This document shows positions 1 through 64,000 of a stretch of 64,000 nt of DNA, piece after piece. The translations under genes and the position numbers were made by a program. Below the pieces are notes generated by a model. That model did not search any database. It worked only from the letters and a program-made list of their open reading frames with translations, and had not been told where the DNA came from. The stretch's first letter is position 1. Each line of letters opens with the position of its first letter. Origin of the DNA: Myxococcota bacterium (GTDB lineage: Bacteria > Myxococcota_A > SURF-8); the NCBI GenBank assembly GCA_963674735.2, contig CAXXQS010000002.1, forward strand, positions 1,344,001 through 1,408,000. The letters run 5' to 3'.

Positions 1-498
1 GTCGGCTTCCAAACGCGTCTCACTCATCCGGCCCAGCTTGAAGTGCTACGTAAACTGCCCGGTTTGGCCAAAGCGGAGTTTTTACGCTTGGGCAGCGTGC
101 ACCGAAATACCTTCATTCATGCCCCCGGACTGGTGGATCGTCATATCCGATTGCGCCGCGATCCGCGCTTGAGCTTCGCCGGGCAGGTGTCGGGTGTGGA
201 AGGGTATGTGGAAAGCGCCGCCAGCGGGCTGATGATCGGGCTCTTCACCCATTCGCGGATTGTGCGTAAGCCCTTGATGCCGCCCCCGTCCGAAACCATG
301 CACGGCGCGCTGCTCGATTACCTGGTGAAACCCAACAAGCGTTTTCAGCCGTCGAATGTCACGCATGCCATGCTGCCGTCTTTGCCGCCCAAACCGCGCT
401 TGCGCAAACGCGACCGCAAGCGGGCTTACATGGAGCGGGCGCGTCAAGCCTTGACGGACTGGATGAGCGAGTGGCAGGTTCAGTCTATCGAGCCCTGA
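1..498 (+). CDS. trmFO: tRNA (uracil-5)-methyltransferase TrmFO/Gid, 3' part (5' end outside window)
   Basis: Frame open from base 1 (VGFQTRL...LPGL..AEFLRLGSVHRNTFI); FAGQVSGVEGYVESAASG and FQPSNV motifs typical of TrmFO. Confidence 0.93.
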   Translation, partial: VGFQTRLTHPAQLEVLRKLPGLAKAEFLRLGSVHRNTFIHAPGLVDRHIRLRRDPRLSFAGQVSGVEGYVESAASGLMIGLFTHSRIVRKPLMPPPSETMHGALLDYLVKPNKRFQPSNVTHAMLPSLPPKPRLRKRDRKRAYMERARQALTDWMSEWQVQSIEP

Positions 499-578
499 TG
501 GACAATTTCCCGTGACGCTGTCGCCCATCAGGATACACAAAGTAGATATCCTATATCACATATGAAATTGGTTTGTGC

Positions 579-607
579 TTGATGCCCGGATCGGCCTGTG
601 TTAGGGT
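579..607 (+). promoter_or_regulatory. putative sigma70 promoter of PfpI gene
   Basis: TTGATG-17 nt-TAGGGT with TG extension. Confidence 0.4.
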
Positions 608-678
608 GTATGCACCGGGTGAGGCTCATTTGTTTGCGGTTGATAACCGCTGTTTGGGGGATTGAAGGATTAGAAAAC

Positions 679-1218
679 ATGGCCAAGGTGTGCATTCTCT
701 GTGCGGAACAATTTCAGGATATGGAAGTGATGTATCCGCTTCTGCGACTGATGGAAGCCGGTCACGGCGTGACGGTCGCCGGAATGGGAGAGAAAGAATA
801 CAAAGGAAAGTATGGTTATCCGGTAGCCACCGATACGGTCATTGCCGCCATCGACCCCGATGACTTCGACGCGTTCATCGTTCCGGGGGGCTGGGCTCCG
901 GATTTCCTGCGGCGCACACCTGACGCGGCGCGTTTGATCGCCCGAGCCGACGAAAAAGGCAAACTGATCGGCGCGATTTGTCATGCGGGCTGGGTTTTAG
1001 CTTCGGCCAAAATATTGAAGGAGCGGCGCTTGACCAGCTTTTTCGCGATACGCGACGATCTGGAACATGCCGGGGCGACGTGGACCGATGAAGCCGTCGT
1101 CGTGGACGGCAATTTGATAACGGCTCGTAACCCTTTCGATTTGCCCGAGTTTATGAAAGCGATACTCCATTGGCTCAAGGAGAAATCGTCATGCACGACA
1201 TGCAAGAGCAAGAACTGA
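679..1218 (+). CDS. PfpI/DJ-1 family protease/deglycase (type 1 glutamine amidotransferase-like)
   Basis: FQDMEVMYP, IVPGGWAPDFLR, catalytic AICHAG, VVVDGNLITARNP; ATG at 679 after AAGGA. Confidence 0.92.
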   Translation: MAKVCILCAEQFQDMEVMYPLLRLMEAGHGVTVAGMGEKEYKGKYGYPVATDTVIAAIDPDDFDAFIVPGGWAPDFLRRTPDAARLIARADEKGKLIGAICHAGWVLASAKILKERRLTSFFAIRDDLEHAGATWTDEAVVVDGNLITARNPFDLPEFMKAILHWLKEKSSCTTCKSKN

Positions 1219-1454
1219 TTTTTAGGGAAAAAGGAGTGGTGGAAGACCGGAACGGACGTGTTGCCGGCTTCTGGATCAAACGGCGCAAAGGCCGCCGCGA
1301 GACCTATCTGTTCGAGAAGCCGATCAAGCGTGTCAAGCCTTACCGGGTCGAGCGCAAAACCATCATGATCGATGGGAATCCCGTGCACGATGTTCCGGTC
1401 AAGGTGTATCCGTTGGTCAACAGTCTCACGCACTGGGGGAAATACCCCAAGTGA
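1191..1454 (+). CDS. small basic hypothetical protein (87 aa)
   Basis: AAGGAG SD ahead of ATG 1191; overlaps PfpI 3' end; coding-like codon usage. Confidence 0.6.
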   Translation: MHDMQEQELIFREKGVVEDRNGRVAGFWIKRRKGRRETYLFEKPIKRVKPYRVERKTIMIDGNPVHDVPVKVYPLVNSLTHWGKYPK

Positions 1455-1560
1455 GGTTTTCACCGTAGCGGCTCCCGGCTTTCCACTGTTTCAACGGTTG
1501 GGCGGCTATCGTTGGCTTCCCGCCCAGCGATCCCCTCAAAGGTTCATCCCACCTGTCTAG

Positions 1561-3543
1561 CTAATCAGAATTATTCGGGATTTTAAAAATCAAGCGGTTG
1601 CGATCACGCCAAATCAGCGGCAAATGGACGGCCAGTTGTTTCAGCCAATCTTCGTCGAGCGGGGCAAGATGGAGGCGGCGACGTTCGAAAAGGCTGATGA
1701 GTAGCCAATCCGCCTGCGTTTCGTGCAGGAGGGCGGCGACGTCGGCCGGAGCGGTTCCGTTCGCCAGTGCCCGGTCGATGACGGTGGATTGATAAGGAGA
1801 GACCGGCCGGGTTGGGCGGTCGAGATAGGCGAATCGTCGTTCGCCGTCCAACACCACGCGGTCTGTCGGCTTGGCCAGCTTCTGCAATTCCTGAAAGGCT
1901 TTGAAAGACGGCAGGTTGGCAGCGAGATAGTCGTCGGACGAGAGGTGCCCGTTCAGTACCTCTGCGCCGCTTGGGAAAAAGGCTTCGGCCAGCGAGAGTT
2001 GCAAGGCGAAACCGTGCAGAAGAACCGCTGCCATCAACAGCGCTCCCAGGCGTCGCCACAAGGGCCACTGCGCAGCGCGCGCCAGACCGACCGCCAGAAA
2101 GACTGCCGGAAGCAGAAACAACATGGGATAAAAGCGGATCTTCGTGCTGAAGAGCAGAATGGGAATCCATTGCCAGACCCACATCAGAAGCAGGGCGCGC
2201 GTTCCGTCGTGCTTAAGTCCGCGCCAAAAGATTAGAAACGGGGCCAGCAGCAGCAATCCCGCCCCGATCACGGCGTGATCGCCATCGATCTGGAAGGGAT
2301 TGAAGAACAGGTGATAGAGGAACATCCCCAAACCGTGGTCGCCGACATGTGGAATTTCGGCCTGGACCCGCGTGTAGTCGACGCCCGTCGCTGTGCCGAA
2401 AAGGTCGGGCAGGAAGGGGTAGAGGGGCGAACCGCTGGCCATCCAGGTCGCCAGATAATAGGGAAGAGCCGCCGCCAGTCCCGCCAGGGTGGCCAGAAGC
2501 ACGCCTCGCCGGAATTCCGTGCTTTTCCATCGGCCGCGCCCGACGGCCAGGGCCGCTAAGATCAATCCCGGTCCCCAGGCAAAAGCGGCGTACTTGGTGG
2601 CGGTGGCGAATCCGGCGAAGAGTCCCGCGAGCGCGAGGCGTTGAACCAGCGGCCGGTCGTCGTCGAGCAGCAGGAGCAGCGCCAGAAGTTCGAAAAAAGC
2701 CAGGGTGATATCGTTTTTGACGTCCGAGGCCAGATAACCCGTCAAGGGGATTGCCAGCGCCAGTGCCAATGCCAATCGTCCGGCCCGCGGCCCGCCGAAA
2801 CGCTGCGCAAGCCGGGCAAGACCCCAGACGGTGGACAGTCCGATGAGGGTGGTGAAGGCGTTGGTCGCCGCCGGTCCGGATAGCGCCAGGGGGAAACACA
2901 GCCATAATTCGTGCAATTTGGGATAGGCCGACATCATATGCTGCGGGTAGATGTCGAGTTGTCCGGTCAGCAGATATTGCTGCGGCAAAGCCAGGTGGTA
3001 GACCATGCTGTCGTAAAGGACGGGCGGCAGGGCGCCGTAGCCGACCCAGAGGGCGGCGCTGAGCAAGGATCCCCCGAGAACCAGTGCATCGAAAGCATCG
3101 AATGCGGAAATATCGGTGTTTCCGGCTTGTTGGCGCTGTAGCCAGAGCCTGCGCCAGGCCCATAGGGAGGCCGGGAGAGCCAATACCAGAAGGCCGATCA
3201 GGGCGGCGGGGCGTAACCATCCGAGCTGGCCGAAGGCGAAAGCCACCAGACTCAGCAAGCCGCCGCCGAGACCGAACCCGGCCAGGATGTGGAGGGCGGA
3301 ATCGCCGGTGCCGAGAGGGTCGGTGGGCTTGAATAAACTGAGGCAGGCCATGCCCAAACCCGCGAAAATAGTCCACAATAAGAAGGCGACGCCGTAGGCC
3401 GGAAGCAGCGTATCGACGAGATAGCTGGGATAGCGTGTGACGGCGATGGTGCCGACACCCAGGACGAACAAGATGGCCACGAGAGTATAGCCGCGCGGAA
3501 GCGGTGGTATCTGAGCGGCTGTGGGGGGGTGGCGAGTCGACAT
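1561..3543 (-). CDS. polytopic GT-C fold (ArnT/PMT-like) glycosyltransferase
   Basis: 660 aa, many TM helices, PPVLYDSMVYHLALP loop, SDVKNDI, ATKYA, GSPLYP motifs. Confidence 0.75.
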   Translation of the reverse strand: MSTRHPPTAAQIPPLPRGYTLVAILFVLGVGTIAVTRYPSYLVDTLLPAYGVAFLLWTIFAGLGMACLSLFKPTDPLGTGDSALHILAGFGLGGGLLSLVAFAFGQLGWLRPAALIGLLVLALPASLWAWRRLWLQRQQAGNTDISAFDAFDALVLGGSLLSAALWVGYGALPPVLYDSMVYHLALPQQYLLTGQLDIYPQHMMSAYPKLHELWLCFPLALSGPAATNAFTTLIGLSTVWGLARLAQRFGGPRAGRLALALALAIPLTGYLASDVKNDITLAFFELLALLLLLDDDRPLVQRLALAGLFAGFATATKYAAFAWGPGLILAALAVGRGRWKSTEFRRGVLLATLAGLAAALPYYLATWMASGSPLYPFLPDLFGTATGVDYTRVQAEIPHVGDHGLGMFLYHLFFNPFQIDGDHAVIGAGLLLLAPFLIFWRGLKHDGTRALLLMWVWQWIPILLFSTKIRFYPMLFLLPAVFLAVGLARAAQWPLWRRLGALLMAAVLLHGFALQLSLAEAFFPSGAEVLNGHLSSDDYLAANLPSFKAFQELQKLAKPTDRVVLDGERRFAYLDRPTRPVSPYQSTVIDRALANGTAPADVAALLHETQADWLLISLFERRRLHLAPLDEDWLKQLAVHLPLIWRDRNRLIFKIPNNSD

Positions 3544-3549
3544 GGGCGC

Positions 3550-3578
3550 ATTATACAGCCGAGGCGATGCTTTCCCAA
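3550..3578 (-). promoter_or_regulatory. sigma70 promoter, probably leaderless transcript
   Basis: Minus strand TTGGGA-17 nt-TATAAT ends 6 nt before ATG 3543; no SD. Confidence 0.55.
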
Positions 3579-3749
3579 TAAAAAAGCCATATTGCAGCGG
3601 AAGTGTCGGCGATTAAAAAGCCATGAATGCGGGAACATGGGGTTTACACGCACTCGAAACTGAAGTATGCTGAAGCAACTTTTTCACAGAGCGCCCTGTC
3701 GCCGGATGGGCTGGAGGATAAAGGGCTTTTCTCAGTATGTATAAAATGA

Positions 3750-4001
3750 GTGAGCGAGATGGCGATTAAAAAACGAATGAGGCGCTTTCAACAGGTCTTG
3801 GAAAATGGACGACAGGGGGCCGTGCGCAGTGTGCGGCTGGGATATAACCCCAACTCCAGTTCTTTGGGGCTGAATGTTACGCTATTGGTTTACGGTGCTT
3901 TGGCCCTGTTGGTGGTCACTCCGGTCGCGGCGGTGACGGCGCGGCTGATTTTGAAACGCCGAGTGTCTTTGCCGACGGAAGACGAGCGGTCCAATCCCTG
4001 A
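3750..4001 (+). CDS. small single-TM protein with GYNPNSSS motif
   Basis: Basic N-terminus, VRLGYNPNSSSLG, one hydrophobic helix, basic tail. Confidence 0.65.
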   Translation: MSEMAIKKRMRRFQQVLENGRQGAVRSVRLGYNPNSSSLGLNVTLLVYGALALLVVTPVAAVTARLILKRRVSLPTEDERSNP

Positions 4002-4041
4002 TCGTCGTTAACTAGCCGATTTTTCGGGTGAGGGGAAAACC

Positions 4042-5145
4042 TTGCGAGTGCTGATACTTGAGCCGTATTACGGGGGATCTCACCGGTCATTCGTGGCGAT
4101 TACCAAGCAGCATTCGGTCCACGATATCCAGGCCGAAGTGTTACCTGCCCGCTGGTGGAAATGGCGGTTGTCGGGCTCTCCGTTTGTGTTTGCCAAAGCC
4201 TTCAGAGAGAGGACGATCAAACCCGATCTGCTGTTGTTTTCAAACACCATCGATGTCGCCGCCTTTATCGGCCTGGCAGGAATCGAAGCGGCGCGTTTGC
4301 CCAAACTGGCGTTTTTCCATGAAAACCAGATCACCTATCCCCGCTCGCCCAATGATGCCGCCGATGCACATTACGGTTTGATCAACCTCAACAGCGCTCT
4401 TTCCTGCGATGAAGTCTGGTTCAATTCCGATTTTCATCGGCGCTCTTTTCTCGAAGCGCTCGGACCGTTTCTCGAACAATTCCCGGACAATATTCCACGC
4501 GATGCCATTGGTGACGTTTCGGCCCGCAGCCGTATTTTCCCGGTCCCGGTGGAACCCCCGCCCGACGTGCCACCCGCACGTGAAAAGGGATCGCGACTAC
4601 GTATTTTGTGGAATCATCGCTGGGAGTTCGACAAGGCACCGGAGGTTTTCTTCGCCGCGTTGGAACGTCTGATGACGGAAGGAGTGTCTTTCGAGGTCGT
4701 GGTACTGGGTGAGGGATTCCGCACGCGGCCACCGATCTTCGACCGGGCCCGAGCCAAGTTGGGCGATCGTGTGGTGCGTTACGGCTATGCCGACAGCCGT
4801 CAGGAATACGCCGCTTGGGTGCGTGCCTGCGATGTGGTGGTAAGCTGCGCGCGCCAGGAAAATTTCGGAATTTCCATCGCCGAAGCGGTGCTGGCGGGCT
4901 GCGTGCCGATTTTGCCCAACCGGCTGGTTTATCCCGATATCATCCCGCCCGAACAGCAGGCGGAGTTGCTTTATCAGGATGAAAAAAGCCTGGTGGATAA
5001 ACTGCGCGCTGCTGCGCTCGATATCGATGTTTTGCGCCATCGACCGCGTTGCGATTTTTACGACGGCTTTGTGGCCGAAAAGGTCGTGCGACTGTTCGAT
5101 GCGGAGGTCGAACGACTGGTCGCCGCTCACCGTTCGGCCCAGTAA
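4042..5145 (+). CDS. DUF3524/GTDC1-like GT-B glycosyltransferase (tRNA-queuosine mannosyltransferase family homolog)
   Basis: LEPYYGGSH, LPARWWKWR, FFHENQITYP, ILWNHRWEFDKAP, QENFGISIAEA; TTG start after GAGGGG. Confidence 0.88.
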   Translation: MRVLILEPYYGGSHRSFVAITKQHSVHDIQAEVLPARWWKWRLSGSPFVFAKAFRERTIKPDLLLFSNTIDVAAFIGLAGIEAARLPKLAFFHENQITYPRSPNDAADAHYGLINLNSALSCDEVWFNSDFHRRSFLEALGPFLEQFPDNIPRDAIGDVSARSRIFPVPVEPPPDVPPAREKGSRLRILWNHRWEFDKAPEVFFAALERLMTEGVSFEVVVLGEGFRTRPPIFDRARAKLGDRVVRYGYADSRQEYAAWVRACDVVVSCARQENFGISIAEAVLAGCVPILPNRLVYPDIIPPEQQAELLYQDEKSLVDKLRAAALDIDVLRHRPRCDFYDGFVAEKVVRLFDAEVERLVAAHRSAQ

Positions 5146-5178
5146 AGCGGTTCGAGCTATTGGCGAGTCGAGGTTCGC

Positions 5179-5208
5179 TTGACGCGCCGACCCAAAAAGG
5201 CCTACAAT
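5179..5208 (+). promoter_or_regulatory. sigma70 promoter
   Basis: TTGACG-18 nt-TACAAT. Confidence 0.6.
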
Positions 5209-5296
5209 CACAAGTTAAGCAAGGTTACCCCGTATCGTCGGCATCCATGTCCGAATTGCGGTTTGCATGGAGACGCCTGAACCCGAGGAGTGTCTT

Positions 5297-8200
5297 ATGA
5301 AACGGTATGTATGGTTAACGCTGACCCTTCTGGCGGTCTTGGGGATATTGGCGTCCTGCGGCGGCAGTTCGTCCGATTCCGTCGACGGCGACGAATCGGT
5401 GGGGGGCTTTGGTGAACCTTGCTACCCCAATGGGGCCTGCAACGACGATCTTACCTGCATCGGTGATGTCTGCAAGTATCCGGTCGACAATGACGGCGAT
5501 TTGGATGACGAACCGATATCGGAGCCCGAGGCCGAGACCGAGTGCAACGATAACGACGAATGTCCGCCGGGGTATATCTGCGATGGTGGCCGCTGCATCA
5601 CCGATCCCGATGGCGATGAGGAAGAAGAGCTGGAAGCGGTCGAGGCGGAGGTCGAGGCGGAAGTCGAAATCGATCCGCAGGGACCGCGTCTCGATGTCAG
5701 TCCCATGCCGGTCGATTTCGGATCGGTGGCGGTGGACGCCAGTTCCGTACGCTCGCTGTCGTTCCGCAATATCGGTTTGGAGCGTCTGGATGTCATGGGC
5801 CTGGAAGTCTTGCCCAGCGATACCCCCCACGGCGTGTTTGAATTCACCGCTGCGGTCGATACGCCGTTCCATCTCCAGCCGGGGGAGACGGTCAGCGCCG
5901 GTATGCGTTACACGCGCAGCGAGGCGGGCGACGACAGCGCCCTGCTGACCATCCTGTCGAACGATGCTTTTGCCCAGACTCAGACCGTTCGTCTGGTGTC
6001 GAACGATCGTGGACCGGTGGCGTTGACCATCGATCCGGGCATGCTGGAATTCGGTTTGGTTCCGGTCGGCCAGATGTCCGATCCGCTGGTGCTCACGGTG
6101 ACGAACGCGGCGGAAGGTGACGACGCGGGGACGCTGGTGATCGGAGGCGTGGAAATCGAGGGTGGCGGCGGCGTTTTCTTGGCGGGCAGCGGCATGCCGG
6201 TATTTCCGGTCGAACTGGCCGCGGGTGAAAGTGCTTATCTGCCGGTGGTCGCCTTGCCGACGGAGGTGGAGGAAGTCGCGGGCACCCTGAAGATTCTGCA
6301 CAACGATCCGGCGCAGGATTATCCGCTGGAGGTGGCGTTACATACGGTGGGTACGGCTCCCGATCTGCTGCTGTCGCCGACATCGGCAGAGTTCGGACCG
6401 GTGGCCGTCAGTGAAACGAACGTGTTGACGTTGACCTTGCGCAATGTGGGCGGGATGCCGGTCTCGATTCAATCCGCCGAATTGACCCCGACGTCGTCGG
6501 TGGCTTTCAGCGTGGAACTGGACCCCGACGGCGATGGAACGGACAATTTGCCGACCACCTTGGAACTGGGCGGTTCCACCACGATCGATCTGGTTTTCAG
6601 CCCCGAAAGCATCGGTTTGCATGAGGGCATTCTCTATGTCGTCGCCGATAGTTTGTCGGGCGAGCCTTATACGCTGGCGCTTTCGGGCACCGGCATGCCG
6701 CCGGAGCTGAACATCACCCCGGCCGAATTGGATTTCGGTTGCGTGGCGGTGGGCCAATCCGAAGAACGTTCGCTGAGTATCGTCTATCAGGGCGCGGGCA
6801 GCGTGGTGATTTCCGATGCCTACATCGCGCAGTCTTACGTGTTCAGTATCGCAACCGCTCCGGAGTTTCCCGTTACCCTCAACCAGGGTGATACCCTCGA
6901 TATCGTTGCGGCCTATGAGCCCTATGAAGAACTCGCCACCCAGGAAGCTCAGTTGACCATTGCGATCGGGGAGGGAGACGAGGCGATCACCTATCAGGTG
7001 CCGCTGGTGGGTTGCGGGATTGTCGCCCGCATTCAACTGGATTTCGATGAGGACAATGCTTTTCTGGATGTGCAGAAGCTTCCCAAACCGGCCGGTGACA
7101 TGACCGACGAGGAAAAAGCCCTATGGGTGGCGCGCGAACCGGCGATGCTCACCAACAACGGTAGCGCGCCGTTGACAGTCAGTTCCATTCTGCCCGATGC
7201 TGCATCGGCAGACACCTGGTCGACGACCGCCGAGCCGCCGTTTGTCATCCAACCGGGAGAAAGCAGCAGCTTCGAGGTGCTGTGGTCGCCCACCGACCCA
7301 GGGTCGGATTTGGGTCGCATCTGGATTTGTTCGGATGCGGTGGATGCCTTGGAAGATCCGAGCCAATGCGCGGAAGACGGCCATGCCCCCATTAGTATCG
7401 CGTTGATTCGGACGCCCATCGACCCGCGTTTGGACGTGACGCCCAACAGCTACGATTTCGAGCAGCTCGGACCCGGCGAAACCGCCGATCAGATCTTCTA
7501 CATCCGCAATCTGCGCATTTCGCCCATGTTGGTCGAATCGATCGATATCGTCGGTTCGGAAGACTTCAGCATCACCGACATCACCCCGGTCGCCGGTGAA
7601 GACGGCTGGCCGCTGACCGGTTTGTCGGGGGAGAATATTGTCGTCACGGTGCGCTTTGCCCCGCAGAGCGGTGACACCCAGGCTGCAGCGTTGGTGGTGC
7701 GTCACGACGATAAAGACGCCGACCGTACGGGTGGGTCGTCGGGGGCGGACTATCCCGAATTTTCCGTGCCGCTTTCGGGGAATGGGGGGGTGAATAATCC
7801 GCCCCTCGGTTTGATCAAGGCGCCGCCGGGAGAGCCGGAGGGCCAGGTCGGTCGTCGCACGATCACGGTGGCGATCGATGAGATTCTCACCCTCGACGGC
7901 GGGGACAGCTACGATCCCGACAGCGGCGACCATGTAACGGGTTACGCCTGGTCGGTGGATCAGAGCGAGGGCTTTGTATGGCTGGGTGCGCTCAATACCG
8001 CCGTGACGCTCTTGCGTTTCAACACAGCCGGACGCTACACCGTCCGGCTCGACGTGCGCGATACTTACGGCGCGCATAATGTACCCTCCATCGATTCGAA
8101 GCTGGAAGTGGCGGTGCAGGGCGATCCGGTCGCGGTCGCGGTGGAGAGCGGCAGCGGTTTATCGGATAACATCACCGCCCAGTTGCGCACGCCGCTTCTC

Positions 8201-8974
8201 CTCGACGGAACCAATTCTTACGACCCGGACGGCGAGATCGCCGTGTACCGTTGGTTTGTGCGCAGCGACGACCAGCGCGGGGAAGATGTCCTGTTTTCCA
8301 ACGATCCGCAGCCCAGCTATTCTTTCGAGGCGGCGGGCGATTATGTGATCAGTCTGGAAGTGGAGGACAACGATGGGCGCGTGTGTCTCGAACGCGACGA
8401 GATGCATGTGCGTGTGCAGGCCAACGACAGCATTCGCGTCGAAATGACGTGGACCGGCGGTGGCAACGTCGATCTGCACTGGGTGCGTCCGGGCGGCAGC
8501 ATGAACGGGCAGGGCGACTGTCACGAGGGAAATCCCACCCCCGATTGGTCGACGTCGCCCGGTTTCGGCCATCCGGAATTCGTGCAGGCGTCGGACAGCG
8601 GCGCTCAACCCGAGGTGTTCGAGCATCTCGATCCGGGTGATGGCGTTTACAAGCTGACGGCTGAATTTGTCAGTCACCTGGAAGAATGTCACAACGAGCA
8701 GATCTGCAACGACTACTACGGCAATTGCGATTTGTGCGGCTGTACCTGTCCGCCTTTCTGCTGGGCCTTGCGTATCTGTTGCGACGATTGCCGCATTTGC
8801 GAGAGTCATCCGGTTTGCACCCCGCGTCCGGCCGATCTGACGTTCCGTATCTACCTGAACGGATCGCCCGAACCGACACGCACCCTCACCGGCGACAGTT
8901 ACAGTATTCCGCAGGCTCCCAATGTGGTGGCCTATTCCCTCGAACGACGCAACGGCGCTTTCCTGTTGCCCTGA
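5297..8974 (+). CDS. large surface lipoprotein: Cys-rich modules, ~6 choice-of-anchor D/ASH-like Ig domains, 2 PKD domains, C-terminal YfaP/DUF2135-like domain
   Basis: GAGGAG SD, lipobox LASC; repeated (V/L)xPxxLxFGxV...NxG units; LDGxxSYDPD PKD motifs; IRVEMTW..GNVDLH. Confidence 0.8.
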   Translation: MKRYVWLTLTLLAVLGILASCGGSSSDSVDGDESVGGFGEPCYPNGACNDDLTCIGDVCKYPVDNDGDLDDEPISEPEAETECNDNDECPPGYICDGGRCITDPDGDEEEELEAVEAEVEAEVEIDPQGPRLDVSPMPVDFGSVAVDASSVRSLSFRNIGLERLDVMGLEVLPSDTPHGVFEFTAAVDTPFHLQPGETVSAGMRYTRSEAGDDSALLTILSNDAFAQTQTVRLVSNDRGPVALTIDPGMLEFGLVPVGQMSDPLVLTVTNAAEGDDAGTLVIGGVEIEGGGGVFLAGSGMPVFPVELAAGESAYLPVVALPTEVEEVAGTLKILHNDPAQDYPLEVALHTVGTAPDLLLSPTSAEFGPVAVSETNVLTLTLRNVGGMPVSIQSAELTPTSSVAFSVELDPDGDGTDNLPTTLELGGSTTIDLVFSPESIGLHEGILYVVADSLSGEPYTLALSGTGMPPELNITPAELDFGCVAVGQSEERSLSIVYQGAGSVVISDAYIAQSYVFSIATAPEFPVTLNQGDTLDIVAAYEPYEELATQEAQLTIAIGEGDEAITYQVPLVGCGIVARIQLDFDEDNAFLDVQKLPKPAGDMTDEEKALWVAREPAMLTNNGSAPLTVSSILPDAASADTWSTTAEPPFVIQPGESSSFEVLWSPTDPGSDLGRIWICSDAVDALEDPSQCAEDGHAPISIALIRTPIDPRLDVTPNSYDFEQLGPGETADQIFYIRNLRISPMLVESIDIVGSEDFSITDITPVAGEDGWPLTGLSGENIVVTVRFAPQSGDTQAAALVVRHDDKDADRTGGSSGADYPEFSVPLSGNGGVNNPPLGLIKAPPGEPEGQVGRRTITVAIDEILTLDGGDSYDPDSGDHVTGYAWSVDQSEGFVWLGALNTAVTLLRFNTAGRYTVRLDVRDTYGAHNVPSIDSKLEVAVQGDPVAVAVESGSGLSDNITAQLRTPLLLDGTNSYDPDGEIAVYRWFVRSDDQRGEDVLFSNDPQPSYSFEAAGDYVISLEVEDNDGRVCLERDEMHVRVQANDSIRVEMTWTGGGNVDLHWVRPGGSMNGQGDCHEGNPTPDWSTSPGFGHPEFVQASDSGAQPEVFEHLDPGDGVYKLTAEFVSHLEECHNEQICNDYYGNCDLCGCTCPPFCWALRICCDDCRICESHPVCTPRPADLTFRIYLNGSPEPTRTLTGDSYSIPQAPNVVAYSLERRNGAFLLP

Positions 8975-9002
8975 GGCGGGTCGAAACGAACACGGTCTTT
9001 AC

Positions 9003-9030
9003 GCCCCCGGCCTTGCGGTCGGGGGCTTTT
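9003..9030 (+). terminator. intrinsic terminator
   Basis: GCCCCCGGCC-TTGC-GGTCGGGGGC-TTTT. Confidence 0.85.
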
Positions 9031-9091
9031 CGTTACTGGGGGTCCGCTTACAGTGCTGCGTTCGTGTTTCACATGAGAAAAACGTAAAGAA

Positions 9092-9120
9092 TTGACAACC
9101 GGTGGCGAGGCCGCTACCTT
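9092..9120 (+). promoter_or_regulatory. sigma70 promoter
   Basis: TTGACA-17 nt-TACCTT. Confidence 0.6.
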
Positions 9121-9175
9121 TTTAGAAAGCGAGCTTCCCGCCACGGAAGACCCGGAACAATCAAAGGGGAATCCC

Positions 9176-10081
9176 ATGAAACAGACGACCTGCGTCGGAT
9201 TGTTGGCTGGCTGGCTGTTTGTCTGCCTGGCGCTCTCGGCCTGTGGCCACGATGAGGTTGCGTTTTCTGCCGGAGACGGCGATGCGGACGGCGACGCCAC
9301 GGAGGATGATGCGATTTTCGACGGTGACGCGCAACCCGATGGCGATCAATCCTCCGCTGGGGATGAACCGGATGGTGATCGTATAGAGGAAACGAACGAT
9401 TCCCCGGATGGCGATATGGAAGCGAAGGGCGAAGTGTGGATCGATCCCGATGGAGACGGAATCGACGGCGAAGCGCCCCTGCCCTGCCATGGTGATTGTA
9501 TCTATGGGGATGATAGACCCTTTTGTTCCACCGATACCGATCTGTGTTGGTGCGATGAAACCGACCAAACCTACGGCATTGTCGATTGCGAGCAGATCTG
9601 CCGAACCGAATACCAGTCTTACGGCGGCGTTTGCGACTATGACGACAGCGTCCGGCACGACCGTTGCCTTTGTCCGTCAAGCGATTTTCAATGTGGGAGC
9701 GATGCCGAATGCGAAGCCAGAGGGAGTAATTACTGCGTGGGCACGACCGACGATCAAGGCAGCTTTTTCACCTTTTGTATGGATGCCTGCGATATCGTTT
9801 CCTGCGATCCCGGAAGCGATAGAATTCCTTGTGTCGACTACGGCCCTCCGGGCCAGCCTCTCGGTGCTTGCTATGATAGCGAAAGTCCCGGATGCGACAC
9901 TCCGAACGAGTTTTGCGGCGGTGATGAAAACCATATTTGTCTGGCCTTCCAGGGTGGTAATCCGCTCTGTATGGAACGGTGCGAGCCGATTCCGAATTCT
10001 TGCGGGGGCGATATTCTATGTATTCCACTGAGCAATACGCAAACCGGTGTCCTGGCTGGGGGCGGTTGCTGGGTGTGGTGA
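9176..10081 (+). CDS. Cys-rich lipoprotein with acidic DGD linker
   Basis: Lipobox LSAC, DGD-rich stretch, then Cys-rich modules; ATG after AGGGGA. Confidence 0.75.
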   Translation: MKQTTCVGLLAGWLFVCLALSACGHDEVAFSAGDGDADGDATEDDAIFDGDAQPDGDQSSAGDEPDGDRIEETNDSPDGDMEAKGEVWIDPDGDGIDGEAPLPCHGDCIYGDDRPFCSTDTDLCWCDETDQTYGIVDCEQICRTEYQSYGGVCDYDDSVRHDRCLCPSSDFQCGSDAECEARGSNYCVGTTDDQGSFFTFCMDACDIVSCDPGSDRIPCVDYGPPGQPLGACYDSESPGCDTPNEFCGGDENHICLAFQGGNPLCMERCEPIPNSCGGDILCIPLSNTQTGVLAGGGCWVW

Positions 10082-10151
10082 TCGAGTCTTGGGTGTTTGG
10101 TCGGGAATCCGGTGAAAAGCTCCGGCTTTCGCCATTGGCTAACGACTCGTC

Positions 10152-10517
10152 TTACGGCTTGCTGGTGCCTTTGCGGCCGTAATCATCTTCCAAACGCACG
10201 ACGTCGTCCAATTCGGGGGTCGAGGCTTCGAGCAGATCGCAATCGCTGACGGCGATCATGCGATGTTTACGTAAAGGTTCGACGCGAAAGACATCGCCCG
10301 GACGCATGCGGATCACGCGGCGCGGGTCGCCTTCGGCTTCGGTTTCGAAATCCAACTCACCGTTCAGACAATAAATGGTTTCATCCTTGTGCTCGTGATA
10401 CTGCCAGGAAAGCTTGTGTCCGGCTGTCACGTGCAGAATCTTCCCCACGTAGCGGTTGGTATGGGCCCAGATGATTTCGTGGCCCCAGGGCTTATCTACG
10501 CGACGGACGGTCGTCAT
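10152..10517 (-). CDS. cupin protein (mannose-6-phosphate isomerase type II C-terminal-like)
   Basis: KPWGHE, LSWQYHEHKDET, EASTPELDDVVRLEDDYGR; AGGAGG SD. Confidence 0.88.
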   Translation of the reverse strand: MTTVRRVDKPWGHEIIWAHTNRYVGKILHVTAGHKLSWQYHEHKDETIYCLNGELDFETEAEGDPRRVIRMRPGDVFRVEPLRKHRMIAVSDCDLLEASTPELDDVVRLEDDYGRKGTSKP

Positions 10518-10572
10518 GGCGTTCCTCCTTGGTTTCGCGAATCCGGCGAATGGGATGCTTTACCCGATCAGC

Positions 10573-11268
10573 CTATTCCAGGGCGAGGATGGTTTGCAGA
10601 GATGTTTTCGCCTCGAAGATGGATTGATACGCCAACGCCTGTTCCTTGGTTTCGAATTTGCCGATTTTCACCCGGTACCAAGTCCCTTTTCCGGGAATAT
10701 CCGCCGTTGTGACGAACGGCTTGCGCCTGTCGAAGCTCTTGAAATTCTTCACATATTCCTCAGCCTTGGCGCGTGCGGGCAGCGAAGCGATTTGCAGCGT
10801 GTAAAACTGTCCGGCGGGGGCCGGAGTCTGGCCGTCGGTTGCCGAAGCTGCGGGCGGGGCCGGTTCGGCCTTGGGAGCGGGCTTGGGTTTCGGTTTGGGC
10901 GGATCGGGTTTCTTCTTAGGCTTGGGTTCGACGGGTGCAACCGCTTGTTTTTCTGTCTGTTTTTCTTTGTTTGGCAGGGCTTTTGGCGGAGTGGGAGCGG
11001 TTTTGTCGTCCTTCTCTTCGGCGACTTTGGGAGCCGCTTCTTCCTTGGTTTTATGCTCCTGGTAGGTCTTTTCCTGTTCGTCAAGTTTGGCCAACAGGTC
11101 GGGCGTATCTTCAACAGGTCCGGCGACTCCCGACAAGCGTCCTCCGACCATCACGCCGATGGCGAAAGCAATGGCCAGAAGCACCACTCCGCCGACGAAG
11201 GCGAGCAGGACCTGGCGGCTGTCGAGGCGAAACTCAACTTTGGTACGATGACGGTTCGGCTCTGGCAT
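10573..11268 (-). CDS. SPOR domain cell-division protein (FtsN/DedD-like)
   Basis: N-terminal TM, Pro/Lys linker, YTLQIASL...GTWYRVKIGKF SPOR domain. Confidence 0.88.
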   Translation of the reverse strand: MPEPNRHRTKVEFRLDSRQVLLAFVGGVVLLAIAFAIGVMVGGRLSGVAGPVEDTPDLLAKLDEQEKTYQEHKTKEEAAPKVAEEKDDKTAPTPPKALPNKEKQTEKQAVAPVEPKPKKKPDPPKPKPKPAPKAEPAPPAASATDGQTPAPAGQFYTLQIASLPARAKAEEYVKNFKSFDRRKPFVTTADIPGKGTWYRVKIGKFETKEQALAYQSIFEAKTSLQTILALE

Positions 11269-11302
11269 AACAACCCCTTTTGTTTGCTGGGCGATTGAAG
11301 AG

Positions 11303-11331
11303 GTTGTAGTCGAAATGTGGCGGAATGTCAA
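11303..11331 (-). promoter_or_regulatory. sigma70 promoter of SPOR gene
   Basis: Minus strand TTGACA-17 nt-TACAAC. Confidence 0.55.
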
Positions 11332-11362
11332 CCGTTTGTATTGATTGATGTAATTAATTGTC

Positions 11363-11396
11363 TTGACTTGCCACCCATGTAAACGATAATTATAAG
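11363..11396 (+). promoter_or_regulatory. sigma70 promoter(s), divergent from SPOR promoter
   Basis: TTGACT-16-GATAAT overlapping TTGCCA-17-TATAAG in AT-rich spacer. Confidence 0.5.
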
Positions 11397-11445
11397 GCTT
11401 TACTGCGATTGTTCGACACGCATGCCCGAGTGCTTGGAGGTGCAA

Positions 11446-14187
11446 ATGACGACGTTTGGAAGTTGGAGCCGCTCCTTATCTGTGCGCGGATTCCTGACGC
11501 TGGTGTTATTGTTCGGTTTGATTGGTTCGGCGGCTGCTTTGGAGCCCACCGATAAATGGGAAGGATCGATCGATTACGCCGCAACCGGCGGAACTTTCCT
11601 CAACGACACCTGCCAGGCCTCGGCCTTTGGTTGTGTAACAGGTGTTTTCGATGGACAGGGCGATTCCGTTACAGCGAATTCGCAGGCCGATTTAGACGGT
11701 ATTCCCGATGACGCCAACGTGGTGAAGGCTTACCTGGTGTGGATGGGCTCCATTCAGCACGGGGTCGATTCTCCCGACGACACGATCAATATCCGGCCGC
11801 CGCAAGGCAACAGTTACACGATCGTGGCCGAGCCGGAACAGTTGAGTGAGATCGTTTACGACGATCTGGACGCCAACGATCAGATGGCCACCTATCATTA
11901 TTTTACCTACCGAGTTGAAGTAACCGAGATTTTGCGCCGCCATGTCGTGAGCAATCAGAAACCTCTCAACGGAACCTACCTGCTGTCCGGTTTTTCGGCC
12001 TATGCCGGTGAGCCCTATCTTTCTCGTACCGTCGCGCTGGGCGGCTGGTCGCTGTTCATCGTCTACTCGGTACCCCAGAGTCAGCCGAAACGTGTGTATT
12101 ATTACACCGATTTCCGTGCCATCCACGACGAAGTGGTGGAGTTGAACCCCGCCGGTTTCGAGGTGCCCGAGAACCCCGAAGCCAAGGTGACGTTTTTCCT
12201 GGGTGAAGGCGATCAGGGGATTCGCGGCATGGGATTGACCGGGACGCACAACGAGGAGTTGCGTTTTAATGGGACCGTTCTGGTGGATGCCTGCAACGAT
12301 GCCGACAACGCCTATAACAGCACGGTCAACACCAATATTTACCCCAATGAAGAACCTTGTCGGATCAACCAGTACTCCATCGATCTCGATACCTTCTTCG
12401 TTTCCAACCTGCTTGGATTGGGTGATACGGAAGCACAGGTGCTTATGTCGCTTGGGCAGGATCAGGCGTTCTCCAACTACCTGATTCTTTCCATCGATAC
12501 CAAACTACCCGATTTCGATATCCCCAATGAGCCCGAAAAAGCGTCTTCGGTAACCGGCGCCCTCTATCCGGGCCAGGAATTCACCTATTACATCTACGTC
12601 CAGAATAACGGCGAAGACATTGCCGCCAATGTCAGGGTGCGCGACGAACTCCCGCTGGATGTGACGTATGTCGCCGGATCCACCGTTGTCGTCGAGCCGA
12701 GCGGCGAACGGGTAGCCGTGGCCGACGGTCCCAACGGCGAAGCGCCCTGCCTGTCGGGCATCGATGTCGCCGATACCATGCCGCCGGGTGAAGGCTTCCG
12801 CCGAACGATCGAATTCAAGGTCCGATTGAATTCGGTGGAGCAGGGTGTCACCAAGGAAACCATCGTCGAGAACATGGCCGAGATCATCTCCGGCAACGGC
12901 GATATCTACTTTACAAACGGCGGTATTCCCGTTCGTCACAACGTGCAGCTCGAATCTTTCGAAGGAACGTTGTATTTCAAAAAGGGACCGCGCCATCCGG
13001 GCAGTCACTTCGTGGCCGGTGGCGAACAACGGGTGACCGTGGCTCACCTGAACCTGAAGGCGCTCGAAGGCGACATCCAGATGTCTTCCCTCATGTTCAC
13101 CCCCATGGCGGACACCGATGCGCTGGTGATCAGCGGAGCGGAGCTTTACCTCGACAACAACAACGACGGCCTGCTGGATTCGGGCGATGATATGATCGAT
13201 TCGCGCCAGAGTTGGACTTCCGGCGGCCTGGTATTCGACGACTTCAGCCGTTTGCCCGAAGTGGAGGCCAACGAGCAACACAATCTGCTTTTGGTCGTCG
13301 ACATCGCCGATGACGTGCAGCCCGGTCAGATCGCCCAACTCGAACTCATCGAGGATAACGTGGGCGTGCGTGGCTTCACAAGCGGTCTGCCTTTTGCCTG
13401 TGCCACGCTCTATGTTCCAAGTGAAGACACCGATCTCAGTATGGAACTCGGTTTCATGAATCCTTCCGACGGCTATCTCAGCCAAGGGGCGGTGGCTCCG
13501 GTGATGCAGTTGCTGGTGCGAGCCTATTCCGATGGAGTTTCGTTGAGCGGTTTGACTATTTCAGCCGAAGGAACCGTACACGATTCCACCGAAGTGACGG
13601 CCATGGATCTCATTACCGATATCAACGGCAACGGCCTCAAAGACCCCGGCGAACCCGCTCTGGGCGGATCCCAGACCTTCGGGGCCGATAATGCGGCGGT
13701 GACCTTCAGCGGCTTGAATTTATCGGTACCCAACGGAGGCGAAGCCTATCTGCTTCTGGTAGGACAGTTCTCCGAAACCATCGGCGAAGAAAAGAAATTC
13801 CGCGTGTTGATCAACAATAACGATCAACTCGAAGCGGGAGGAAAAGTCGTTTTAGGCGCACCGATCAGCGGCAGCCTGTTCACCTTTACGTCCGGACAAG
13901 TGGTGGAATGCACCACCGACGCCGAATGCGCGCAAGAACTGGGCGCTAGCTGGGTGTGCGACCAGATCAACGGTCTGTGCGTGGAAACATCGGTCCCCGA
14001 CGGCGATAACCCTGCCGATGGCGACGATCCCGCCGATGGTGACGCTTGGACGCCGGATGGCGATACCGGCGACGACGAAGACGATGGCGGCGGTTGCCGG
14101 ACGGCCGGTTCTTCCGGTGCTATGGCACTGATGCTGCTGTTCGCCGTTTTGAGCGTTACCTGGATTCGGAGGCGGCGGGAGAACTGA
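11446..14187 (+). CDS. secreted DUF3344-like/DUF11 surface protein with MYXO-CTERM-like sorting tail
   Basis: GGAGG SD, signal peptide, PGQEFTYYIYVQNNG..A.NVRVRDELP..VTYVAGS (DUF11), C-terminal GGGC-x-TM-RRRR. Confidence 0.8.
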   Translation: MTTFGSWSRSLSVRGFLTLVLLFGLIGSAAALEPTDKWEGSIDYAATGGTFLNDTCQASAFGCVTGVFDGQGDSVTANSQADLDGIPDDANVVKAYLVWMGSIQHGVDSPDDTINIRPPQGNSYTIVAEPEQLSEIVYDDLDANDQMATYHYFTYRVEVTEILRRHVVSNQKPLNGTYLLSGFSAYAGEPYLSRTVALGGWSLFIVYSVPQSQPKRVYYYTDFRAIHDEVVELNPAGFEVPENPEAKVTFFLGEGDQGIRGMGLTGTHNEELRFNGTVLVDACNDADNAYNSTVNTNIYPNEEPCRINQYSIDLDTFFVSNLLGLGDTEAQVLMSLGQDQAFSNYLILSIDTKLPDFDIPNEPEKASSVTGALYPGQEFTYYIYVQNNGEDIAANVRVRDELPLDVTYVAGSTVVVEPSGERVAVADGPNGEAPCLSGIDVADTMPPGEGFRRTIEFKVRLNSVEQGVTKETIVENMAEIISGNGDIYFTNGGIPVRHNVQLESFEGTLYFKKGPRHPGSHFVAGGEQRVTVAHLNLKALEGDIQMSSLMFTPMADTDALVISGAELYLDNNNDGLLDSGDDMIDSRQSWTSGGLVFDDFSRLPEVEANEQHNLLLVVDIADDVQPGQIAQLELIEDNVGVRGFTSGLPFACATLYVPSEDTDLSMELGFMNPSDGYLSQGAVAPVMQLLVRAYSDGVSLSGLTISAEGTVHDSTEVTAMDLITDINGNGLKDPGEPALGGSQTFGADNAAVTFSGLNLSVPNGGEAYLLLVGQFSETIGEEKKFRVLINNNDQLEAGGKVVLGAPISGSLFTFTSGQVVECTTDAECAQELGASWVCDQINGLCVETSVPDGDNPADGDDPADGDAWTPDGDTGDDEDDGGGCRTAGSSGAMALMLLFAVLSVTWIRRRREN

Positions 14188-14216
14188 TTTCCCGGCGTCC
14201 GGAAGTCTGATATTCC

Positions 14217-14244
14217 AACCGGGAGGGTTTTCCTCCCGGTTTTT
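14217..14244 (+). terminator. intrinsic terminator
   Basis: AACCGGGAGG-loop-CCTCCCGGTT-TTT. Confidence 0.8.
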
Positions 14245-14271
14245 CACATCCGACCATGATCGAGGGGCCCG

Positions 14272-15735
14272 ATGCGGGCGAAGCATTTCGACGTTATCGT
14301 TTTCGGTGAAAACCTGGCTGGTTTGATTGCCGCCACGCTTCTGTCGCTGCGCAAATACAATGTTCTGATTATCCGCAAGGTGGCCGGACCGGGGCGGGAT
14401 GCCTATATCGGTCAGGCGTTGCGTCGTAATCGCCAACTGGTGCCCGGAGTCTTCGAGTCGCCGGTCCCGGCGGCCGTAATACGTGAATTGAACCTGGGCC
14501 ACAAAATCCGGTCGGTGTTGAAGCCCGCTTCTCCCATGTTTCAGATATTGAGCCCGCAACATCGATTGTCGGCTTTCGACGATCGAGTCAAGCTGGTGAT
14601 GGAGCTGTCGCGCGAATTTGGAGCGGCTGCGGCTCCGGCGGAAGTGGAGAGCCTGTTCGGGCGGCTGGATACGCTAAACGGCCTGCTCGACAAGTTTCTG
14701 GTTCCTGGATTACCTTTTCATCCCGATGGCTTGCGCGAGCGTTGGGAGTATTCCAATCGTGAAAAACAGCTCACCAAATCGCTTCAGGCGAGCGAAGGCC
14801 TGCTGGATGACATGAAGCGTCTGTTCCGTGAGACGAATCTGGGCCGCTTGATGAGCCAGGTGGAGCCCTTTGTGGGCGACACCCGGGGCGAGGTCCATCC
14901 TTTGTGGCGTTTTCGGCGGGCCGCTTTGCTGTTTAGCCAGATCCTTTATCCGGTCGGCGGTGAGGGCTTGGAAGAAATACTGCTGGCGCGGCTCGATAAA
15001 ACCAGCGCCAAGATACTGGAACAAACCGCCCTTCAGGAGGTGGAAGTCAACCGCTCCGGCTATCTTTTCCACGACGCCAAGAATACCTATGGGGCGGAAA
15101 GCGTCATCTGCGCTTTCGATGCGCCGCTCTTGCCGGAACTGTTCACGGGCAAAAAAATGGCCCGTTTCCTCGAAAACACGGCAGCGCAGATATCGACCGA
15201 CGCCGTTTGGATCAAAACGAGTTTCCTGCTCGAACGCTCCGTTGTTCCCGAAGGAATGGATTTCAACGTATTCGTGCTGACGGATGATGCCAGCGAGCCG
15301 GTTTTGTTTTTCAAGCGCGATCCGCTGATTCCGAGCGATGCGGAGGTGGAGCGGCTGGATGTCTATCAGGCGTTGCCGGTGGACCGTTTCAACGCGGCAG
15401 GGGCGAGTGAAGCACAGCAATGGGCGATCGATCGGACAAAAAGGTTCGTTCCCTTCTTGGAAGGACGGCTGCGCAAGGTTTATCTTGAGCAGTTGCGCGA
15501 CGATGATGAGGAAAGCCTGACTCTTCGCCTGGCCGGTCGCCGCTTGTCCTACCGCTTGAACGACCCGGATCGTTTATTCGGTGGTATGCCGTATACTCTG
15601 CCCCAAGCCAACACCTACCTGGCCGGTCCCGAAGTTTTGCCGGAGTTGGGTTTGGAAGGCGATTTCCACGTCGGTTGGGCGGTGGCTCGGGCAATCGGCT
15701 TGAAGAAGCCGAAAAAAGATGAACTCAAGCGATAG
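14272..15735 (+). CDS. FAD/NAD-binding oxidoreductase-fold protein (phytoene dehydrogenase-like), degenerate Rossmann motif
   Basis: FDVIVFGENLAGLIAATLL at N-terminus; NTYLAGPEVLPELGLEG at C-terminus. Confidence 0.65.
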   Translation: MRAKHFDVIVFGENLAGLIAATLLSLRKYNVLIIRKVAGPGRDAYIGQALRRNRQLVPGVFESPVPAAVIRELNLGHKIRSVLKPASPMFQILSPQHRLSAFDDRVKLVMELSREFGAAAAPAEVESLFGRLDTLNGLLDKFLVPGLPFHPDGLRERWEYSNREKQLTKSLQASEGLLDDMKRLFRETNLGRLMSQVEPFVGDTRGEVHPLWRFRRAALLFSQILYPVGGEGLEEILLARLDKTSAKILEQTALQEVEVNRSGYLFHDAKNTYGAESVICAFDAPLLPELFTGKKMARFLENTAAQISTDAVWIKTSFLLERSVVPEGMDFNVFVLTDDASEPVLFFKRDPLIPSDAEVERLDVYQALPVDRFNAAGASEAQQWAIDRTKRFVPFLEGRLRKVYLEQLRDDDEESLTLRLAGRRLSYRLNDPDRLFGGMPYTLPQANTYLAGPEVLPELGLEGDFHVGWAVARAIGLKKPKKDELKR

Positions 15736-15835
15736 ACATCGTTTGGAAACGGATTAATTTCATAAAATACTTGCCAAGTCGACACGGGTATGGTAGCTAT
15801 CTTCGTCCCGAGTCAACGGGGAACTGGAGGTTGTG

Positions 15836-16051
15836 ATGTCTCGGAAATGCGAAATTTGCGGAAAAGGCCCGATCACCGGCAACAACGTCAGCCACGCGCA
15901 CAATAAAACGCGTCGTCGTTTCAATGCCAACATCCAGAAGATTCGCACGGTGCTGCCCAACGGTTCCGTCAAGCGTATCAACGTGTGCACCCAGTGCATT
16001 CGTAGCGGCAAAGTGACCAAGCCCGTCACCTTGGCCCCGGCGATCCTCTAA
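15836..16051 (+). CDS. rpmB: 50S ribosomal protein L28 (Zn-binding form)
   Basis: [32 protein letters not shown]...VCTQCIRSG; GGAGG SD. Confidence 0.98.
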
Positions 16052-16075
16052 GACGTCGATCTCGGTTGAAAGTGC

Positions 16076-16104
16076 AACGCCCTCGGTGATCCGAGGGCGT
16101 TTTT
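16076..16104 (+). terminator. intrinsic terminator after rpmB
   Basis: AACGCCCTCGG-TGAT-CCGAGGGCGTT-TTT. Confidence 0.88.
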
Positions 16105-16134
16105 ATATTGAGTAGAGTTTCGGAGCTTGACGGC

Positions 16135-17151
16135 TCAATGGGCCGGGCCTTTGAGCAGTTCTTCAGCGATCTGCACGGCGTTTAACGCCGCGCCTTTCCG
16201 CAAGTTGTCGGATACACACCAGAAATTGAGCGCATGGGGGTTGGACAAATCTACGCGGGTGCGGCCCACGTAAACCGGATCGGTCCCGACGGCCTGAGTC
16301 ACCATGGGATAGCGGTTTTCAGCCGGATCGTCCACGACCTCAATGCCGGGGGCTTTGCGCCAAAGGGAATGGGCTTCGGTTACGCTCAGCGGCCGGTCGA
16401 ACTCGGCGTAAACGGACTCGCTATGACCGCTGGCCACCGGAATGCGGACGCAGGTCGCGGTGACGCCTACTTCCGGTAAGTCCATGATTTTGCGCGTCTC
16501 CCATACCATTTTCATCTCTTCTTTGGTCCAGCCGCCCTCCAGGAAGACATCGATGTGGGGTAGGGCGTTGAAAGCAATGGGGTGGACGAACTTCTGGTAG
16601 TCGAAGGCGTGTCCGTCCAATGCGGCGCGTGTGGAATCCAGCATCTCCTGCCGGGCGCGTGAACCCGCTCCCGAGACCGCCTGGTAGGTCGACACGATGA
16701 TGCGCTTGAGTCCGGCGGCGTCGTGCAGCGGCTTGAGTGCTACCAGCATCTGAATGGTGGAGCAGTTGGGATTGGCGATGATGCCTTGATGGGCGAACAT
16801 CGCTTCCCGGTTGACTTCCGGAACCACCAGGGGGATATCGGGTTCGTTGCGGAAGGCGGAGGTGTTATCGATCACCACCGCTCCCGCTTCGGCGAAACGC
16901 GGAGCAAAAACCTTGGAAACGGATGCTCCCGCCGAAAAGAGGGCGATGTCGATATTTTGTATATCGGCGGTTTCGAGATCCTCTACAACCAGCGTTTCTC
17001 CGCGGAACACGACGGCGTTGCCTGCCGAACGGGCGGAGGCGAACAGTCGCAGGCTATCGAGTGAAAAATGACGCTCTTCCAGAATGGAGAGTATGGTTTG
17101 GCCAACGGCGCCGGTGGCGCCCACAATGGCTACCCGAGGATTTTTCGGCAT
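16135..17151 (-). CDS. asd: aspartate-semialdehyde dehydrogenase
   Basis: VAIVGATGAVG, ANPNCSTIQ, STYQAVSGAG, TCVRIPV..GHSE, DNLRKGAALNAVQIAE. Confidence 0.98.
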   Translation of the reverse strand: MPKNPRVAIVGATGAVGQTILSILEERHFSLDSLRLFASARSAGNAVVFRGETLVVEDLETADIQNIDIALFSAGASVSKVFAPRFAEAGAVVIDNTSAFRNEPDIPLVVPEVNREAMFAHQGIIANPNCSTIQMLVALKPLHDAAGLKRIIVSTYQAVSGAGSRARQEMLDSTRAALDGHAFDYQKFVHPIAFNALPHIDVFLEGGWTKEEMKMVWETRKIMDLPEVGVTATCVRIPVASGHSESVYAEFDRPLSVTEAHSLWRKAPGIEVVDDPAENRYPMVTQAVGTDPVYVGRTRVDLSNPHALNFWCVSDNLRKGAALNAVQIAEELLKGPAH

Positions 17152-17267
17152 GAAACACCTCAATTTCTTACGTTCAAACGAAATATTCAGAGCCCAATTT
17201 CATATCACTAATCACCGGACAGTTCAAGCGTAAAGACTGGGGCTTTTTGGCTGAAAAGTAAAAAAAC

Positions 17268-17296
17268 TTGTAAAGCTTCCATGGGTTAAGTAGAAT
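17268..17296 (+). promoter_or_regulatory. sigma70 promoter
   Basis: TTGTAA-17 nt-TAGAAT. Confidence 0.6.
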
Positions 17297-17355
17297 CGAA
17301 AACCTATTTATGGACTTTTGTAGCTCCATGGACTTGGAAGAAGTGGCGGTCAGTA

Positions 17356-19296
17356 ATGGATGTCAAGTGCCCGCGATGTCAGGTGTCTTTTGAAGGTGGA
17401 GAATTTCCCGCCAGTGGTACCAAACGGCTTAGTTGCCCGATTTGCAGAACTTATTTTGAAGTAAGTTTTAGCGCCACCATTTTGACGCCGGATCAGCCGG
17501 AGAAGGCGAAATCGGTTGAAGAGCCGGTACGGGTGGCTCCGATCATTTCTGCAAAGAGTGATCAGCAGGATGATGAAGTTCGCCAGCGCGAAGAGGACGA
17601 GCGTCGCCAGCGTGAAGAGGACGAGCGTCGCCAGCGCGAAGAAGACGAGCGTCGCCAGCGCGAAGAGGACGAACGTCGCCAGCGTGAGGAAGACGAGCGC
17701 CGCCAACGTGAGGAAGACGAACGCCGCCAACGTGAGGAAGACGAACGTCGCCAGCGTGAAGAGGACGAGCATCGCCAGCGTGAGGAAGACGAGCGCCGCC
17801 AACGTGAAGAAGACGAGCGCCGCCAACGTGAGGAAGACGAGCGCCGTAAACGTAAGGAAGACGAGCGCCGCCAACGTGAAGAAGACGAGCGCCGCCAACG
17901 TGAGGAAGACGAGCGCCGTAAACGTAAGGAAACCGAAGAGCGAAAGCGCCGGGAAAAAGAAGAGCGCGAACGTAAAGCTGCAGACGAGCGTCGCCACAAA
18001 CAAGAAGCTGAACGCCAGCGACAGAAGGAACAAGAGCGCAAGCGGCAGCAGGAAGCTCGACAACGGAAAGACAAGAAAGAAGACAAATCCGCAGCCGCCA
18101 AAGCGAGCCGAAAGAGTTCGGACAGACACCAGGGTCTGGTGGAAGAGCAGGATCACGATGCGGTGACCGGCTTTTTCGATTCCAAACCCACCCTGAAGGA
18201 TTATCACAAGGAATTCGAGCCGTTGGACTTTACGGATCTCGATTCAAAGGAAGATCATTCCCGGCGGCATATGTACTACATCGGCGTTTTTCTTGCGCTG
18301 TTTGTTGTGGTGGGCGGTTCGTTGGCCTGGTTTATCAGTGACAATATTTCCAAACGCCGAGAAGCCGAACGAACCGTGTTTTTGTATGAGGCGGGAATTA
18401 CCGAAGAAGAGACGGAAATCACTCTCAAAGACGATCTCGGTATGCCTGCCATCGAAAAGCCCAAATCTTTCGACGAGTTGGAGCAGGAACCCGGGATTAC
18501 CGGAATGGCGGAGGAGCCTGCTGAAGAGCCTGCGATAGAGCCACCGGCGGAAGAAGCCCCGGCTGCGGAAGCCATCGAGGTAGCCCAAGCCGCAGCAGAA
18601 CCGCCTGCAGAAGAGGCCCCCGCACCCGAGGCCGTCGAAGCGGCACAGGTCGCCGAAGCTCAGGCGCAAGCCCTTGCGCAAGAAGAGGCGCGCCGTCAGG
18701 CCGAGGAAGAAGCCAAGCGCAAGCAGCAAGAGGAAGCTCGGTTGGCGGCCGAAGCCGATGCTCGTCGGCAAGCGGAAGAAACGGCTCGGCGTGAAGAGGA
18801 ATCCCGACGCCAGGCTGCCTTGGCGCAACAGCAGGCGGAAGAACGGCGGCAGGCCGAAGAAGCCAAACGCCAGGAAGAAGTCCGGCGCAAGGAAGCCGAG
18901 CGAAAGCGCAAGGAAGCGGAAGCCGAAAAGCGTCGGCGCGAACAAGCCCAGGCAGCGGCGGCGACGCCCGCCCCGACACCAGCTCCGGCGGCGACTCCGG
19001 CTCCCAAAGCCCAATCCAAGCCTGCGTTGTCGCCCGCCCAGCGTCGTCAAAACGCTCTCGACCATTACCGAAGCGGAAACCAGATGATCACGGCCCGCAA
19101 TTTCAACGGGGCGATTACGGAATATCGGCAAGCGCTTGAATTCAATCCGGCTTTCGCCCAGGCGCATCGCGGTTTGGGTATTGCCTACGCGTCGCTCGGA
19201 CGCAGCCAGGATGCCGTGCGCGAATATCGTCTGTATCTGAAAATGGCTCCGAACGCTCCCGACGCCAATCAGGTACGTCAGATTCTAGGTGAATAG
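17356..19296 (+). CDS. zinc-ribbon (MJ0042-type) / charged helical repeat / TM / TPR protein
   Basis: CPRC...CPIC N-terminal finger, RQREEDER repeats, one TM helix, TolA-like A/E/R/Q linker, C-terminal TPRs. Confidence 0.85.
   Translation: MDVKCPRCQVSFEGGEFPASGTKRLSCPICRTYFEVSFSATILTPDQPEKAKSVEEPVRVAPIISAKSDQQDDEVRQREEDERRQREEDERRQREEDERRQREEDERRQREEDERRQREEDERRQREEDERRQREEDEHRQREEDERRQREEDERRQREEDERRKRKEDERRQREEDERRQREEDERRKRKETEERKRREKEERERKAADERRHKQEAERQRQKEQERKRQQEARQRKDKKEDKSAAAKASRKSSDRHQGLVEEQDHDAVTGFFDSKPTLKDYHKEFEPLDFTDLDSKEDHSRRHMYYIGVFLALFVVVGGSLAWFISDNISKRREAERTVFLYEAGITEEETEITLKDDLGMPAIEKPKSFDELEQEPGITGMAEEPAEEPAIEPPAEEAPAAEAIEVAQAAAEPPAEEAPAPEAVEAAQVAEAQAQALAQEEARRQAEEEAKRKQQEEARLAAEADARRQAEETARREEESRRQAALAQQQAEERRQAEEAKRQEEVRRKEAERKRKEAEAEKRRREQAQAAAATPAPTPAPAATPAPKAQSKPALSPAQRRQNALDHYRSGNQMITARNFNGAITEYRQALEFNPAFAQAHRGLGIAYASLGRSQDAVREYRLYLKMAPNAPDANQVRQILGE
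17581..17940 (+). repeat. 24-bp coding tandem repeat, 14 copies plus one degenerate copy (RQREEDER)
   Basis: Units such as CGCCAGCGCGAAGAGGACGAGCGT, contiguous, mostly synonymous variation. Confidence 0.95.
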
Positions 19297-19302
19297 CGCC
19301 CC

Positions 19303-20127
19303 GTGCGGAACCATAACCGCCAGTTAAACGCAGAGGGAACCCCGCAAGAGGTTCCCTCTTTTTTTCGATGGTTGAGACGCATCGGGCGCGCCGCCGCCGA
19401 TTTGGTTTATCCGGTCACCTGTCCTCACTGTCGCCGCTACCTCGCTCGCGACGACCCCTGGCCGCTGTGTCATGAATGCCAATTGTTGATCGAACCTCTG
19501 GCCGGGTCGTTGTGTCCGATTTGCGGCCATCCCGCCCCTTCTGGCACGCTGTGTCAGGCTTGCGAAGCGGGTCGGACCCCCGAACCCTCCATCCGCCTCC
19601 GTTCCGTCGCCCGTTACGCTGGTCCGGTGCGATCCGCCATTCTGGCCGCCAAAGCCGGAGGACGTCAGGATATCGCCCGTCGTTTGGGCGATCCGCTGCT
19701 CTCGCTGGTGCCGCCCTTGATCGATGAACCGTCCAAGGCGGTTTTCGTGCCGGTTCCGCTGCACCCTATCCGTCGTCGGCAGCGAGGCTTCAATTTGACC
19801 GATGATATGGCACGGACCGTGGCGGCGGGTGTCGGTGCGCGCAGTCGCCCCGGATGGTTGCGCCGTACGCAGAACACCGCCTCGCAGGTGGGTAAATCGT
19901 TGGAAGAACGGGTGGCGAATGTGGCGGGAGCGTTTGCCTGTCCACGTCCGGAGTCCGTGGTCGGATCGCGGGTGGTGCTGGTGGACGATGTCGCCACCAC
20001 GGCCGCGACCCTGGCCGCTTGCGCCCGGCCGCTGCTCGATGCCGGAGCATCCGAGGTGGTGGGCATCACGCTGGCGCGCGCGCTCAGTCCGTTAGCCGAC
20101 CGTCGCCGCCGGAAGCAGTCGGTTTAA
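19303..20127 (+). CDS. comF: ComF family competence protein (double zinc ribbon + PRTase)
   Basis: YPVTCPHC..LCHEC..CPICG..CQAC; VPVPLH..RRRQRGFN; VVLVDDVATT; exact start uncertain. Confidence 0.9.
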   Translation: MRNHNRQLNAEGTPQEVPSFFRWLRRIGRAAADLVYPVTCPHCRRYLARDDPWPLCHECQLLIEPLAGSLCPICGHPAPSGTLCQACEAGRTPEPSIRLRSVARYAGPVRSAILAAKAGGRQDIARRLGDPLLSLVPPLIDEPSKAVFVPVPLHPIRRRQRGFNLTDDMARTVAAGVGARSRPGWLRRTQNTASQVGKSLEERVANVAGAFACPRPESVVGSRVVLVDDVATTAATLAACARPLLDAGASEVVGITLARALSPLADRRRRKQSV

Positions 20128-20141
20128 CCCTTCAAAGCTAC

Positions 20142-21479
20142 CTAGAAATTCGCGATATCATCAATGAATTCGGGGCGGTCGATAAAGGGATTGCGGTTGT
20201 TCTGGTAGCTTTCGATGGCGTCGTTACGAGCCTCTTCGTAATCGGATGGCGGATCGTTCCGATTCCAGGCTTTCAGCGTGGTTTCCTGGGCGCTGTCCAC
20301 CGCCATGTTGTAGCGAACGGAGAAGTAGAATATCGCGCGTGCCACGTCGCCTTTGTGGACATCGCGCGGTTCAAAGCATTTATTGCCACTGGCATCCCAG
20401 CCCAGCTTGCTTCCGCTATCCTGCCAATCCACCGTGACGACGTTGCAGAACGGCAAGTTGCTGCGGCGGCTGTTGGCGGTGGATTTGGTGGGAAAAAGAT
20501 GAAAGATGTCGGAGCGGGCCGGTTCGGAACCGGCACCCAGGCTTTGCGGCCAAGAATGCTCGGTGTTCATCAACGTGGAGTTCGGAACGCCGTCGGTGCT
20601 GACCAGCAGGCCGGTATAGACGCACTCCACCTGGCCGTTATGATTGTCGATATCGCTGTATATGGCGTCTTTGGCGTTGTCGTAACCCAGGCTGTGATGC
20701 CCGTCGATGCGCGATTCGAGACAGGCTCGCAAGGTGGAATCGGACAGGTCGTCGCAAGCGCTGAAACCGGTGTTATTGTTGTCCCAGTCGAAGTCGCCAT
20801 CGGTCTCATCGCCATCGGTCTCATCGCCATCGGTCTCATCGCCGTCGGTCTCATCGCCGTCGGTCTCATCCCCATCCGGGTCGTCGCCGTCCGGTTCGAA
20901 CACGCATTCACCTTCCTCGCAAACGGAATCGGCCGGGCAGGTCGCCGTGTCGTCGTAGGCGTTACCATATTCGTTGCAGCGGCCGCGTGTCTGAGCGTCG
21001 ACGCAGGTGTTTTCACCGGGGATGCAGATCCACTCTTCCGGTACGCACTGGCCCGACAGGCATTGTTCGTTCAAGCCGCAACGTTGCGGGTCGGAGAAGT
21101 CGGAACCGGCGTCGTTGCATTGCCAACGGGCGGTATCGTCGAAGCACTCCCACTGGCCGGGCGAGCAAACGGCTTCAGCCTCGCGGCATTGACCGGCCTG
21201 ACAGACTTCGTTATCGGCGCAAAGGGCGAGGTTTTCGTAATCGCTTCCGTTTTCATTGCAGCGCCAGCGGGAATAGTCGTCGTAACAGAACCACACACCG
21301 GGTGTGCAGAGATCGCCGATTTCGGTGCCGTCCGTATCCTGGTCGCCATCGGCGCCGGATCCATCGCCATCGGGGTCGTCGCCGTCGCTTGTGTTGGAAT
21401 CGAGGTCATCCCCGCTGCAGGCGGTCAGGGTCATCAGGAAAAGGGCCATCCACATCCACAGTCGCCAGGTACTCTGCAT
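20142..21479 (-). CDS. lipoprotein endonuclease I family nuclease with Cys-rich repeats
   Basis: Lipobox LTAC; MNTEHSWPQS, SDIFHLFP, NSRRSN, FEPRDVHKGDVARAIFYF, NRNPFIDRPE. Confidence 0.92.
   Translation of the reverse strand: MQSTWRLWMWMALFLMTLTACSGDDLDSNTSDGDDPDGDGSGADGDQDTDGTEIGDLCTPGVWFCYDDYSRWRCNENGSDYENLALCADNEVCQAGQCREAEAVCSPGQWECFDDTARWQCNDAGSDFSDPQRCGLNEQCLSGQCVPEEWICIPGENTCVDAQTRGRCNEYGNAYDDTATCPADSVCEEGECVFEPDGDDPDGDETDGDETDGDETDGDETDGDETDGDFDWDNNNTGFSACDDLSDSTLRACLESRIDGHHSLGYDNAKDAIYSDIDNHNGQVECVYTGLLVSTDGVPNSTLMNTEHSWPQSLGAGSEPARSDIFHLFPTKSTANSRRSNLPFCNVVTVDWQDSGSKLGWDASGNKCFEPRDVHKGDVARAIFYFSVRYNMAVDSAQETTLKAWNRNDPPSDYEEARNDAIESYQNNRNPFIDRPEFIDDIANF
20793..20897 (-). repeat. 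15-bp coding tandem repeat (DGDET/DGDDP, ~7 units)
   Basis: (A/G)TCGCC(A/G)TCGGTCTC units read on + strand. Confidence 0.9.
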
Positions 21480-21648
21480 CACATCCTCATCCATTCATAT
21501 GTGGCCACCGGCCCCACCAACCGACGAATTTACGCCGCTCATCGGTCTGTGTCCAGCAAAAGTGACGGATATTGATGAATTGCCGTGACAGCCATTCGAG
21601 CCCGCGTTATGGTGAGTGGAGCGCGACAACACGAGGCAAGGGACCACC

Positions 21649-23061
21649 ATGCGTGTGCTGTGGATACACCCGCCGTTGCGGGTTCATACTCAACATATCG
21701 ATTATCCGGCGTTTGCCTCGCTGGCCGTGTGGCAGAATGCGGCCCATTTGGCCGCTTGCGGTCATTCCGTCGACGTTCTCGACGCCTTCGCCTTGCCGAC
21801 GGCGGATCGTCGCGACGATCCGCCCTATTTCGTACTGGGTGCAACCCTTGACGAGATGGAATCGCGGATTGCCGAGGCGCGTTTCGAGGTGGCCATCCTG
21901 CACCTGGGAGCTTTCAGCGTCCAGAATCCCGACCCGGCGTTGCTATGGCGTCTAGTGGCCGCCTGCCGTGCCGGGTGCCCCGACGCTCCGGTGATTTTCG
22001 CCGATGCGCATATTGGAGGCATGAATTACGTCGCCTACGATCCCGGACGCTACCTGACGCATCCCAATCGGCCCGATTGGCTGGTGCGCTACGAGGGGGA
22101 AGTCGCGCTTGCATCCCTACTCGATACCTTGGAAAAGCACCCGTCCGATTCTCCGTTGCGTGCGCAACCCATCGATGGTCGTCCGTTGAAAGGGCCGTTG
22201 TCCGCCTATGGCGGCGAAGTCTACAGGCAGGTGGATCTGCGCGCCTACCGTGCCTTTCTTGCTCGGGCGCTTGCCGCCGATACGCGTCCCAACCCCTTTG
22301 CCGCGACGCCCGGTACTTTGCCGTTCAAGGCCAGCCGCGGTTGTTGCTTCGCCTGTCGTTTCTGCACCAGCAATCCTGCGGCGGCGGCGGGCATTCCGCG
22401 CGAATGGCGACCGCTGGATGGCCCGGATCTGGAGGCGCAACTGGCCGCTTTCGCGGCGCTGGAAGGGGTCGACAAGCTGTGGGTGCTCGATGAGGCGGCC
22501 AACGTGGGGCGGGAACACTTCGACCGGTTGCTGGATGGAGCGATTCGGCACGGCCTGAAACTGGAATTTCCCAACGGATTACGCGCCGATAAGCTTTCTC
22601 GCGAGCAGGTTGCGAAGTTGGCCGGGCTCATCTCGCGTCTGTCTCTGTCGCCCGAATCGGGATCACCGGGTGTGCTCGACCGCCTGATTCACAAACACCA
22701 GAGCCTGGAGCGTGTGGAGGAAGTGGCCCGTTGGGCGCAGGAAGACGGCTTGCCGGTGGGGCTGCATTTCATGGTCGGTTTTCCGGGTGAAAGCGCCGAA
22801 GATATTCGCAGCACGTTTTTCGTTGCCCGTGACCTTTACGTCCGTACCGGGGCGGAACCCTGGGTGCAGTTCGTCGTGGCGCTGCCGGGGACGGCTGTCT
22901 TTGAAACGTGCCGTAAAAACGGTTGGTTACCGGACTCCTTGCCCATCGATTACAACCCGCTTTTTCAGGATACTCCCATGCTGAAAGACGGGGCTTGCGG
23001 CCTGTCCAATACCGAACTGATTAACTTAAAACGAGCGTTGATGCGCGATCTGGGTTTTTGA
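21649..23061 (+). CDS. B12-binding domain radical SAM enzyme
   Basis: RVLWIHPP N-terminus, ASRGCCFACRFC (CxxxCxxC), PESGS, FMVGFPGES, LPGT. Confidence 0.88.
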   Translation: MRVLWIHPPLRVHTQHIDYPAFASLAVWQNAAHLAACGHSVDVLDAFALPTADRRDDPPYFVLGATLDEMESRIAEARFEVAILHLGAFSVQNPDPALLWRLVAACRAGCPDAPVIFADAHIGGMNYVAYDPGRYLTHPNRPDWLVRYEGEVALASLLDTLEKHPSDSPLRAQPIDGRPLKGPLSAYGGEVYRQVDLRAYRAFLARALAADTRPNPFAATPGTLPFKASRGCCFACRFCTSNPAAAAGIPREWRPLDGPDLEAQLAAFAALEGVDKLWVLDEAANVGREHFDRLLDGAIRHGLKLEFPNGLRADKLSREQVAKLAGLISRLSLSPESGSPGVLDRLIHKHQSLERVEEVARWAQEDGLPVGLHFMVGFPGESAEDIRSTFFVARDLYVRTGAEPWVQFVVALPGTAVFETCRKNGWLPDSLPIDYNPLFQDTPMLKDGACGLSNTELINLKRALMRDLGF

Positions 23062-23063
23062 TT

Positions 23064-24878
23064 TCAGGCCAACAACAGCACTTGAGATAGACTGATGGCC
23101 CCTTGCGGGTCGAGGCGTTTCACCTGTGTGCTTATTTGTCCGAGAACCAAGACGCTCCGCTGCGCCCATTCCCCCGCCAAATACCGAGTGGTTTCCGGCT
23201 CTTCGGAAGTGATCGGCTTCAGCCAGTCGCCGATCCGCCGCGCCACATCGGCCTGCAGATGGAAAGAGTTTCCCTGAGGTTCCAGATGTGTTTCGAGGAA
23301 ATGCGTGAAATCCTCACGGTTTATCGGTGTGTAGGCCAGCTCTTTTCCCGCCGTCGCATTAACGTAAAGGGTGAGGAAGAGTTTGACGAAGCGCAAATCC
23401 GGGTCGAGCGGGTCGAGCCCGATGTCGACGATACCCTTCACCACTTTTTTGGGATCGACAGCCAGGATACGGAAGTGGAGATCGAAGAGAAATTCGAGAC
23501 GCGTCAGCAGCAGCTTGGCGCGCTCCAGTTCACTCAAATTGGTAAACGGGCGGCTGATCATCGCGCCATCGCCTTCCGCGCCTGCAAAATAGAGCGGGGG
23601 CTGGCGCATCAGGCCTTGCAGCACTTCGCGCGTAGGGGAGGAAATAAGTTTCAGCGCCCCGCGTCCGGTGGGGGTGACGTAGCGTTCCTGAAACGCTGCC
23701 GCGCGACGATGTAAAAGACGAATGAGGCTGTAGCCGACCCGGAAGGCCTGGCTAAAGGGAATTTGTGTGGCAAGGGCCTCTCCCTGCGCGACATCACCCT
23801 CGGCCAGGTATTCCATCCCCAGAGAGAGAGTCCGGTGCGCTTCGTCGAGGGCGTCACGGATGCGATCGAGATCGTGAATGCTTTTACGGGCGACGATCAA
23901 CCGATTGGCCAGGAGCACCAGTTCTCCCCGCCAGGTTTCACGCAGGCTGGAGTCGGCCCCACTCAGTATTCGGGTCAGGAAACTCTCGGCTTCCAGCAGG
24001 TGTCCGTAATAAGCGGGTAACTGAACGTCGTCGGAGGTTAGCCGTGTTTTACGCGGCTGTTCCTGCTGCCACTGTTTTTTCGCCGTTTCGGGATTTAGCG
24101 GAGCGAACAGCTGCAAGGCATCGAGGTATTCGGGATAGCCGTGATCGCTTAATCGGTCACAGTGCGCACGATAGGCCAACTCCTCGACATTCGAAGACAT
24201 TTCCCACAATATCACCTCCATCAGGTAGCGATAGAGCGGATAATCGATTTTATAGAGCATCTGCAAAAAGACCGCCAGCCGTTCGCTTTGGGTGGACTCG
24301 GGGTCGATCAGTTCGAAAAGATAGAGATCGTCGAATGAAAACAGGCTGTCGTCGTCGATGTAGTTACGGTCTTCGTACCATTCGTAGCGGTGCACCTGGA
24401 TGTGTTTGGAAAGCATCAAAACGACGATTTCCGGATCGATTTCACGGAGTTTGAAGACGGCTTGTTCCGGGTCGAGCTGCATGAGGTAGCCGAACCAATC
24501 CAGCATTTCGGAGGCATCGAGCGTATCCGCTTCCCAGCAGGTCATATCGAAAATATGGGTGATCTGGGCCGGGGCGGCCTCGAAAAGAAGATCGACCGCG
24601 TCGGTGCGTCCGGCGGCTTCCATGGTGAAGAACAGGTCTTCGGGCGAGAGCGAGCGAACCAGTTCCGGCCAATCTTCGGCTGCGCGCAGCAACTGGTATT
24701 TTTTACGGTAATCCAGCCGGGAAATCAGCTCCTGGCGCTCGAGCGGCGTCAAGGCGTTGATGGCTTCGTCGGTCATATCGAGGTTGGCGAAGGTGGGAAA
24801 CAAGTCTCGAATGGCCGAATCGGTCAAATGGCGACCCTCGCCGACGAGGCTCAGCTTACTTTTTTTCTCATCACTCAT
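23064..24878 (-). CDS. DUF6178-like helical protein
   Basis: LVRSLSPEDLF...D..CW, E..YR....RL.D.GYP..LDAL pattern recalled from deltaproteobacterial DUF6178 proteins. Confidence 0.7.
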   Translation of the reverse strand: MSDEKKSKLSLVGEGRHLTDSAIRDLFPTFANLDMTDEAINALTPLERQELISRLDYRKKYQLLRAAEDWPELVRSLSPEDLFFTMEAAGRTDAVDLLFEAAPAQITHIFDMTCWEADTLDASEMLDWFGYLMQLDPEQAVFKLREIDPEIVVLMLSKHIQVHRYEWYEDRNYIDDDSLFSFDDLYLFELIDPESTQSERLAVFLQMLYKIDYPLYRYLMEVILWEMSSNVEELAYRAHCDRLSDHGYPEYLDALQLFAPLNPETAKKQWQQEQPRKTRLTSDDVQLPAYYGHLLEAESFLTRILSGADSSLRETWRGELVLLANRLIVARKSIHDLDRIRDALDEAHRTLSLGMEYLAEGDVAQGEALATQIPFSQAFRVGYSLIRLLHRRAAAFQERYVTPTGRGALKLISSPTREVLQGLMRQPPLYFAGAEGDGAMISRPFTNLSELERAKLLLTRLEFLFDLHFRILAVDPKKVVKGIVDIGLDPLDPDLRFVKLFLTLYVNATAGKELAYTPINREDFTHFLETHLEPQGNSFHLQADVARRIGDWLKPITSEEPETTRYLAGEWAQRSVLVLGQISTQVKRLDPQGAISLSQVLLLA

Positions 24879-25151
24879 CGTGGCACGCTCCGTAAGGATG
24901 ACTGCCTGCATACAATGGCGATTCCACGGGGTTTGTCAAGCTGATTCGGGGATGATTTCAATGAAAACGCTTCCCCGAATCCATAAAAAATCGGTGATTT
25001 TCGGATGCGGTCGGTCTTAATTGTTTTGCCTCAACCCAAAAAAGAGTTTGCACACAGCCGTTTCATGTTGTATGGGGTGGAATGAATCGGGCGCACGATC
25101 CGATCTATAAATTGACTGATCGTCCGAGGCAAAAACAACGGGAGACATAGT

Positions 25152-25658
25152 ATGCAGATTGATCGCAATTGCCTGGTGGTGTTTGAATATGTCCTGCGCG
25201 ACGAGGACGGCAACTTGGTTGAAGCCTCGCGGATTGACGAATCGCCTTCCTACATTCACGGTTATCGTCAACTGATTCCGGGTTTGGAACGCCAGATGGA
25301 AGGGCATGAACCGGGGGATCGTTTCACTTGTGAAGTCAAACCCCAGGAAGCATATGGCATGCGTGATGACTCGCTGGTCGTGACCGTGCCGCTAAGCGAG
25401 ATTCCCGATGAAGTGGAACTGAAAATCGGCGATAGCTTCGATGCCGTGAACGAGCAGGGTCATACCATCAAGCTGCAGGTTAAATCCATTGGGGATAGCG
25501 ATGTTTTGCTGGATGCCAACCACGCGTTGGCCGGGAAAACGCTGCATTACGACATCACCATCAAAGATGTGCATCCCGCCACCGAGCAAGAATTGATGGA
25601 AGTCGGCGAGCCGCTTTTCGGTATCGAAGACCCGAATCTGGACAAAAGCAAAAACTAG
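25152..25658 (+). CDS. slyD: FKBP-type peptidyl-prolyl isomerase SlyD (no His-rich tail)
   Basis: YIHGYRQLIPGLE, PQEAYG, LDANHALAGKTLHY, PATEQEL. Confidence 0.93.
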   Translation: MQIDRNCLVVFEYVLRDEDGNLVEASRIDESPSYIHGYRQLIPGLERQMEGHEPGDRFTCEVKPQEAYGMRDDSLVVTVPLSEIPDEVELKIGDSFDAVNEQGHTIKLQVKSIGDSDVLLDANHALAGKTLHYDITIKDVHPATEQELMEVGEPLFGIEDPNLDKSKN

Positions 25659-25792
25659 ACGCGTGTCCCGGTTGTCGTTGGCTGTTTCTTAAATAAGACT
25701 TGCTTCGAGCCCCGATTGGCTGCCGTAGAGGTTGGGTTGGTCGGGGTTTTTCTATTTCGGTCGGTTTCGTTCGAGACGGAGATGCGAGCGGC

Positions 25793-26335
25793 TCAGCCAC
25801 CGATAAAGGAAACGCTGGCGGCGGCGGTGAGCAGTCCCAGAACGGCGCCGGCGGCGACATCCACGGGGAAATGGCGTTCTTTCACCACCCGCGATCCGCC
25901 GATCAAGGCCGCTCCGGCCAGCAAAGCTATCCACGCTAGAGGGGTGGCGAAGAAAAATCCGAACAATGCCGCCAGATTGAAACTTCGGGCCGAATGGATG
26001 GACGGAAACGAGCCTGCATCCACATAATGGAAATAAGCTTTGCAGTTTTTCCATTTCAGAAACATCCACACCTGCCAGAGGCGGAAAGGCCGAGCGGGCC
26101 GATGTCCTTCGGGGTTATCGGGGCGCGGTTTGAAACGATAGACCTTGTAGGTGTTGCTGACGAGGGTAATGATCGCCAGATCGACCAGCGCCACCCACCC
26201 GAGGGTTCGGTCGACGAAGAAAGCCAGTCCGATCAGCAAAATACCGGCGACCAGGGTTCCCCAGAAGCTGATGAATTCCCAGATGATTTTGTTCAGCAAA
26301 CCGACGTCCTTTCCATGGATGAGCGTCTCAGACAC
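25793..26335 (-). CDS. PAP2 family phosphatase (possible undecaprenyl-PP phosphatase)
   Basis: K....KPRP, SFPSIHS, SRV..ERHFPVDV..G; GTG start overlapping YitT stop. Confidence 0.88.
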   Translation of the reverse strand: MSETLIHGKDVGLLNKIIWEFISFWGTLVAGILLIGLAFFVDRTLGWVALVDLAIITLVSNTYKVYRFKPRPDNPEGHRPARPFRLWQVWMFLKWKNCKAYFHYVDAGSFPSIHSARSFNLAALFGFFFATPLAWIALLAGAALIGGSRVVKERHFPVDVAAGAVLGLLTAAASVSFIGG

Positions 26336-27242
26336 GCGGCCGGAATCCTTCACCCAGCACTTCGTATACCTGGGTGATGATGATGAAGGCTTTGCGGTCG
26401 ATCTTCTTGACGATTTTCGTGAGGTCGGGCAGCTCTTTGCGCGTGATGACGCAGAAGATCAGTTCCCGTTCACGGTTGGTGTAGAGACCGCGGCCTTTGA
26501 GCGCCGTGCCGCCGCGGCCGAGGTTGTGCAGGATGGCGTCGGACACCTCGTTCATGCGTGAGGTGATGATGAACACGCCGCGCGCGTAGTCCATGCCTTC
26601 CATGATGGCGTCGATGACACGCGAGGAAATCCACAGCGACAACAGGCCGTACATGGCCAGGTCGGCATTGCGGAAACAGATTCCGGCCACCAGAATGATC
26701 AGGGTGTTCAAAATCAGGATGGCCGAGCCATGCTTGAAATTGGTATAACGTGCGATGATCCGGGCGATGGTGCCCGAGCCGGAGGTCGCGCCGCCCATTT
26801 TGATGATGAGGCCGAGGCCGACGCCCATCACGACGCCGCCGAAGACGGGAGCCAGCATGGGGTCGCCGATGTCCACGTGTAAATGGCAGATTTCGTTGGT
26901 GAGATCGGTGAACAGCGAAATCATGACAGTGCCGTAGAGGCTTTTAAAGCCGAAGCTGGTTCCCAAAAGGCGGGTTCCGGCAATGAAAATCGGAATATTG
27001 AACAGCAACAGCGTCAGGCCGGCCGGCCAGCCGAGCAGGTGATTCAACACCACCACCAGACCGGAAATACCACCCGGGGCGATTTTGTAGGGCAGCATGA
27101 AGAGGGTCATCGAGAGGCCGAAAATCGCCGCACCGATCGTAATGACCGCGTATTGCAGGGCGATTTCCTTGGCGGAGCCGGTCCATAGATCGCGCTTGTC
27201 GCGAACTTCTCCCAGGCGTCCCGATATGATTTCGTCACTCAT
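26328..27242 (-). CDS. YitT family membrane protein (DUF161/DUF2179)
   Basis: IAPGGISG, NIPIF, GATSG, LGRGGT...GRGLYT, IDRKAFIII..VYEVLGEGF. Confidence 0.92.
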   Translation of the reverse strand: MSDEIISGRLGEVRDKRDLWTGSAKEIALQYAVITIGAAIFGLSMTLFMLPYKIAPGGISGLVVVLNHLLGWPAGLTLLLFNIPIFIAGTRLLGTSFGFKSLYGTVMISLFTDLTNEICHLHVDIGDPMLAPVFGGVVMGVGLGLIIKMGGATSGSGTIARIIARYTNFKHGSAILILNTLIILVAGICFRNADLAMYGLLSLWISSRVIDAIMEGMDYARGVFIITSRMNEVSDAILHNLGRGGTALKGRGLYTNRERELIFCVITRKELPDLTKIVKKIDRKAFIIITQVYEVLGEGFRPRV

Positions 27243-28096
27243 GATTCATCTTTTCCCGGCCATCCGGCCAGAATGAGAACAATCGCGAATACCAGTACCC
27301 AAGGTGTCGCCGTGAGTAGCAGGCGGCGGATAATCAAATCCCTTACCACGCGTCCGCCGTCTCCCTGTGTCTGGACGATCACCGACAGAATGCGCGCGCC
27401 ACCGAGTCCGTCGAAGGGAATCAGGCGCGCATGATCGTTCAGCGCCTCCGTAGCGGGGGCCGCGTTCGGATCGATGACGTCTTGCAGCGCGACCCCGAGC
27501 CGCAACGCCGCCGCCTCAAGATCGGAACGATAGACGTTCGACTTGGCCAGCACCCACAGTCGTCCGCCCGCCACCGGTTCCGCCACGGCGAACGTCGCCA
27601 GCGGGGCGTCGCCGACGGATTCCAATCCATGGGCGATGCGTCCACCGGGGGGTGCCATGAGCGCATCGGCGGTAGCCGCTTTGGCCAGTTCCAGCCGAGC
27701 CGGATCGACCAACCCCACCCGGGCGGTATCCGGGTAAAGGGAACGAAGGAGCCCTGAATGATCGATTAAGACCAGATTGTCAAGAGAAAAACGTTGGGTC
27801 AGCCGTTTTGCCAGTCCGACTTCTCCATTTTGGGGAGTCTCGCGAGTGGCCATAGCGGTGACATCGGGGTCCTCGGCCAGGGTTTTGAGACGCTTGCGGA
27901 AGGTGTGGGTGTCGTGTTTCAGCGTTTCCGGCAGCGCGGCCACCGCCCGTTCGAGACGGCTTTGCGCTTCGCGGCGCATGACTTCGTCGGCTGCGTCGGG
28001 CAGGGTGGTGAACAAAACGACCAACAGGCCCAGCAGGCCGACCAAGGCGAGGACATTCATCCAACGCAAGCGGGCGGCCGGTGTCAAGCGTGCCAT
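27239..28096 (-). CDS. two-TM protein with periplasmic sensor-like domain, no cytoplasmic output
   Basis: TM1, ~220-aa extracytoplasmic region, TM2 then 8-aa tail; coupled to neighbours. Confidence 0.65.
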   Translation of the reverse strand: MARLTPAARLRWMNVLALVGLLGLLVVLFTTLPDAADEVMRREAQSRLERAVAALPETLKHDTHTFRKRLKTLAEDPDVTAMATRETPQNGEVGLAKRLTQRFSLDNLVLIDHSGLLRSLYPDTARVGLVDPARLELAKAATADALMAPPGGRIAHGLESVGDAPLATFAVAEPVAGGRLWVLAKSNVYRSDLEAAALRLGVALQDVIDPNAAPATEALNDHARLIPFDGLGGARILSVIVQTQGDGGRVVRDLIIRRLLLTATPWVLVFAIVLILAGWPGKDES

Positions 28097-29571
28097 TACA
28101 GCTTCCTCCGGTAGATATCCGCCACTTGCAAGAGGCCGAAGGCATCGAAGGGAGTGGGATTAAAGGCAGGGTCCACCCAATCCACCGCCGGGGCCAGCCG
28201 GTAAAACTCGACCGTTCCGGACGGGTCGGCGCTTTCGGTCGGGTTGAATCCGGACTCCGCCAGCTCGATCTGCCAGTGGGACTGCGTTCGCAAGCGGGCG
28301 AGTTCGGCCACTGAAAGTGCCAGAACATTCACAGGTAATCCGACTCGCTCGGTGGCCAGAGCGATGCGTTCGGCCATCAATACCAGTTCGGGTTGGTTGC
28401 GTCGCACCAGAATCAGGAAGGGATCGTCGGATTCGAACTGGGCGGCTCGTTTCGCGGCCAGTATGGGATCCGGTTTGAAGGCGGCGCAACTATGGCCGAT
28501 GGCTTGACGAAAAGCGGCGGCCATGGCTTTGAGATTGGTTTGACCCTTCTCGTGCAGCGAGGGTCCGGGCGCGAACTGGAGCGCAGGCGCTTTTTCCGAG
28601 GGGAAGGGGGCGCGCGGACGGGTTTCGAAAAGCCGGACGGTCGTTTCGCAGGCCACCAGCGAAGTCAACAACTCCGCCCAGCGTCGGGCCACGTTGGGGG
28701 GGATGGAAGGATTGGGTCGCAGCAGGATGCGGCTGGGGGAAAGGCCGATCTGCCGTCGGGTGTGTTCGCCGGAATCCAGGCGTCCACCCAGAACGGCGGA
28801 AGCCTGGCGGGCATCGAGCGCCGCTTTTTCCGCCTCCTTGGTGTCGACCGTTTCGAAGACGAGGCGATCGAGAAAAGCGCGACCGCCGTGATAGGCGGGG
28901 AATGCGTCCAGGGTGCTGCGGCTCGGCGCGAAGGTCGTCAGGCTGAAGGGGCCGGTTCCGATGGGTTGAAGAATGGGCGTGGTGGAGGCGGCCAGCCGTT
29001 CGGGCAACACGGCCAGGGCGGGGTTTGCCAGACGATGAATGAAGTCGGAGCGGCGCGCGTTCAACTCGAACAACAGTTCATAGGGGCTGACGACCTCGAT
29101 GCGGTCGAGATGGACGAGTGCAGGCGTGATCGGCGATCCCAACTCTGCTTTCCTGATGCGATTCAAACTGGCGGCGACATCGGCGGCGCGGCAGGGCGAG
29201 CCGTCGTGGAAGACGAGGCCTGTTTTCAACCAGACACGCCAGCGGCGGCCGTCGTTTTCCATCTCCCAGCGTTCCGCCAGACAGGGCAAAGCGTTGCGGC
29301 CATCGCTTTTCACCAGCGGCTCGGCGATGAGTGCGGCGGCGTGGCGTTCGCCGGTTGTCGTGGCGAAAGCCGGATCAAGCGTGTCGAACGGCTCGCTCAC
29401 CAGCAGGGTGAAGGTGCCGCCAAAGCCGGGTGGCAGCGCGGCGGATGCACCCACGAGGGTGAGCAGGCCGATGGCCAGCAGCAGCAGAGCTTGTCGGTTG
29501 ACGGTTTTGATCGGGCTCGTTCGGGTCATGCTCGTTTTGCTTTCTCGTTCTGTTGGGTGGACTTTTTTCAT
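28096..29571 (-). CDS. family 5 (peptide/nickel-type) solute-binding protein
   Basis: TLDPA, PCLAERWE, FHDGSP..AADV.ASL, PIGTGPF, GRAFLDRL. Confidence 0.85.
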   Translation of the reverse strand: MKKVHPTERESKTSMTRTSPIKTVNRQALLLLAIGLLTLVGASAALPPGFGGTFTLLVSEPFDTLDPAFATTTGERHAAALIAEPLVKSDGRNALPCLAERWEMENDGRRWRVWLKTGLVFHDGSPCRAADVAASLNRIRKAELGSPITPALVHLDRIEVVSPYELLFELNARRSDFIHRLANPALAVLPERLAASTTPILQPIGTGPFSLTTFAPSRSTLDAFPAYHGGRAFLDRLVFETVDTKEAEKAALDARQASAVLGGRLDSGEHTRRQIGLSPSRILLRPNPSIPPNVARRWAELLTSLVACETTVRLFETRPRAPFPSEKAPALQFAPGPSLHEKGQTNLKAMAAAFRQAIGHSCAAFKPDPILAAKRAAQFESDDPFLILVRRNQPELVLMAERIALATERVGLPVNVLALSVAELARLRTQSHWQIELAESGFNPTESADPSGTVEFYRLAPAVDWVDPAFNPTPFDAFGLLQVADIYRRKL

Positions 29572-30992
29572 CGCTGGTACCAGTCGATCAAAGTGATATT
29601 GCGGCCTTTCAGGTAGCGAGCGGCGGCGACCACTTGTCCCTCCGGACCTTCGGCGGCGGTGACGGCCTGTAACGCACCCGGCAATTCCGGCGAGTGCGAC
29701 TCCTCACGTACCGTGTCGTGCAGGAGACGCCAGAACGTCAAGCGGTCGCGCGTGGGAGTCGGGCGGGCCTGGCTGCAGATTAAAAGCGGCGCTTCCGGTT
29801 CATTGAGCCAACCCGGTTTCTGGCCGCAGCGGATCGCCTCCAAACCGCCGAAGGCGGTTGAAGTCAGCCGTCCATCCACACCGATTTCGATCAAACGTTC
29901 GGGGGCGGCCCCCACAACCGAAATGAACGGACCGCGCACTGTGATGGGTTTAGGGGAAGCGTTTTCCGCTTGTGTAACGATGAGTTGTGGCTTGAAAAGG
30001 TGGGTTCCGGGACGGTAGGTTCCCTGGACCCACGTTTGGCCGAAACATGCCAGCGGGGCATGGGCGAGGCGGTCGGACGGAACCAGCGAGCGTCCGTTCC
30101 ACAGCGCCTGGTGACCATTTGCCTGGCCCGAGATTTGATAGGCCACCCGTGCCGGGGTATTACGTCCACCGCCGCAGACCGTCAGTTCACCGGCTGGCCA
30201 GCGTGAAGATGGGCCGGTGGGCGCGTCGAGGGCTTGGGTGTAACGGAATTCCAATTCGGCTTTCGTCCCGTCGAGCGCGTCGTCGCTCCGACTCCATAGT
30301 TCCAGTCGGTCGGGGAGCAGCAGAATCAGGTCGCGATCGCCATCGCCGTCGAAATCGATCAGCGCCAGATCCAGAACCCGCCCCTCGGTTTGAGCCGCTT
30401 CGCCATGCGTCCAGGACGCGGCGTTGCCGCTGAGTTCTTCCGCCGGTCGGATCAGGGCTGCCCAGTGCGGTGACGGGGCGAGCTGCACGCGTGCTTGTCG
30501 TTCGGGATAAGCCGGACGAGTTGCCAGTGCCGCTCCCCAGCTTCCGCCCTGCAGCCAGAATCCGCGCGCTCGCAACAGCAGTGCGCGTCCGCGAGTGGCC
30601 GCCGATAAATCGAGGACGAGATCCACTCCCAGGCGGTCGAGATGCTCCAAGGCCTCGACGTCCAGGCGGTTGAGGGAAAAAGGCAGGTCGCCGGGTAGCA
30701 GGATTTCGCCGAAACGACCGCTCTGGCGGGCCGCCAGACGGCCCTCGCGTTCCAAGACGGCCGTCAGAGGTGCGGTGGGGTTGTTGCCGCTGTCGCTGCG
30801 GATGAGCAGGGTGCCGCGTACCTGACGGAAGGTCTGTTCGCTGCTGTCCAGCGCGACCAGCAACTGCCCGACGGCCTCTTTCAGCGTGGTCGGGTCGGGG
30901 CTGCGGGACGGGGGCGGATTTTGTGCGCCGATCGGGGTCGATCCCAAAAGGAGCAGAATCAGGACAAGAGTCGTCATGGCGCGTGGTTTCAC
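29568..30992 (-). CDS. exported protein with FG-GAP/VCBS-like propeller motif
   Basis: Signal peptide; DFDGDGDRDLILL motif. Confidence 0.6.
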   Translation of the reverse strand: MKPRAMTTLVLILLLLGSTPIGAQNPPPSRSPDPTTLKEAVGQLLVALDSSEQTFRQVRGTLLIRSDSGNNPTAPLTAVLEREGRLAARQSGRFGEILLPGDLPFSLNRLDVEALEHLDRLGVDLVLDLSAATRGRALLLRARGFWLQGGSWGAALATRPAYPERQARVQLAPSPHWAALIRPAEELSGNAASWTHGEAAQTEGRVLDLALIDFDGDGDRDLILLLPDRLELWSRSDDALDGTKAELEFRYTQALDAPTGPSSRWPAGELTVCGGGRNTPARVAYQISGQANGHQALWNGRSLVPSDRLAHAPLACFGQTWVQGTYRPGTHLFKPQLIVTQAENASPKPITVRGPFISVVGAAPERLIEIGVDGRLTSTAFGGLEAIRCGQKPGWLNEPEAPLLICSQARPTPTRDRLTFWRLLHDTVREESHSPELPGALQAVTAAEGPEGQVVAAARYLKGRNITLIDWYQR

Positions 30993-33394
30993 GGGTTGCG
31001 CTCCTGCAAATCGGGGTTGGGTGTGTCGAGTCGGGGTTCGGTGCCGCTGAGGAATAATTCGGATACGGCGCGCGGATCGTCGCCCGGCAGCGCCGCCCCG
31101 GTTTCCGGGTCGATCCAGGTGCCGACCAGCCCGGCCGGTCGCGGGAAGGGATCTACCGGTTGGTCGGCCAAAGCCGCGTCCATGAAATCGATCCAGGCCG
31201 GCAAAGCGGCCCGGCCCCCGGTCTCTCCTCGTCCGAGTGGTCGGCGGTCATCGTAGCCCACCCAGACGCCGCAGGCAAGCGAAGGCGCGATGCCGACAAA
31301 CCAGGCGTCCACCTGATCGTTGGTGGTGCCGGTTTTGCCCGCCAGGGGACGTCCGAGCGAACGGGCGCGGCGGGCAGTGCCGTTTTGCACCACCGACTGC
31401 AGCAGATCGACCATCAAGGCCGTCTCGGCAGGAGTGGCGGCCTGGTGCGGTGCCGGGGTATGCCGATAGAGTACGCGACCGCGGGGATTTCGCACGATTT
31501 CGACCAAGTATGGGGCGTCGCTCATCCCCAGGGCGGCCAGCGACGCATAGGCGTTGACCAGCTCGATCAGGCGGACCTCCGAACTGCCCAGGGCGGTCGT
31601 GAGATTGTTCGCAATCGGGGTGGTGATGCCGAATTCGCGGGCGGTCGCGATAATCGGTTTTAAGCCGAGGTCGTCGGCCAAACGGACGGCGACGGTGTTC
31701 AGCGACTGAGCCAGGGCGCGTCGCAGGGGGAGAAAGCCGCGATACTTCCCGTCGAAATTCTGCGGCGACCAGGTGCGGCCGCCCGCCAGGGGATAGGAAA
31801 GCGGGGCGTCCTCCACCGCTGTGGCGGGGGTGTAGCGATGCGAGCGCAATGCCGTGAGGTAGACAAAGGGTTTGAAGCTGGAGCCGGGCTGGCGTAGCGC
31901 GTCGGTGGCGCGATTGAACGGGCTGAGATAGAAATCGAAGCCGCCGTGCATGGCGCGCAGGGCGTGGGTGGCCGGATCGATGGCCACGATAGCCGACTGG
32001 GCTTCGGGCCGTTGCGCCAGAACGAAACTCGGCAAGTCTTTTGGATTGTTGCCGATTTTTGTCTGCACGACTACGAGTTGGCCGGGGGAAAAGCGTTTGG
32101 CCAAGGCCGTCGGACGCGCGGAAGCGGGTGTGCGGGGCGGCAGCCCCCAGGCAGCGTCGGCGGCGGCGATACGACCGGACCGGTGGCCGGTGGTCAGGTG
32201 CAAATCGCCGCTGACGGGGTCCACGGCCTCGATCAAAGCGAAATAGAGCCCTTCGGGCTTGATGCGACGAACCAGGGTGTGCCAGAGAGGCGTTCGGCCG
32301 TCTTTGAGTGGATGGGGCGGTGTTTCAGCGCTCATGGCCAAGGCAGGGGCGTCAGTCGCCCCCCTTTTCTTTGCGGTGCTGCTGACAATACCAATCAGCG
32401 TCTCGCGCTCCTCCGTGGTGAGGATCGGCAAAGGGCGGTAACCGTGGCGGCGGTCGTAGGCGAGCAGATTCCTCCGTAGCGCTTGGCCCGCAGCGGTCTG
32501 CATGGAGGGATCCAGGGTGGTTACGATGTTCAGTCCGCCTTTTGCGAGGATGGCCTCACCGAGCCGCTCTTGAAGAAAACGGCGTACAGTTTCAACTACA
32601 TATGGGGCCGGGACGACGTCTTGCGGCGGCGTGTAGACCAGCGGGGCGGCGTCGAAACGGCGATATTCCGCTTCGCTGATGTAATTCAATTCGAATAGGC
32701 GTCGTAAAACGTAACGTTGGCGTTCCTTGGCGCGTTCGGGATGGCGGTTGAGGGCCAGACGATTTTGCGCCTGGATCATACCGGCCAGATAGGCAATCTG
32801 CCCGACGTTCAGACCCTTCACGTTTGTGCCGAAATAAAAACGCGCCGCCTCGGCCACTCCGAAACAGCGATTGCCGAAGGGGATGGTGTTGACGTAAAGG
32901 GCGAGGATTTCACGCTTACTGAGCTGCTGTTCCAATCGATAGGCGAGAATGGCTTCCTTGATCTTGCGGTGAAAGGTTTTCTCGTTGCTCAGAAAGAGAT
33001 TTTTGGCGAGTTGCTGGGTGATGGTGGAACCGCCGCCACGGATGCGCAGAGAAAGAAAATTGCGCAGGACCGCCCGCATGATCCCGATAAAATCAAGCCC
33101 TTCATGTTGGTAGAAGGTGGAATCTTCGGCGGCCACGAAGGCGTTGAGCAACAATTCCGGGATGGATTCGGAGGGTAGTAAGCTGCGGCGTTCCTCGCCG
33201 ATTTCGCCGATGACAGTGCCGTCTTTTGCATAAACCCTTGAAATCTGTTGTGCCTGGTAACTCTCCACGTTACGGATTTCGGGCAAATCCCGGCTGTAGT
33301 AGCTGAAAAGCCCCACCATGCCGAGGCTGGCGGCCAGCCCCCCGGCCAGCACTAAAATCAGAAATCCTCGCAGGATCTTTTCGAAGGTCGCCAA
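30989..33394 (-). CDS. mrcA: penicillin-binding protein 1A family
   Basis: AAEDSTFYQHEG, GGSTITQQLAKN, RKIKE, RQPGSSFKP, SLN, GKTGTTN; TTG start after GGAGGAG. Confidence 0.93.
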   Translation of the reverse strand: MATFEKILRGFLILVLAGGLAASLGMVGLFSYYSRDLPEIRNVESYQAQQISRVYAKDGTVIGEIGEERRSLLPSESIPELLLNAFVAAEDSTFYQHEGLDFIGIMRAVLRNFLSLRIRGGGSTITQQLAKNLFLSNEKTFHRKIKEAILAYRLEQQLSKREILALYVNTIPFGNRCFGVAEAARFYFGTNVKGLNVGQIAYLAGMIQAQNRLALNRHPERAKERQRYVLRRLFELNYISEAEYRRFDAAPLVYTPPQDVVPAPYVVETVRRFLQERLGEAILAKGGLNIVTTLDPSMQTAAGQALRRNLLAYDRRHGYRPLPILTTEERETLIGIVSSTAKKRGATDAPALAMSAETPPHPLKDGRTPLWHTLVRRIKPEGLYFALIEAVDPVSGDLHLTTGHRSGRIAAADAAWGLPPRTPASARPTALAKRFSPGQLVVVQTKIGNNPKDLPSFVLAQRPEAQSAIVAIDPATHALRAMHGGFDFYLSPFNRATDALRQPGSSFKPFVYLTALRSHRYTPATAVEDAPLSYPLAGGRTWSPQNFDGKYRGFLPLRRALAQSLNTVAVRLADDLGLKPIIATAREFGITTPIANNLTTALGSSEVRLIELVNAYASLAALGMSDAPYLVEIVRNPRGRVLYRHTPAPHQAATPAETALMVDLLQSVVQNGTARRARSLGRPLAGKTGTTNDQVDAWFVGIAPSLACGVWVGYDDRRPLGRGETGGRAALPAWIDFMDAALADQPVDPFPRPAGLVGTWIDPETGAALPGDDPRAVSELFLSGTEPRLDTPNPDLQERNP

Positions 33395-33487
33395 CGATCT
33401 CCTCCCGACCGAACTCTAACAGAATTTCCAACAGCTTGGCAAGCTCAATGGCAGTCCGAATTGTGTTGATCCCGTGGCGGATTTCTC

Positions 33488-33517
33488 TTGTGGGGCTCTC
33501 GCGGCGGGTGTTACACT
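33488..33517 (+). promoter_or_regulatory. putative sigma70 promoter
   Basis: TTGTGG-18 nt-TACACT with TG extension. Confidence 0.45.
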
Positions 33518-33544
33518 CGCGATCATCGAAACAGGAGGTACATA

Positions 33545-35257
33545 ACGGGACGGAAAGCGCGTCAGAAACGGGAACGACGGCAGAACGAACTGGCGGCAAA
33601 ACCGCCGCAGCTAATCGAAAATGCCGAGTTATCCCACTTTGTTACAGGAGAATGGGGCCGTTGGTCGGCGTTGGTTTACCTGCTTCCCGCCGCGCTCTTT
33701 TTGTTGTTCAAGGCCTACAGTGCCGCTCCCGCTTCCGGCGACGAGAATATTTACCTCTATGTCGGGCGTCGAGTCGCCCAGGGGGTTGTTCCGTATCGGG
33801 AAATCCGTCTGGCGCATCCGCCGGGCCATTTATTTGCCGCTTTGTTATGGATGCTGCCGGGGTATTTTTCTCCGGTTTGGGCCAAACTGGCGGCGATCGT
33901 TCCGGCGCTTGTGACTCTGGGATTGTTTCTGGCGTTGTTGCGCCGTGCGGCGATGGCTTGGCCGGTGGCGTTGGTAACCGGCTTGCTGCTTGCGCTGAGT
34001 CAGGATTTTCTCGGTGTTTCCAGCCATTTTACCGGGGCCAACTGGGCCAATCTGTGGTTATTGGCGGCGCTTGTCGCCCTTCAACGCGGTCGAGCGGCCA
34101 GCGCCGGAACTTTTTTGGCTCTGGCGGGTTTGACGGCTTTCCATATCTTGCCCGCTCTCATCGGTGTGGCTGTGGCTGTCCCGCTCTTTCGGCAAAATGT
34201 CCCATGGCGGCATGGCTGGCGGACGGCGGTGGTGTTTGTCGGACTGACGTTGGGGGTTCATCTTGTCTGTTTGATCGCCTTCGGATCGGCTTACTGGGAT
34301 CAGGTGTTCGGATTCCATCTGGCTAAAACACCTATGAGCGCCGGGGGACGCGCCGCGACGCTGCGGTTTTTCTTCAATGAATACGTGTTGGCCGCCCCGG
34401 CTTTGCTGGGTGTGTTGTTCTGGAGCTGGCGACGCTGGCGGAAATCGGCCTGTCTGACCGAAAACCAAGCTGTTTTCGGCGTATTGGGTGTTGCTGCCGT
34501 TTTTCAGTTGCTGGGTGTGCTGGTCGTTCAGCGCGTGTTTACATATTACCTGGCGCCGCTTGTGCCGCTTTTGGCCGGACTGACGGCCTTTGCCCTGGCC
34601 GAAGGACTCGGCTTCGTATGCGCATGGTGGGAGGCGCGTAAAGCGTCTCAGCCGCAGCGTAAGATCCTGATTGTCCTGTTGATTTCACTGACCGTTTTGG
34701 CCGGGTTGATGGTGGGTGGAGAGCAGCTGGAACGAAGCTTGGGTTATTACCAGCGTCAGCTCAACCAAATCAGCACTTACACCTGGAAAGACAGCCCGGT
34801 GCTGCCGAGATCGCTCAATCGGGCGGTCAAGGCTTTGGTGTTCGATGAAAAACGGCGCGTGGGCGATTTTCACGGTGGGTTGAAACGCTATTTGTGGCAT
34901 GAACTGGCGACCGAAAATCCCGCAGGCCTGCTGCCCGAATTCGAGGCGCGCGCCGATACACCCGGCACGCTGTTCGGCGATGCTTCCACAACACCGTTTT
35001 TTGCGTTGATGACCGGCCGGACCATCGCGCTGGAATTGGCCGACACCAACGCCCAGTGGTTCAAGTCGGGAGTTCTCGATGTCGGGCGTGTGCTGGACGA
35101 CTTGAAGCCGGCTCCGCCTGCCTTTTTAATTCTGGATACCCATCGCGGGATCGGGACGCATCCGGCCATGCGCGGCTTTGCACGGGATTATTATCGCCGG
35201 GTCGCCGTGGTCCGCCCATCCAAGAAGGGGCAACTGTTGCTTTACGAGCGGCGCTGA
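33545..35257 (+). CDS. polytopic GT-C-like membrane glycosyltransferase (start uncertain, possibly ACG)
   Basis: SGDENIYLYVG...G.VPYRE..LAHPPG luminal motif, many TMs, soluble C-terminal domain. Confidence 0.72.
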   Translation, partial: TGRKARQKRERRQNELAAKPPQLIENAELSHFVTGEWGRWSALVYLLPAALFLLFKAYSAAPASGDENIYLYVGRRVAQGVVPYREIRLAHPPGHLFAALLWMLPGYFSPVWAKLAAIVPALVTLGLFLALLRRAAMAWPVALVTGLLLALSQDFLGVSSHFTGANWANLWLLAALVALQRGRAASAGTFLALAGLTAFHILPALIGVAVAVPLFRQNVPWRHGWRTAVVFVGLTLGVHLVCLIAFGSAYWDQVFGFHLAKTPMSAGGRAATLRFFFNEYVLAAPALLGVLFWSWRRWRKSACLTENQAVFGVLGVAAVFQLLGVLVVQRVFTYYLAPLVPLLAGLTAFALAEGLGFVCAWWEARKASQPQRKILIVLLISLTVLAGLMVGGEQLERSLGYYQRQLNQISTYTWKDSPVLPRSLNRAVKALVFDEKRRVGDFHGGLKRYLWHELATENPAGLLPEFEARADTPGTLFGDASTTPFFALMTGRTIALELADTNAQWFKSGVLDVGRVLDDLKPAPPAFLILDTHRGIGTHPAMRGFARDYYRRVAVVRPSKKGQLLLYERR

Positions 35258-35287
35258 CCGTTGAATCGTGCAGGACTTTGTAATTTC

Positions 35288-35316
35288 TTGTAAATTAAGG
35301 GATGATCTGATAAAAT
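35288..35316 (+). promoter_or_regulatory. sigma70 promoter of pilBTC
   Basis: TTGTAA-17 nt-TAAAAT with TG extension, AT-rich. Confidence 0.6.
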
Positions 35317-35397
35317 CGTATAATTCAGGTGCGTGGGGAAACTCCACACCTAGCAAGCACATACATCGAATACGATCGAGACAGGTGAGGTGTACAT

Positions 35398-37101
35398 ATG
35401 GGCAACCGGCTTGGACAGTTGCTGGTTCGGGAAAATGTCATTACGCTGGCGCAACTGAAGAAGGCGCAGGATCTGCAGTCGAAAGAAGGTGGCCGTTTAG
35501 GGTATAACCTGACTCGTCTCGGTTACCTGGCCGAGAGTGATCTCACCGATTTCCTCAGTAAGCAGTACGGCGTTCCCTCCATCAATCTGGGTGATTTCGA
35601 TATCGATCCCCAGGTCATCCGCCTCATCCCGCGCGACGTGGCCGAAAAGCACCAGGTCATCGCGGTCAGCCGGGCGGGTTCCTCCCTGATCGTCGCCATG
35701 GCGGATCCGTCCAATATTTTCGCCATCGACGACATCAAGTTTCTTACCGGGTACAACGTCGAAGTGGTGGTGTCGTCCGAGACGGCGATCAAAGAAGCCA
35801 TCGAGATGTATTACACCATGGAGGAGCATGAGGAATACGAAAACCTCATGGACGACTTCGAGGATGACGATATTGAGGTCGGCTTCGATGAAGAGGAAGA
35901 CGCCAACGTTGTTGTTTTGGAAAGCCAGGCCGAAGAAGCGCCGGTTATCAAGCTCGTCAATCTAATGCTCATCGACGCGATCAAAAAGCACGCGTCCGAT
36001 ATCCACGTCGAAATCTACGAAAAGTTTTTCCGCGTGCGCTATCGCATCGATGGTGTCTTGTATGAAGTAATGAAACCGCCCATGAAGCTTAAAAACGCCA
36101 TTGTGTCGCGTTTGAAGATCATGAGCGAACTCGACATTGCCGAGCGCCGTCTGCCGCAGGATGGCCGCATGAAACTCAAGTTGGGCAAGGGCCGCGAGAT
36201 GGACTTCCGCGTGTCGGTTCTGCCGACGCTGTTCGGTGAAAAAGTCGTTCTCCGCCTGCTCGATAAAGACAATCTGCAGCTTGACATGACCAAACTGGGT
36301 TTCGATCCCGAGCCGCTGGCCGACTTCCGCGATTCGATTCACCGACCGTGGGGCATGATTCTGGTTACCGGCCCGACGGGTTCCGGTAAAACCACCACGT
36401 TGTATTCGGCCATGACCGAGCTCAACACTTCCGAGGTGAATATCTGTACCGCCGAGGACCCGGTCGAATTCCAGCTCAAGGGCATCAACCAGGTGCATAT
36501 GCACGAAGATATCGGGCTCAACTTCGCTTCGAGTCTGCGTTCGTTCTTGCGGCAGGATCCCGACATCATCATGGTCGGTGAGATCCGCGACTTCGAAACG
36601 GCGGAAATCGCCATCAAAGCCGCGTTGACCGGCCATGTGGTGCTTTCGACCTTGCATACCAACGACGCGCCGTCCACCATTTCGCGTTTGCTCAACATGG
36701 GTGTCGAGCCCTTCCTGGTGGTCGCGTCCGTTGTTTGCGTTATGGCCCAGCGTCTGTGCCGCAAAGTTTGTCCCGATTGTCGTGAGCCGATCGAGATTTC
36801 ACCCGCGACGCTCATCGATGCCGGGATGGATCCGGAACGCGCCGAAGCCTGCGAACCGGTCAAAGGCCGTGGTTGCAAGACCTGCTCGAACACCGGTTTC
36901 AAGGGTCGTATCGCGGTCTACGAGGTCATGCCCTTCAAGGATGAGTTGAAAGACTTCGTGCTCAACGGCGCTTCCGCCGTCGAACTCAAACGTGAATCGA
37001 TGCGCCTGGGTATGCAAACCCTGCGTCAGTCGGCGTTGTATAAACTCGAGAACCAGGTAACGTCGTTTGAGGAAGTGTTGCGTAATACGTCGCCCGATTA
37101 A
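35398..37101 (+). CDS. pilB: type IVa pilus assembly ATPase PilB
   Basis: RLGQLLVREN, ASDIH, ERRLPQDGR, GPTGSGKTTTLY, LRQDPD, CPDC..CKTC Zn motif. Confidence 0.98.
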   Translation: MGNRLGQLLVRENVITLAQLKKAQDLQSKEGGRLGYNLTRLGYLAESDLTDFLSKQYGVPSINLGDFDIDPQVIRLIPRDVAEKHQVIAVSRAGSSLIVAMADPSNIFAIDDIKFLTGYNVEVVVSSETAIKEAIEMYYTMEEHEEYENLMDDFEDDDIEVGFDEEEDANVVVLESQAEEAPVIKLVNLMLIDAIKKHASDIHVEIYEKFFRVRYRIDGVLYEVMKPPMKLKNAIVSRLKIMSELDIAERRLPQDGRMKLKLGKGREMDFRVSVLPTLFGEKVVLRLLDKDNLQLDMTKLGFDPEPLADFRDSIHRPWGMILVTGPTGSGKTTTLYSAMTELNTSEVNICTAEDPVEFQLKGINQVHMHEDIGLNFASSLRSFLRQDPDIIMVGEIRDFETAEIAIKAALTGHVVLSTLHTNDAPSTISRLLNMGVEPFLVVASVVCVMAQRLCRKVCPDCREPIEISPATLIDAGMDPERAEACEPVKGRGCKTCSNTGFKGRIAVYEVMPFKDELKDFVLNGASAVELKRESMRLGMQTLRQSALYKLENQVTSFEEVLRNTSPD

Positions 37102-37151
37102 GATATCGCCGGACGGCTCTTTCGCGCCCTTCCTGAAGCATTGAGGGGAGT

Positions 37152-38240
37152 ATGGTCAGTTTACATCAATTGCTGAAAACCATGATCGAGCGGGGTGCGA
37201 GCGATTTGCACATTACGACCGGCTCGCCTCCTCAACTGCGTATCGATGGCCGATTGGCCCCGGTGAAAACCGCGCCGTTGACGCCTGCGGAAACCAAGCA
37301 GCTTTGCTACTCGATCCTGACCGAGGCGCAGAAGGCCAAGTTCGAAGGAAATAACGAACTGGACCTTTCGTTCGGGGTGAAGGGGCTTTCCCGTTTCCGC
37401 GCAAATGTCTTCATGCAGCGCGGAGCGGTGGCCGGGACGTTCCGTTCGATCCCGTTCAAGATCATGTCGATCCAGGAGTTAGGCTTGCCTCCGGTCGTTG
37501 CCGAACTGGCGCGCAAGAAGCAGGGGCTGGTTTTGGTGACAGGCCCAACCGGCTCGGGTAAGACCACCACCTTGGCGTCTCTCATCGATATGATCAACAC
37601 GGAACGCAACGCGCATATCATCACGGTCGAAGACCCGATCGAATATCTGCACCCGCACAAAAACTGCTTGGTCAACCAGCGGGAAGTGGGCTCGGATACG
37701 ACGAATTTCGCCGATGCGTTGCGTTACATCCTGCGGCAGGATCCCGATGTGGTTCTCATCGGTGAAATTCGCGATCTGGAGACCGTGGAAGCCACCTTGG
37801 GGATCGCCGAAACGGGCCACTTGGTTTTCGCCACCCTGCACACCAATTCGGCCGTGCAAACCATTACCCGTATCGTGGACATGTTTCCCCCGCATCAGCA
37901 GGATCAGGTGCGCGCCCAGCTCAGCTTCGTACTGACGGGTGTGATGACGCAGTCGCTCATTCCACGTTCGTCGGGTGTTGGTCGTGTTTTGGCTCTGGAA
38001 GTGCTGGTGCCCAATCCCGCTATTCGCAGCTTGATCCGTGAGGACAAACTTCATCAGGTATATGGCCAGATGCAGGTGGGACAGGAACGTTTTTCCATGC
38101 AGACTATGAATCAGGCTCTGTATAAACTATACAAGCAAAGGGCGATTACGCTCGACGATGCCATGGCGTATTCGCGGGATGTGGACGAACTGAAAAATCT
38201 GATCGCGGGTAGAGCCGAAGGCATACAGGCGCGGCGCTGA
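37152..38240 (+). CDS. pilT: type IV pilus retraction ATPase PilT
   Basis: GASDLH, GPTGSGKTTTLAS, NQREVG, AETGHLVFATLHT, AIRSLIRE. Confidence 0.98.
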   Translation: MVSLHQLLKTMIERGASDLHITTGSPPQLRIDGRLAPVKTAPLTPAETKQLCYSILTEAQKAKFEGNNELDLSFGVKGLSRFRANVFMQRGAVAGTFRSIPFKIMSIQELGLPPVVAELARKKQGLVLVTGPTGSGKTTTLASLIDMINTERNAHIITVEDPIEYLHPHKNCLVNQREVGSDTTNFADALRYILRQDPDVVLIGEIRDLETVEATLGIAETGHLVFATLHTNSAVQTITRIVDMFPPHQQDQVRAQLSFVLTGVMTQSLIPRSSGVGRVLALEVLVPNPAIRSLIREDKLHQVYGQMQVGQERFSMQTMNQALYKLYKQRAITLDDAMAYSRDVDELKNLIAGRAEGIQARR

Positions 38241-38273
38241 CTCTGACCCCGGGCCGCTTAAAAGGAGGACTCG

Positions 38274-39494
38274 ATGCCCTACTTCAAATGGGAAGGCAAA
38301 ACCCGCAACGGCGAGGTTAAAAAAGGGAGCATGCAGGCCGCAGATGAGCAGGCCGTTATTCTGCGCTTGAAACAGCAGCAGATCATCCCTTCGACGGTTA
38401 AGAAGTCCATGGGTAACATCGAAATCCGGATTCCCGGGATGGAGCCCAAGCTACAGCCGAAATCGCTGGTTATCTTCACCCGCCAGTTCGCCACGATGAT
38501 CGATGCCGGTCTTCCGTTGGTGCAGGGGCTCGATATTCTGGCCGCCCAGAACGACGATCCGGTGATGCAGAAAGTTCTCTATCAGGTGAAATCCGATGTC
38601 GAGTCGGGTTCGACCTTCGCTTCCGCTCTGGAAAAGCATAAGAAGATCTTCGACGATCTCTATGTCTCACTGGTGTCTGCCGGTGAGCTGGGTGGTATTC
38701 TCGATACGATTCTCGATCGTCTGGCGGCCTATATCGAGAAATCCAGCGCGTTGAAGAAACGTGTGAAATCCGCTTTGACCTACCCGATCGTCATTCTAGT
38801 CGTCACCTTCATCGTCGTCGGCGTCCTGATGGTCTACGTTATCCCTGCCTTCGCTCAAATGTTCAAGAGTTTAGGCGGTGGCGATTTGCCGGGTCCGACC
38901 CAGTTGGTGATGGCCGCATCCGATTTCGTGGTTGATGGACTCCACTTCATTATTGGCACTATCGTTGGCGTTATCGTTTTGTGGCGCACTTTGATGAAGA
39001 CGAAAAAGACACGCTACGTGCTCGATACGATTTTTCTGAAGATGCCGGTTATCGGCGACCTGATTCGTAAAACGGCCGTGGCGCGTTTCACCCGAACCCT
39101 GAGCACCATGATCTCTTCGGGTATTCCCATTCTACAAGCTCTTGAAGTTGTTGAGAAAACCGCCGGAAACATGGTGATCGAGGCGGCGATCATTCAGACC
39201 AAGGCCAAGATTACCGAAGGTAAATCGATGGCGGAACCACTCATGGCGACCGGTGTGTTTCCTCCCATGGTGGTGCAGATGATCGCGGTTGGTGAATCCA
39301 CCGGTGCTTTGGATGCCATGTTGGGGAAAATCGCTGATTTCTACGAGGAAGAAGTCGATACCGCGGTCGATGGCTTGACGGCGATGATCGAGCCGATCAT
39401 GATGGTTTTTCTGGGTGGTATCATCGGCTTCGTTCTGGTCGCCATGTATCTGCCGATCTTTACGATGGCCGGCGGTCAGGGCGGCGGTCACTAA
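38274..39494 (+). CDS. pilC: type IV pilus inner membrane platform protein PilC
   Basis: FTRQFATMIDAGLPL, AGELGG.LD, GESTGALD.ML, AMYLPIF. Confidence 0.97.
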   Translation: MPYFKWEGKTRNGEVKKGSMQAADEQAVILRLKQQQIIPSTVKKSMGNIEIRIPGMEPKLQPKSLVIFTRQFATMIDAGLPLVQGLDILAAQNDDPVMQKVLYQVKSDVESGSTFASALEKHKKIFDDLYVSLVSAGELGGILDTILDRLAAYIEKSSALKKRVKSALTYPIVILVVTFIVVGVLMVYVIPAFAQMFKSLGGGDLPGPTQLVMAASDFVVDGLHFIIGTIVGVIVLWRTLMKTKKTRYVLDTIFLKMPVIGDLIRKTAVARFTRTLSTMISSGIPILQALEVVEKTAGNMVIEAAIIQTKAKITEGKSMAEPLMATGVFPPMVVQMIAVGESTGALDAMLGKIADFYEEEVDTAVDGLTAMIEPIMMVFLGGIIGFVLVAMYLPIFTMAGGQGGGH

Positions 39495-39514
39495 CGAGAA
39501 GGCCGTCGACGATT

Positions 39515-39532
39515 TTGGCACGGGATACGCAT
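39515..39532 (+). promoter_or_regulatory. sigma54 (-24/-12) promoter upstream of pilin gene
   Basis: TTGGCACGGGATACGCAT, GG-N10-GC spacing exact. Confidence 0.6.
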
Positions 39533-39594
39533 GATTGAAAGCGGAGAATTGCGAGTAGGCTGCCGTTTGTCGGTGGTGTCGAAGGGAGGAACGC

Positions 39595-40041
39595 ATGTTT
39601 AAGCGCCACAAAGGGTTTACGCTGATCGAGATCATGATCGTGGCGGCGATCGTGGCTATTTTGGCGTCTGTCGCTTATCCCGTCTACACCAATCGCGTAG
39701 CCAAGAGCCGTCAAGTCGTGGCCAAGGCGGCTCTGGAGGCGGCGCGGCTTGCGATGGAGAATTACCGAGCGAAAACGGGATATTACATGCCGATCAACAA
39801 CGAGCTGACTCAGCTTCCCGGATATGACCCGGGGATCTGGAAAACCTCCGATCAGCGTGCCATTTACGAGTTGACCATCACGCAACCCACCACCAATCGC
39901 AACAGCAATTACTTTCTGGTCACGGCTGTTTGCGACCCGGATGGCACCCCGCCGTGCAATATCGACAGCGATCCGGCCGTGGATGAATGGACCATCGATT
40001 CAACGGGAACGATGCGAAATATTCAGAATGATGTCGATTAA
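39595..40041 (+). CDS. pilE: type IV pilin, PilE-like
   Basis: KG|FTLIEIMIV prepilin site, AYP.Y...V.KSR...AKAAL, C-terminal NIDSDPAVDEWTI. Confidence 0.75.
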   Translation: MFKRHKGFTLIEIMIVAAIVAILASVAYPVYTNRVAKSRQVVAKAALEAARLAMENYRAKTGYYMPINNELTQLPGYDPGIWKTSDQRAIYELTITQPTTNRNSNYFLVTAVCDPDGTPPCNIDSDPAVDEWTIDSTGTMRNIQNDVD

Positions 40042-40261
40042 AGCGCGGGTGGCCGGCTCGATTTCATCACCTTTTTGCGGATCCTATGCAATCATTGCGT
40101 AATTCCATTATAATGGGCGTGCATATTCGGCTCTCGGGTGTTTCCGGTCGCTAAACGGCTGGTTGGCTAACACACCTAAGTACCTGCTTTCTATTGGAAT
40201 CTTCCATTCCTCGCATTGTCTTATGAACCCCGAAACATTCCTTCCTTTTTCCCTAAAACGT

Positions 40262-40270
40262 TGGTATAAT
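40262..40270 (+). promoter_or_regulatory. extended -10 promoter of minor pilin operon
   Basis: TGGTATAAT 54 nt upstream of fimU start. Confidence 0.55.
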
Positions 40271-40323
40271 ACTTGCTTAGTTAAATCATGGGCGTGTAAT
40301 GTGCGCGCTCCAGAGGAGAAACG

Positions 40324-40851
40324 ATGGCGCACGAAACGAAACAAGCCAGGGGATTTACGTTGCTTGAGGTCATGATTGTCGCGGCGATCGTGGCTGTTAC
40401 GGCCTCGGTCTCGCTGGCATTCTTTGGGTCGCGGCCTGCACGGGTCTACACCGACACGGCCGCCAAGCAGTTTTACACGATGCTCCAAGATGCTCGTGGC
40501 GAAGCCATTCGTAGCTCGCGCAACGTGATCGTTCAGGCCAACGGTCTTCGCTACATTTCCGTTTGGCGGGATGAGAGCGGAGACGGGACGGTCAACGAGT
40601 CTCGGGAGTTCATGCGCGGCGAACTCAAGTTGACCGGCGAAGTGCTGATGTCGGAAGAGTTCACGTCGGTTTTCTACAATCATCGTGGTTATCTGACCGA
40701 GTTGAACGGGAGTCCGGCCAACCGCACCGTGATCTTCTGTGTGGCCGATCCCAACGACGGCAACAGGTGCTTGGCTGAGGGACGGACGGCAACCATCGAA
40801 ATCAGTGCATTGGGCTTGCCCAGTTTGCAATATGGCGTGTTTTCGGAGTGA
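40324..40851 (+). CDS. fimU: minor pilin FimU/FimT (GspH-like)
   Basis: RG|FTLLEVMIV, LQDARGEAI...RNV, VFYNHRG; first gene of cluster. Confidence 0.85.
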   Translation: MAHETKQARGFTLLEVMIVAAIVAVTASVSLAFFGSRPARVYTDTAAKQFYTMLQDARGEAIRSSRNVIVQANGLRYISVWRDESGDGTVNESREFMRGELKLTGEVLMSEEFTSVFYNHRGYLTELNGSPANRTVIFCVADPNDGNRCLAEGRTATIEISALGLPSLQYGVFSE

Positions 40852-40859
40852 GGCGCTTA

Positions 40860-41387
40860 ATGAAAAGACTGACAGCCAATAGTTCCGAGGGAGGCTTCAC
40901 CATATTCGAGGTTTTGGTGAGTGTCGTTTTGCTGGGTATCGGCGTTGTGGCGTTGGCTTCCCTGCAGATCATCGGCATGCGCGGCAATGTCGCCGCTGAA
41001 GACCGCACCAAGGCGATGTCGGTGGCGACGGCCAAGCTGAGTGAAATCTCGAGTTATACGTTTTTTCAAAATATGAACACCGGCGAAGTAGTTGCCGATG
41101 CGCGGCTGACGGCTGCGGGGCGCATTTGCCAGGAAGTCAATCAGAGTTGCCTGACGCGCGAGGAAATCCGAACCCGTGCCGGCCTGGCTGAAGGTGCGGC
41201 GTTGGATGACGAGCAGTTTCGCTACACGCTCTGCTGGACCATCACCGACCAAGGTGATCTTACCCAGCCGGGATCGTTTAAGCAGATTACCATCGATGTT
41301 TCCTGGTCAGACCGGGCGTCGAAGGGCGGTGATGATGTCGTGTCGATCAGTTTGACCGGCTTGCCGTTAACCGCGAAATACATGTAG
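40860..41387 (+). CDS. pilV: minor pilin PilV
   Basis: GG|FTIFEVLVSVVLLGIG..ALASLQ, KQITIDVSW. Confidence 0.88.
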   Translation: MKRLTANSSEGGFTIFEVLVSVVLLGIGVVALASLQIIGMRGNVAAEDRTKAMSVATAKLSEISSYTFFQNMNTGEVVADARLTAAGRICQEVNQSCLTREEIRTRAGLAEGAALDDEQFRYTLCWTITDQGDLTQPGSFKQITIDVSWSDRASKGGDDVVSISLTGLPLTAKYM

Positions 41388-41395
41388 GGGGATGC

Positions 41396-42481
41396 ATGCG
41401 TAAACGGCTGACACAATCGAATCAAGGTTTTACACTGGTCGAGTTGATGATCGCGATGATGCTATCCAGTGTCGTGATCGGGGCGGGCTTCGCTTTGTTT
41501 ATCAACTCCAACCGTATCCACCATTCCTCCACCCAGACCAGCATGGTCCAGCAGGTCGCACGGGCGGCCTTGGAGATGATGTCCAACGAGTTGCTGATGG
41601 CGGGCTTTGGAACGGTGGATCCGTTTATCGTGCGGTACGATTACGCCGGGAACGCCAGCCAGGAAGACGAAATGGCATTTCCGTCCGGAACCGTCAACAG
41701 TACGACCGGTCCGGATCGGATGCAGTTTCAGGTGTCCTTGGGCGGCATGTCCATCATGGCGGAAAACCTCAGCAAAGATCAACTCAACGATGTGGCGGTC
41801 AAACTGCTGGATAGCCAGGGAGTCGATCTGCTGAAAGTCGGTGATCCGGTGGTGTTTTTCAACCTCGACCGTTTGCGGATGGGCAGCGGCACCTTGGGTG
41901 ATCTGGATGCCGAGGACAAGACCTTCAAGCTCAGCGGTGAAGTGCAGATGGGCACGAATGATGCCGAGGTTACCAGTTTCGAGCCGGGAACGTTGATTGT
42001 GCGTCGCCCGGTGTTTGTGACCTATGCGCTCGACGGAACCAACCTGCTGCGCTGTGTCCGTAACGAGCGCGAATCGGGGACACCCTGCGATATGGCCAAT
42101 CTTTCCGAGGATGTGGACCCCGATACCCAGGAAACCACGTTCGTATTGGCGCGTGGTCTGAAAGATCTCCAGCTCAGCTATCTGCTTGAGGATGCCATTA
42201 CGTCCGCTTCTCCGCAGGGTGGCGATTTCGTGCCGATCCGCGGTGGCGAGGCGTTGCCGGACGGTTGGCGACATCGTATTCGGGCAGTCAAGATCGAGCT
42301 GTTGGTACAGAGCAAAGAGCCGGATCCCATGGTCACCAACTGCGCCATGGCCAAACGGAAATACTACATCGGCGATCGGATCGTGAATGTGGAAGAAAGC
42401 GGTGAGTGTGAACTCAGCCACGTACACATTTCCACGGTCGTGCATTTGCCGAATATGTTTACTTATTTCTCGGGTGTTTGA
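41396..42481 (+). CDS. pilW: minor pilin PilW
   Basis: QG|FTLVELMIAM, ELLMAGF, LARGLKDLQLSY, IRAVKIEL. Confidence 0.9.
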   Translation: MRKRLTQSNQGFTLVELMIAMMLSSVVIGAGFALFINSNRIHHSSTQTSMVQQVARAALEMMSNELLMAGFGTVDPFIVRYDYAGNASQEDEMAFPSGTVNSTTGPDRMQFQVSLGGMSIMAENLSKDQLNDVAVKLLDSQGVDLLKVGDPVVFFNLDRLRMGSGTLGDLDAEDKTFKLSGEVQMGTNDAEVTSFEPGTLIVRRPVFVTYALDGTNLLRCVRNERESGTPCDMANLSEDVDPDTQETTFVLARGLKDLQLSYLLEDAITSASPQGGDFVPIRGGEALPDGWRHRIRAVKIELLVQSKEPDPMVTNCAMAKRKYYIGDRIVNVEESGECELSHVHISTVVHLPNMFTYFSGV

Positions 42482-42496
42482 CGGGAGGATGGACGT

Positions 42497-43021
42497 ATGA
42501 CGACTCAAATGAAAATCCAGTCTCCGGCCCGCTTGATTGAAAACACCCGAGGCTTGACCTTGCTGGTGTCTTTGATTCTTTTGGTTGTGATGTCGCTGGT
42601 GGGTGTGGTGGCCGTCAACATGGCGGTGCAGGAGGGCAAGATCGCCGTAAACTTTCAGGATTCTATGCGGGATCTGACGTTTGCGGAAGGGGGCATCGAG
42701 CGGGCTCGCCAAGTGATTATGGCGTCGCCCAACCCGGAACTGCCGGGCTACGATTGCACCTCGGACGACAATACGCACTACTTCCCCGATGGCGCTCAGG
42801 CGACTGAAACACGCGCGCGGTTTTGTATCGAGCTGATAACGGTCGACATCAAGGGTTTGAGTGAAGGCCGTGGTTCCGGGCAAGATCAAGGGGTGAAGAC
42901 CATCACCTACACGTATAAGGTCGATTCTGCCGTGGTGCGCGAAAATGAGGTGGATAGCACTCAGGAAATTGTGTTGCGGCAGATTCAGACTCTCGAACAA
43001 CAGACCCGTTTCTCCATTTAG
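42497..43021 (+). CDS. pilX: minor pilin PilX
   Basis: RG|LTLLVSLILL lacking Glu5, E.KIA.N, AEGGIE. Confidence 0.88.
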   Translation: MTTQMKIQSPARLIENTRGLTLLVSLILLVVMSLVGVVAVNMAVQEGKIAVNFQDSMRDLTFAEGGIERARQVIMASPNPELPGYDCTSDDNTHYFPDGAQATETRARFCIELITVDIKGLSEGRGSGQDQGVKTITYTYKVDSAVVRENEVDSTQEIVLRQIQTLEQQTRFSI

Positions 43022-43031
43022 GGAGATTACG

Positions 43032-46000
43032 ATGAGAAAACGTTTCGTTATTTTAGTCACTCTCGCTTTTGCCTTTTGGGCCATGGCTTCCGTCGCTTCC
43101 GCGCAGGTGGAGCGTAGCGATGTCTCTCTGGACGGCAGCGAGTATTATTTCACCCTTGATGGATTGGACGGCGGTGTCGCCGACCGGTGTGGCGGGGAAT
43201 ATTCCGGGACGGCTTCCGCCGGCGAGGTGGGGGTCAGCCTTTATCTCAATCCGGATAAAAAACTCAACATGCACGGTTCCATCCAGCCGAACTACGACGA
43301 TGGCCGTCCCGATCTGGATGTGACGTCGGCTCGGCGCGGGTCACCGATTTGCGTGCGCGGGGAACAGGTTTACACGGTCGTGAGCCGCTCCTCCGGCAGT
43401 TCGGGCCTCACGATTCCCGGCATGACGAACATGATGATCGGGATGCGTTTTGATGAGCTGTGCAATCAGGGAGACGATGCCTTGTGTCAGTGGAGTTCGG
43501 CTTTTGCGGAAGGCCGTCTCGACACCATCAGCTTCGATAGTATCGCCGATCTGCGCGGTCTCAGCCAAACCGAGAAAGATGCCGTGGGAACGCGGTTCCC
43601 CGGCGATATCGGGCGGCGGATGAAATACCTGGTGCTGTCGCCTTTGTTTTCAAATCCCAGTATGGGACGTTACGACGATCTTATCCAGTCGCGTCATCAG
43701 ATCTGGACCGACACGGGTAATCCGAGCACGGAAGACATTATTACGATCACCCAATATGTTTATTCCCCAAACAATAAGCCTTATTTCGATGTTACCTGGG
43801 AAATCCAGCCGCTGAATCTCGATTTCGAGGATGTCACGTTTTGGGTAGCGGCAGATACGTTTACCGCCGGAAACGACTTCGGGTACGGTTATCTGTGCAA
43901 CCTGCAATACGACAACGAAACCGATGGGACGACGGATGACGATTGGAACAGCGCCACCATTTCCGGTGGTACGGGCGGTTCGTCGTTTTTCCAGGGTATG
44001 ATCGGTCTGCATCCGTCGGCGAAGCAGTTCGAAGGCTGGTGGGCCGCCGTATTCGAGTTGATCCGCAAGAACGCTTTTCCCACCTTCGACGCGTCCAATC
44101 CCCTCAAACCCGTGTTGATGGATAGTGACAGCAATTCGGTATTCGAGCTGGAGCCGTCGGTTGCGTTGACGACGCTTGACGACAACGGGATTGCGCACGA
44201 ATGGAACGAATTGACGCTGTCTGCCGACAAGCCGACATTCATCTCGATGCGGTGGACCTTCGACGATCCGATTCAGCGTTCCAGTTATGGAACGACGCGG
44301 TCGTTGTTTGTCGTATCCAGTGATGATAAGTCCGTCGCCAACCTGGCGGATTCGAATCTGACCGACCGCATCGAACCGATGGTTTTCGATATCAATTTCG
44401 ATCCCAACCACTGGCGTGGCAATGTCAATGGTTTCCACATGCCGAAGCCCTGCAACAGCAACGAAGAGTGCAAGTTGGGTGATTTGGCTCTGTCTTGCCT
44501 GGATTCGCCGGAGTGCGAGGATCAGGCCGGATGTCCCAAGTATTGCGCAATGGGGTATTGCGATGCGAACGGCGATTGCTCCGATGCCAACAACAACTGT
44601 GTTTTCAACTTCTGCACTCCCGGAACCAAGTGGTATGCGGATGGCCGTGGTGAAGACTGGCAAACCGAAAAGATGACGTCCGATCAATGGCAGGATCGCG
44701 TGTTGTTCACTTACGATACGGATGGCACTTTTTATCGGATCAATAGCAGCTTCAAATCCCACTTTGCCCGCGCCTTGCACGATGCGGGCGTTGCCGGTTT
44801 CGAGGGGGACGTAAGCAATGTCAGCGATCCCCTGTACGATTCGATGCTCGAGCGAGCGGAGGACGTTCTGGATTGGACGCTGGGAAGCCTGAACTACGCG
44901 ACGGAAGAGGGCAAGCAAGCTGATACGCGCAAAGTTGTGCACTCCAATGAATCGCACGATTTCGATCTTCACAATCCGTTGAATTTGGATGCGCTTCAAA
45001 ACGATCCCCGATCGTTTATCGTCATGTTGCGTGAACGTTACGACAACGACGATCTAAGCAACCGTTGGCTTCTCGGTGACATCGCGCACGCCGATCCCGT
45101 TTACCTGGGTGCGACTCCGGTGAACAGTTGGGCCGATGTGGGACCGTCCCCGACTTACAGCGAATGGGTGTCGGACAAGGACAGTGGCTACATGGATCGT
45201 GCGCCGGTTTTGCTGGTGGCGGCCAACGATGGCATCCTCCATTGCTTCGATGCGATGACCGGCCAAGAGGTCTGGGGCTTCGTTCCGTGGGATGGCCTCC
45301 CCAATTTAATGGAACTTTCCAAGCCGTTTTATGAGCAGGTGCGTTCTCCCACGATGGACCTCAAGCCGGTCGTGCACGATGCCTACGATTCGGTGGGTGG
45401 CAAGGGTTGGCGCAGCGTTCTCATGGTCGGCAGCCGTGGGGGCGGTACGCATTACTGGGCGATGGATATTACGCCGAAAAACGGTCACTTGGCTCCCTCC
45501 AATCCGGATGAAGCCGCCAGCTGGGTGGGTCATCTCGATTTCATGTGGTACTTCACCGATGACGATTTGGGTTTGACCTATTCCGTGCCGACTTCAGGGC
45601 GCTTCCGTTATTGCTCCGGTTGCAGCTTCAACGACGATGTCGATTCGCGTTGGTTGACTTTTATCGGGTCGGGCTATGCGGAGAATTCCGCCGAACAGAT
45701 GAACAAGCAGGGATATTTTTACGCCCTCGACATGTTCGATGTCGAACCTTCCGGGGTGCGAAAAAATCAGCCGAAGATGGTGTCGAAAGTTCGCATTTCC
45801 AGTCAGGAAAACAATCTGCTTGGCTTGGATGCTTCCAACGGGGAAGAATTCCTTTTGGGTAATGTGATGACCTCGGCCACCGTGGCGGATGCCTGGGGTT
45901 GGGGTGAGGACGCTTCGACCAATTTCCCGGTTCAGGCGGGGGAATCTGTCGAACAGGATGGGTATGAGGATACCATCTACATTGGTGACTTGGTCGGCAA

Positions 46001-47171
46001 CCTGATTCGATTCCGAGTCAAACCGGCTATTTATGGCGCCGACCCGGAAGAAAACACCAACATCGTGGGTCAGGTTATCTTCAAGACCTGGCAATCTCCG
46101 AAAAGCAGTTCTGAAAGCTACACACTGTCTGAATATAAACAGACGGTCCTCAATCCGCGTCTGATCGCCGCCAGTGCGGCCAGTGGGTCGGACTTGGATG
46201 ATCAGACTTATGATTTCTACAAATATCCGCGGCCGATTACCGCCCGCCCGGTTGTCTGGCGAACCGAGAAGACCGGGGCCAATCGAACGGACTTCATGGG
46301 AAATACGGATAACCTGGGCCAAATCATGGTGATGTTCGGTTCGGGCAAGTACGATGCTTTCTACGACAGTTTCGATGCTTTTTTACATAACCCGAACGAC
46401 CCGAACTGTGCGACCGTCGAGCAGAATATCGGCTATTCAAGCGCGTGTGTGCGTGATTATCAGCAGATGTTTGCCGTGGTGGACCATCAGGAAGAGTCCG
46501 GAGCTGGATCGGTGGTGCCATGGTCGGACCTCATCGAAAACCAAGTGACCGATGAGCAACTGAGTGCAGGCGATGTCGATTCGGAGACGGCCGGAAGTGG
46601 TGCCGAGATCTGGGTGCGCTCGGTTACACCGGTGGTCGACCCCGAAACCCGCTCCGACAGGCGAGGTTGGTACATTACGTTCAATTCGCGAAATGCAGAT
46701 GGCAGCGAAATTACTCAAAACCGCGGCGAGAAGGTTATTACCGAGCCGGCGGTTGTGGAGCAGGAAAACTTGTTCCGTTCGACCTCGGAAACGGCCCAGC
46801 GTGAATGGGTGGCGTTTTTCACCACCTTTACTCCGAATATGCAGGGTACGTGCGATATCCGTGCGGTGGACGACCCGAATGCCGGTGGTGGTTTCTTGAT
46901 GACGGTTTCGGCGGAATGGGGTGGCAATCCCAGTTTTGCCGTACAGGATGTCACCGGCAATCAGCGTCTGACTTCCAAAGATACTACGTCGGGGCAAGGG
47001 TATGCCGGACGTAAGTACAGCGGGTCGATTTTGTCGAAGGTGATGGTCGATCCTTACAGCAAGGCTGTCTACGTCAAAACCGGTCCCGAAGACGCCGTGA
47101 TGCGTATCCAAACGGCGGGGCTGCCGTATCTGCATGAAGCGAAAACCATGTTCTATCGCGTGGTGCGATAG
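43032..47171 (+). CDS. pilY1: PilY1/PilC-type pilus tip adhesin
   Basis: Signal peptide; LLGDIAHADP, AANDGILHCFDAMTGQEVWGFVP, LGLTYSVP, YIGDLVGN, FGSGKY propeller motifs; follows pilX. Confidence 0.92.
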   Translation: MRKRFVILVTLAFAFWAMASVASAQVERSDVSLDGSEYYFTLDGLDGGVADRCGGEYSGTASAGEVGVSLYLNPDKKLNMHGSIQPNYDDGRPDLDVTSARRGSPICVRGEQVYTVVSRSSGSSGLTIPGMTNMMIGMRFDELCNQGDDALCQWSSAFAEGRLDTISFDSIADLRGLSQTEKDAVGTRFPGDIGRRMKYLVLSPLFSNPSMGRYDDLIQSRHQIWTDTGNPSTEDIITITQYVYSPNNKPYFDVTWEIQPLNLDFEDVTFWVAADTFTAGNDFGYGYLCNLQYDNETDGTTDDDWNSATISGGTGGSSFFQGMIGLHPSAKQFEGWWAAVFELIRKNAFPTFDASNPLKPVLMDSDSNSVFELEPSVALTTLDDNGIAHEWNELTLSADKPTFISMRWTFDDPIQRSSYGTTRSLFVVSSDDKSVANLADSNLTDRIEPMVFDINFDPNHWRGNVNGFHMPKPCNSNEECKLGDLALSCLDSPECEDQAGCPKYCAMGYCDANGDCSDANNNCVFNFCTPGTKWYADGRGEDWQTEKMTSDQWQDRVLFTYDTDGTFYRINSSFKSHFARALHDAGVAGFEGDVSNVSDPLYDSMLERAEDVLDWTLGSLNYATEEGKQADTRKVVHSNESHDFDLHNPLNLDALQNDPRSFIVMLRERYDNDDLSNRWLLGDIAHADPVYLGATPVNSWADVGPSPTYSEWVSDKDSGYMDRAPVLLVAANDGILHCFDAMTGQEVWGFVPWDGLPNLMELSKPFYEQVRSPTMDLKPVVHDAYDSVGGKGWRSVLMVGSRGGGTHYWAMDITPKNGHLAPSNPDEAASWVGHLDFMWYFTDDDLGLTYSVPTSGRFRYCSGCSFNDDVDSRWLTFIGSGYAENSAEQMNKQGYFYALDMFDVEPSGVRKNQPKMVSKVRISSQENNLLGLDASNGEEFLLGNVMTSATVADAWGWGEDASTNFPVQAGESVEQDGYEDTIYIGDLVGNLIRFRVKPAIYGADPEENTNIVGQVIFKTWQSPKSSSESYTLSEYKQTVLNPRLIAASAASGSDLDDQTYDFYKYPRPITARPVVWRTEKTGANRTDFMGNTDNLGQIMVMFGSGKYDAFYDSFDAFLHNPNDPNCATVEQNIGYSSACVRDYQQMFAVVDHQEESGAGSVVPWSDLIENQVTDEQLSAGDVDSETAGSGAEIWVRSVTPVVDPETRSDRRGWYITFNSRNADGSEITQNRGEKVITEPAVVEQENLFRSTSETAQREWVAFFTTFTPNMQGTCDIRAVDDPNAGGGFLMTVSAEWGGNPSFAVQDVTGNQRLTSKDTTSGQGYAGRKYSGSILSKVMVDPYSKAVYVKTGPEDAVMRIQTAGLPYLHEAKTMFYRVVR

Positions 47172-47186
47172 GAACGGAGCGTTAAA

Positions 47187-47705
47187 ATGAGCAAACAGCC
47201 GAATCCATTGAAAATTGCGGCCCGCCCGATCCGTTTCGGGTTGGTTTTGGCGATGGTTCTCCTGGTAGCCATGCCGTTGTTGGCCCAAGAATCGACTCGC
47301 GCGCCGTTGTACAAGGTCGGGAATCCGGCGTCGGTGGCTGCAACAGCCGACGCGAGTTCGACCGACTCCAAAGTAACGGGCGAGGTGGAATCGCTGAAGT
47401 CGTATGAAGGTGATGTGGTTTTTGCTCTGGTGGGATGGCCGGTGGTGATTCGCATTACCGATGATACCGTTTTTGTTTCCGAATCTCTGGCCGTTTCCAA
47501 GCTTTCGGCGGCCGATGTCTTGAAAAACCGCGCCGTAACGGTCGTGCTGCGCATGGACCCGGAGCGTGGTTACCTGGCCGACAGCATTACCATTCATGAT
47601 TATGCCAAGCTGCAGCAGGTGCGCCGCGAACGCGAAGATGATGATATTCGTTACATTTTGCGGCACAAAGACTTGGGTGGATTGGAAGTCGAGAAACGGA
47701 ACTGA
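47187..47705 (+). CDS. exported small beta-barrel (DUF5666/OB-fold-like) protein in pilY2 position
   Basis: Signal peptide ending LLA-Q; VTGEV..L....IRITDDTVF......L.....VTV pattern. Confidence 0.55.
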   Translation: MSKQPNPLKIAARPIRFGLVLAMVLLVAMPLLAQESTRAPLYKVGNPASVAATADASSTDSKVTGEVESLKSYEGDVVFALVGWPVVIRITDDTVFVSESLAVSKLSAADVLKNRAVTVVLRMDPERGYLADSITIHDYAKLQQVRREREDDDIRYILRHKDLGGLEVEKRN

Positions 47706-47832
47706 AAAGGTGGGAATTATGCGGATAGCCCGCACCATTAATAGTGACTGTCGTTATGCAGTAAGACGAACACCGTGCAGTGCGAAGAATGAAGCCGAGG
47801 GCCGCATGGCTGCAAGGCAGGGAGAAGGACCC

Positions 47833-50800
47833 ATGGTACGTTGGGCCGGAAATAACGGAATAATGGTCGGAATGACCTTGTTGCTCGTCGCCTTCTTGGT
47901 GATCGCCTGCGGAGGTGGATCGGAAAGCCAGCCGGGCGATGACAGCTGTGGACCTCACGGCGAGCGCGTGGGTGGTGTTTGCGTGTGCGACGACGGCTAT
48001 ATTGCCAGCGGTGACACCTGCATCCCTTTGCCCGACCAGGATATCGATATCGACCGGGAGCCGGATGATCCCACCGACGGCGATGTCCCGGGCGATGAAG
48101 ACAAGCCGGTGGATGCCGATGTCGATGGGGACGATCCCGACGGCGATGTCGATGGGGACGATCCCGACGGCGACCAGGATACCGTGCCGTGTAACTGCCC
48201 GGTAATCAACGGAACTTTCTGTGTGGATCCGCTGATCGTCAACCCGGCCGATTATCGCCAGGTGGAAATCAGCTCTGCCCAGCAACCCGGCTGCAAGCTG
48301 CATGTGAACGTGCGCACGTCGCGGCAGGTGGTGTTCGATGGTGAAATATCTTGTGATGCAAACGGCCACTCGCTTTTGGCGGCTTTGGGCTGTGATTTCA
48401 GTTATGATGGGGTGGCGGGGGCTATTTACGTATTCTGCGATCCCTATACCTACAGTTTTAAAAGTGAATTCTGTGCAACGGGCGATGCCGATCTCGATCC
48501 GGAAGCGGATACCGACGGCGACCTCGATCCCGATCTCGAACCGGATCTCGATCCCGATCTCGAACCGGAACCGGACAGCGACGGTGATACGGACGGTGAT
48601 ACGGACGGCGATACGGATGGGGACACGGATGGCGATACGGATGGGGATACGGACGGCGATCTCGAATTAGGGTGTGAATTCGGTGCGTTGGCTTGCCAGG
48701 GCAACATGGTTTATAGCTGCAATATGGACGGCCAGTGGGAGTTCAGCCTGGATTGTGCGCTTTCCAGCTTGATTTGCATGGACGGCTATTGCGTTCCGGA
48801 AATCGTGGACGGTGACGATACCGATAGCGATCAAGTCGATGGAGATGTGGAATCCGGTAAATGCTTGAACGATGCGGATTGTGCGGACTATCAGATCTGC
48901 CACCAGCAATCGGGCGAGTGTATTGATGGATGTCATCCCCAGGAACGTCCTTGTCCGAACGGTCAAACCTGTGAAACCACTGGCTTCTGCAGTGGCGACC
49001 CCACTTCCTGCACCACCGAAAATGAGGATGAGGTTTGCGGTTGGGGGCACTACTGCAGTGCGGATAGCAACACCTGCGTGCGCGAATGCTGGGCCTTGCA
49101 GCCTTGCTGGTCGCCCACGGTTTGTATTCTCGATAAAGGACGCTGCGGTCAGGCTTGTAGCAATCATGGCGACTGCCCCGAGTGCAACTACTGTCGAAAT
49201 GAGCAGGGCTGCTACATCGGCGAATGCTGCTTCGATTCCCAGTGCGAAAACGGGAGTTGCATCGACGCGTTCTGCGTCCCCGATTCGATCGACGGCGATG
49301 AGGATATCGAACCGGATGCCGAGATCGAAATCGAAGAAGAGCCGCTTCCTTGTAGTGTCGATAATCCTTGTGATTACGGGTACTATTGCTCGGGTGGCGA
49401 GTGTCGCCAAGACTGCGCGAGTGCTGAGGAATGCGAATTGGCCAACGGCGGCGGCAATTGGAACTGCAACGAGTTCGGCCAATGCGAATCCCTGCCTTGC
49501 ACGACGAATGACCATTGCCAGGATCACTATTTCTGTTTCGAAGGCAACTGCGTGCAGCAATGCCTCTATGATAATCAGTGTGCGCACTACGAGTTCTGCA
49601 CCGAGTTCGGCCAGTGCGTCACCAAGCCCGATTATGAAGAAGAGGTGGTGCCCGACTGCACCGAGGATGCCCACTGCGATGAATATCATTACTGCGGTCC
49701 GGAAAACACCTGCATTCAAGATTGCGCCACCGACCCCGAGTGTCAAACGCAGTATGGCGAGTTCTGGATCTGCGGTCCGCACGGCCATTGCATGGATAAC
49801 GCCAGCGATTACGCCGAGGATGAGTGCACCGAGGATGCGCATTGCGCGCCGGGTTATTACTGCCAGGATTACGAATGCAGGCAGGATTGCACCCCGCCGC
49901 GTTACGGCTGCGGTTACGACCAGATCTGCGACGAGTTCGGACGTTGCGTGGCTTGCGGCGGCGATACCGACTACGAGTGTTTCATGGGCAATCTGGAGTA
50001 TGATTACGACGAATTCGCCGGATCCTGCAACACCATTTACGATTGTCCCGAATGGTATTTCTGCAACAATAGCGGTATCTGCGAAACCGAATGTCTGCCC
50101 AACTGTCCGGAGGGCAGCACATGCAGCTTGGCTACACGCCGATGCGAGACCTATGAAATCATCGTGCCGGACTGCGACTATGACAGCGATTGCCCGGCCA
50201 CTGAAATCTGCAATGCCGATTTCAAATGCGTCGCGGGTGATTGTCAGACGGACAACGACTGTGGCGCGGGTGCCGTTTGTGTGGATCAGCGTCGTTGCCA
50301 AATCGTTGAAACCGAGTGCACCAGTGATTTCAACTGTCCTCTGGGCCTGTTCTGTGATGAAGCGGATCACGTTTGCCGGATTATGTGCAACAGCTACGTT
50401 CCGTGTGTCTCTGATATCTGCAGCGATCATGGAATGTGCGTGCCTGAAGGAACGACGCAGGTCGGGACGAGTTATTCCTGTTCGGGCGACACCCAATGTC
50501 CCAGCTATTCCCATTGCGAAGGTGGCTTCTGCATGACCGAATGCCGACCGCCCAATGTTCTGTGTCCCAACAATAACATCTGCACGACGCGCGGAGTCTG
50601 TGAGTTATTGACTACCGACGGTGATGTGGATCTCGATCCCGAACTCGAGCCGGAAATCGAAGAAGAGGCCGAGCCCGACTTCTTCATCATCCCCTGCGAA
50701 TCGGACAACGATTGTCCCTTCCATCTGTACTGCGACACCCAGGCTGCACCGAAGCGTTGTTGGGCGGAATGCCTGGGGAACCAGCATTGCCAGTCGGGTC

Positions 50801-51018
50801 AGGTGTGCAGCAATCGCGGGGCTTGCGTATCGGCGGATACCGAGCAGGATGAGAATCAAACCTATCCGACCTGTACCTACGATCAGGACTGCCCACAAGG
50901 GAGTTACTGTTGGTTGAATATCTGTCGCGCGGACTGCGCCGACGTCGAAAATCCCCCGATTTCGCTGCCTTGCGAACCGGGTCAAACCTGTTATGCGGAG
51001 CGTGGAAAATGCCTGTAA
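47833..51018 (+). CDS. Cys-rich repeat lipoprotein (~1060 aa) with EGF-like module and DGD linkers
   Basis: Lipobox VIAC; many C-x2-D-x2-C-x5-C-x4-6-C modules; ATG after AGAAGGA. Confidence 0.85.
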   Translation: MVRWAGNNGIMVGMTLLLVAFLVIACGGGSESQPGDDSCGPHGERVGGVCVCDDGYIASGDTCIPLPDQDIDIDREPDDPTDGDVPGDEDKPVDADVDGDDPDGDVDGDDPDGDQDTVPCNCPVINGTFCVDPLIVNPADYRQVEISSAQQPGCKLHVNVRTSRQVVFDGEISCDANGHSLLAALGCDFSYDGVAGAIYVFCDPYTYSFKSEFCATGDADLDPEADTDGDLDPDLEPDLDPDLEPEPDSDGDTDGDTDGDTDGDTDGDTDGDTDGDLELGCEFGALACQGNMVYSCNMDGQWEFSLDCALSSLICMDGYCVPEIVDGDDTDSDQVDGDVESGKCLNDADCADYQICHQQSGECIDGCHPQERPCPNGQTCETTGFCSGDPTSCTTENEDEVCGWGHYCSADSNTCVRECWALQPCWSPTVCILDKGRCGQACSNHGDCPECNYCRNEQGCYIGECCFDSQCENGSCIDAFCVPDSIDGDEDIEPDAEIEIEEEPLPCSVDNPCDYGYYCSGGECRQDCASAEECELANGGGNWNCNEFGQCESLPCTTNDHCQDHYFCFEGNCVQQCLYDNQCAHYEFCTEFGQCVTKPDYEEEVVPDCTEDAHCDEYHYCGPENTCIQDCATDPECQTQYGEFWICGPHGHCMDNASDYAEDECTEDAHCAPGYYCQDYECRQDCTPPRYGCGYDQICDEFGRCVACGGDTDYECFMGNLEYDYDEFAGSCNTIYDCPEWYFCNNSGICETECLPNCPEGSTCSLATRRCETYEIIVPDCDYDSDCPATEICNADFKCVAGDCQTDNDCGAGAVCVDQRRCQIVETECTSDFNCPLGLFCDEADHVCRIMCNSYVPCVSDICSDHGMCVPEGTTQVGTSYSCSGDTQCPSYSHCEGGFCMTECRPPNVLCPNNNICTTRGVCELLTTDGDVDLDPELEPEIEEEAEPDFFIIPCESDNDCPFHLYCDTQAAPKRCWAECLGNQHCQSGQVCSNRGACVSADTEQDENQTYPTCTYDQDCPQGSYCWLNICRADCADVENPPISLPCEPGQTCYAERGKCL
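48118..48171 (+). repeat. exact 27-bp tandem duplication (DVDGDDPDG x2)
   Basis: GATGTCGATGGGGACGATCCCGACGGC twice. Confidence 0.9.
48520..48660 (+). repeat. coding tandem repeats: 24-bp DLDPDLEP x2 and 12-bp DGDT x~7
   Basis: Read directly from sequence. Confidence 0.9.
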
Positions 51019-51122
51019 AGACAAGGCTGAACGAAACACCAAGCCGGGTTCTCTGCGACCCGGTGGGATACGATCGACAGACCCCGCGTCAAACCCGTTG
51101 TGCGGAACGGCTGGAGGCCACC

Positions 51123-54100
51123 ATGAAAGCCCCCGAGAGAGCACTTACCAGGAAGTCCCTCCTCTACGCCTTGGCGTTGATCGTCGGGTTCATGTTGCTG
51201 GCACCACAGCCGGAGGCGCAGGCTTATACGCTCTACAGTGCAAACAACTATTGGATCAGTGCCGCTCCAACCTTGGATTACAATAATAGTAATTCGACCT
51301 ACCTAGACTATTACGACCGAAACTACAACGCCTATGCCGGCGCTCGCATTGTCGCGCACACCTGCCACCAAAATGCAAAGGGGCGTGGTTTTCTTCGCTA
51401 TTATCGCCGTTATGGAAACAATACGGGGAGTTGGCAGTATAGCGATTCTTATGCCTGCCCTTCCAATGGTTCTTCGCCGCCAGGAACGACAGCCTCAAAC
51501 GGTGGGTATATTTATGAATTTTCCGATTACAACAACCTCGGCTTTGGCTCCTCGGCCACCAGCACGCAATATGCCGTTAAAATGCGGATTTACGCACGGA
51601 ATCCCAATACGGGCGGATATTATGATGGACCCCAAACTTACTACATTCGCCATCGCATCGATAACGGCTGGCCGGGTACGTCGAACCAGATCAACACTTT
51701 CTACTCCAAATGCACTGGTGCAGCCGCCAGCACAACGAATGTCGATTGTTCGCCCAATACTTGCGCGGGCAAAAACAGTTGGTTTGTCTGCAATAGTACG
51801 TGGAACTATTACGCGAGGGATTACGGTGACTATGCTTTCACATCGAGCACGGATTTCTCGCGCGGGCATCGGGTTACCAGCCTCAAAACCGGGCATGACA
51901 GCAGTTCTTATGCCAACTCCAACCCGACCACCGGTTGGCTGGCCGGTCTGGATATCACTAACCAAAATCTGGCTACCGGCCTTCGAACCATTTACATGCA
52001 TGGCTGGGGCTGGGATTCGTTTACGGCCGGCGGCGATGCGGATAAGCAGCGCCGCTTGGGTCGCCACCGCTATTACTACCGTTACGATAACAACATGCCG
52101 ACTCTGGCCCAGAAAACGGCAGGCGGTGGCCCGACGGCCGGGCGTTGGTATAACACCGGCGGGTGGGATATCAAGTGGGAGCTGGCGGATACGATTTCCA
52201 AGCCGCGCTGGGGGTTTGTAGACGGACCCACCGGGGATCTGACCTGCACGTCCTCCACGAGCTCCGGTTGTGGCGGCAATTCCGGTGCGTTCGAAATGGG
52301 GCGCACGCTCAATGAGGTTCGAAACGGCGCCTACGGCGGCATCACGCTCTATTATTCCGGCTGCGATTATTCCGGGCGGGGTTTTGGCACCCATTCAACC
52401 TATTGTCTGACCGATGGCACCTACAACGATCCCCGCAAATCGGCCACGTATTACTACGACCGAAATAACCCTTATGTCTCGGTTACCTGCAGCACGGGCA
52501 CCTGTCCGGCCAATGGCTGGGTCAATTCGGATTTCTCTGTATATTTCGATGGTAAGGATAATAGTTCGAGTACCAACGCCGGGCCGTGGAAGCTCTATTA
52601 CAGAACGCTGAGCGGCGAATATTCGAGCTTTACGGTAGACACCAGCCACTGTACCAGCACCCCTGTAACGGATTCGACCCCCTCCTATAATGAAACGGTT
52701 CGCTATACCTGGTCGGTTGGTTCAAGCTTCGGCGCGACGGGTAAAACCACCTGTGCCAGGATTTACGATGGCTCTTATGATGATTCAAATCATCAGGGCG
52801 CCCGCAGTGCCGCGAGCACCTGCAAGTTCTACAAGTATGATGGCCACAATCCCACGATCACGATGTCGAATTCCGGATCCTGCTGCGTGCCCAGCACAAG
52901 TAATTGTTACCTGGGCGATGACGGCGATAACATCACGCTGACCTTGCATGACGACGAAGAGCTCAAGCGGGTCGATTGCAACTGGACGACTTCCAGTTCA
53001 TCCTCCTATCCCAGCCAGGGCGGAGGCACGCGGGGTGCCAACTTGACGGGCCAGAATGCCACGTTCAACACCCAGTACGACGACGCCACCAGCACCGGCG
53101 AAGGCACGCGCTACTTGTGGTGCAAGGTTTGGGACACCACCGGTCGGTCCGCTACAGTCAGTGGCTACTTCAAGCTCGACCGCAATCCGCCGACGACCTC
53201 GGTGACCTCGAATTACCCTTATTACACGAATGCGAGCCAGAGTAACATCTCGTGGAAAAACGGCACTACGCCGACCTTCTACGGCAATGCCAGCAAGGGA
53301 ACCAACGATAGCGCTATTCAGAAATATCAGTGGGAACTCAATGAGACGACAAGCTCTGAACTAAGTTACACCGGCAGTTCGCCGATGGCCAGTTGGGCTA
53401 TTAGCCCCAGCCCGGGCAATCTGGATCGCCAGGGCCGCAACGATTTCAAATTCAAAACGCGCAATTCGGTGTGCACCGCGCACGAAAGCCATGCCTGGAG
53501 CGGCTGGTCCACCATCTATATCTGGCGCGATACGCTGGGTCCCGATAGACCGGGTCGACCCACAACTCCCGGCGGTCGCTACACCTCGGACAACACCCCC
53601 ACCTTTACCTTTACGCCGACTCAGGGTGATTGTGTGCCGAGTTCGGCCACCTCAACCAGTTGCGGCAGCTACACGCGAAACGCCAGCACCTACAGCTCGT
53701 TGTATTCGGGAATCAAAGATTCGAATATGTACCGCTATTATTTGAGGGAAACTACGGGCGGTTCAAACCTTTCCAACAACTATTTCACTTGCACGTCCAC
53801 CTCGTCCTGTTCGTTTACTCCCAGTTATACCCTGCAAACCGAACGAGACTATGTGTTGTTGCTGCGTGTGTATGACAAAGCCGGGAAATACGGGAACGCC
53901 GACAACACGACAGACGCCGTTACGGGTAGCAGCTCGACCTGGGTTTACTTTACCTACGATCACTCGGCTCCGAACACGCTTTCGGCCGTGCCAAGCGCCG
54001 TCGCGGATGCCAATGTGAGCACCAATCGCACCTATTATTCAAGTGGTACTTCGGTTAACGTGACCACCAAGGCGCGGGATGCCCTGGGTTGGGCACCGCT

Positions 54101-57100
54101 TTACGTGGCCATCTCGACCACTAAATATGGTACGACTGATTGCAATAATGCCGGTTTGGCCGGTGCCTGGCGGAGTATGGGCGGCAGCCTTAAAACGACC
54201 AGCGAGTTGACCTACACCTATTCCGTGAGCGATTTCAGCAGCTCGGGCACGAATTATTACGTCTATTTCAAAGACTCCGGCAACAACTGCGTGGCCTACA
54301 ACACCACCAGCGGGCCGGGCTACACCTTCAAAATCATCAAAGATACCGCGCCGCCCGCCAACCCGCAGCTACGCGTTTACTCCTCTACCAGCAGCAACAA
54401 CTGCAGCAATATCGGCTCCGGCACCGCCCGCACAACCTCGCGTGACGTGAAGCTCGTGGCCTGTGTCACCAATGCGTCCAGCGAGCCGAATCTGAAGGTC
54501 TTCGCCGAGGATAACTGGATCCGCAATTCCGGTTTCGACACCTCGCGGCCGAGCGATTACAACGACAACCACGGCACGACCACCGAGTCGGACCATTGGT
54601 ACAATCCTGGTAATCGTGGCCTTCGCAAGCAAACCAGCGTGTGGGGCACCAGCACCTGGGCCAATGAATACACGGCCAGCAGCACCGCTGCATATGAAAT
54701 TGGAATTTCTCAGTGCTTGTTTGGTTGTGGTGGAGCTGGCACCTATTGCCCGTCCGGCGACAACCTCAGTTGTCCGGTGAGCGGAACGCCGGGTAGCAAC
54801 CAGTTCCAGGACAAATGGACCCAAGCTCCCTCGGGTTGGTCTTGGCATACCAATTACCGCTACTATTGCAACGCTGTTGGAACAAGTGGCAACGACTATT
54901 ACACAAAGGTTTACGGGGCATCAGGACAAGGAACGGCCTTTTTCTTTGATTGTCCGTCTATTGGTTCAACCGGTTATCGGTCAAACAATGAGACCTTGAC
55001 CAACATAGGGAGCTATTTGGCATTCGCCTTCAAGGAAGATCAGGATCTTTCATCCGGCAAAGTAACGGTGGATAATTTCGAATTCTACCGCTACCCGACC
55101 TCCTCCACCCCCAACGACAGCAACACATCACTCAACGATCTGAACGAGTGGATGGGTTGGAAGAGTTGGTCGGGTACCTCGAGCGGCTCGTTCAACTGGA
55201 AGCTGCCCGAAGGCGATGGCCCGCACAAGGTCTACGCTTGGTTCAAGGATCAAACCGGCAACATCACCACCTCGGCCGCCACCGCCACGATCATTCTCGA
55301 TCGCCGCGCGCCCTGGGGCGGCCTGGTGGTCGCCGCGCCGACCTCCACCGAAACGATCGATGGGCGGCGCTATACTTCGGCACCCCGGCCGCAGCTGCGC
55401 TTGCGCGCCTACGACGACTGGACCACCGGATCCGGCATGCGGGCCGCGCTGTCGCTCAACAACTCGACTTACGGAAGCTATTTTGGCATCTCCCACGGCG
55501 ATCAGACCCTCGATGTATCGAGCACGTATTGGCCGGGGCTTAGCGGCGCGGTCAACGCCACCACCGGCAACACAGTTTACGCTCGCTTCAAGGACGGCGG
55601 CGACAACACCACGTCACACACGATTGCCTCGGCGATCTATCTGGATCGTAAAAAGCCGGAACTGGCGGCTTCCCTGGCAACCGCCAATCAGGGTTACACC
55701 AACGAAAACGTGACGGTACGGATCACCACCCTGAAGGACAACTGGCCCTACATGGATGGTAGCAACAAAAAGCTGCGCGTCTGCATCAAGCACAAAAACA
55801 GCACGGGCGATACGGCCACTCCGACCTACGACGATCCCAGCGCCACCGGAAACTGCTGGCAGAACATCAGCGTCAGCGGCACCAGCTATTATTCCGGTAC
55901 CGCCGATCTGGCCTACACGCTTACCGGCAACAAGAACGAAAACAAAACGGTCTACGTCTGGGCCGTCGACGGTAGCGCGAAACGCTACGGCATCGATCCG
56001 TTGAACATCGCCGGACCGGTGACGATGACCACCTTCCTGGACGGCACGCCGCCGACTTGTGCGAGTATCGTCGCCTACGGCAAAGATCGCAACAACGCCG
56101 ATGATTCCAGGTTCTTCAATGACGGCACCGTCAAGGTCGTGGTGAAGGCCACCGATGTGGCGGGCGTCTCGGGTGTGCGTCTCTCCAATTCGACGAGCTT
56201 CTCGGGCGGTTGGACTTCCATGGCGTCCTGTACAGGTGGCTATTGCGCCACCGTGGCCACTTTCGACATCAACGAAGCCGCCACTACTCCCAAGGTTTAC
56301 GCTCAGTTCCAGGATACCCTCGGCAACTATACCACCAGCGGTTTCTGCAGCGATACGATTACCTACGACATCACCGGCCCGCAGAAGGCCGCCGTGCAGA
56401 TCGTGGGTAACGTGCCCGGCGACATCAACAAGACCAACACGCCGAACGTCAAGCTGAAAGTCGGCGCGTATGTCGGCACGGCTACGCCGGGCGCCGTCTC
56501 GGGTATTACGGAAGGCTGGACCAACACCACAGCCAATCCCCTGTATTATCGGGTGTGTCGCAATCTAACCGGTAACACCAACTCCGACTGCTGGCCGAAC
56601 GCCTCGGGTTGGCTGGCCTTGCCGTCCAGCGGCGATGTGCCGACCGGGACGACCACATTCAACCTCGGCGAATGTAGTGTAGGTCTGGCAAGTTGCACCA
56701 AATCGGTCTACCTGTGGCTGTCCGATCAGGGCGGCAACGATTCGGCCCCCAATCAGAACGGCGCCTATCCGGTCCGTACGGATACGGTCACGCTCGATAG
56801 CAATAAGCCGGTCTGCACGGCGTCGGTGACCTCGGCCGACTTCAGTTACACCAGCGACCACTTCACCGACGACCCGATCTTGAACGTCAGCATCGATCGG
56901 GAAGGTAATACCGATATCAGTCATTACTGCCTGTGTACGGGCGACACCAACGCCTTGCCGTCGTCGGCCGGTAGTACAAGCGATTATTGCGCGGACAATA
57001 CCAGCAATGGGCGTTGCACCGGTTGGACCTCGATTCCGGTCAGCAACACGACCCAATGGACGCTTTACAGTGGTGCCGCCGCATCAGCGCCCCAGGGCGA

Positions 57101-60100
57101 CAAGCACATGTGGATTTTCTGTCGCGACAGTTCCTACAACATCAGTTGCGATCCGAAAACCGAAACCTGTGCGGCGCAAGACTACGCCAAGATCGATACC
57201 AAGGCTCCGGCGATTCCGGCGCAGAACATTCATGTGAAAGACAGCTCGCACCCGCTGCAGACGAACCAGAAGAACGCGAAGATCACTTGGGGTAGCTCCT
57301 ACGATACCTACGGTGAATGTAGCGGTAGCGGCACCTGTGGCGGTGGCACCTGCATCAGCCAATTCTGTTCACCGGCGGTCGCCAGTGGATTGGTGGGCTA
57401 TCAGGCTCGTTACAAGCTCGATACGGCTTCAACCTGGAAACCGACTGAAAACGTTTTCAATCTGACCGCCTACCCTTATCCGCAGGATATGATTTGGGAT
57501 CCGGTTTATAACTTCGAGCCGGACGGCCACTGGCAGATCCAGGTCAAAGCGGTCGACAAGCTGTATCAATCTTCCGAAGTGGACCACGCCAATCCGGCCG
57601 GTTCTACCTGGCAGCAGGTTTCCGTCCTGGTCGACACGACGGGTCCGCAACCTTACAACCCCGTGGATGGCGCGGCGATCACGCTTTACGAACCGAACTC
57701 AAGCTGTGGGACGAGTTTCTACACGCACGCGAGCAAAAAAGTCACGGCTTCCAATGCGATCGATATCGCCATTAACGCCAAAGACGCCTTGGATCCGGAT
57801 GGCCAGGGAACGAATTGGCGGGAGGCGACCGCCACCGTTATGGGATTCTCCGTGGTCGCGGCCACGGCGGATTGCCCGCAAAACACGGCGGTTGATTATC
57901 GTTACATCTTCGAAGCGGATGAATGCTTCCAGGGCGTGGATGGGGGTGGCCAGCAGTGGAGCAATGGCTTCCCGATCGTAAGTGGCACCCCGGCAACCAC
58001 GGTCGAAAAGAAGATCTGCGGGCATTTCCGCGATTGGATCAACAACTACTCGCCGGCGGTTCGCAATGATGCGGATTTCGTGGCTCTCGTAACTTACGAC
58101 CGCGAAGGTCCCTATGCCTCCGGTCTGCCCAGCACCGACGAGGATGTGCACAATACGCCCAAGCCCAACTGGACTTGGACGGCCTCGACCGGTGACAAGG
58201 CGCGTGCTCTGGCGAGCACGGGCGACAGCTGTCCGGGCGCTCCGTATCGTCTGCGTTACTGGATGGGACCGGTGGGCGGCGAAACGGCCGGACCGTATTA
58301 TTCCAAATCCTTGACCACCAACCAGATGACGAGCATCGATTATAACACGGGTCAGGAACTGATCCCCGGTGTGTGGAACGCCGTCGTGGAAGTATACGAT
58401 GCGAAATGCTACAAGACCGACTCGACTGCGGGCGAAACCGAGTACGATACTTCTGTGTCTTCGGATAACAAGGTTTCAATCTTAAGCCCGGCCGATAACA
58501 GCAACAAGTTTACCAACAAAGCGGCGGTGGATCTGTCGATTTCGACGGTCGATACCGATATCGAGAAATACGTCACCTGGAACTGCAACAACGGGGAGTC
58601 GACCCCGCTTCTGGGCACTTGGACCCCCTACAGCAGCGATGGTTCCATCGGTGGCTGGACACTCGATGTCAGCGGCATCTCCACGCCGAAGGGAACCGTC
58701 AAGGTTTGTTATCGCTTCCTCGATGCGGCGGGCAACATCACCTGCGATCCCGTTGCCAGTCCTTCTTGCGATCCGTCTCACGGCCTCGATTTCGCGCCGC
58801 AGATGGATACGATCATTTACGACAAGTGGGCCCCGACCAACGACGGCGATGCTATCGCCGTGGCGTCTTTAAGTGACGGACCCGACCCCTTCTACACGAA
58901 TCAGTCTTCGGTTGCGGTAACGCTCTCCGCCAAGGACGGCAATTCGGATGAGTGGACGTCCCTGCGCTATGCGATCGCCAATGCCGCCGACGGCAGCAGC
59001 CCGGCGAATCCCGCTTCCAGTGTTGGTAGTTGGCAGGCCTTTACGTCGCCGCTGGATATCGCCAGTCATTCGCTGGGTGTTTCCGGCGACGCTTGCGATG
59101 CCAACGGGCAGCGCGATGTCTATGTTTGGTTTGCCGATCAGGGTGCCTTGATTCCGGGCGACGGACCGACCGAATACAACCGGACACCAAACGGCTCGCC
59201 TTACAAAGACTCCATTTTCTTCGATAACTGCATGCCGCAGCCGGTGGATACCTCGGTGCCGCACATCGTCAAAGTCGGCGGGATCGACCCGAACGCCACC
59301 GATGATGCGACGCCCGAATGGACCTGGCCGGCTTTCGCCGATCCGGGTTCGGCGAGTTCTACCGGCGCGGGCTTGTGCACCGCTGCGCTGTGCAATACGG
59401 CCAGCATCAAGGGTACCTACCAGATCTGCTGGAGCAATTACGAAAGCAGTTGCGCATGGTCGACGGATGCACCGTATTTCCGCGATACCAACAGCTACAC
59501 CCACACGAGCGCCCTGAATCCGGGCGTGTGGTATTTCCATGTTCGCGCCTATGACCGCGCCGGGAATGTGTCCGACACCTTGGTCGGTTCCGCCACGGTC
59601 GTGGATGTGCAAAAACCGAGCAAGCCAATCGTTTCCGCGTTTGACGACGATCCGCTTAACCAGCATCTTGCCTCGGCGCGTCTCGTGATCGATGCCGCAG
59701 ATGGCAACGACGGCAGTGCGGTGGATTACGCCATCAAGGTGGCCAATGTTTCCAATGGCGCTGGTGGAACGATGTGGGTCGGTGACAGCGGTGTTTTGGA
59801 AACCGATCCCGTCTGGCAGAGCCGTAACACCTGGAACGGCGATGGCAGCGGTGTGATCATCAAGGAACTGGAAGACAGCAAGCTCTACATCTTCACCTTG
59901 ATTGCGAGCTTCGATCAGGGCGGCGAGTATCCGTCCGATGACTTCGCCTCCGTGCGGGTGAACGACCGTACGCCGATTCTTCCCCCGACGCCCACGGCTT
60001 CGGCGGATGTCGGAAACAATCAGGTTGATCTCTCCGTCAGCTACAAAGATCCTACCAGTACGCGCTTCCCGGCGGCTGTTTGGGATGCGAATGCGGAACG

Positions 60101-63100
60101 CTATAACGCGCTGCGTCAAGAGATGCTTACCACTAGTGGCGATTTCGGTGCCGGTGACGACACCTTCCCGCTACGCAATGGTATTGCTTACATTCCGCAC
60201 AGCGTTTCCGGTTGGGGTGAAGATACCTTCCTGTCGATTGAGCCATACAAGATGGCCTACTTCACACCGAACTGGGAGCATCGTGACGGTGACGGCTACA
60301 ATACGGCGGGTCATCCGTCCGTGTTGCCGGGTATCGGTTACGGCATCGAGTTCGATCCCGTCCGCAACCTGATTTACTCGGTTTCCTCGTCCAGTCCGCA
60401 GTTGTATGCTTACACGTATAATTCGTTGACGAGCAGCTGGAGTGGCACCACGATTACCGGTTCTATTCCAACTTGTATCGATCTGGCCTACGACGGGAAC
60501 TTCCTCTATTGTATGGGGAACCACAACGGCACCATTTCACGCTTCAAGCTTTCCGGTGCCGCCGGATCGCAAACGATGGCGGCTCAGGGGACATTCAGTC
60601 CCGGCACCGCTCTGGCCTACGACGGTTTGGCTGTTGCCAACGGCTTGCTCTATGTCGGTGGAAGAGGCGACACGGATCGCACGGTCACGGTGTATCGTAC
60701 CGGCGACTGGTCGGATGATTCGACCGATCTGCCGACAAGCGCTGCCAGCTTCTCCGTGTCATCCGATGCCAATGCCAATATCGGCACCTTGTTGAGTGAT
60801 GGCCGCTTCCTTTACACGCACGCCGTCGAACTCAGCGGTGGGGTGCCGACGGATTCTCACAATCGGGTATACGGGCACGCGCTGCTCAACCAGATGGCCT
60901 TTTTCCAGGCTAATCCGAATGAGGACTCGCTCGACGCCGCGCGGGCGGAATACGCTCCCTTGGGTGGTGTAATCGATCGCTTCGATGACAGCGATTTCAC
61001 CGATCTCTGGAATTTGTCGAGTGGTAACTTCAGCCAGGGCTCCGGGTTTGTGGCCGCAACAGGTACGACCAACATGTTGCTTGCCAAAACCACGCCTCCA
61101 ACGCGTTACTTTGCCATTGAAGCCGATGTAATGGATACCGCTTCCATCGCCGATGGCGAGGTGGGTCTGGTTTACTCGGCCGCCAATACGAACAATCGTT
61201 TCCAGTGCGGCTTCAACGTCAATCAAGACGTCAGCCCGATCACGTATAGTGCACGTATTTACCGACGCAGTACGGCCAACGGAACGGTCGAGGTCGGCAG
61301 TCGTGACGACCTGACATTCGCCAAGGGTGCCTGGTATCATCTCAAAGTGGTGGTAACAGACCGTGATCATACTTGTTATATCAATGGCGTGAAGGTTGCG
61401 TCTCTCCAGGGTGATTCAACCTTGCCCGGCGGCGCGCCGCTTTCAGTCGGTGTCTTCGCCGATCAAGACGGGGCGCGTTTCAACAACTTCCGTCTGACCC
61501 CGCTACAGGGTGATGTGTCCGGTTCCAACTGGACGTATGCTTCGACGGATGCCCAGGATATTACGCCGCCTACCGATATCACCAGTGCCACCTCCACCCA
61601 TTCTCCGGCGATCAACGTTTGGAGTAACGTGGATGAGATTTCGGTGAACTGGGATGAGCCCGATTCACAGGGAACGGCTTACAGCTTTACGTCGTCCGCT
61701 CTGGATGGTGCTCATAACTTCTCGAATGGTTTCGCCAACGGCACCTTCGATGGTGGCGATGGCGCAAAGGCCTATAGCTGGTATCGCAACACCGCTTTGA
61801 CTTCGACGCACGACACAAGCTGCACCAATGCCGGTTGTTCGCGGCGCGTGGTGGGCACTGAAACTTTCAGCGGTATTTCGATGGCGGGTAAAACCATCTC
61901 CGGCTATGGGCGGTATATCCGCTCCCGTGCCGATGGAACCGCATATATCGGTTTAATCCAGCGTGTGCCGGTGATGACCAAAGACAGCAGCGATTTCGCT
62001 TTCGAGTTTGATTATTACTGCGAGTCGGGCACGATCAATCTGCAGAGTGGCAAAAATGGATGGCGAATGCGCTTTATCCGGGAAGATGGCAATGCCACCC
62101 CATACGATTCTACAGCTGTTGCCTATCTGTCGAATGGAACGACAGCGATCAAGGATCTGAACCAGTTTGAATGTGTGGCCAACGAAACCGGCCATGTGGT
62201 TGCCAAGGTTTCAACTCCCAGTAGCATGGCGAATCATTACTATCGTCTACAAGTTTATGACTGGGCTTTGACTTCCGGCAATTACCCCACCGATCCCTAC
62301 GTTTTCCAGGGGATCGTTCTCGACAACTTCACACTGCGTGAGGTGGATTCTGCGACCATCGAAACGCTGATGGCCGAGTACCTCGTGACGGCCACCTGGA
62401 GCGATGGCGGCAGCAGCCAAGTTTACCAATACACCCGGCCAAACAACACGGCCGGTCGCGATTTGGTGATTCCGCCCAACGGCGATCAGATCGCCAGTGG
62501 CGAGTGGGTGGTAACGGTTGCGGGTAAAGATGCAGCCGGAAACTGGAATGAAAACGACTACGAACTGAATAAATTCCTGGTCGATAACACCAAACCGGCC
62601 ACTCCGGAGATCAGTTGTAATGTCGATAAGGCGGACTGGTCGAATGCGACGTCCGCGACTTGTAGCTGGGATAAGACCACTGGGCCGAGTCCGGGAACTT
62701 ACTACACCTGTTACAGCAACTCTTCCAATCCGGCGGATTGCAATACCTGGTCCTCGCAGTCGGATACCAGTGCCAGTGTTGCCGTTGCGTTGACTGAAGG
62801 TATCGAGGGTAAATCTTATCTGCATGTCTATGCCATGGATACCGGTTCTCCGGATCCCGGCGTCGATCCGCCGGGCATCGATACCTACGAGTTCTGGATC
62901 GATCAGACTAAACCCACCGCTCCGACGGTGTCGTGTTCGTGTCCCGACTCGGTATCGATCGGTGACGGCGCGGACCCGGACGCTGTCGACGAGTGGTATT
63001 GCATGAACGATGACAAGAACATCAGTTGTGCTTGGAATGATCTTCCGCAGCCGCCAACCTCGCCGCGCAAATTCGGATCGTGTCTGTATCAGGTGCGCAC

Positions 63101-64000
63101 GGAGGACTTGGGTGCCGGTCAGGAAATGGAAGATTTCGATTGTAACGCGGCGGTGAAGTGTACACTCAATTACGTTCTCTCCACCCCGGCGAAAGCGTTG
63201 GGAGATACGCTTGTCAATGGTTCCGGTACCTGGTGTTTCTATGCGGGCAATTCCGATACCGGTGGTTTCTCAGACGTGTCTTCCTATAAGTTCCATATCG
63301 ATATTACTCCGCCCGAGCGGCCGAGTAACGAATGGGCTCCGTGGGTCATCAACGGCGAAGGCGCCAAGGTCGATTACACGGCCGAAGAGAGACCGACCTG
63401 GGTATGGCAGCCTGCAATCGATCAGCATTCCGGTCTTGCCGGTGGTACGGGTCGTTACGACATCATGTGGTCGCTTGATGGCTGCGGGAACTACTCGGCC
63501 CAGAATTCCGCTGACGCGGCTACCGAAACCTACACACATACCAGTGACTTGACCGTCAATGTGAAGTATTGGGGTTGGGTGCGGGCGTTTGATTTGGTTG
63601 ACAACTATGCCGATTCGGAATGTGGCGAAATCTTCGTGGTTGGTATGGAAGATCCCGCACCTCCGGCCGTTTCGGCGCTGATTGATCCGGTTCTGCAATC
63701 CGAAGCTGGTAAGATCAAGCTGGTTATCGATAACACGGGTAATGTCCAACCCAACATCATGTTTGCGGTGATCGAAAACAAGGCGACCGGTGGAACTTAT
63801 CTCCGTGGGGATGGGACGCTCGGTGCGGCCTATGTCGATCCGAAAACCGGCGATCCGGCGCTTATCAACGAGATCTGGCGCACTTACGACGCGAGTGGTT
63901 CGGCGGTGCATTGGAACGGTACGAATGGTCTCATCATAGACGGAATCGATTTCGGTAGCGGAGAAGTGCCGCTTTACGATGGGACGGAATTCGAGTTCCA
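51123..64000 (+). CDS. giant secreted Ig/Fn3-like repeat adhesin, >4290 aa, 3' end outside window
   Basis: GGAGG SD, ATG 51123, signal peptide MKAPERALTRKSLLYALALIVGFMLLAPQPEAQA; supplied track has no closed ORF in this frame; frame still reads GEVPLYDGTEFEF at window end. Confidence 0.9.
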   Translation, partial: MKAPERALTRKSLLYALALIVGFMLLAPQPEAQAYTLYSANNYWISAAPTLDYNNSNSTYLDYYDRNYNAYAGARIVAHTCHQNAKGRGFLRYYRRYGNNTGSWQYSDSYACPSNGSSPPGTTASNGGYIYEFSDYNNLGFGSSATSTQYAVKMRIYARNPNTGGYYDGPQTYYIRHRIDNGWPGTSNQINTFYSKCTGAAASTTNVDCSPNTCAGKNSWFVCNSTWNYYARDYGDYAFTSSTDFSRGHRVTSLKTGHDSSSYANSNPTTGWLAGLDITNQNLATGLRTIYMHGWGWDSFTAGGDADKQRRLGRHRYYYRYDNNMPTLAQKTAGGGPTAGRWYNTGGWDIKWELADTISKPRWGFVDGPTGDLTCTSSTSSGCGGNSGAFEMGRTLNEVRNGAYGGITLYYSGCDYSGRGFGTHSTYCLTDGTYNDPRKSATYYYDRNNPYVSVTCSTGTCPANGWVNSDFSVYFDGKDNSSSTNAGPWKLYYRTLSGEYSSFTVDTSHCTSTPVTDSTPSYNETVRYTWSVGSSFGATGKTTCARIYDGSYDDSNHQGARSAASTCKFYKYDGHNPTITMSNSGSCCVPSTSNCYLGDDGDNITLTLHDDEELKRVDCNWTTSSSSSYPSQGGGTRGANLTGQNATFNTQYDDATSTGEGTRYLWCKVWDTTGRSATVSGYFKLDRNPPTTSVTSNYPYYTNASQSNISWKNGTTPTFYGNASKGTNDSAIQKYQWELNETTSSELSYTGSSPMASWAISPSPGNLDRQGRNDFKFKTRNSVCTAHESHAWSGWSTIYIWRDTLGPDRPGRPTTPGGRYTSDNTPTFTFTPTQGDCVPSSATSTSCGSYTRNASTYSSLYSGIKDSNMYRYYLRETTGGSNLSNNYFTCTSTSSCSFTPSYTLQTERDYVLLLRVYDKAGKYGNADNTTDAVTGSSSTWVYFTYDHSAPNTLSAVPSAVADANVSTNRTYYSSGTSVNVTTKARDALGWAPLYVAISTTKYGTTDCNNAGLAGAWRSMGGSLKTTSELTYTYSVSDFSSSGTNYYVYFKDSGNNCVAYNTTSGPGYTFKIIKDTAPPANPQLRVYSSTSSNNCSNIGSGTARTTSRDVKLVACVTNASSEPNLKVFAEDNWIRNSGFDTSRPSDYNDNHGTTTESDHWYNPGNRGLRKQTSVWGTSTWANEYTASSTAAYEIGISQCLFGCGGAGTYCPSGDNLSCPVSGTPGSNQFQDKWTQAPSGWSWHTNYRYYCNAVGTSGNDYYTKVYGASGQGTAFFFDCPSIGSTGYRSNNETLTNIGSYLAFAFKEDQDLSSGKVTVDNFEFYRYPTSSTPNDSNTSLNDLNEWMGWKSWSGTSSGSFNWKLPEGDGPHKVYAWFKDQTGNITTSAATATIILDRRAPWGGLVVAAPTSTETIDGRRYTSAPRPQLRLRAYDDWTTGSGMRAALSLNNSTYGSYFGISHGDQTLDVSSTYWPGLSGAVNATTGNTVYARFKDGGDNTTSHTIASAIYLDRKKPELAASLATANQGYTNENVTVRITTLKDNWPYMDGSNKKLRVCIKHKNSTGDTATPTYDDPSATGNCWQNISVSGTSYYSGTADLAYTLTGNKNENKTVYVWAVDGSAKRYGIDPLNIAGPVTMTTFLDGTPPTCASIVAYGKDRNNADDSRFFNDGTVKVVVKATDVAGVSGVRLSNSTSFSGGWTSMASCTGGYCATVATFDINEAATTPKVYAQFQDTLGNYTTSGFCSDTITYDITGPQKAAVQIVGNVPGDINKTNTPNVKLKVGAYVGTATPGAVSGITEGWTNTTANPLYYRVCRNLTGNTNSDCWPNASGWLALPSSGDVPTGTTTFNLGECSVGLASCTKSVYLWLSDQGGNDSAPNQNGAYPVRTDTVTLDSNKPVCTASVTSADFSYTSDHFTDDPILNVSIDREGNTDISHYCLCTGDTNALPSSAGSTSDYCADNTSNGRCTGWTSIPVSNTTQWTLYSGAAASAPQGDKHMWIFCRDSSYNISCDPKTETCAAQDYAKIDTKAPAIPAQNIHVKDSSHPLQTNQKNAKITWGSSYDTYGECSGSGTCGGGTCISQFCSPAVASGLVGYQARYKLDTASTWKPTENVFNLTAYPYPQDMIWDPVYNFEPDGHWQIQVKAVDKLYQSSEVDHANPAGSTWQQVSVLVDTTGPQPYNPVDGAAITLYEPNSSCGTSFYTHASKKVTASNAIDIAINAKDALDPDGQGTNWREATATVMGFSVVAATADCPQNTAVDYRYIFEADECFQGVDGGGQQWSNGFPIVSGTPATTVEKKICGHFRDWINNYSPAVRNDADFVALVTYDREGPYASGLPSTDEDVHNTPKPNWTWTASTGDKARALASTGDSCPGAPYRLRYWMGPVGGETAGPYYSKSLTTNQMTSIDYNTGQELIPGVWNAVVEVYDAKCYKTDSTAGETEYDTSVSSDNKVSILSPADNSNKFTNKAAVDLSISTVDTDIEKYVTWNCNNGESTPLLGTWTPYSSDGSIGGWTLDVSGISTPKGTVKVCYRFLDAAGNITCDPVASPSCDPSHGLDFAPQMDTIIYDKWAPTNDGDAIAVASLSDGPDPFYTNQSSVAVTLSAKDGNSDEWTSLRYAIANAADGSSPANPASSVGSWQAFTSPLDIASHSLGVSGDACDANGQRDVYVWFADQGALIPGDGPTEYNRTPNGSPYKDSIFFDNCMPQPVDTSVPHIVKVGGIDPNATDDATPEWTWPAFADPGSASSTGAGLCTAALCNTASIKGTYQICWSNYESSCAWSTDAPYFRDTNSYTHTSALNPGVWYFHVRAYDRAGNVSDTLVGSATVVDVQKPSKPIVSAFDDDPLNQHLASARLVIDAADGNDGSAVDYAIKVANVSNGAGGTMWVGDSGVLETDPVWQSRNTWNGDGSGVIIKELEDSKLYIFTLIASFDQGGEYPSDDFASVRVNDRTPILPPTPTASADVGNNQVDLSVSYKDPTSTRFPAAVWDANAERYNALRQEMLTTSGDFGAGDDTFPLRNGIAYIPHSVSGWGEDTFLSIEPYKMAYFTPNWEHRDGDGYNTAGHPSVLPGIGYGIEFDPVRNLIYSVSSSSPQLYAYTYNSLTSSWSGTTITGSIPTCIDLAYDGNFLYCMGNHNGTISRFKLSGAAGSQTMAAQGTFSPGTALAYDGLAVANGLLYVGGRGDTDRTVTVYRTGDWSDDSTDLPTSAASFSVSSDANANIGTLLSDGRFLYTHAVELSGGVPTDSHNRVYGHALLNQMAFFQANPNEDSLDAARAEYAPLGGVIDRFDDSDFTDLWNLSSGNFSQGSGFVAATGTTNMLLAKTTPPTRYFAIEADVMDTASIADGEVGLVYSAANTNNRFQCGFNVNQDVSPITYSARIYRRSTANGTVEVGSRDDLTFAKGAWYHLKVVVTDRDHTCYINGVKVASLQGDSTLPGGAPLSVGVFADQDGARFNNFRLTPLQGDVSGSNWTYASTDAQDITPPTDITSATSTHSPAINVWSNVDEISVNWDEPDSQGTAYSFTSSALDGAHNFSNGFANGTFDGGDGAKAYSWYRNTALTSTHDTSCTNAGCSRRVVGTETFSGISMAGKTISGYGRYIRSRADGTAYIGLIQRVPVMTKDSSDFAFEFDYYCESGTINLQSGKNGWRMRFIREDGNATPYDSTAVAYLSNGTTAIKDLNQFECVANETGHVVAKVSTPSSMANHYYRLQVYDWALTSGNYPTDPYVFQGIVLDNFTLREVDSATIETLMAEYLVTATWSDGGSSQVYQYTRPNNTAGRDLVIPPNGDQIASGEWVVTVAGKDAAGNWNENDYELNKFLVDNTKPATPEISCNVDKADWSNATSATCSWDKTTGPSPGTYYTCYSNSSNPADCNTWSSQSDTSASVAVALTEGIEGKSYLHVYAMDTGSPDPGVDPPGIDTYEFWIDQTKPTAPTVSCSCPDSVSIGDGADPDAVDEWYCMNDDKNISCAWNDLPQPPTSPRKFGSCLYQVRTEDLGAGQEMEDFDCNAAVKCTLNYVLSTPAKALGDTLVNGSGTWCFYAGNSDTGGFSDVSSYKFHIDITPPERPSNEWAPWVINGEGAKVDYTAEERPTWVWQPAIDQHSGLAGGTGRYDIMWSLDGCGNYSAQNSADAATETYTHTSDLTVNVKYWGWVRAFDLVDNYADSECGEIFVVGMEDPAPPAVSALIDPVLQSEAGKIKLVIDNTGNVQPNIMFAVIENKATGGTYLRGDGTLGAAYVDPKTGDPALINEIWRTYDASGSAVHWNGTNGLIIDGIDFGSGEVPLYDGTEFEF

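Follow-up and report, generated by a model that had tools for sequence, protein, structure and literature searches.

An open reading frame that begins behind a type IVa pilus locus, and is still open where this stretch of Myxococcota DNA ends, raises the question of what so long a gene encodes and whether its product belongs with the pilus. The window, that is, the whole stretch of 64,000 nucleotides that was analyzed, holds the 5' 40–41% of the gene (51123–64000). From the ATG at 51123–51125 its translation runs for 4,292 residues to base 63998 (listed as 50910..63998, + strand, 3' end open, when open ends are allowed), and followed along the contig the frame reaches a stop codon at window-equivalent 82,625, a total of 10,500 codons or ~31.5 kb with no in-frame stop before it. 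A preliminary description made from the letters of the window had reported a GGAGG-preceded ATG and a stop-free protein of more than 4290 aa and had proposed following the frame to its end; the start is as described (Table 1), and the length was a lower bound. Its remark that every + strand ORF listed further on lies in another frame held for all 9 ORFs of at least 100 aa that start beyond 51123, and the sole reason why the ORF track omits the gene itself is that frames exceeding the window are unlisted by default, an annotation blind spot that had left the largest gene of the genome unseen. The runner-up among the open frames of the genome has 4,611 codons, and the giant gene alone makes up 0.6% of the genome. 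GC3 is 0.63–0.72 in each block of 1,500 codons, much as in the neighboring genes, and the mature product would have 10,466 aa, a mass of 1,135 kDa and a pI of 4.3. A 68.8-kb contig of one sample (runs X1 and X2), from which this DNA may itself derive, crosses the stretch with 0 differences, and in a second sample from the same study 30 contigs of at least 99% identity covered 29 of 30 bins and showed no indel, so that no sign of a chimera was found; an apparent joint from 53100 to 61579 was discarded, as it comes from an unrelated contig with sides of 20 nt. Of the three runs in which the stretch was detected, none is an RNA run. The frame is a real gene of the full 31.5-kb length.

Table 1. 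Features of the pilus locus and of the in-window part of the giant gene (window positions)
Feature	Position	Strand	Basis
PilB	35398–37101	+	Pfam
PilT	37152–38240	+	Pfam
PilC	38274–39494	+	Pfam
Pilin	39595–40041	+	Pfam
Minor pilin	40848–41387	+	Pfam
Minor pilin, PilW-like	41396–42481	+	Pfam
PilY1	42945–47171	+	Pfam
Small secreted protein, 172 aa, between PilY1 and lipoprotein	47187–47705	+	Same-place homologues in G003 (E 3e-10) and G004 (E 3e-15)
Cys-rich acidic lipoprotein (lipobox ...LVIAC, then GGG; start approximate), directly 5' of giant gene	47833–51018	+	Same-position orthologues
GGAGG ribosome-binding site	51113–51117	+	5 nt ahead of ATG, read directly
Start codon and putative Sec-type signal peptide (aa 1–34, ...PEAQA, then YT)	51123–51224	+	Direct reading, hydrophobicity
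Orphan N-terminal region (aa 35 to ~551), Y/N/W/G-rich, with Cys	51225–52775	+	Outside all five internal module profiles
~16 predicted Fn3-type beta-sandwich modules (aa ~552–2950)	52776–59972	+	Profiles, junction motif, module model
Beta-propeller-like segment (aa ~2990–3280), super-module 1	60090–60962	+	All-beta in low-confidence tile model; weak
CBM66/DUF1080-like predicted concanavalin-fold lectin domain (aa ~3283–3460)	60969–61502	+	Structural match
Predicted beta-sandwich domain (aa ~3500–3740), conserved NGF-x-NG-x-F-(D/E)-GG motif	61620–62342	+	All-beta, pLDDT 50–69
Further predicted Fn3-type modules (aa ~3744–4292)	62352–64000	+	Profiles; gene continues to window-equivalent 82,625

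Five relatives carry collinear orthologues of 8,933–11,165 aa with 26–35% identity (31% over 10,821 columns in G004, 31% over 7,748 columns plus N-terminal pieces in G003 and 27% over 7,538 columns in G008; those of G001 and G006 have 10,492 and 11,165 aa). A profile of aa 6401–7400 found matches in 9 of the 10 genomes of the same class and only 2 partial matches in 391 other sampled Myxococcota genomes. Compared with proteins of 3,025–9,625 aa, the same segment recovered one contig-truncated relative (7,853 aa, 41% identity) and, among 7,998 proteins of 1,751–5,000 aa, none; aa 1–3000 matched 0 of 819 scored candidates of 3,666–11,666 aa, and aa 1–4999 gave no match by sequence in the PDB. 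No characterized protein was matched in these homologue searches, and thus nothing that the preliminary description had named as refuting it (an in-frame stop, an assembly chimera or a full-length match to a characterized protein) was encountered. A small group of uncultured myxobacteria has retained the giant gene, and within their class it is conserved. Identity to the orthologues is ~22% in the N-terminal 2,800 aa and 38–46% in aa 6400–7400 and at the C-terminus; the N-terminus thus appears to evolve fast, and the C-terminal domain with the FGE-sulfatase fold appears to lie in the best-conserved part.

The preliminary description had taken about 25 recurrent D-x-x-x-P junctions as typical of tandem Ig/Fn3-like domains. 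We counted 27 occurrences of [FYWILVMK]-D-x-x-x-P in the window part, as against a mean of 4.8 ± 2.2 and a maximum of 12 in 500 shuffles of it, and in an alignment of 114 modules the D and P of the motif are the sole columns conserved at 90% or more. With these 114 rows, the module at aa 2705–2832, the one module that the confident fold prediction covers, gave a mean pLDDT of 81.5 and a pTM of 0.75. Its best structural match is titin A84-A86 (Z 8.9, r.m.s.d. 3.1 Å over 99 residues), the Fn3 domain of ChiA74 reaches Z 8.0, nearly all of the best 50 structural representatives are Fn3 domains (Z 6.8–8.9), and Foldseek ranks first a BIg domain from SiiE, a giant adhesin of Salmonella (E 7.5e-4). 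Titin, whose other Fn3 domains score Z 7.7–8.0, shares the long tandem arrays, but it is eukaryotic, intracellular and without sequence relation, and the match shows a common fold only. Module profiles, iterated and trained on the six orthologues themselves, count 46 (profile D) or 47 (profile B) modules between aa 552 and 10,112, 18 of them in the window part, where the array is interrupted at aa ~1057–1276 by an insert without family assignment. In a Pfam scan of the window part no family reached its cut-off (Big_13, PF19077, 20.4 bits versus 27; fn3, PF00041, unlisted); one module beyond the window (aa 6005–6092) scored 30.0 bits against the cut-off of 27 in the Pfam fn3/Big_13 test. The tandem Ig/Fn3 proposal stood for the array but not for the entire chain, which also contains the orphan N-terminal ~550 aa, three lectin-type super-modules and the C-terminal FGE-sulfatase-fold domain. 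As had been said, the modules are not near-identical copies (self-matches are 20–35% identical), and the Cys pairs noted in them recur: 43 of the 95 Cys of the window part fall in columns with Cys in at least 4 of the 6 orthologues and 18 in columns with Cys in all 6, often as close pairs, a pattern that in an exported protein would be compatible with disulfides. The ~46 Fn3-type beta-sandwich modules may serve as spacers in a long, acidic, disulfide-braced fiber.

The N-terminus, MKAPERALTRKSLLYALALIVGFMLLAPQPEAQA followed by YT, was read directly, without a predictor, as a Sec signal peptide. It contains the sole hydrophobic 19-mer of the whole protein, and the N-termini of the orthologues likewise show a hydrophobic stretch and then a small-residue motif; the signal peptide proposed earlier agrees with both the direct reading and this uniqueness, and Sec export of the giant protein would be expected. 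What follows is largely uncharted. A phmmer search with aa 35–1100, the first 1,066 mature residues, gave one weak match among 1.84 billion representatives (E 2e-6, ~80 aa), and an N-terminal profile built from the six orthologues had none in the PDB. An atlas look-up of aa 35–560 returned a recognition of 1657, below the 2300 mark, with only weak Big_3_2/Big_13 leads; Big_13 was detected in 2 of the 6 orthologue N-termini. We suggest that this orphan region would form the distal end of the fiber.

In the window the genes ahead of the giant gene form a type IVa pilus locus (Table 1), whose PilY1 is the sole PilY1 match in the genome. In all six complete loci PilB lies upstream and PilY1, the Cys-rich protein and the giant protein follow in one order on one strand, with a small secreted protein or a pilin-like ORF in the gap between PilY1 and the lipoprotein; in G006, PilT and PilC were not found beside the locus in the fetched stretch. 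Downstream of the giant gene, no match is shared in the stretches fetched from five relatives. A strong terminator-like hairpin lies 27 nt past its stop codon, and a terminator scan from the lipoprotein gene to the giant gene found no comparable hairpin on the + strand; a promoter scan gave one sigma-70-like site versus 7.1 expected, which is uninformative for this phylum. From the sequence, the giant gene would be the last cistron of a type IVa pilus tip operon, presumably co-transcribed, so that the cell would make its product along with the pilus adhesion set. Word searches of the literature brought up no paper that describes a PilY1 operon with a giant gene, and within that scope the pairing is apparently undescribed for this phylum. 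A scan of metagenomes with the PilY1 alignment yielded three loci, of which only L040 extends beyond PilY1; the small ORF and the Cys-rich lipoprotein are present there, and the locus ends before any giant gene. The gene order is kept across ten related species, which may in part reflect inheritance.

We consider it probable that the gene encodes a megadalton glycan-binding surface fiber made together with the pilus tip set. The earlier reading of a very long adhesin or surface fiber gains from the 10,500 aa and the ~46 Fn3-type modules; it is from this architecture that we infer an adhesin role, and the fiber would serve attachment to surfaces, matrix or other cells. A C-terminal anchor had been expected when the full frame was followed, and no outer-membrane crossing or anchoring signal of known type was found: there is no hydrophobic segment after the signal peptide, C-terminus included, no GG-x-G-x-D-x-U-x (RTX) or HemolysinCabind match in the protein, neither a T9SS C-terminal domain nor MYXO-CTERM by Pfam and NCBIfam in the last 2,000 aa, and no PF07963 match for a prepilin signal, as against three neighboring genes that have one. 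Passage across the outer membrane, and with it surface exposure, is therefore assumed.

One explanation extends this reading of a surface fiber and would couple the giant protein to the type IVa pilus machine itself, as its cargo or as an accessory. The protein would either leave through the PilQ secretin or be retained at the tip by the complex of PilY1 and minor pilins, with its FGE-fold end or the lipoprotein as a possible attachment, so that the pilus would deploy and retract a megadalton lectin line. We hold this explanation to be possible, if rather unlikely. TcpF and CofJ offer an analogy: the genes of these exoproteins lie in type IVb pilus operons, and the respective pilus machines export them. 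The giant gene closes the PilY1/minor-pilin operon in each of the six complete loci, with an unshared downstream flank, and this points the same way, as do the single PilY1 match in the genome, the failure to find an alternative export signal and the statement, in the accessible text of West-Roberts et al. (10.1101/2023.11.21.568195), that giant genes of Omnitrophota are "generally preceded by" type II secretion and pilin-formation loci. However, the sole evidence is gene order, the three secretin genes of the genome lie elsewhere, the protein has a Sec signal instead of a prepilin signal (no N_methyl match), and we found no such PilY1 partner in the literature, where a PilY1 survey (PMC13190605) does not contain the word "giant."

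The C-terminal domain bears on a further alternative. PF03781 (FGE-sulfatase) matches aa ~10,097–10,500 in two stretches (E 3.4e-30, 106 bits versus a cut-off of 23.3), the nearest solved sequences are PorK/GldK (E 8e-9), and the NCBIfam GldK model scores 57 bits (E 1.5e-15) against an equivalog cut-off of 350; the protein ends in GFRCAAPSAMTAE. In FGE/SUMF1 two active-site cysteines are catalytic. The Streptomyces FGE (2q17) sequence GGSYLCHDSYCNRYRV aligns with GGSFASSWRY---TRV of the giant protein, the cysteine stretch LCHDSYCNRYR corresponding to ASSWRY---TR, and a Cys is present in this stretch in 0 of the 6 orthologues. The domain has thus lost the FGE cysteines and falls outside the FGE/SUMF1 active-site definition. 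PorK/GldK and GldJ, lipoproteins of type IX secretion and gliding, share the FGE-sulfatase fold, and PorK/GldK, like the giant protein, lack the FGE-pair cysteines; they are free-standing Bacteroidota lipoproteins of ~450 aa, whereas here the fold closes a chain of 10,500 aa. In the surface fiber that we favor, this non-catalytic, PorK/GldK-like domain would form the docking end, with the cell envelope or a partner as its target; a modeled complex of the FGE-fold end (aa 10,084–10,500; 6 rows) with the conserved N-terminal domain of the lipoprotein (101 aa; 6 rows) scored 0.00, which gives no answer either way. The same likeness, together with the failure to find an outer-membrane export signal and the envelope lipoprotein gene directly upstream, would suit an envelope scaffold, in which the giant protein stays periplasmic and builds or measures an envelope structure, with its FGE-fold domain in a role like that of the ring lipoproteins PorK/GldK. 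We judge this improbable. An Fn3 module is ~4 nm long, and ~46 of them would consequently span several widths of the periplasm; the very fast divergence, greatest at the N-terminus, is more typical of exposed proteins, and lectin modules of the CBM66 type suggest an external polysaccharide. An idea of another kind, that the gene is a DGR target, was prompted by TvpA (2y3c, a weak PDB match, E 3e-4), a DGR variable protein with a C-type-lectin/FGE fold, and rejected, with neither a template repeat (the last 600 nt of the gene match the rest of the genome only by chance matches of 17–33 nt) nor a nearby RT, the two RVT_1 genes of the genome lying on another contig.

Three diverged copies of a super-module of ~1,000 aa, each with a CBM66-like domain and another beta-sandwich, interrupt the giant chain. 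The in-window CBM66-like domain superimposes on the CBM66 of Bacillus subtilis levanase SacC (PDB 4azz, 4b1l and 4b1m) with Z 19.2 and an r.m.s.d. of 2.4 Å over 157 of 165 residues, in a part of the tile model with pLDDT ~57–78. By sequence this copy scores 23.9 bits with PF06439 (DUF1080, 3-keto-disaccharide hydrolase), below the cut-off of 26.8; copy 2 (aa 4548–4704, outside the window) scores 38.3 bits against the same cut-off, and copy 3 matches the levanase CBM66 in the PDB at E 4e-9 by sequence and 2.5e-9 by profile. A concanavalin-type fold like that of CBM66 is thus predicted for the giant protein, as one module at 12% identity in a non-enzymatic chain, and the three super-modules would be expected to bind polysaccharide. 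The NGF-motif sandwich is 27% identical to aa 7100–7310 (E 1e-18 to 2e-20), and its Cys pairs are invariant in the 6 orthologues. The propeller-like segment has only a Kelch match at E 0.04, and the tile of 1,200 aa that covers it (aa 2561–3760) gave a poor model (pLDDT 54), for which Foldseek TM values of 0.1–0.15 are a hint only.

The enzyme part of B. subtilis levanase, to which its CBM66 is joined, belongs to GH32, and residues ~459–901 of the tile model, the propeller-like segment and the next domain, align with GH43, GH32 levanase/invertase and sialidases, all of propeller-plus-sandwich build (Z 13–17; Foldseek agrees). The giant protein might by this likeness be a glycan-degrading enzyme, its units diverged GH32/GH43/sialidase-like domains that digest prey or matrix polysaccharide. 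We find this very improbable: the alignments have an r.m.s.d. of ~20 Å and owe their Z to the CBM66-like domain, the propeller part mostly has a pLDDT below 70, the segment in its place varies among the super-modules, and super-module 1 of G001 and G003 bears the other domain type. Pfam and NCBIfam scans of the whole protein found no catalytic family, and no GH family at E 0.1 to 0.01. That there is no gene at all, the frame being a chance opening, a pseudogene or an assembly chimera, has next to no probability even though gene callers and ORF tracks can overlook a giant frame and a search of 5.8 billion proteins listed none from the window itself, since it is refuted by 31.5 kb without a stop, GC3 of coding type all along, collinear orthologues in relatives and concordant contigs from the second sample.

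Giant repeat adhesins are known, and their export routes (type I, V and IX) partly define them; the present family lacks those signals. Adhesins of the SiiE, LapA and MpIBP type are likewise megadalton, acidic, linear beta-sandwich chains with ligand-binding modules. All of these are exported by type I secretion, carry RTX repeats at the C-terminus and lack a Sec signal, whereas the giant protein has a putative Sec-type signal, no RTX nonapeptide, no HemolysinCabind match and no adjacent T1SS genes; its neighbors are pilus and housekeeping genes, and no sequence homology to these adhesins was detected. Similar in setting are the Omnitrophota giants as the accessible text of West-Roberts et al. 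(10.1101/2023.11.21.568195) describes them: very large genes directly 3' of a conserved locus of the GspE/GspF/pilin type, mostly without Pfam annotation, with domains that suggest attachment and carbohydrate binding. A conserved pilus or secretion locus directly upstream is found here too, in all six complete loci. By that description, on which the comparison is based, they belong to another phylum, are larger (in some cases longer than titin with its ~40,000 aa) and differ in their domain sets, whereas here the type IVa pilus set is complete, with PilT and PilY1; in the accessible text Myxococcota are only listed among the phyla rich in very large genes. We regard as doubtful, a little more so than the pilus coupling as such, the proposition that in this class a 1.1-MDa Fn3 fiber studded with lectins is exported or carried by the type IVa pilus machine and docks by its dead FGE-fold end, the same logic having arisen independently in Omnitrophota. 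Should the link between the giant gene, found in 9 of the 10 genomes of the class, and the PilY1/minor-pilin operon that it closes be functional, it would add a new accessory to the tip of the type IV pilus, an adhesion machine that has been studied extensively, and would place next to Omnitrophota another, independent instance of giant fibers behind pilus-like secretion loci; export by the pilus, if true, would be a general, undescribed route for deploying megadalton adhesins across the Gram-negative envelope.

Within the locus, identity to the relatives is 76–91% for PilB, 64–79% for PilC, 38–48% for the pilin, 32–46% for PilY1, 27–34% for the lipoprotein and 26–35% for the giant protein, and it thus declines from the cytoplasmic toward the exposed products.

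Translation from the ATG at 51123 meets no stop in the 4,292 codons that remain before the window ends, confirming the observation of the preliminary description, which from the sequence alone had proposed an open frame over 51123..64000 with a GGAGG-preceded start and a Sec signal peptide. Residues 1-34 indeed read as such a signal (ending in LLAPQPEAQA, followed by YT), the sole hydrophobic stretch in the entire protein, no second such segment being found. Beyond the window (G000:C2:1344001-1408000 in its own genome, G000) the frame reaches a stop after 10,500 aa and 31.5 kb, which makes it by far the longest in the 5.26-Mb genome (runner-up, 4,611 codons), and the mature protein has a computed mass of 1,135 kDa and pI of 4.3. 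The gene was missing from the first ORF track, as had been remarked, solely because frames running off the window are not listed by default; it appears as '3open' once open ends are allowed, and all nine remaining plus-strand ORFs beyond 51123 lie in the other two frames. That the frame is an artefact, for example of a chimeric assembly, is very unlikely. A 68.8-kb contig from two sequencing runs (X1 and X2) of a single sample, which may be where this DNA came from, covers the in-window part with zero differences. Another sample in the same study contributes 30 contigs of at least 99% identity; they span 29 of 30 bins and show a single substitution but no indels. GC3 is 0.63-0.72 in each block of 1,500 codons, as it also is for PilB, for PilY1 and for the lipoprotein gene upstream.

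The repeat architecture was likewise borne out. The junction motif [FYWILVMK]-D-x-x-x-P, of which about 25 copies had been claimed as a mark of tandem Ig/Fn3-like domains, has 27 occurrences in the window part, where 500 shuffles gave a mean of 4.8 ± 2.2 and at most 12. Profiles built from single-module seeds and iterated on six orthologues delineate 46-47 modules of 90-125 aa from aa 552 to about 10,100, with 18 in the window part and no match in the first ~550 aa; elsewhere in the genome they match only two ORFs (1,939 and 3,757 aa), each with an FGE-sulfatase domain. The module at aa 2705-2832, modeled from 114 rows of sister modules (pLDDT 81.5), retrieved almost exclusively fibronectin type III domains from 48,161 PDB representatives, including titin A84-A86 (Z 8.9), the chitinase ChiA74 Fn3 domain (Z 8.0) and PorU (Z 7.8), and its top Foldseek match is a BIg domain of SiiE. 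Because best values of Z 7-8 are common in this structure search, what argues for Fn3 is how uniform the match list is. Of the 95 cysteines in the window part, 43 are common to at least four of six orthologues, frequently as close pairs; this pattern would fit disulfides in an exported protein, as the preliminary description had proposed.

Three copies of a ~1,000-aa super-module, 25-31% identical to one another, each carry a PF06439 domain. The family cut-off of 26.8 bits is passed by copy 2 (38.3); copy 1, in the window, scores 23.9, below it. Copy 3 matches the CBM66 of levanase (E 4e-9), and the in-window PF06439 domain superimposes on CBM66 with Z 19.2 and r.m.s.d. 2.4 Å over 157 of 165 residues, in a tile model that is otherwise poor (pLDDT 54). 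It is preceded by a segment that may be propeller-like, on weak evidence, and a sandwich carrying the conserved motif NGF-x-NG-x-FE comes after it. A ~340-aa domain of no family lies beyond the window at aa about 6500-6845. The orthologues of G001 and G003 (relatives of the same class) have it in their super-module 1 as well, unlike the window's protein, and it recurs in ~900-aa ORFs of two other Myxococcota genomes (G379, E 1.7e-32; G089, E 2.2e-22).

The last ~400 aa form an FGE-sulfatase domain (E 3.4e-30), whose closest solved sequences are PorK/GldK (E 8e-9). Where a Streptomyces FGE has LCHDSYCNRYR, with two cysteines that we take to be its catalytic pair, the giant aligns ASSWRY---TR, and the cysteines are missing in six of six orthologues. 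Scans of the giant for families and motifs detected neither a catalytic family nor RTX repeats, and no tail of the T9SS or MYXO-CTERM type. A glycan-degrading enzyme, a reading to which the levanase-type domains might point, is less likely. FGE-sulfatase domains are strongly expanded in this genome (33 matches above cut-off, two within the giant), several of them in ORFs of 1,500-3,800 aa.

Homologue searches recovered collinear counterparts in five relatives and no characterized protein. They measure 9,705 aa in G004 (31% identity over 10,821 alignment columns), 10,104 aa in G003 (31% over 7,748 columns, with further N-terminal pieces), 8,933 aa in G008 (27% over 7,538 columns), 10,492 aa in G001 and 11,165 aa in G006; in a six-way alignment the window's protein is 25.6-35.2% identical to them. 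Conservation is lowest in the N-terminal 2,800 aa (about 22%) and highest at aa 6400-7400 and the C terminus (38-46%). A profile of aa 6401-7400 matches nine of ten genomes examined from the class, the window's own included; the exception, G005, is 79% complete, and contig ends interrupt the frame in G002, G007 and G009. Among 401 genomes sampled from the phylum, the only matches beyond the class are two partial ones, both to one ~340-aa domain in ORFs of ~900 aa. A scan of named species genomes gave four loci, whose titles read 'MAG: Myxococcota bacterium' or else 'Myxococcales bacterium', and a collection of 5.8 billion proteins a single relative (7,853 aa, contig-truncated, 41% identical). 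The first 1,066 mature residues found one weak match among 1.84 billion representatives (E 2e-6 over about 80 aa).

Features of the locus and of the wider window (nucleotide positions in window numbering, extended along the contig where marked window-equivalent)
Feature	Position	Strand	Remarks
ORF, 1,235 aa	5267-8974	+	ASH, Cep192_D4 and HYDIN-like Ig domains, PKD domain
PilB, PilT, PilC; pilin; two minor pilins (one PilW-like); PilY1 (1,408 aa)		+	Upstream of giant
Secreted protein, 172 aa	47187-47705	+	Between PilY1 and lipoprotein gene; Sec-type signal
Cys-rich acidic lipoprotein, about 1,060 aa	about 47833-51018	+	Directly upstream of giant
GGAGG	5 nt upstream of ATG 51123	+	Read from sequence
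Giant gene	51123 to stop at window-equivalent 82,625	+	10,500 aa
Super-module 1	aa about 2706-3830		In giant
Super-module 2	aa about 4066-5020		In giant
Super-module 3	aa about 6209-7390		In giant
Terminator-like hairpin, strong	L004:653-678 (downstream of the giant gene)		27 nt past stop; 11-bp stem, 7 GC pairs, T7 tail

The giant is the last gene of a predicted type IV pilus tip operon. Six of six complete loci have PilB upstream and then run PilY1, Cys-rich protein, giant; PilT and PilC are adjacent in five (not found in the stretch examined for G006); the metagenome contig L040 holds PilY1, a small ORF and the lipoprotein before it ends. Past the giant, the genes for an S41 protease, TauE and RsmB had no match in the examined stretches of five relatives. 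The next ORF encodes an S41 peptidase with PDZ domains; as the hairpin overlaps its first start codon, the true start of this gene is probably further downstream. This PilY1 is the genome's sole PilY1 match; the three secretin genes all lie away from the locus. Proteins of the locus are progressively less identical to those of relatives in the order PilB (76-91%), PilC (64-79%), pilin (38-48%), PilY1 (32-46%), lipoprotein (27-34%) and giant (26-35%). The lipoprotein (lipobox LVIAC, followed by GGG) has a conserved N-terminal domain of ~100 aa with six Cys positions, four invariant in a six-row alignment, many copies of a short Cys-rich repeat and long D-rich linkers (DGDTDGDT...); Pfam and NCBIfam gave low-complexity matches only and no family. 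A lipoprotein start at GTG 47566 was excluded by the overlap of that stretch with the 172-aa ORF. Homologues of the 172-aa protein occupy the equivalent position in G003 (29% identity, E 3e-10) and in G004 (35%, E 3e-15). The ORFs located there in G006 (E 0.11) and in L040 (tblastn gave no match at E 10) are similar by eye in size and middle part, and the one in G008 instead resembles a minor pilin of the PilX type. According to PMC8833165, an extra small protein of a PilY1 cluster in M. xanthus, TfcP, aids PilY1 calcium binding.

Taken together, these data support the earlier interpretation of a very long adhesin or surface fibre, and we think it rather probable that the giant is a Sec-exported, glycan-binding fibre made with the pilus tip set. 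Its Fn3 modules would serve as spacers and the three lectin super-modules as binding sites, with the variable N terminus as the distal end and the conserved, presumably catalytically dead FGE-fold domain as the docking end, and the protein would be produced together with the pilus tip set. The fibre reading assumes that a 1.1-MDa protein crosses, and is retained on, the outer membrane. Export or carriage by the pilus machine itself is suggested by the gene order and by a parallel in Omnitrophota, and we consider it unlikely. Passages of a report on that group describe giant genes as 'generally preceded by' a locus that combines gspD/E/F with genes for pilin formation (bioRxiv 10.1101/2023.11.21.568195). 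Passages of a survey of myxobacterial PilY1 proteins (PMC13190605) do not mention a giant neighbor gene. An envelope scaffold is less likely. As a glycan-binding fibre, the giant would represent a new, class-restricted variant among giant repeat adhesins, set apart by its unusual domain set, the lack of a known export signal and its conserved end position in the pilus tip operon.

Elsewhere in the window, the 1,235-aa ORF combines a PKD domain with ASH, Cep192_D4 and HYDIN-like families, which are known chiefly from proteins of eukaryotic cilia and centrosomes. The genome also has two reverse-transcriptase (RVT_1) matches, unrelated to the giant gene, at C1:524366-524965 (frame of 966 aa) and C1:600352-600729 (798 aa).
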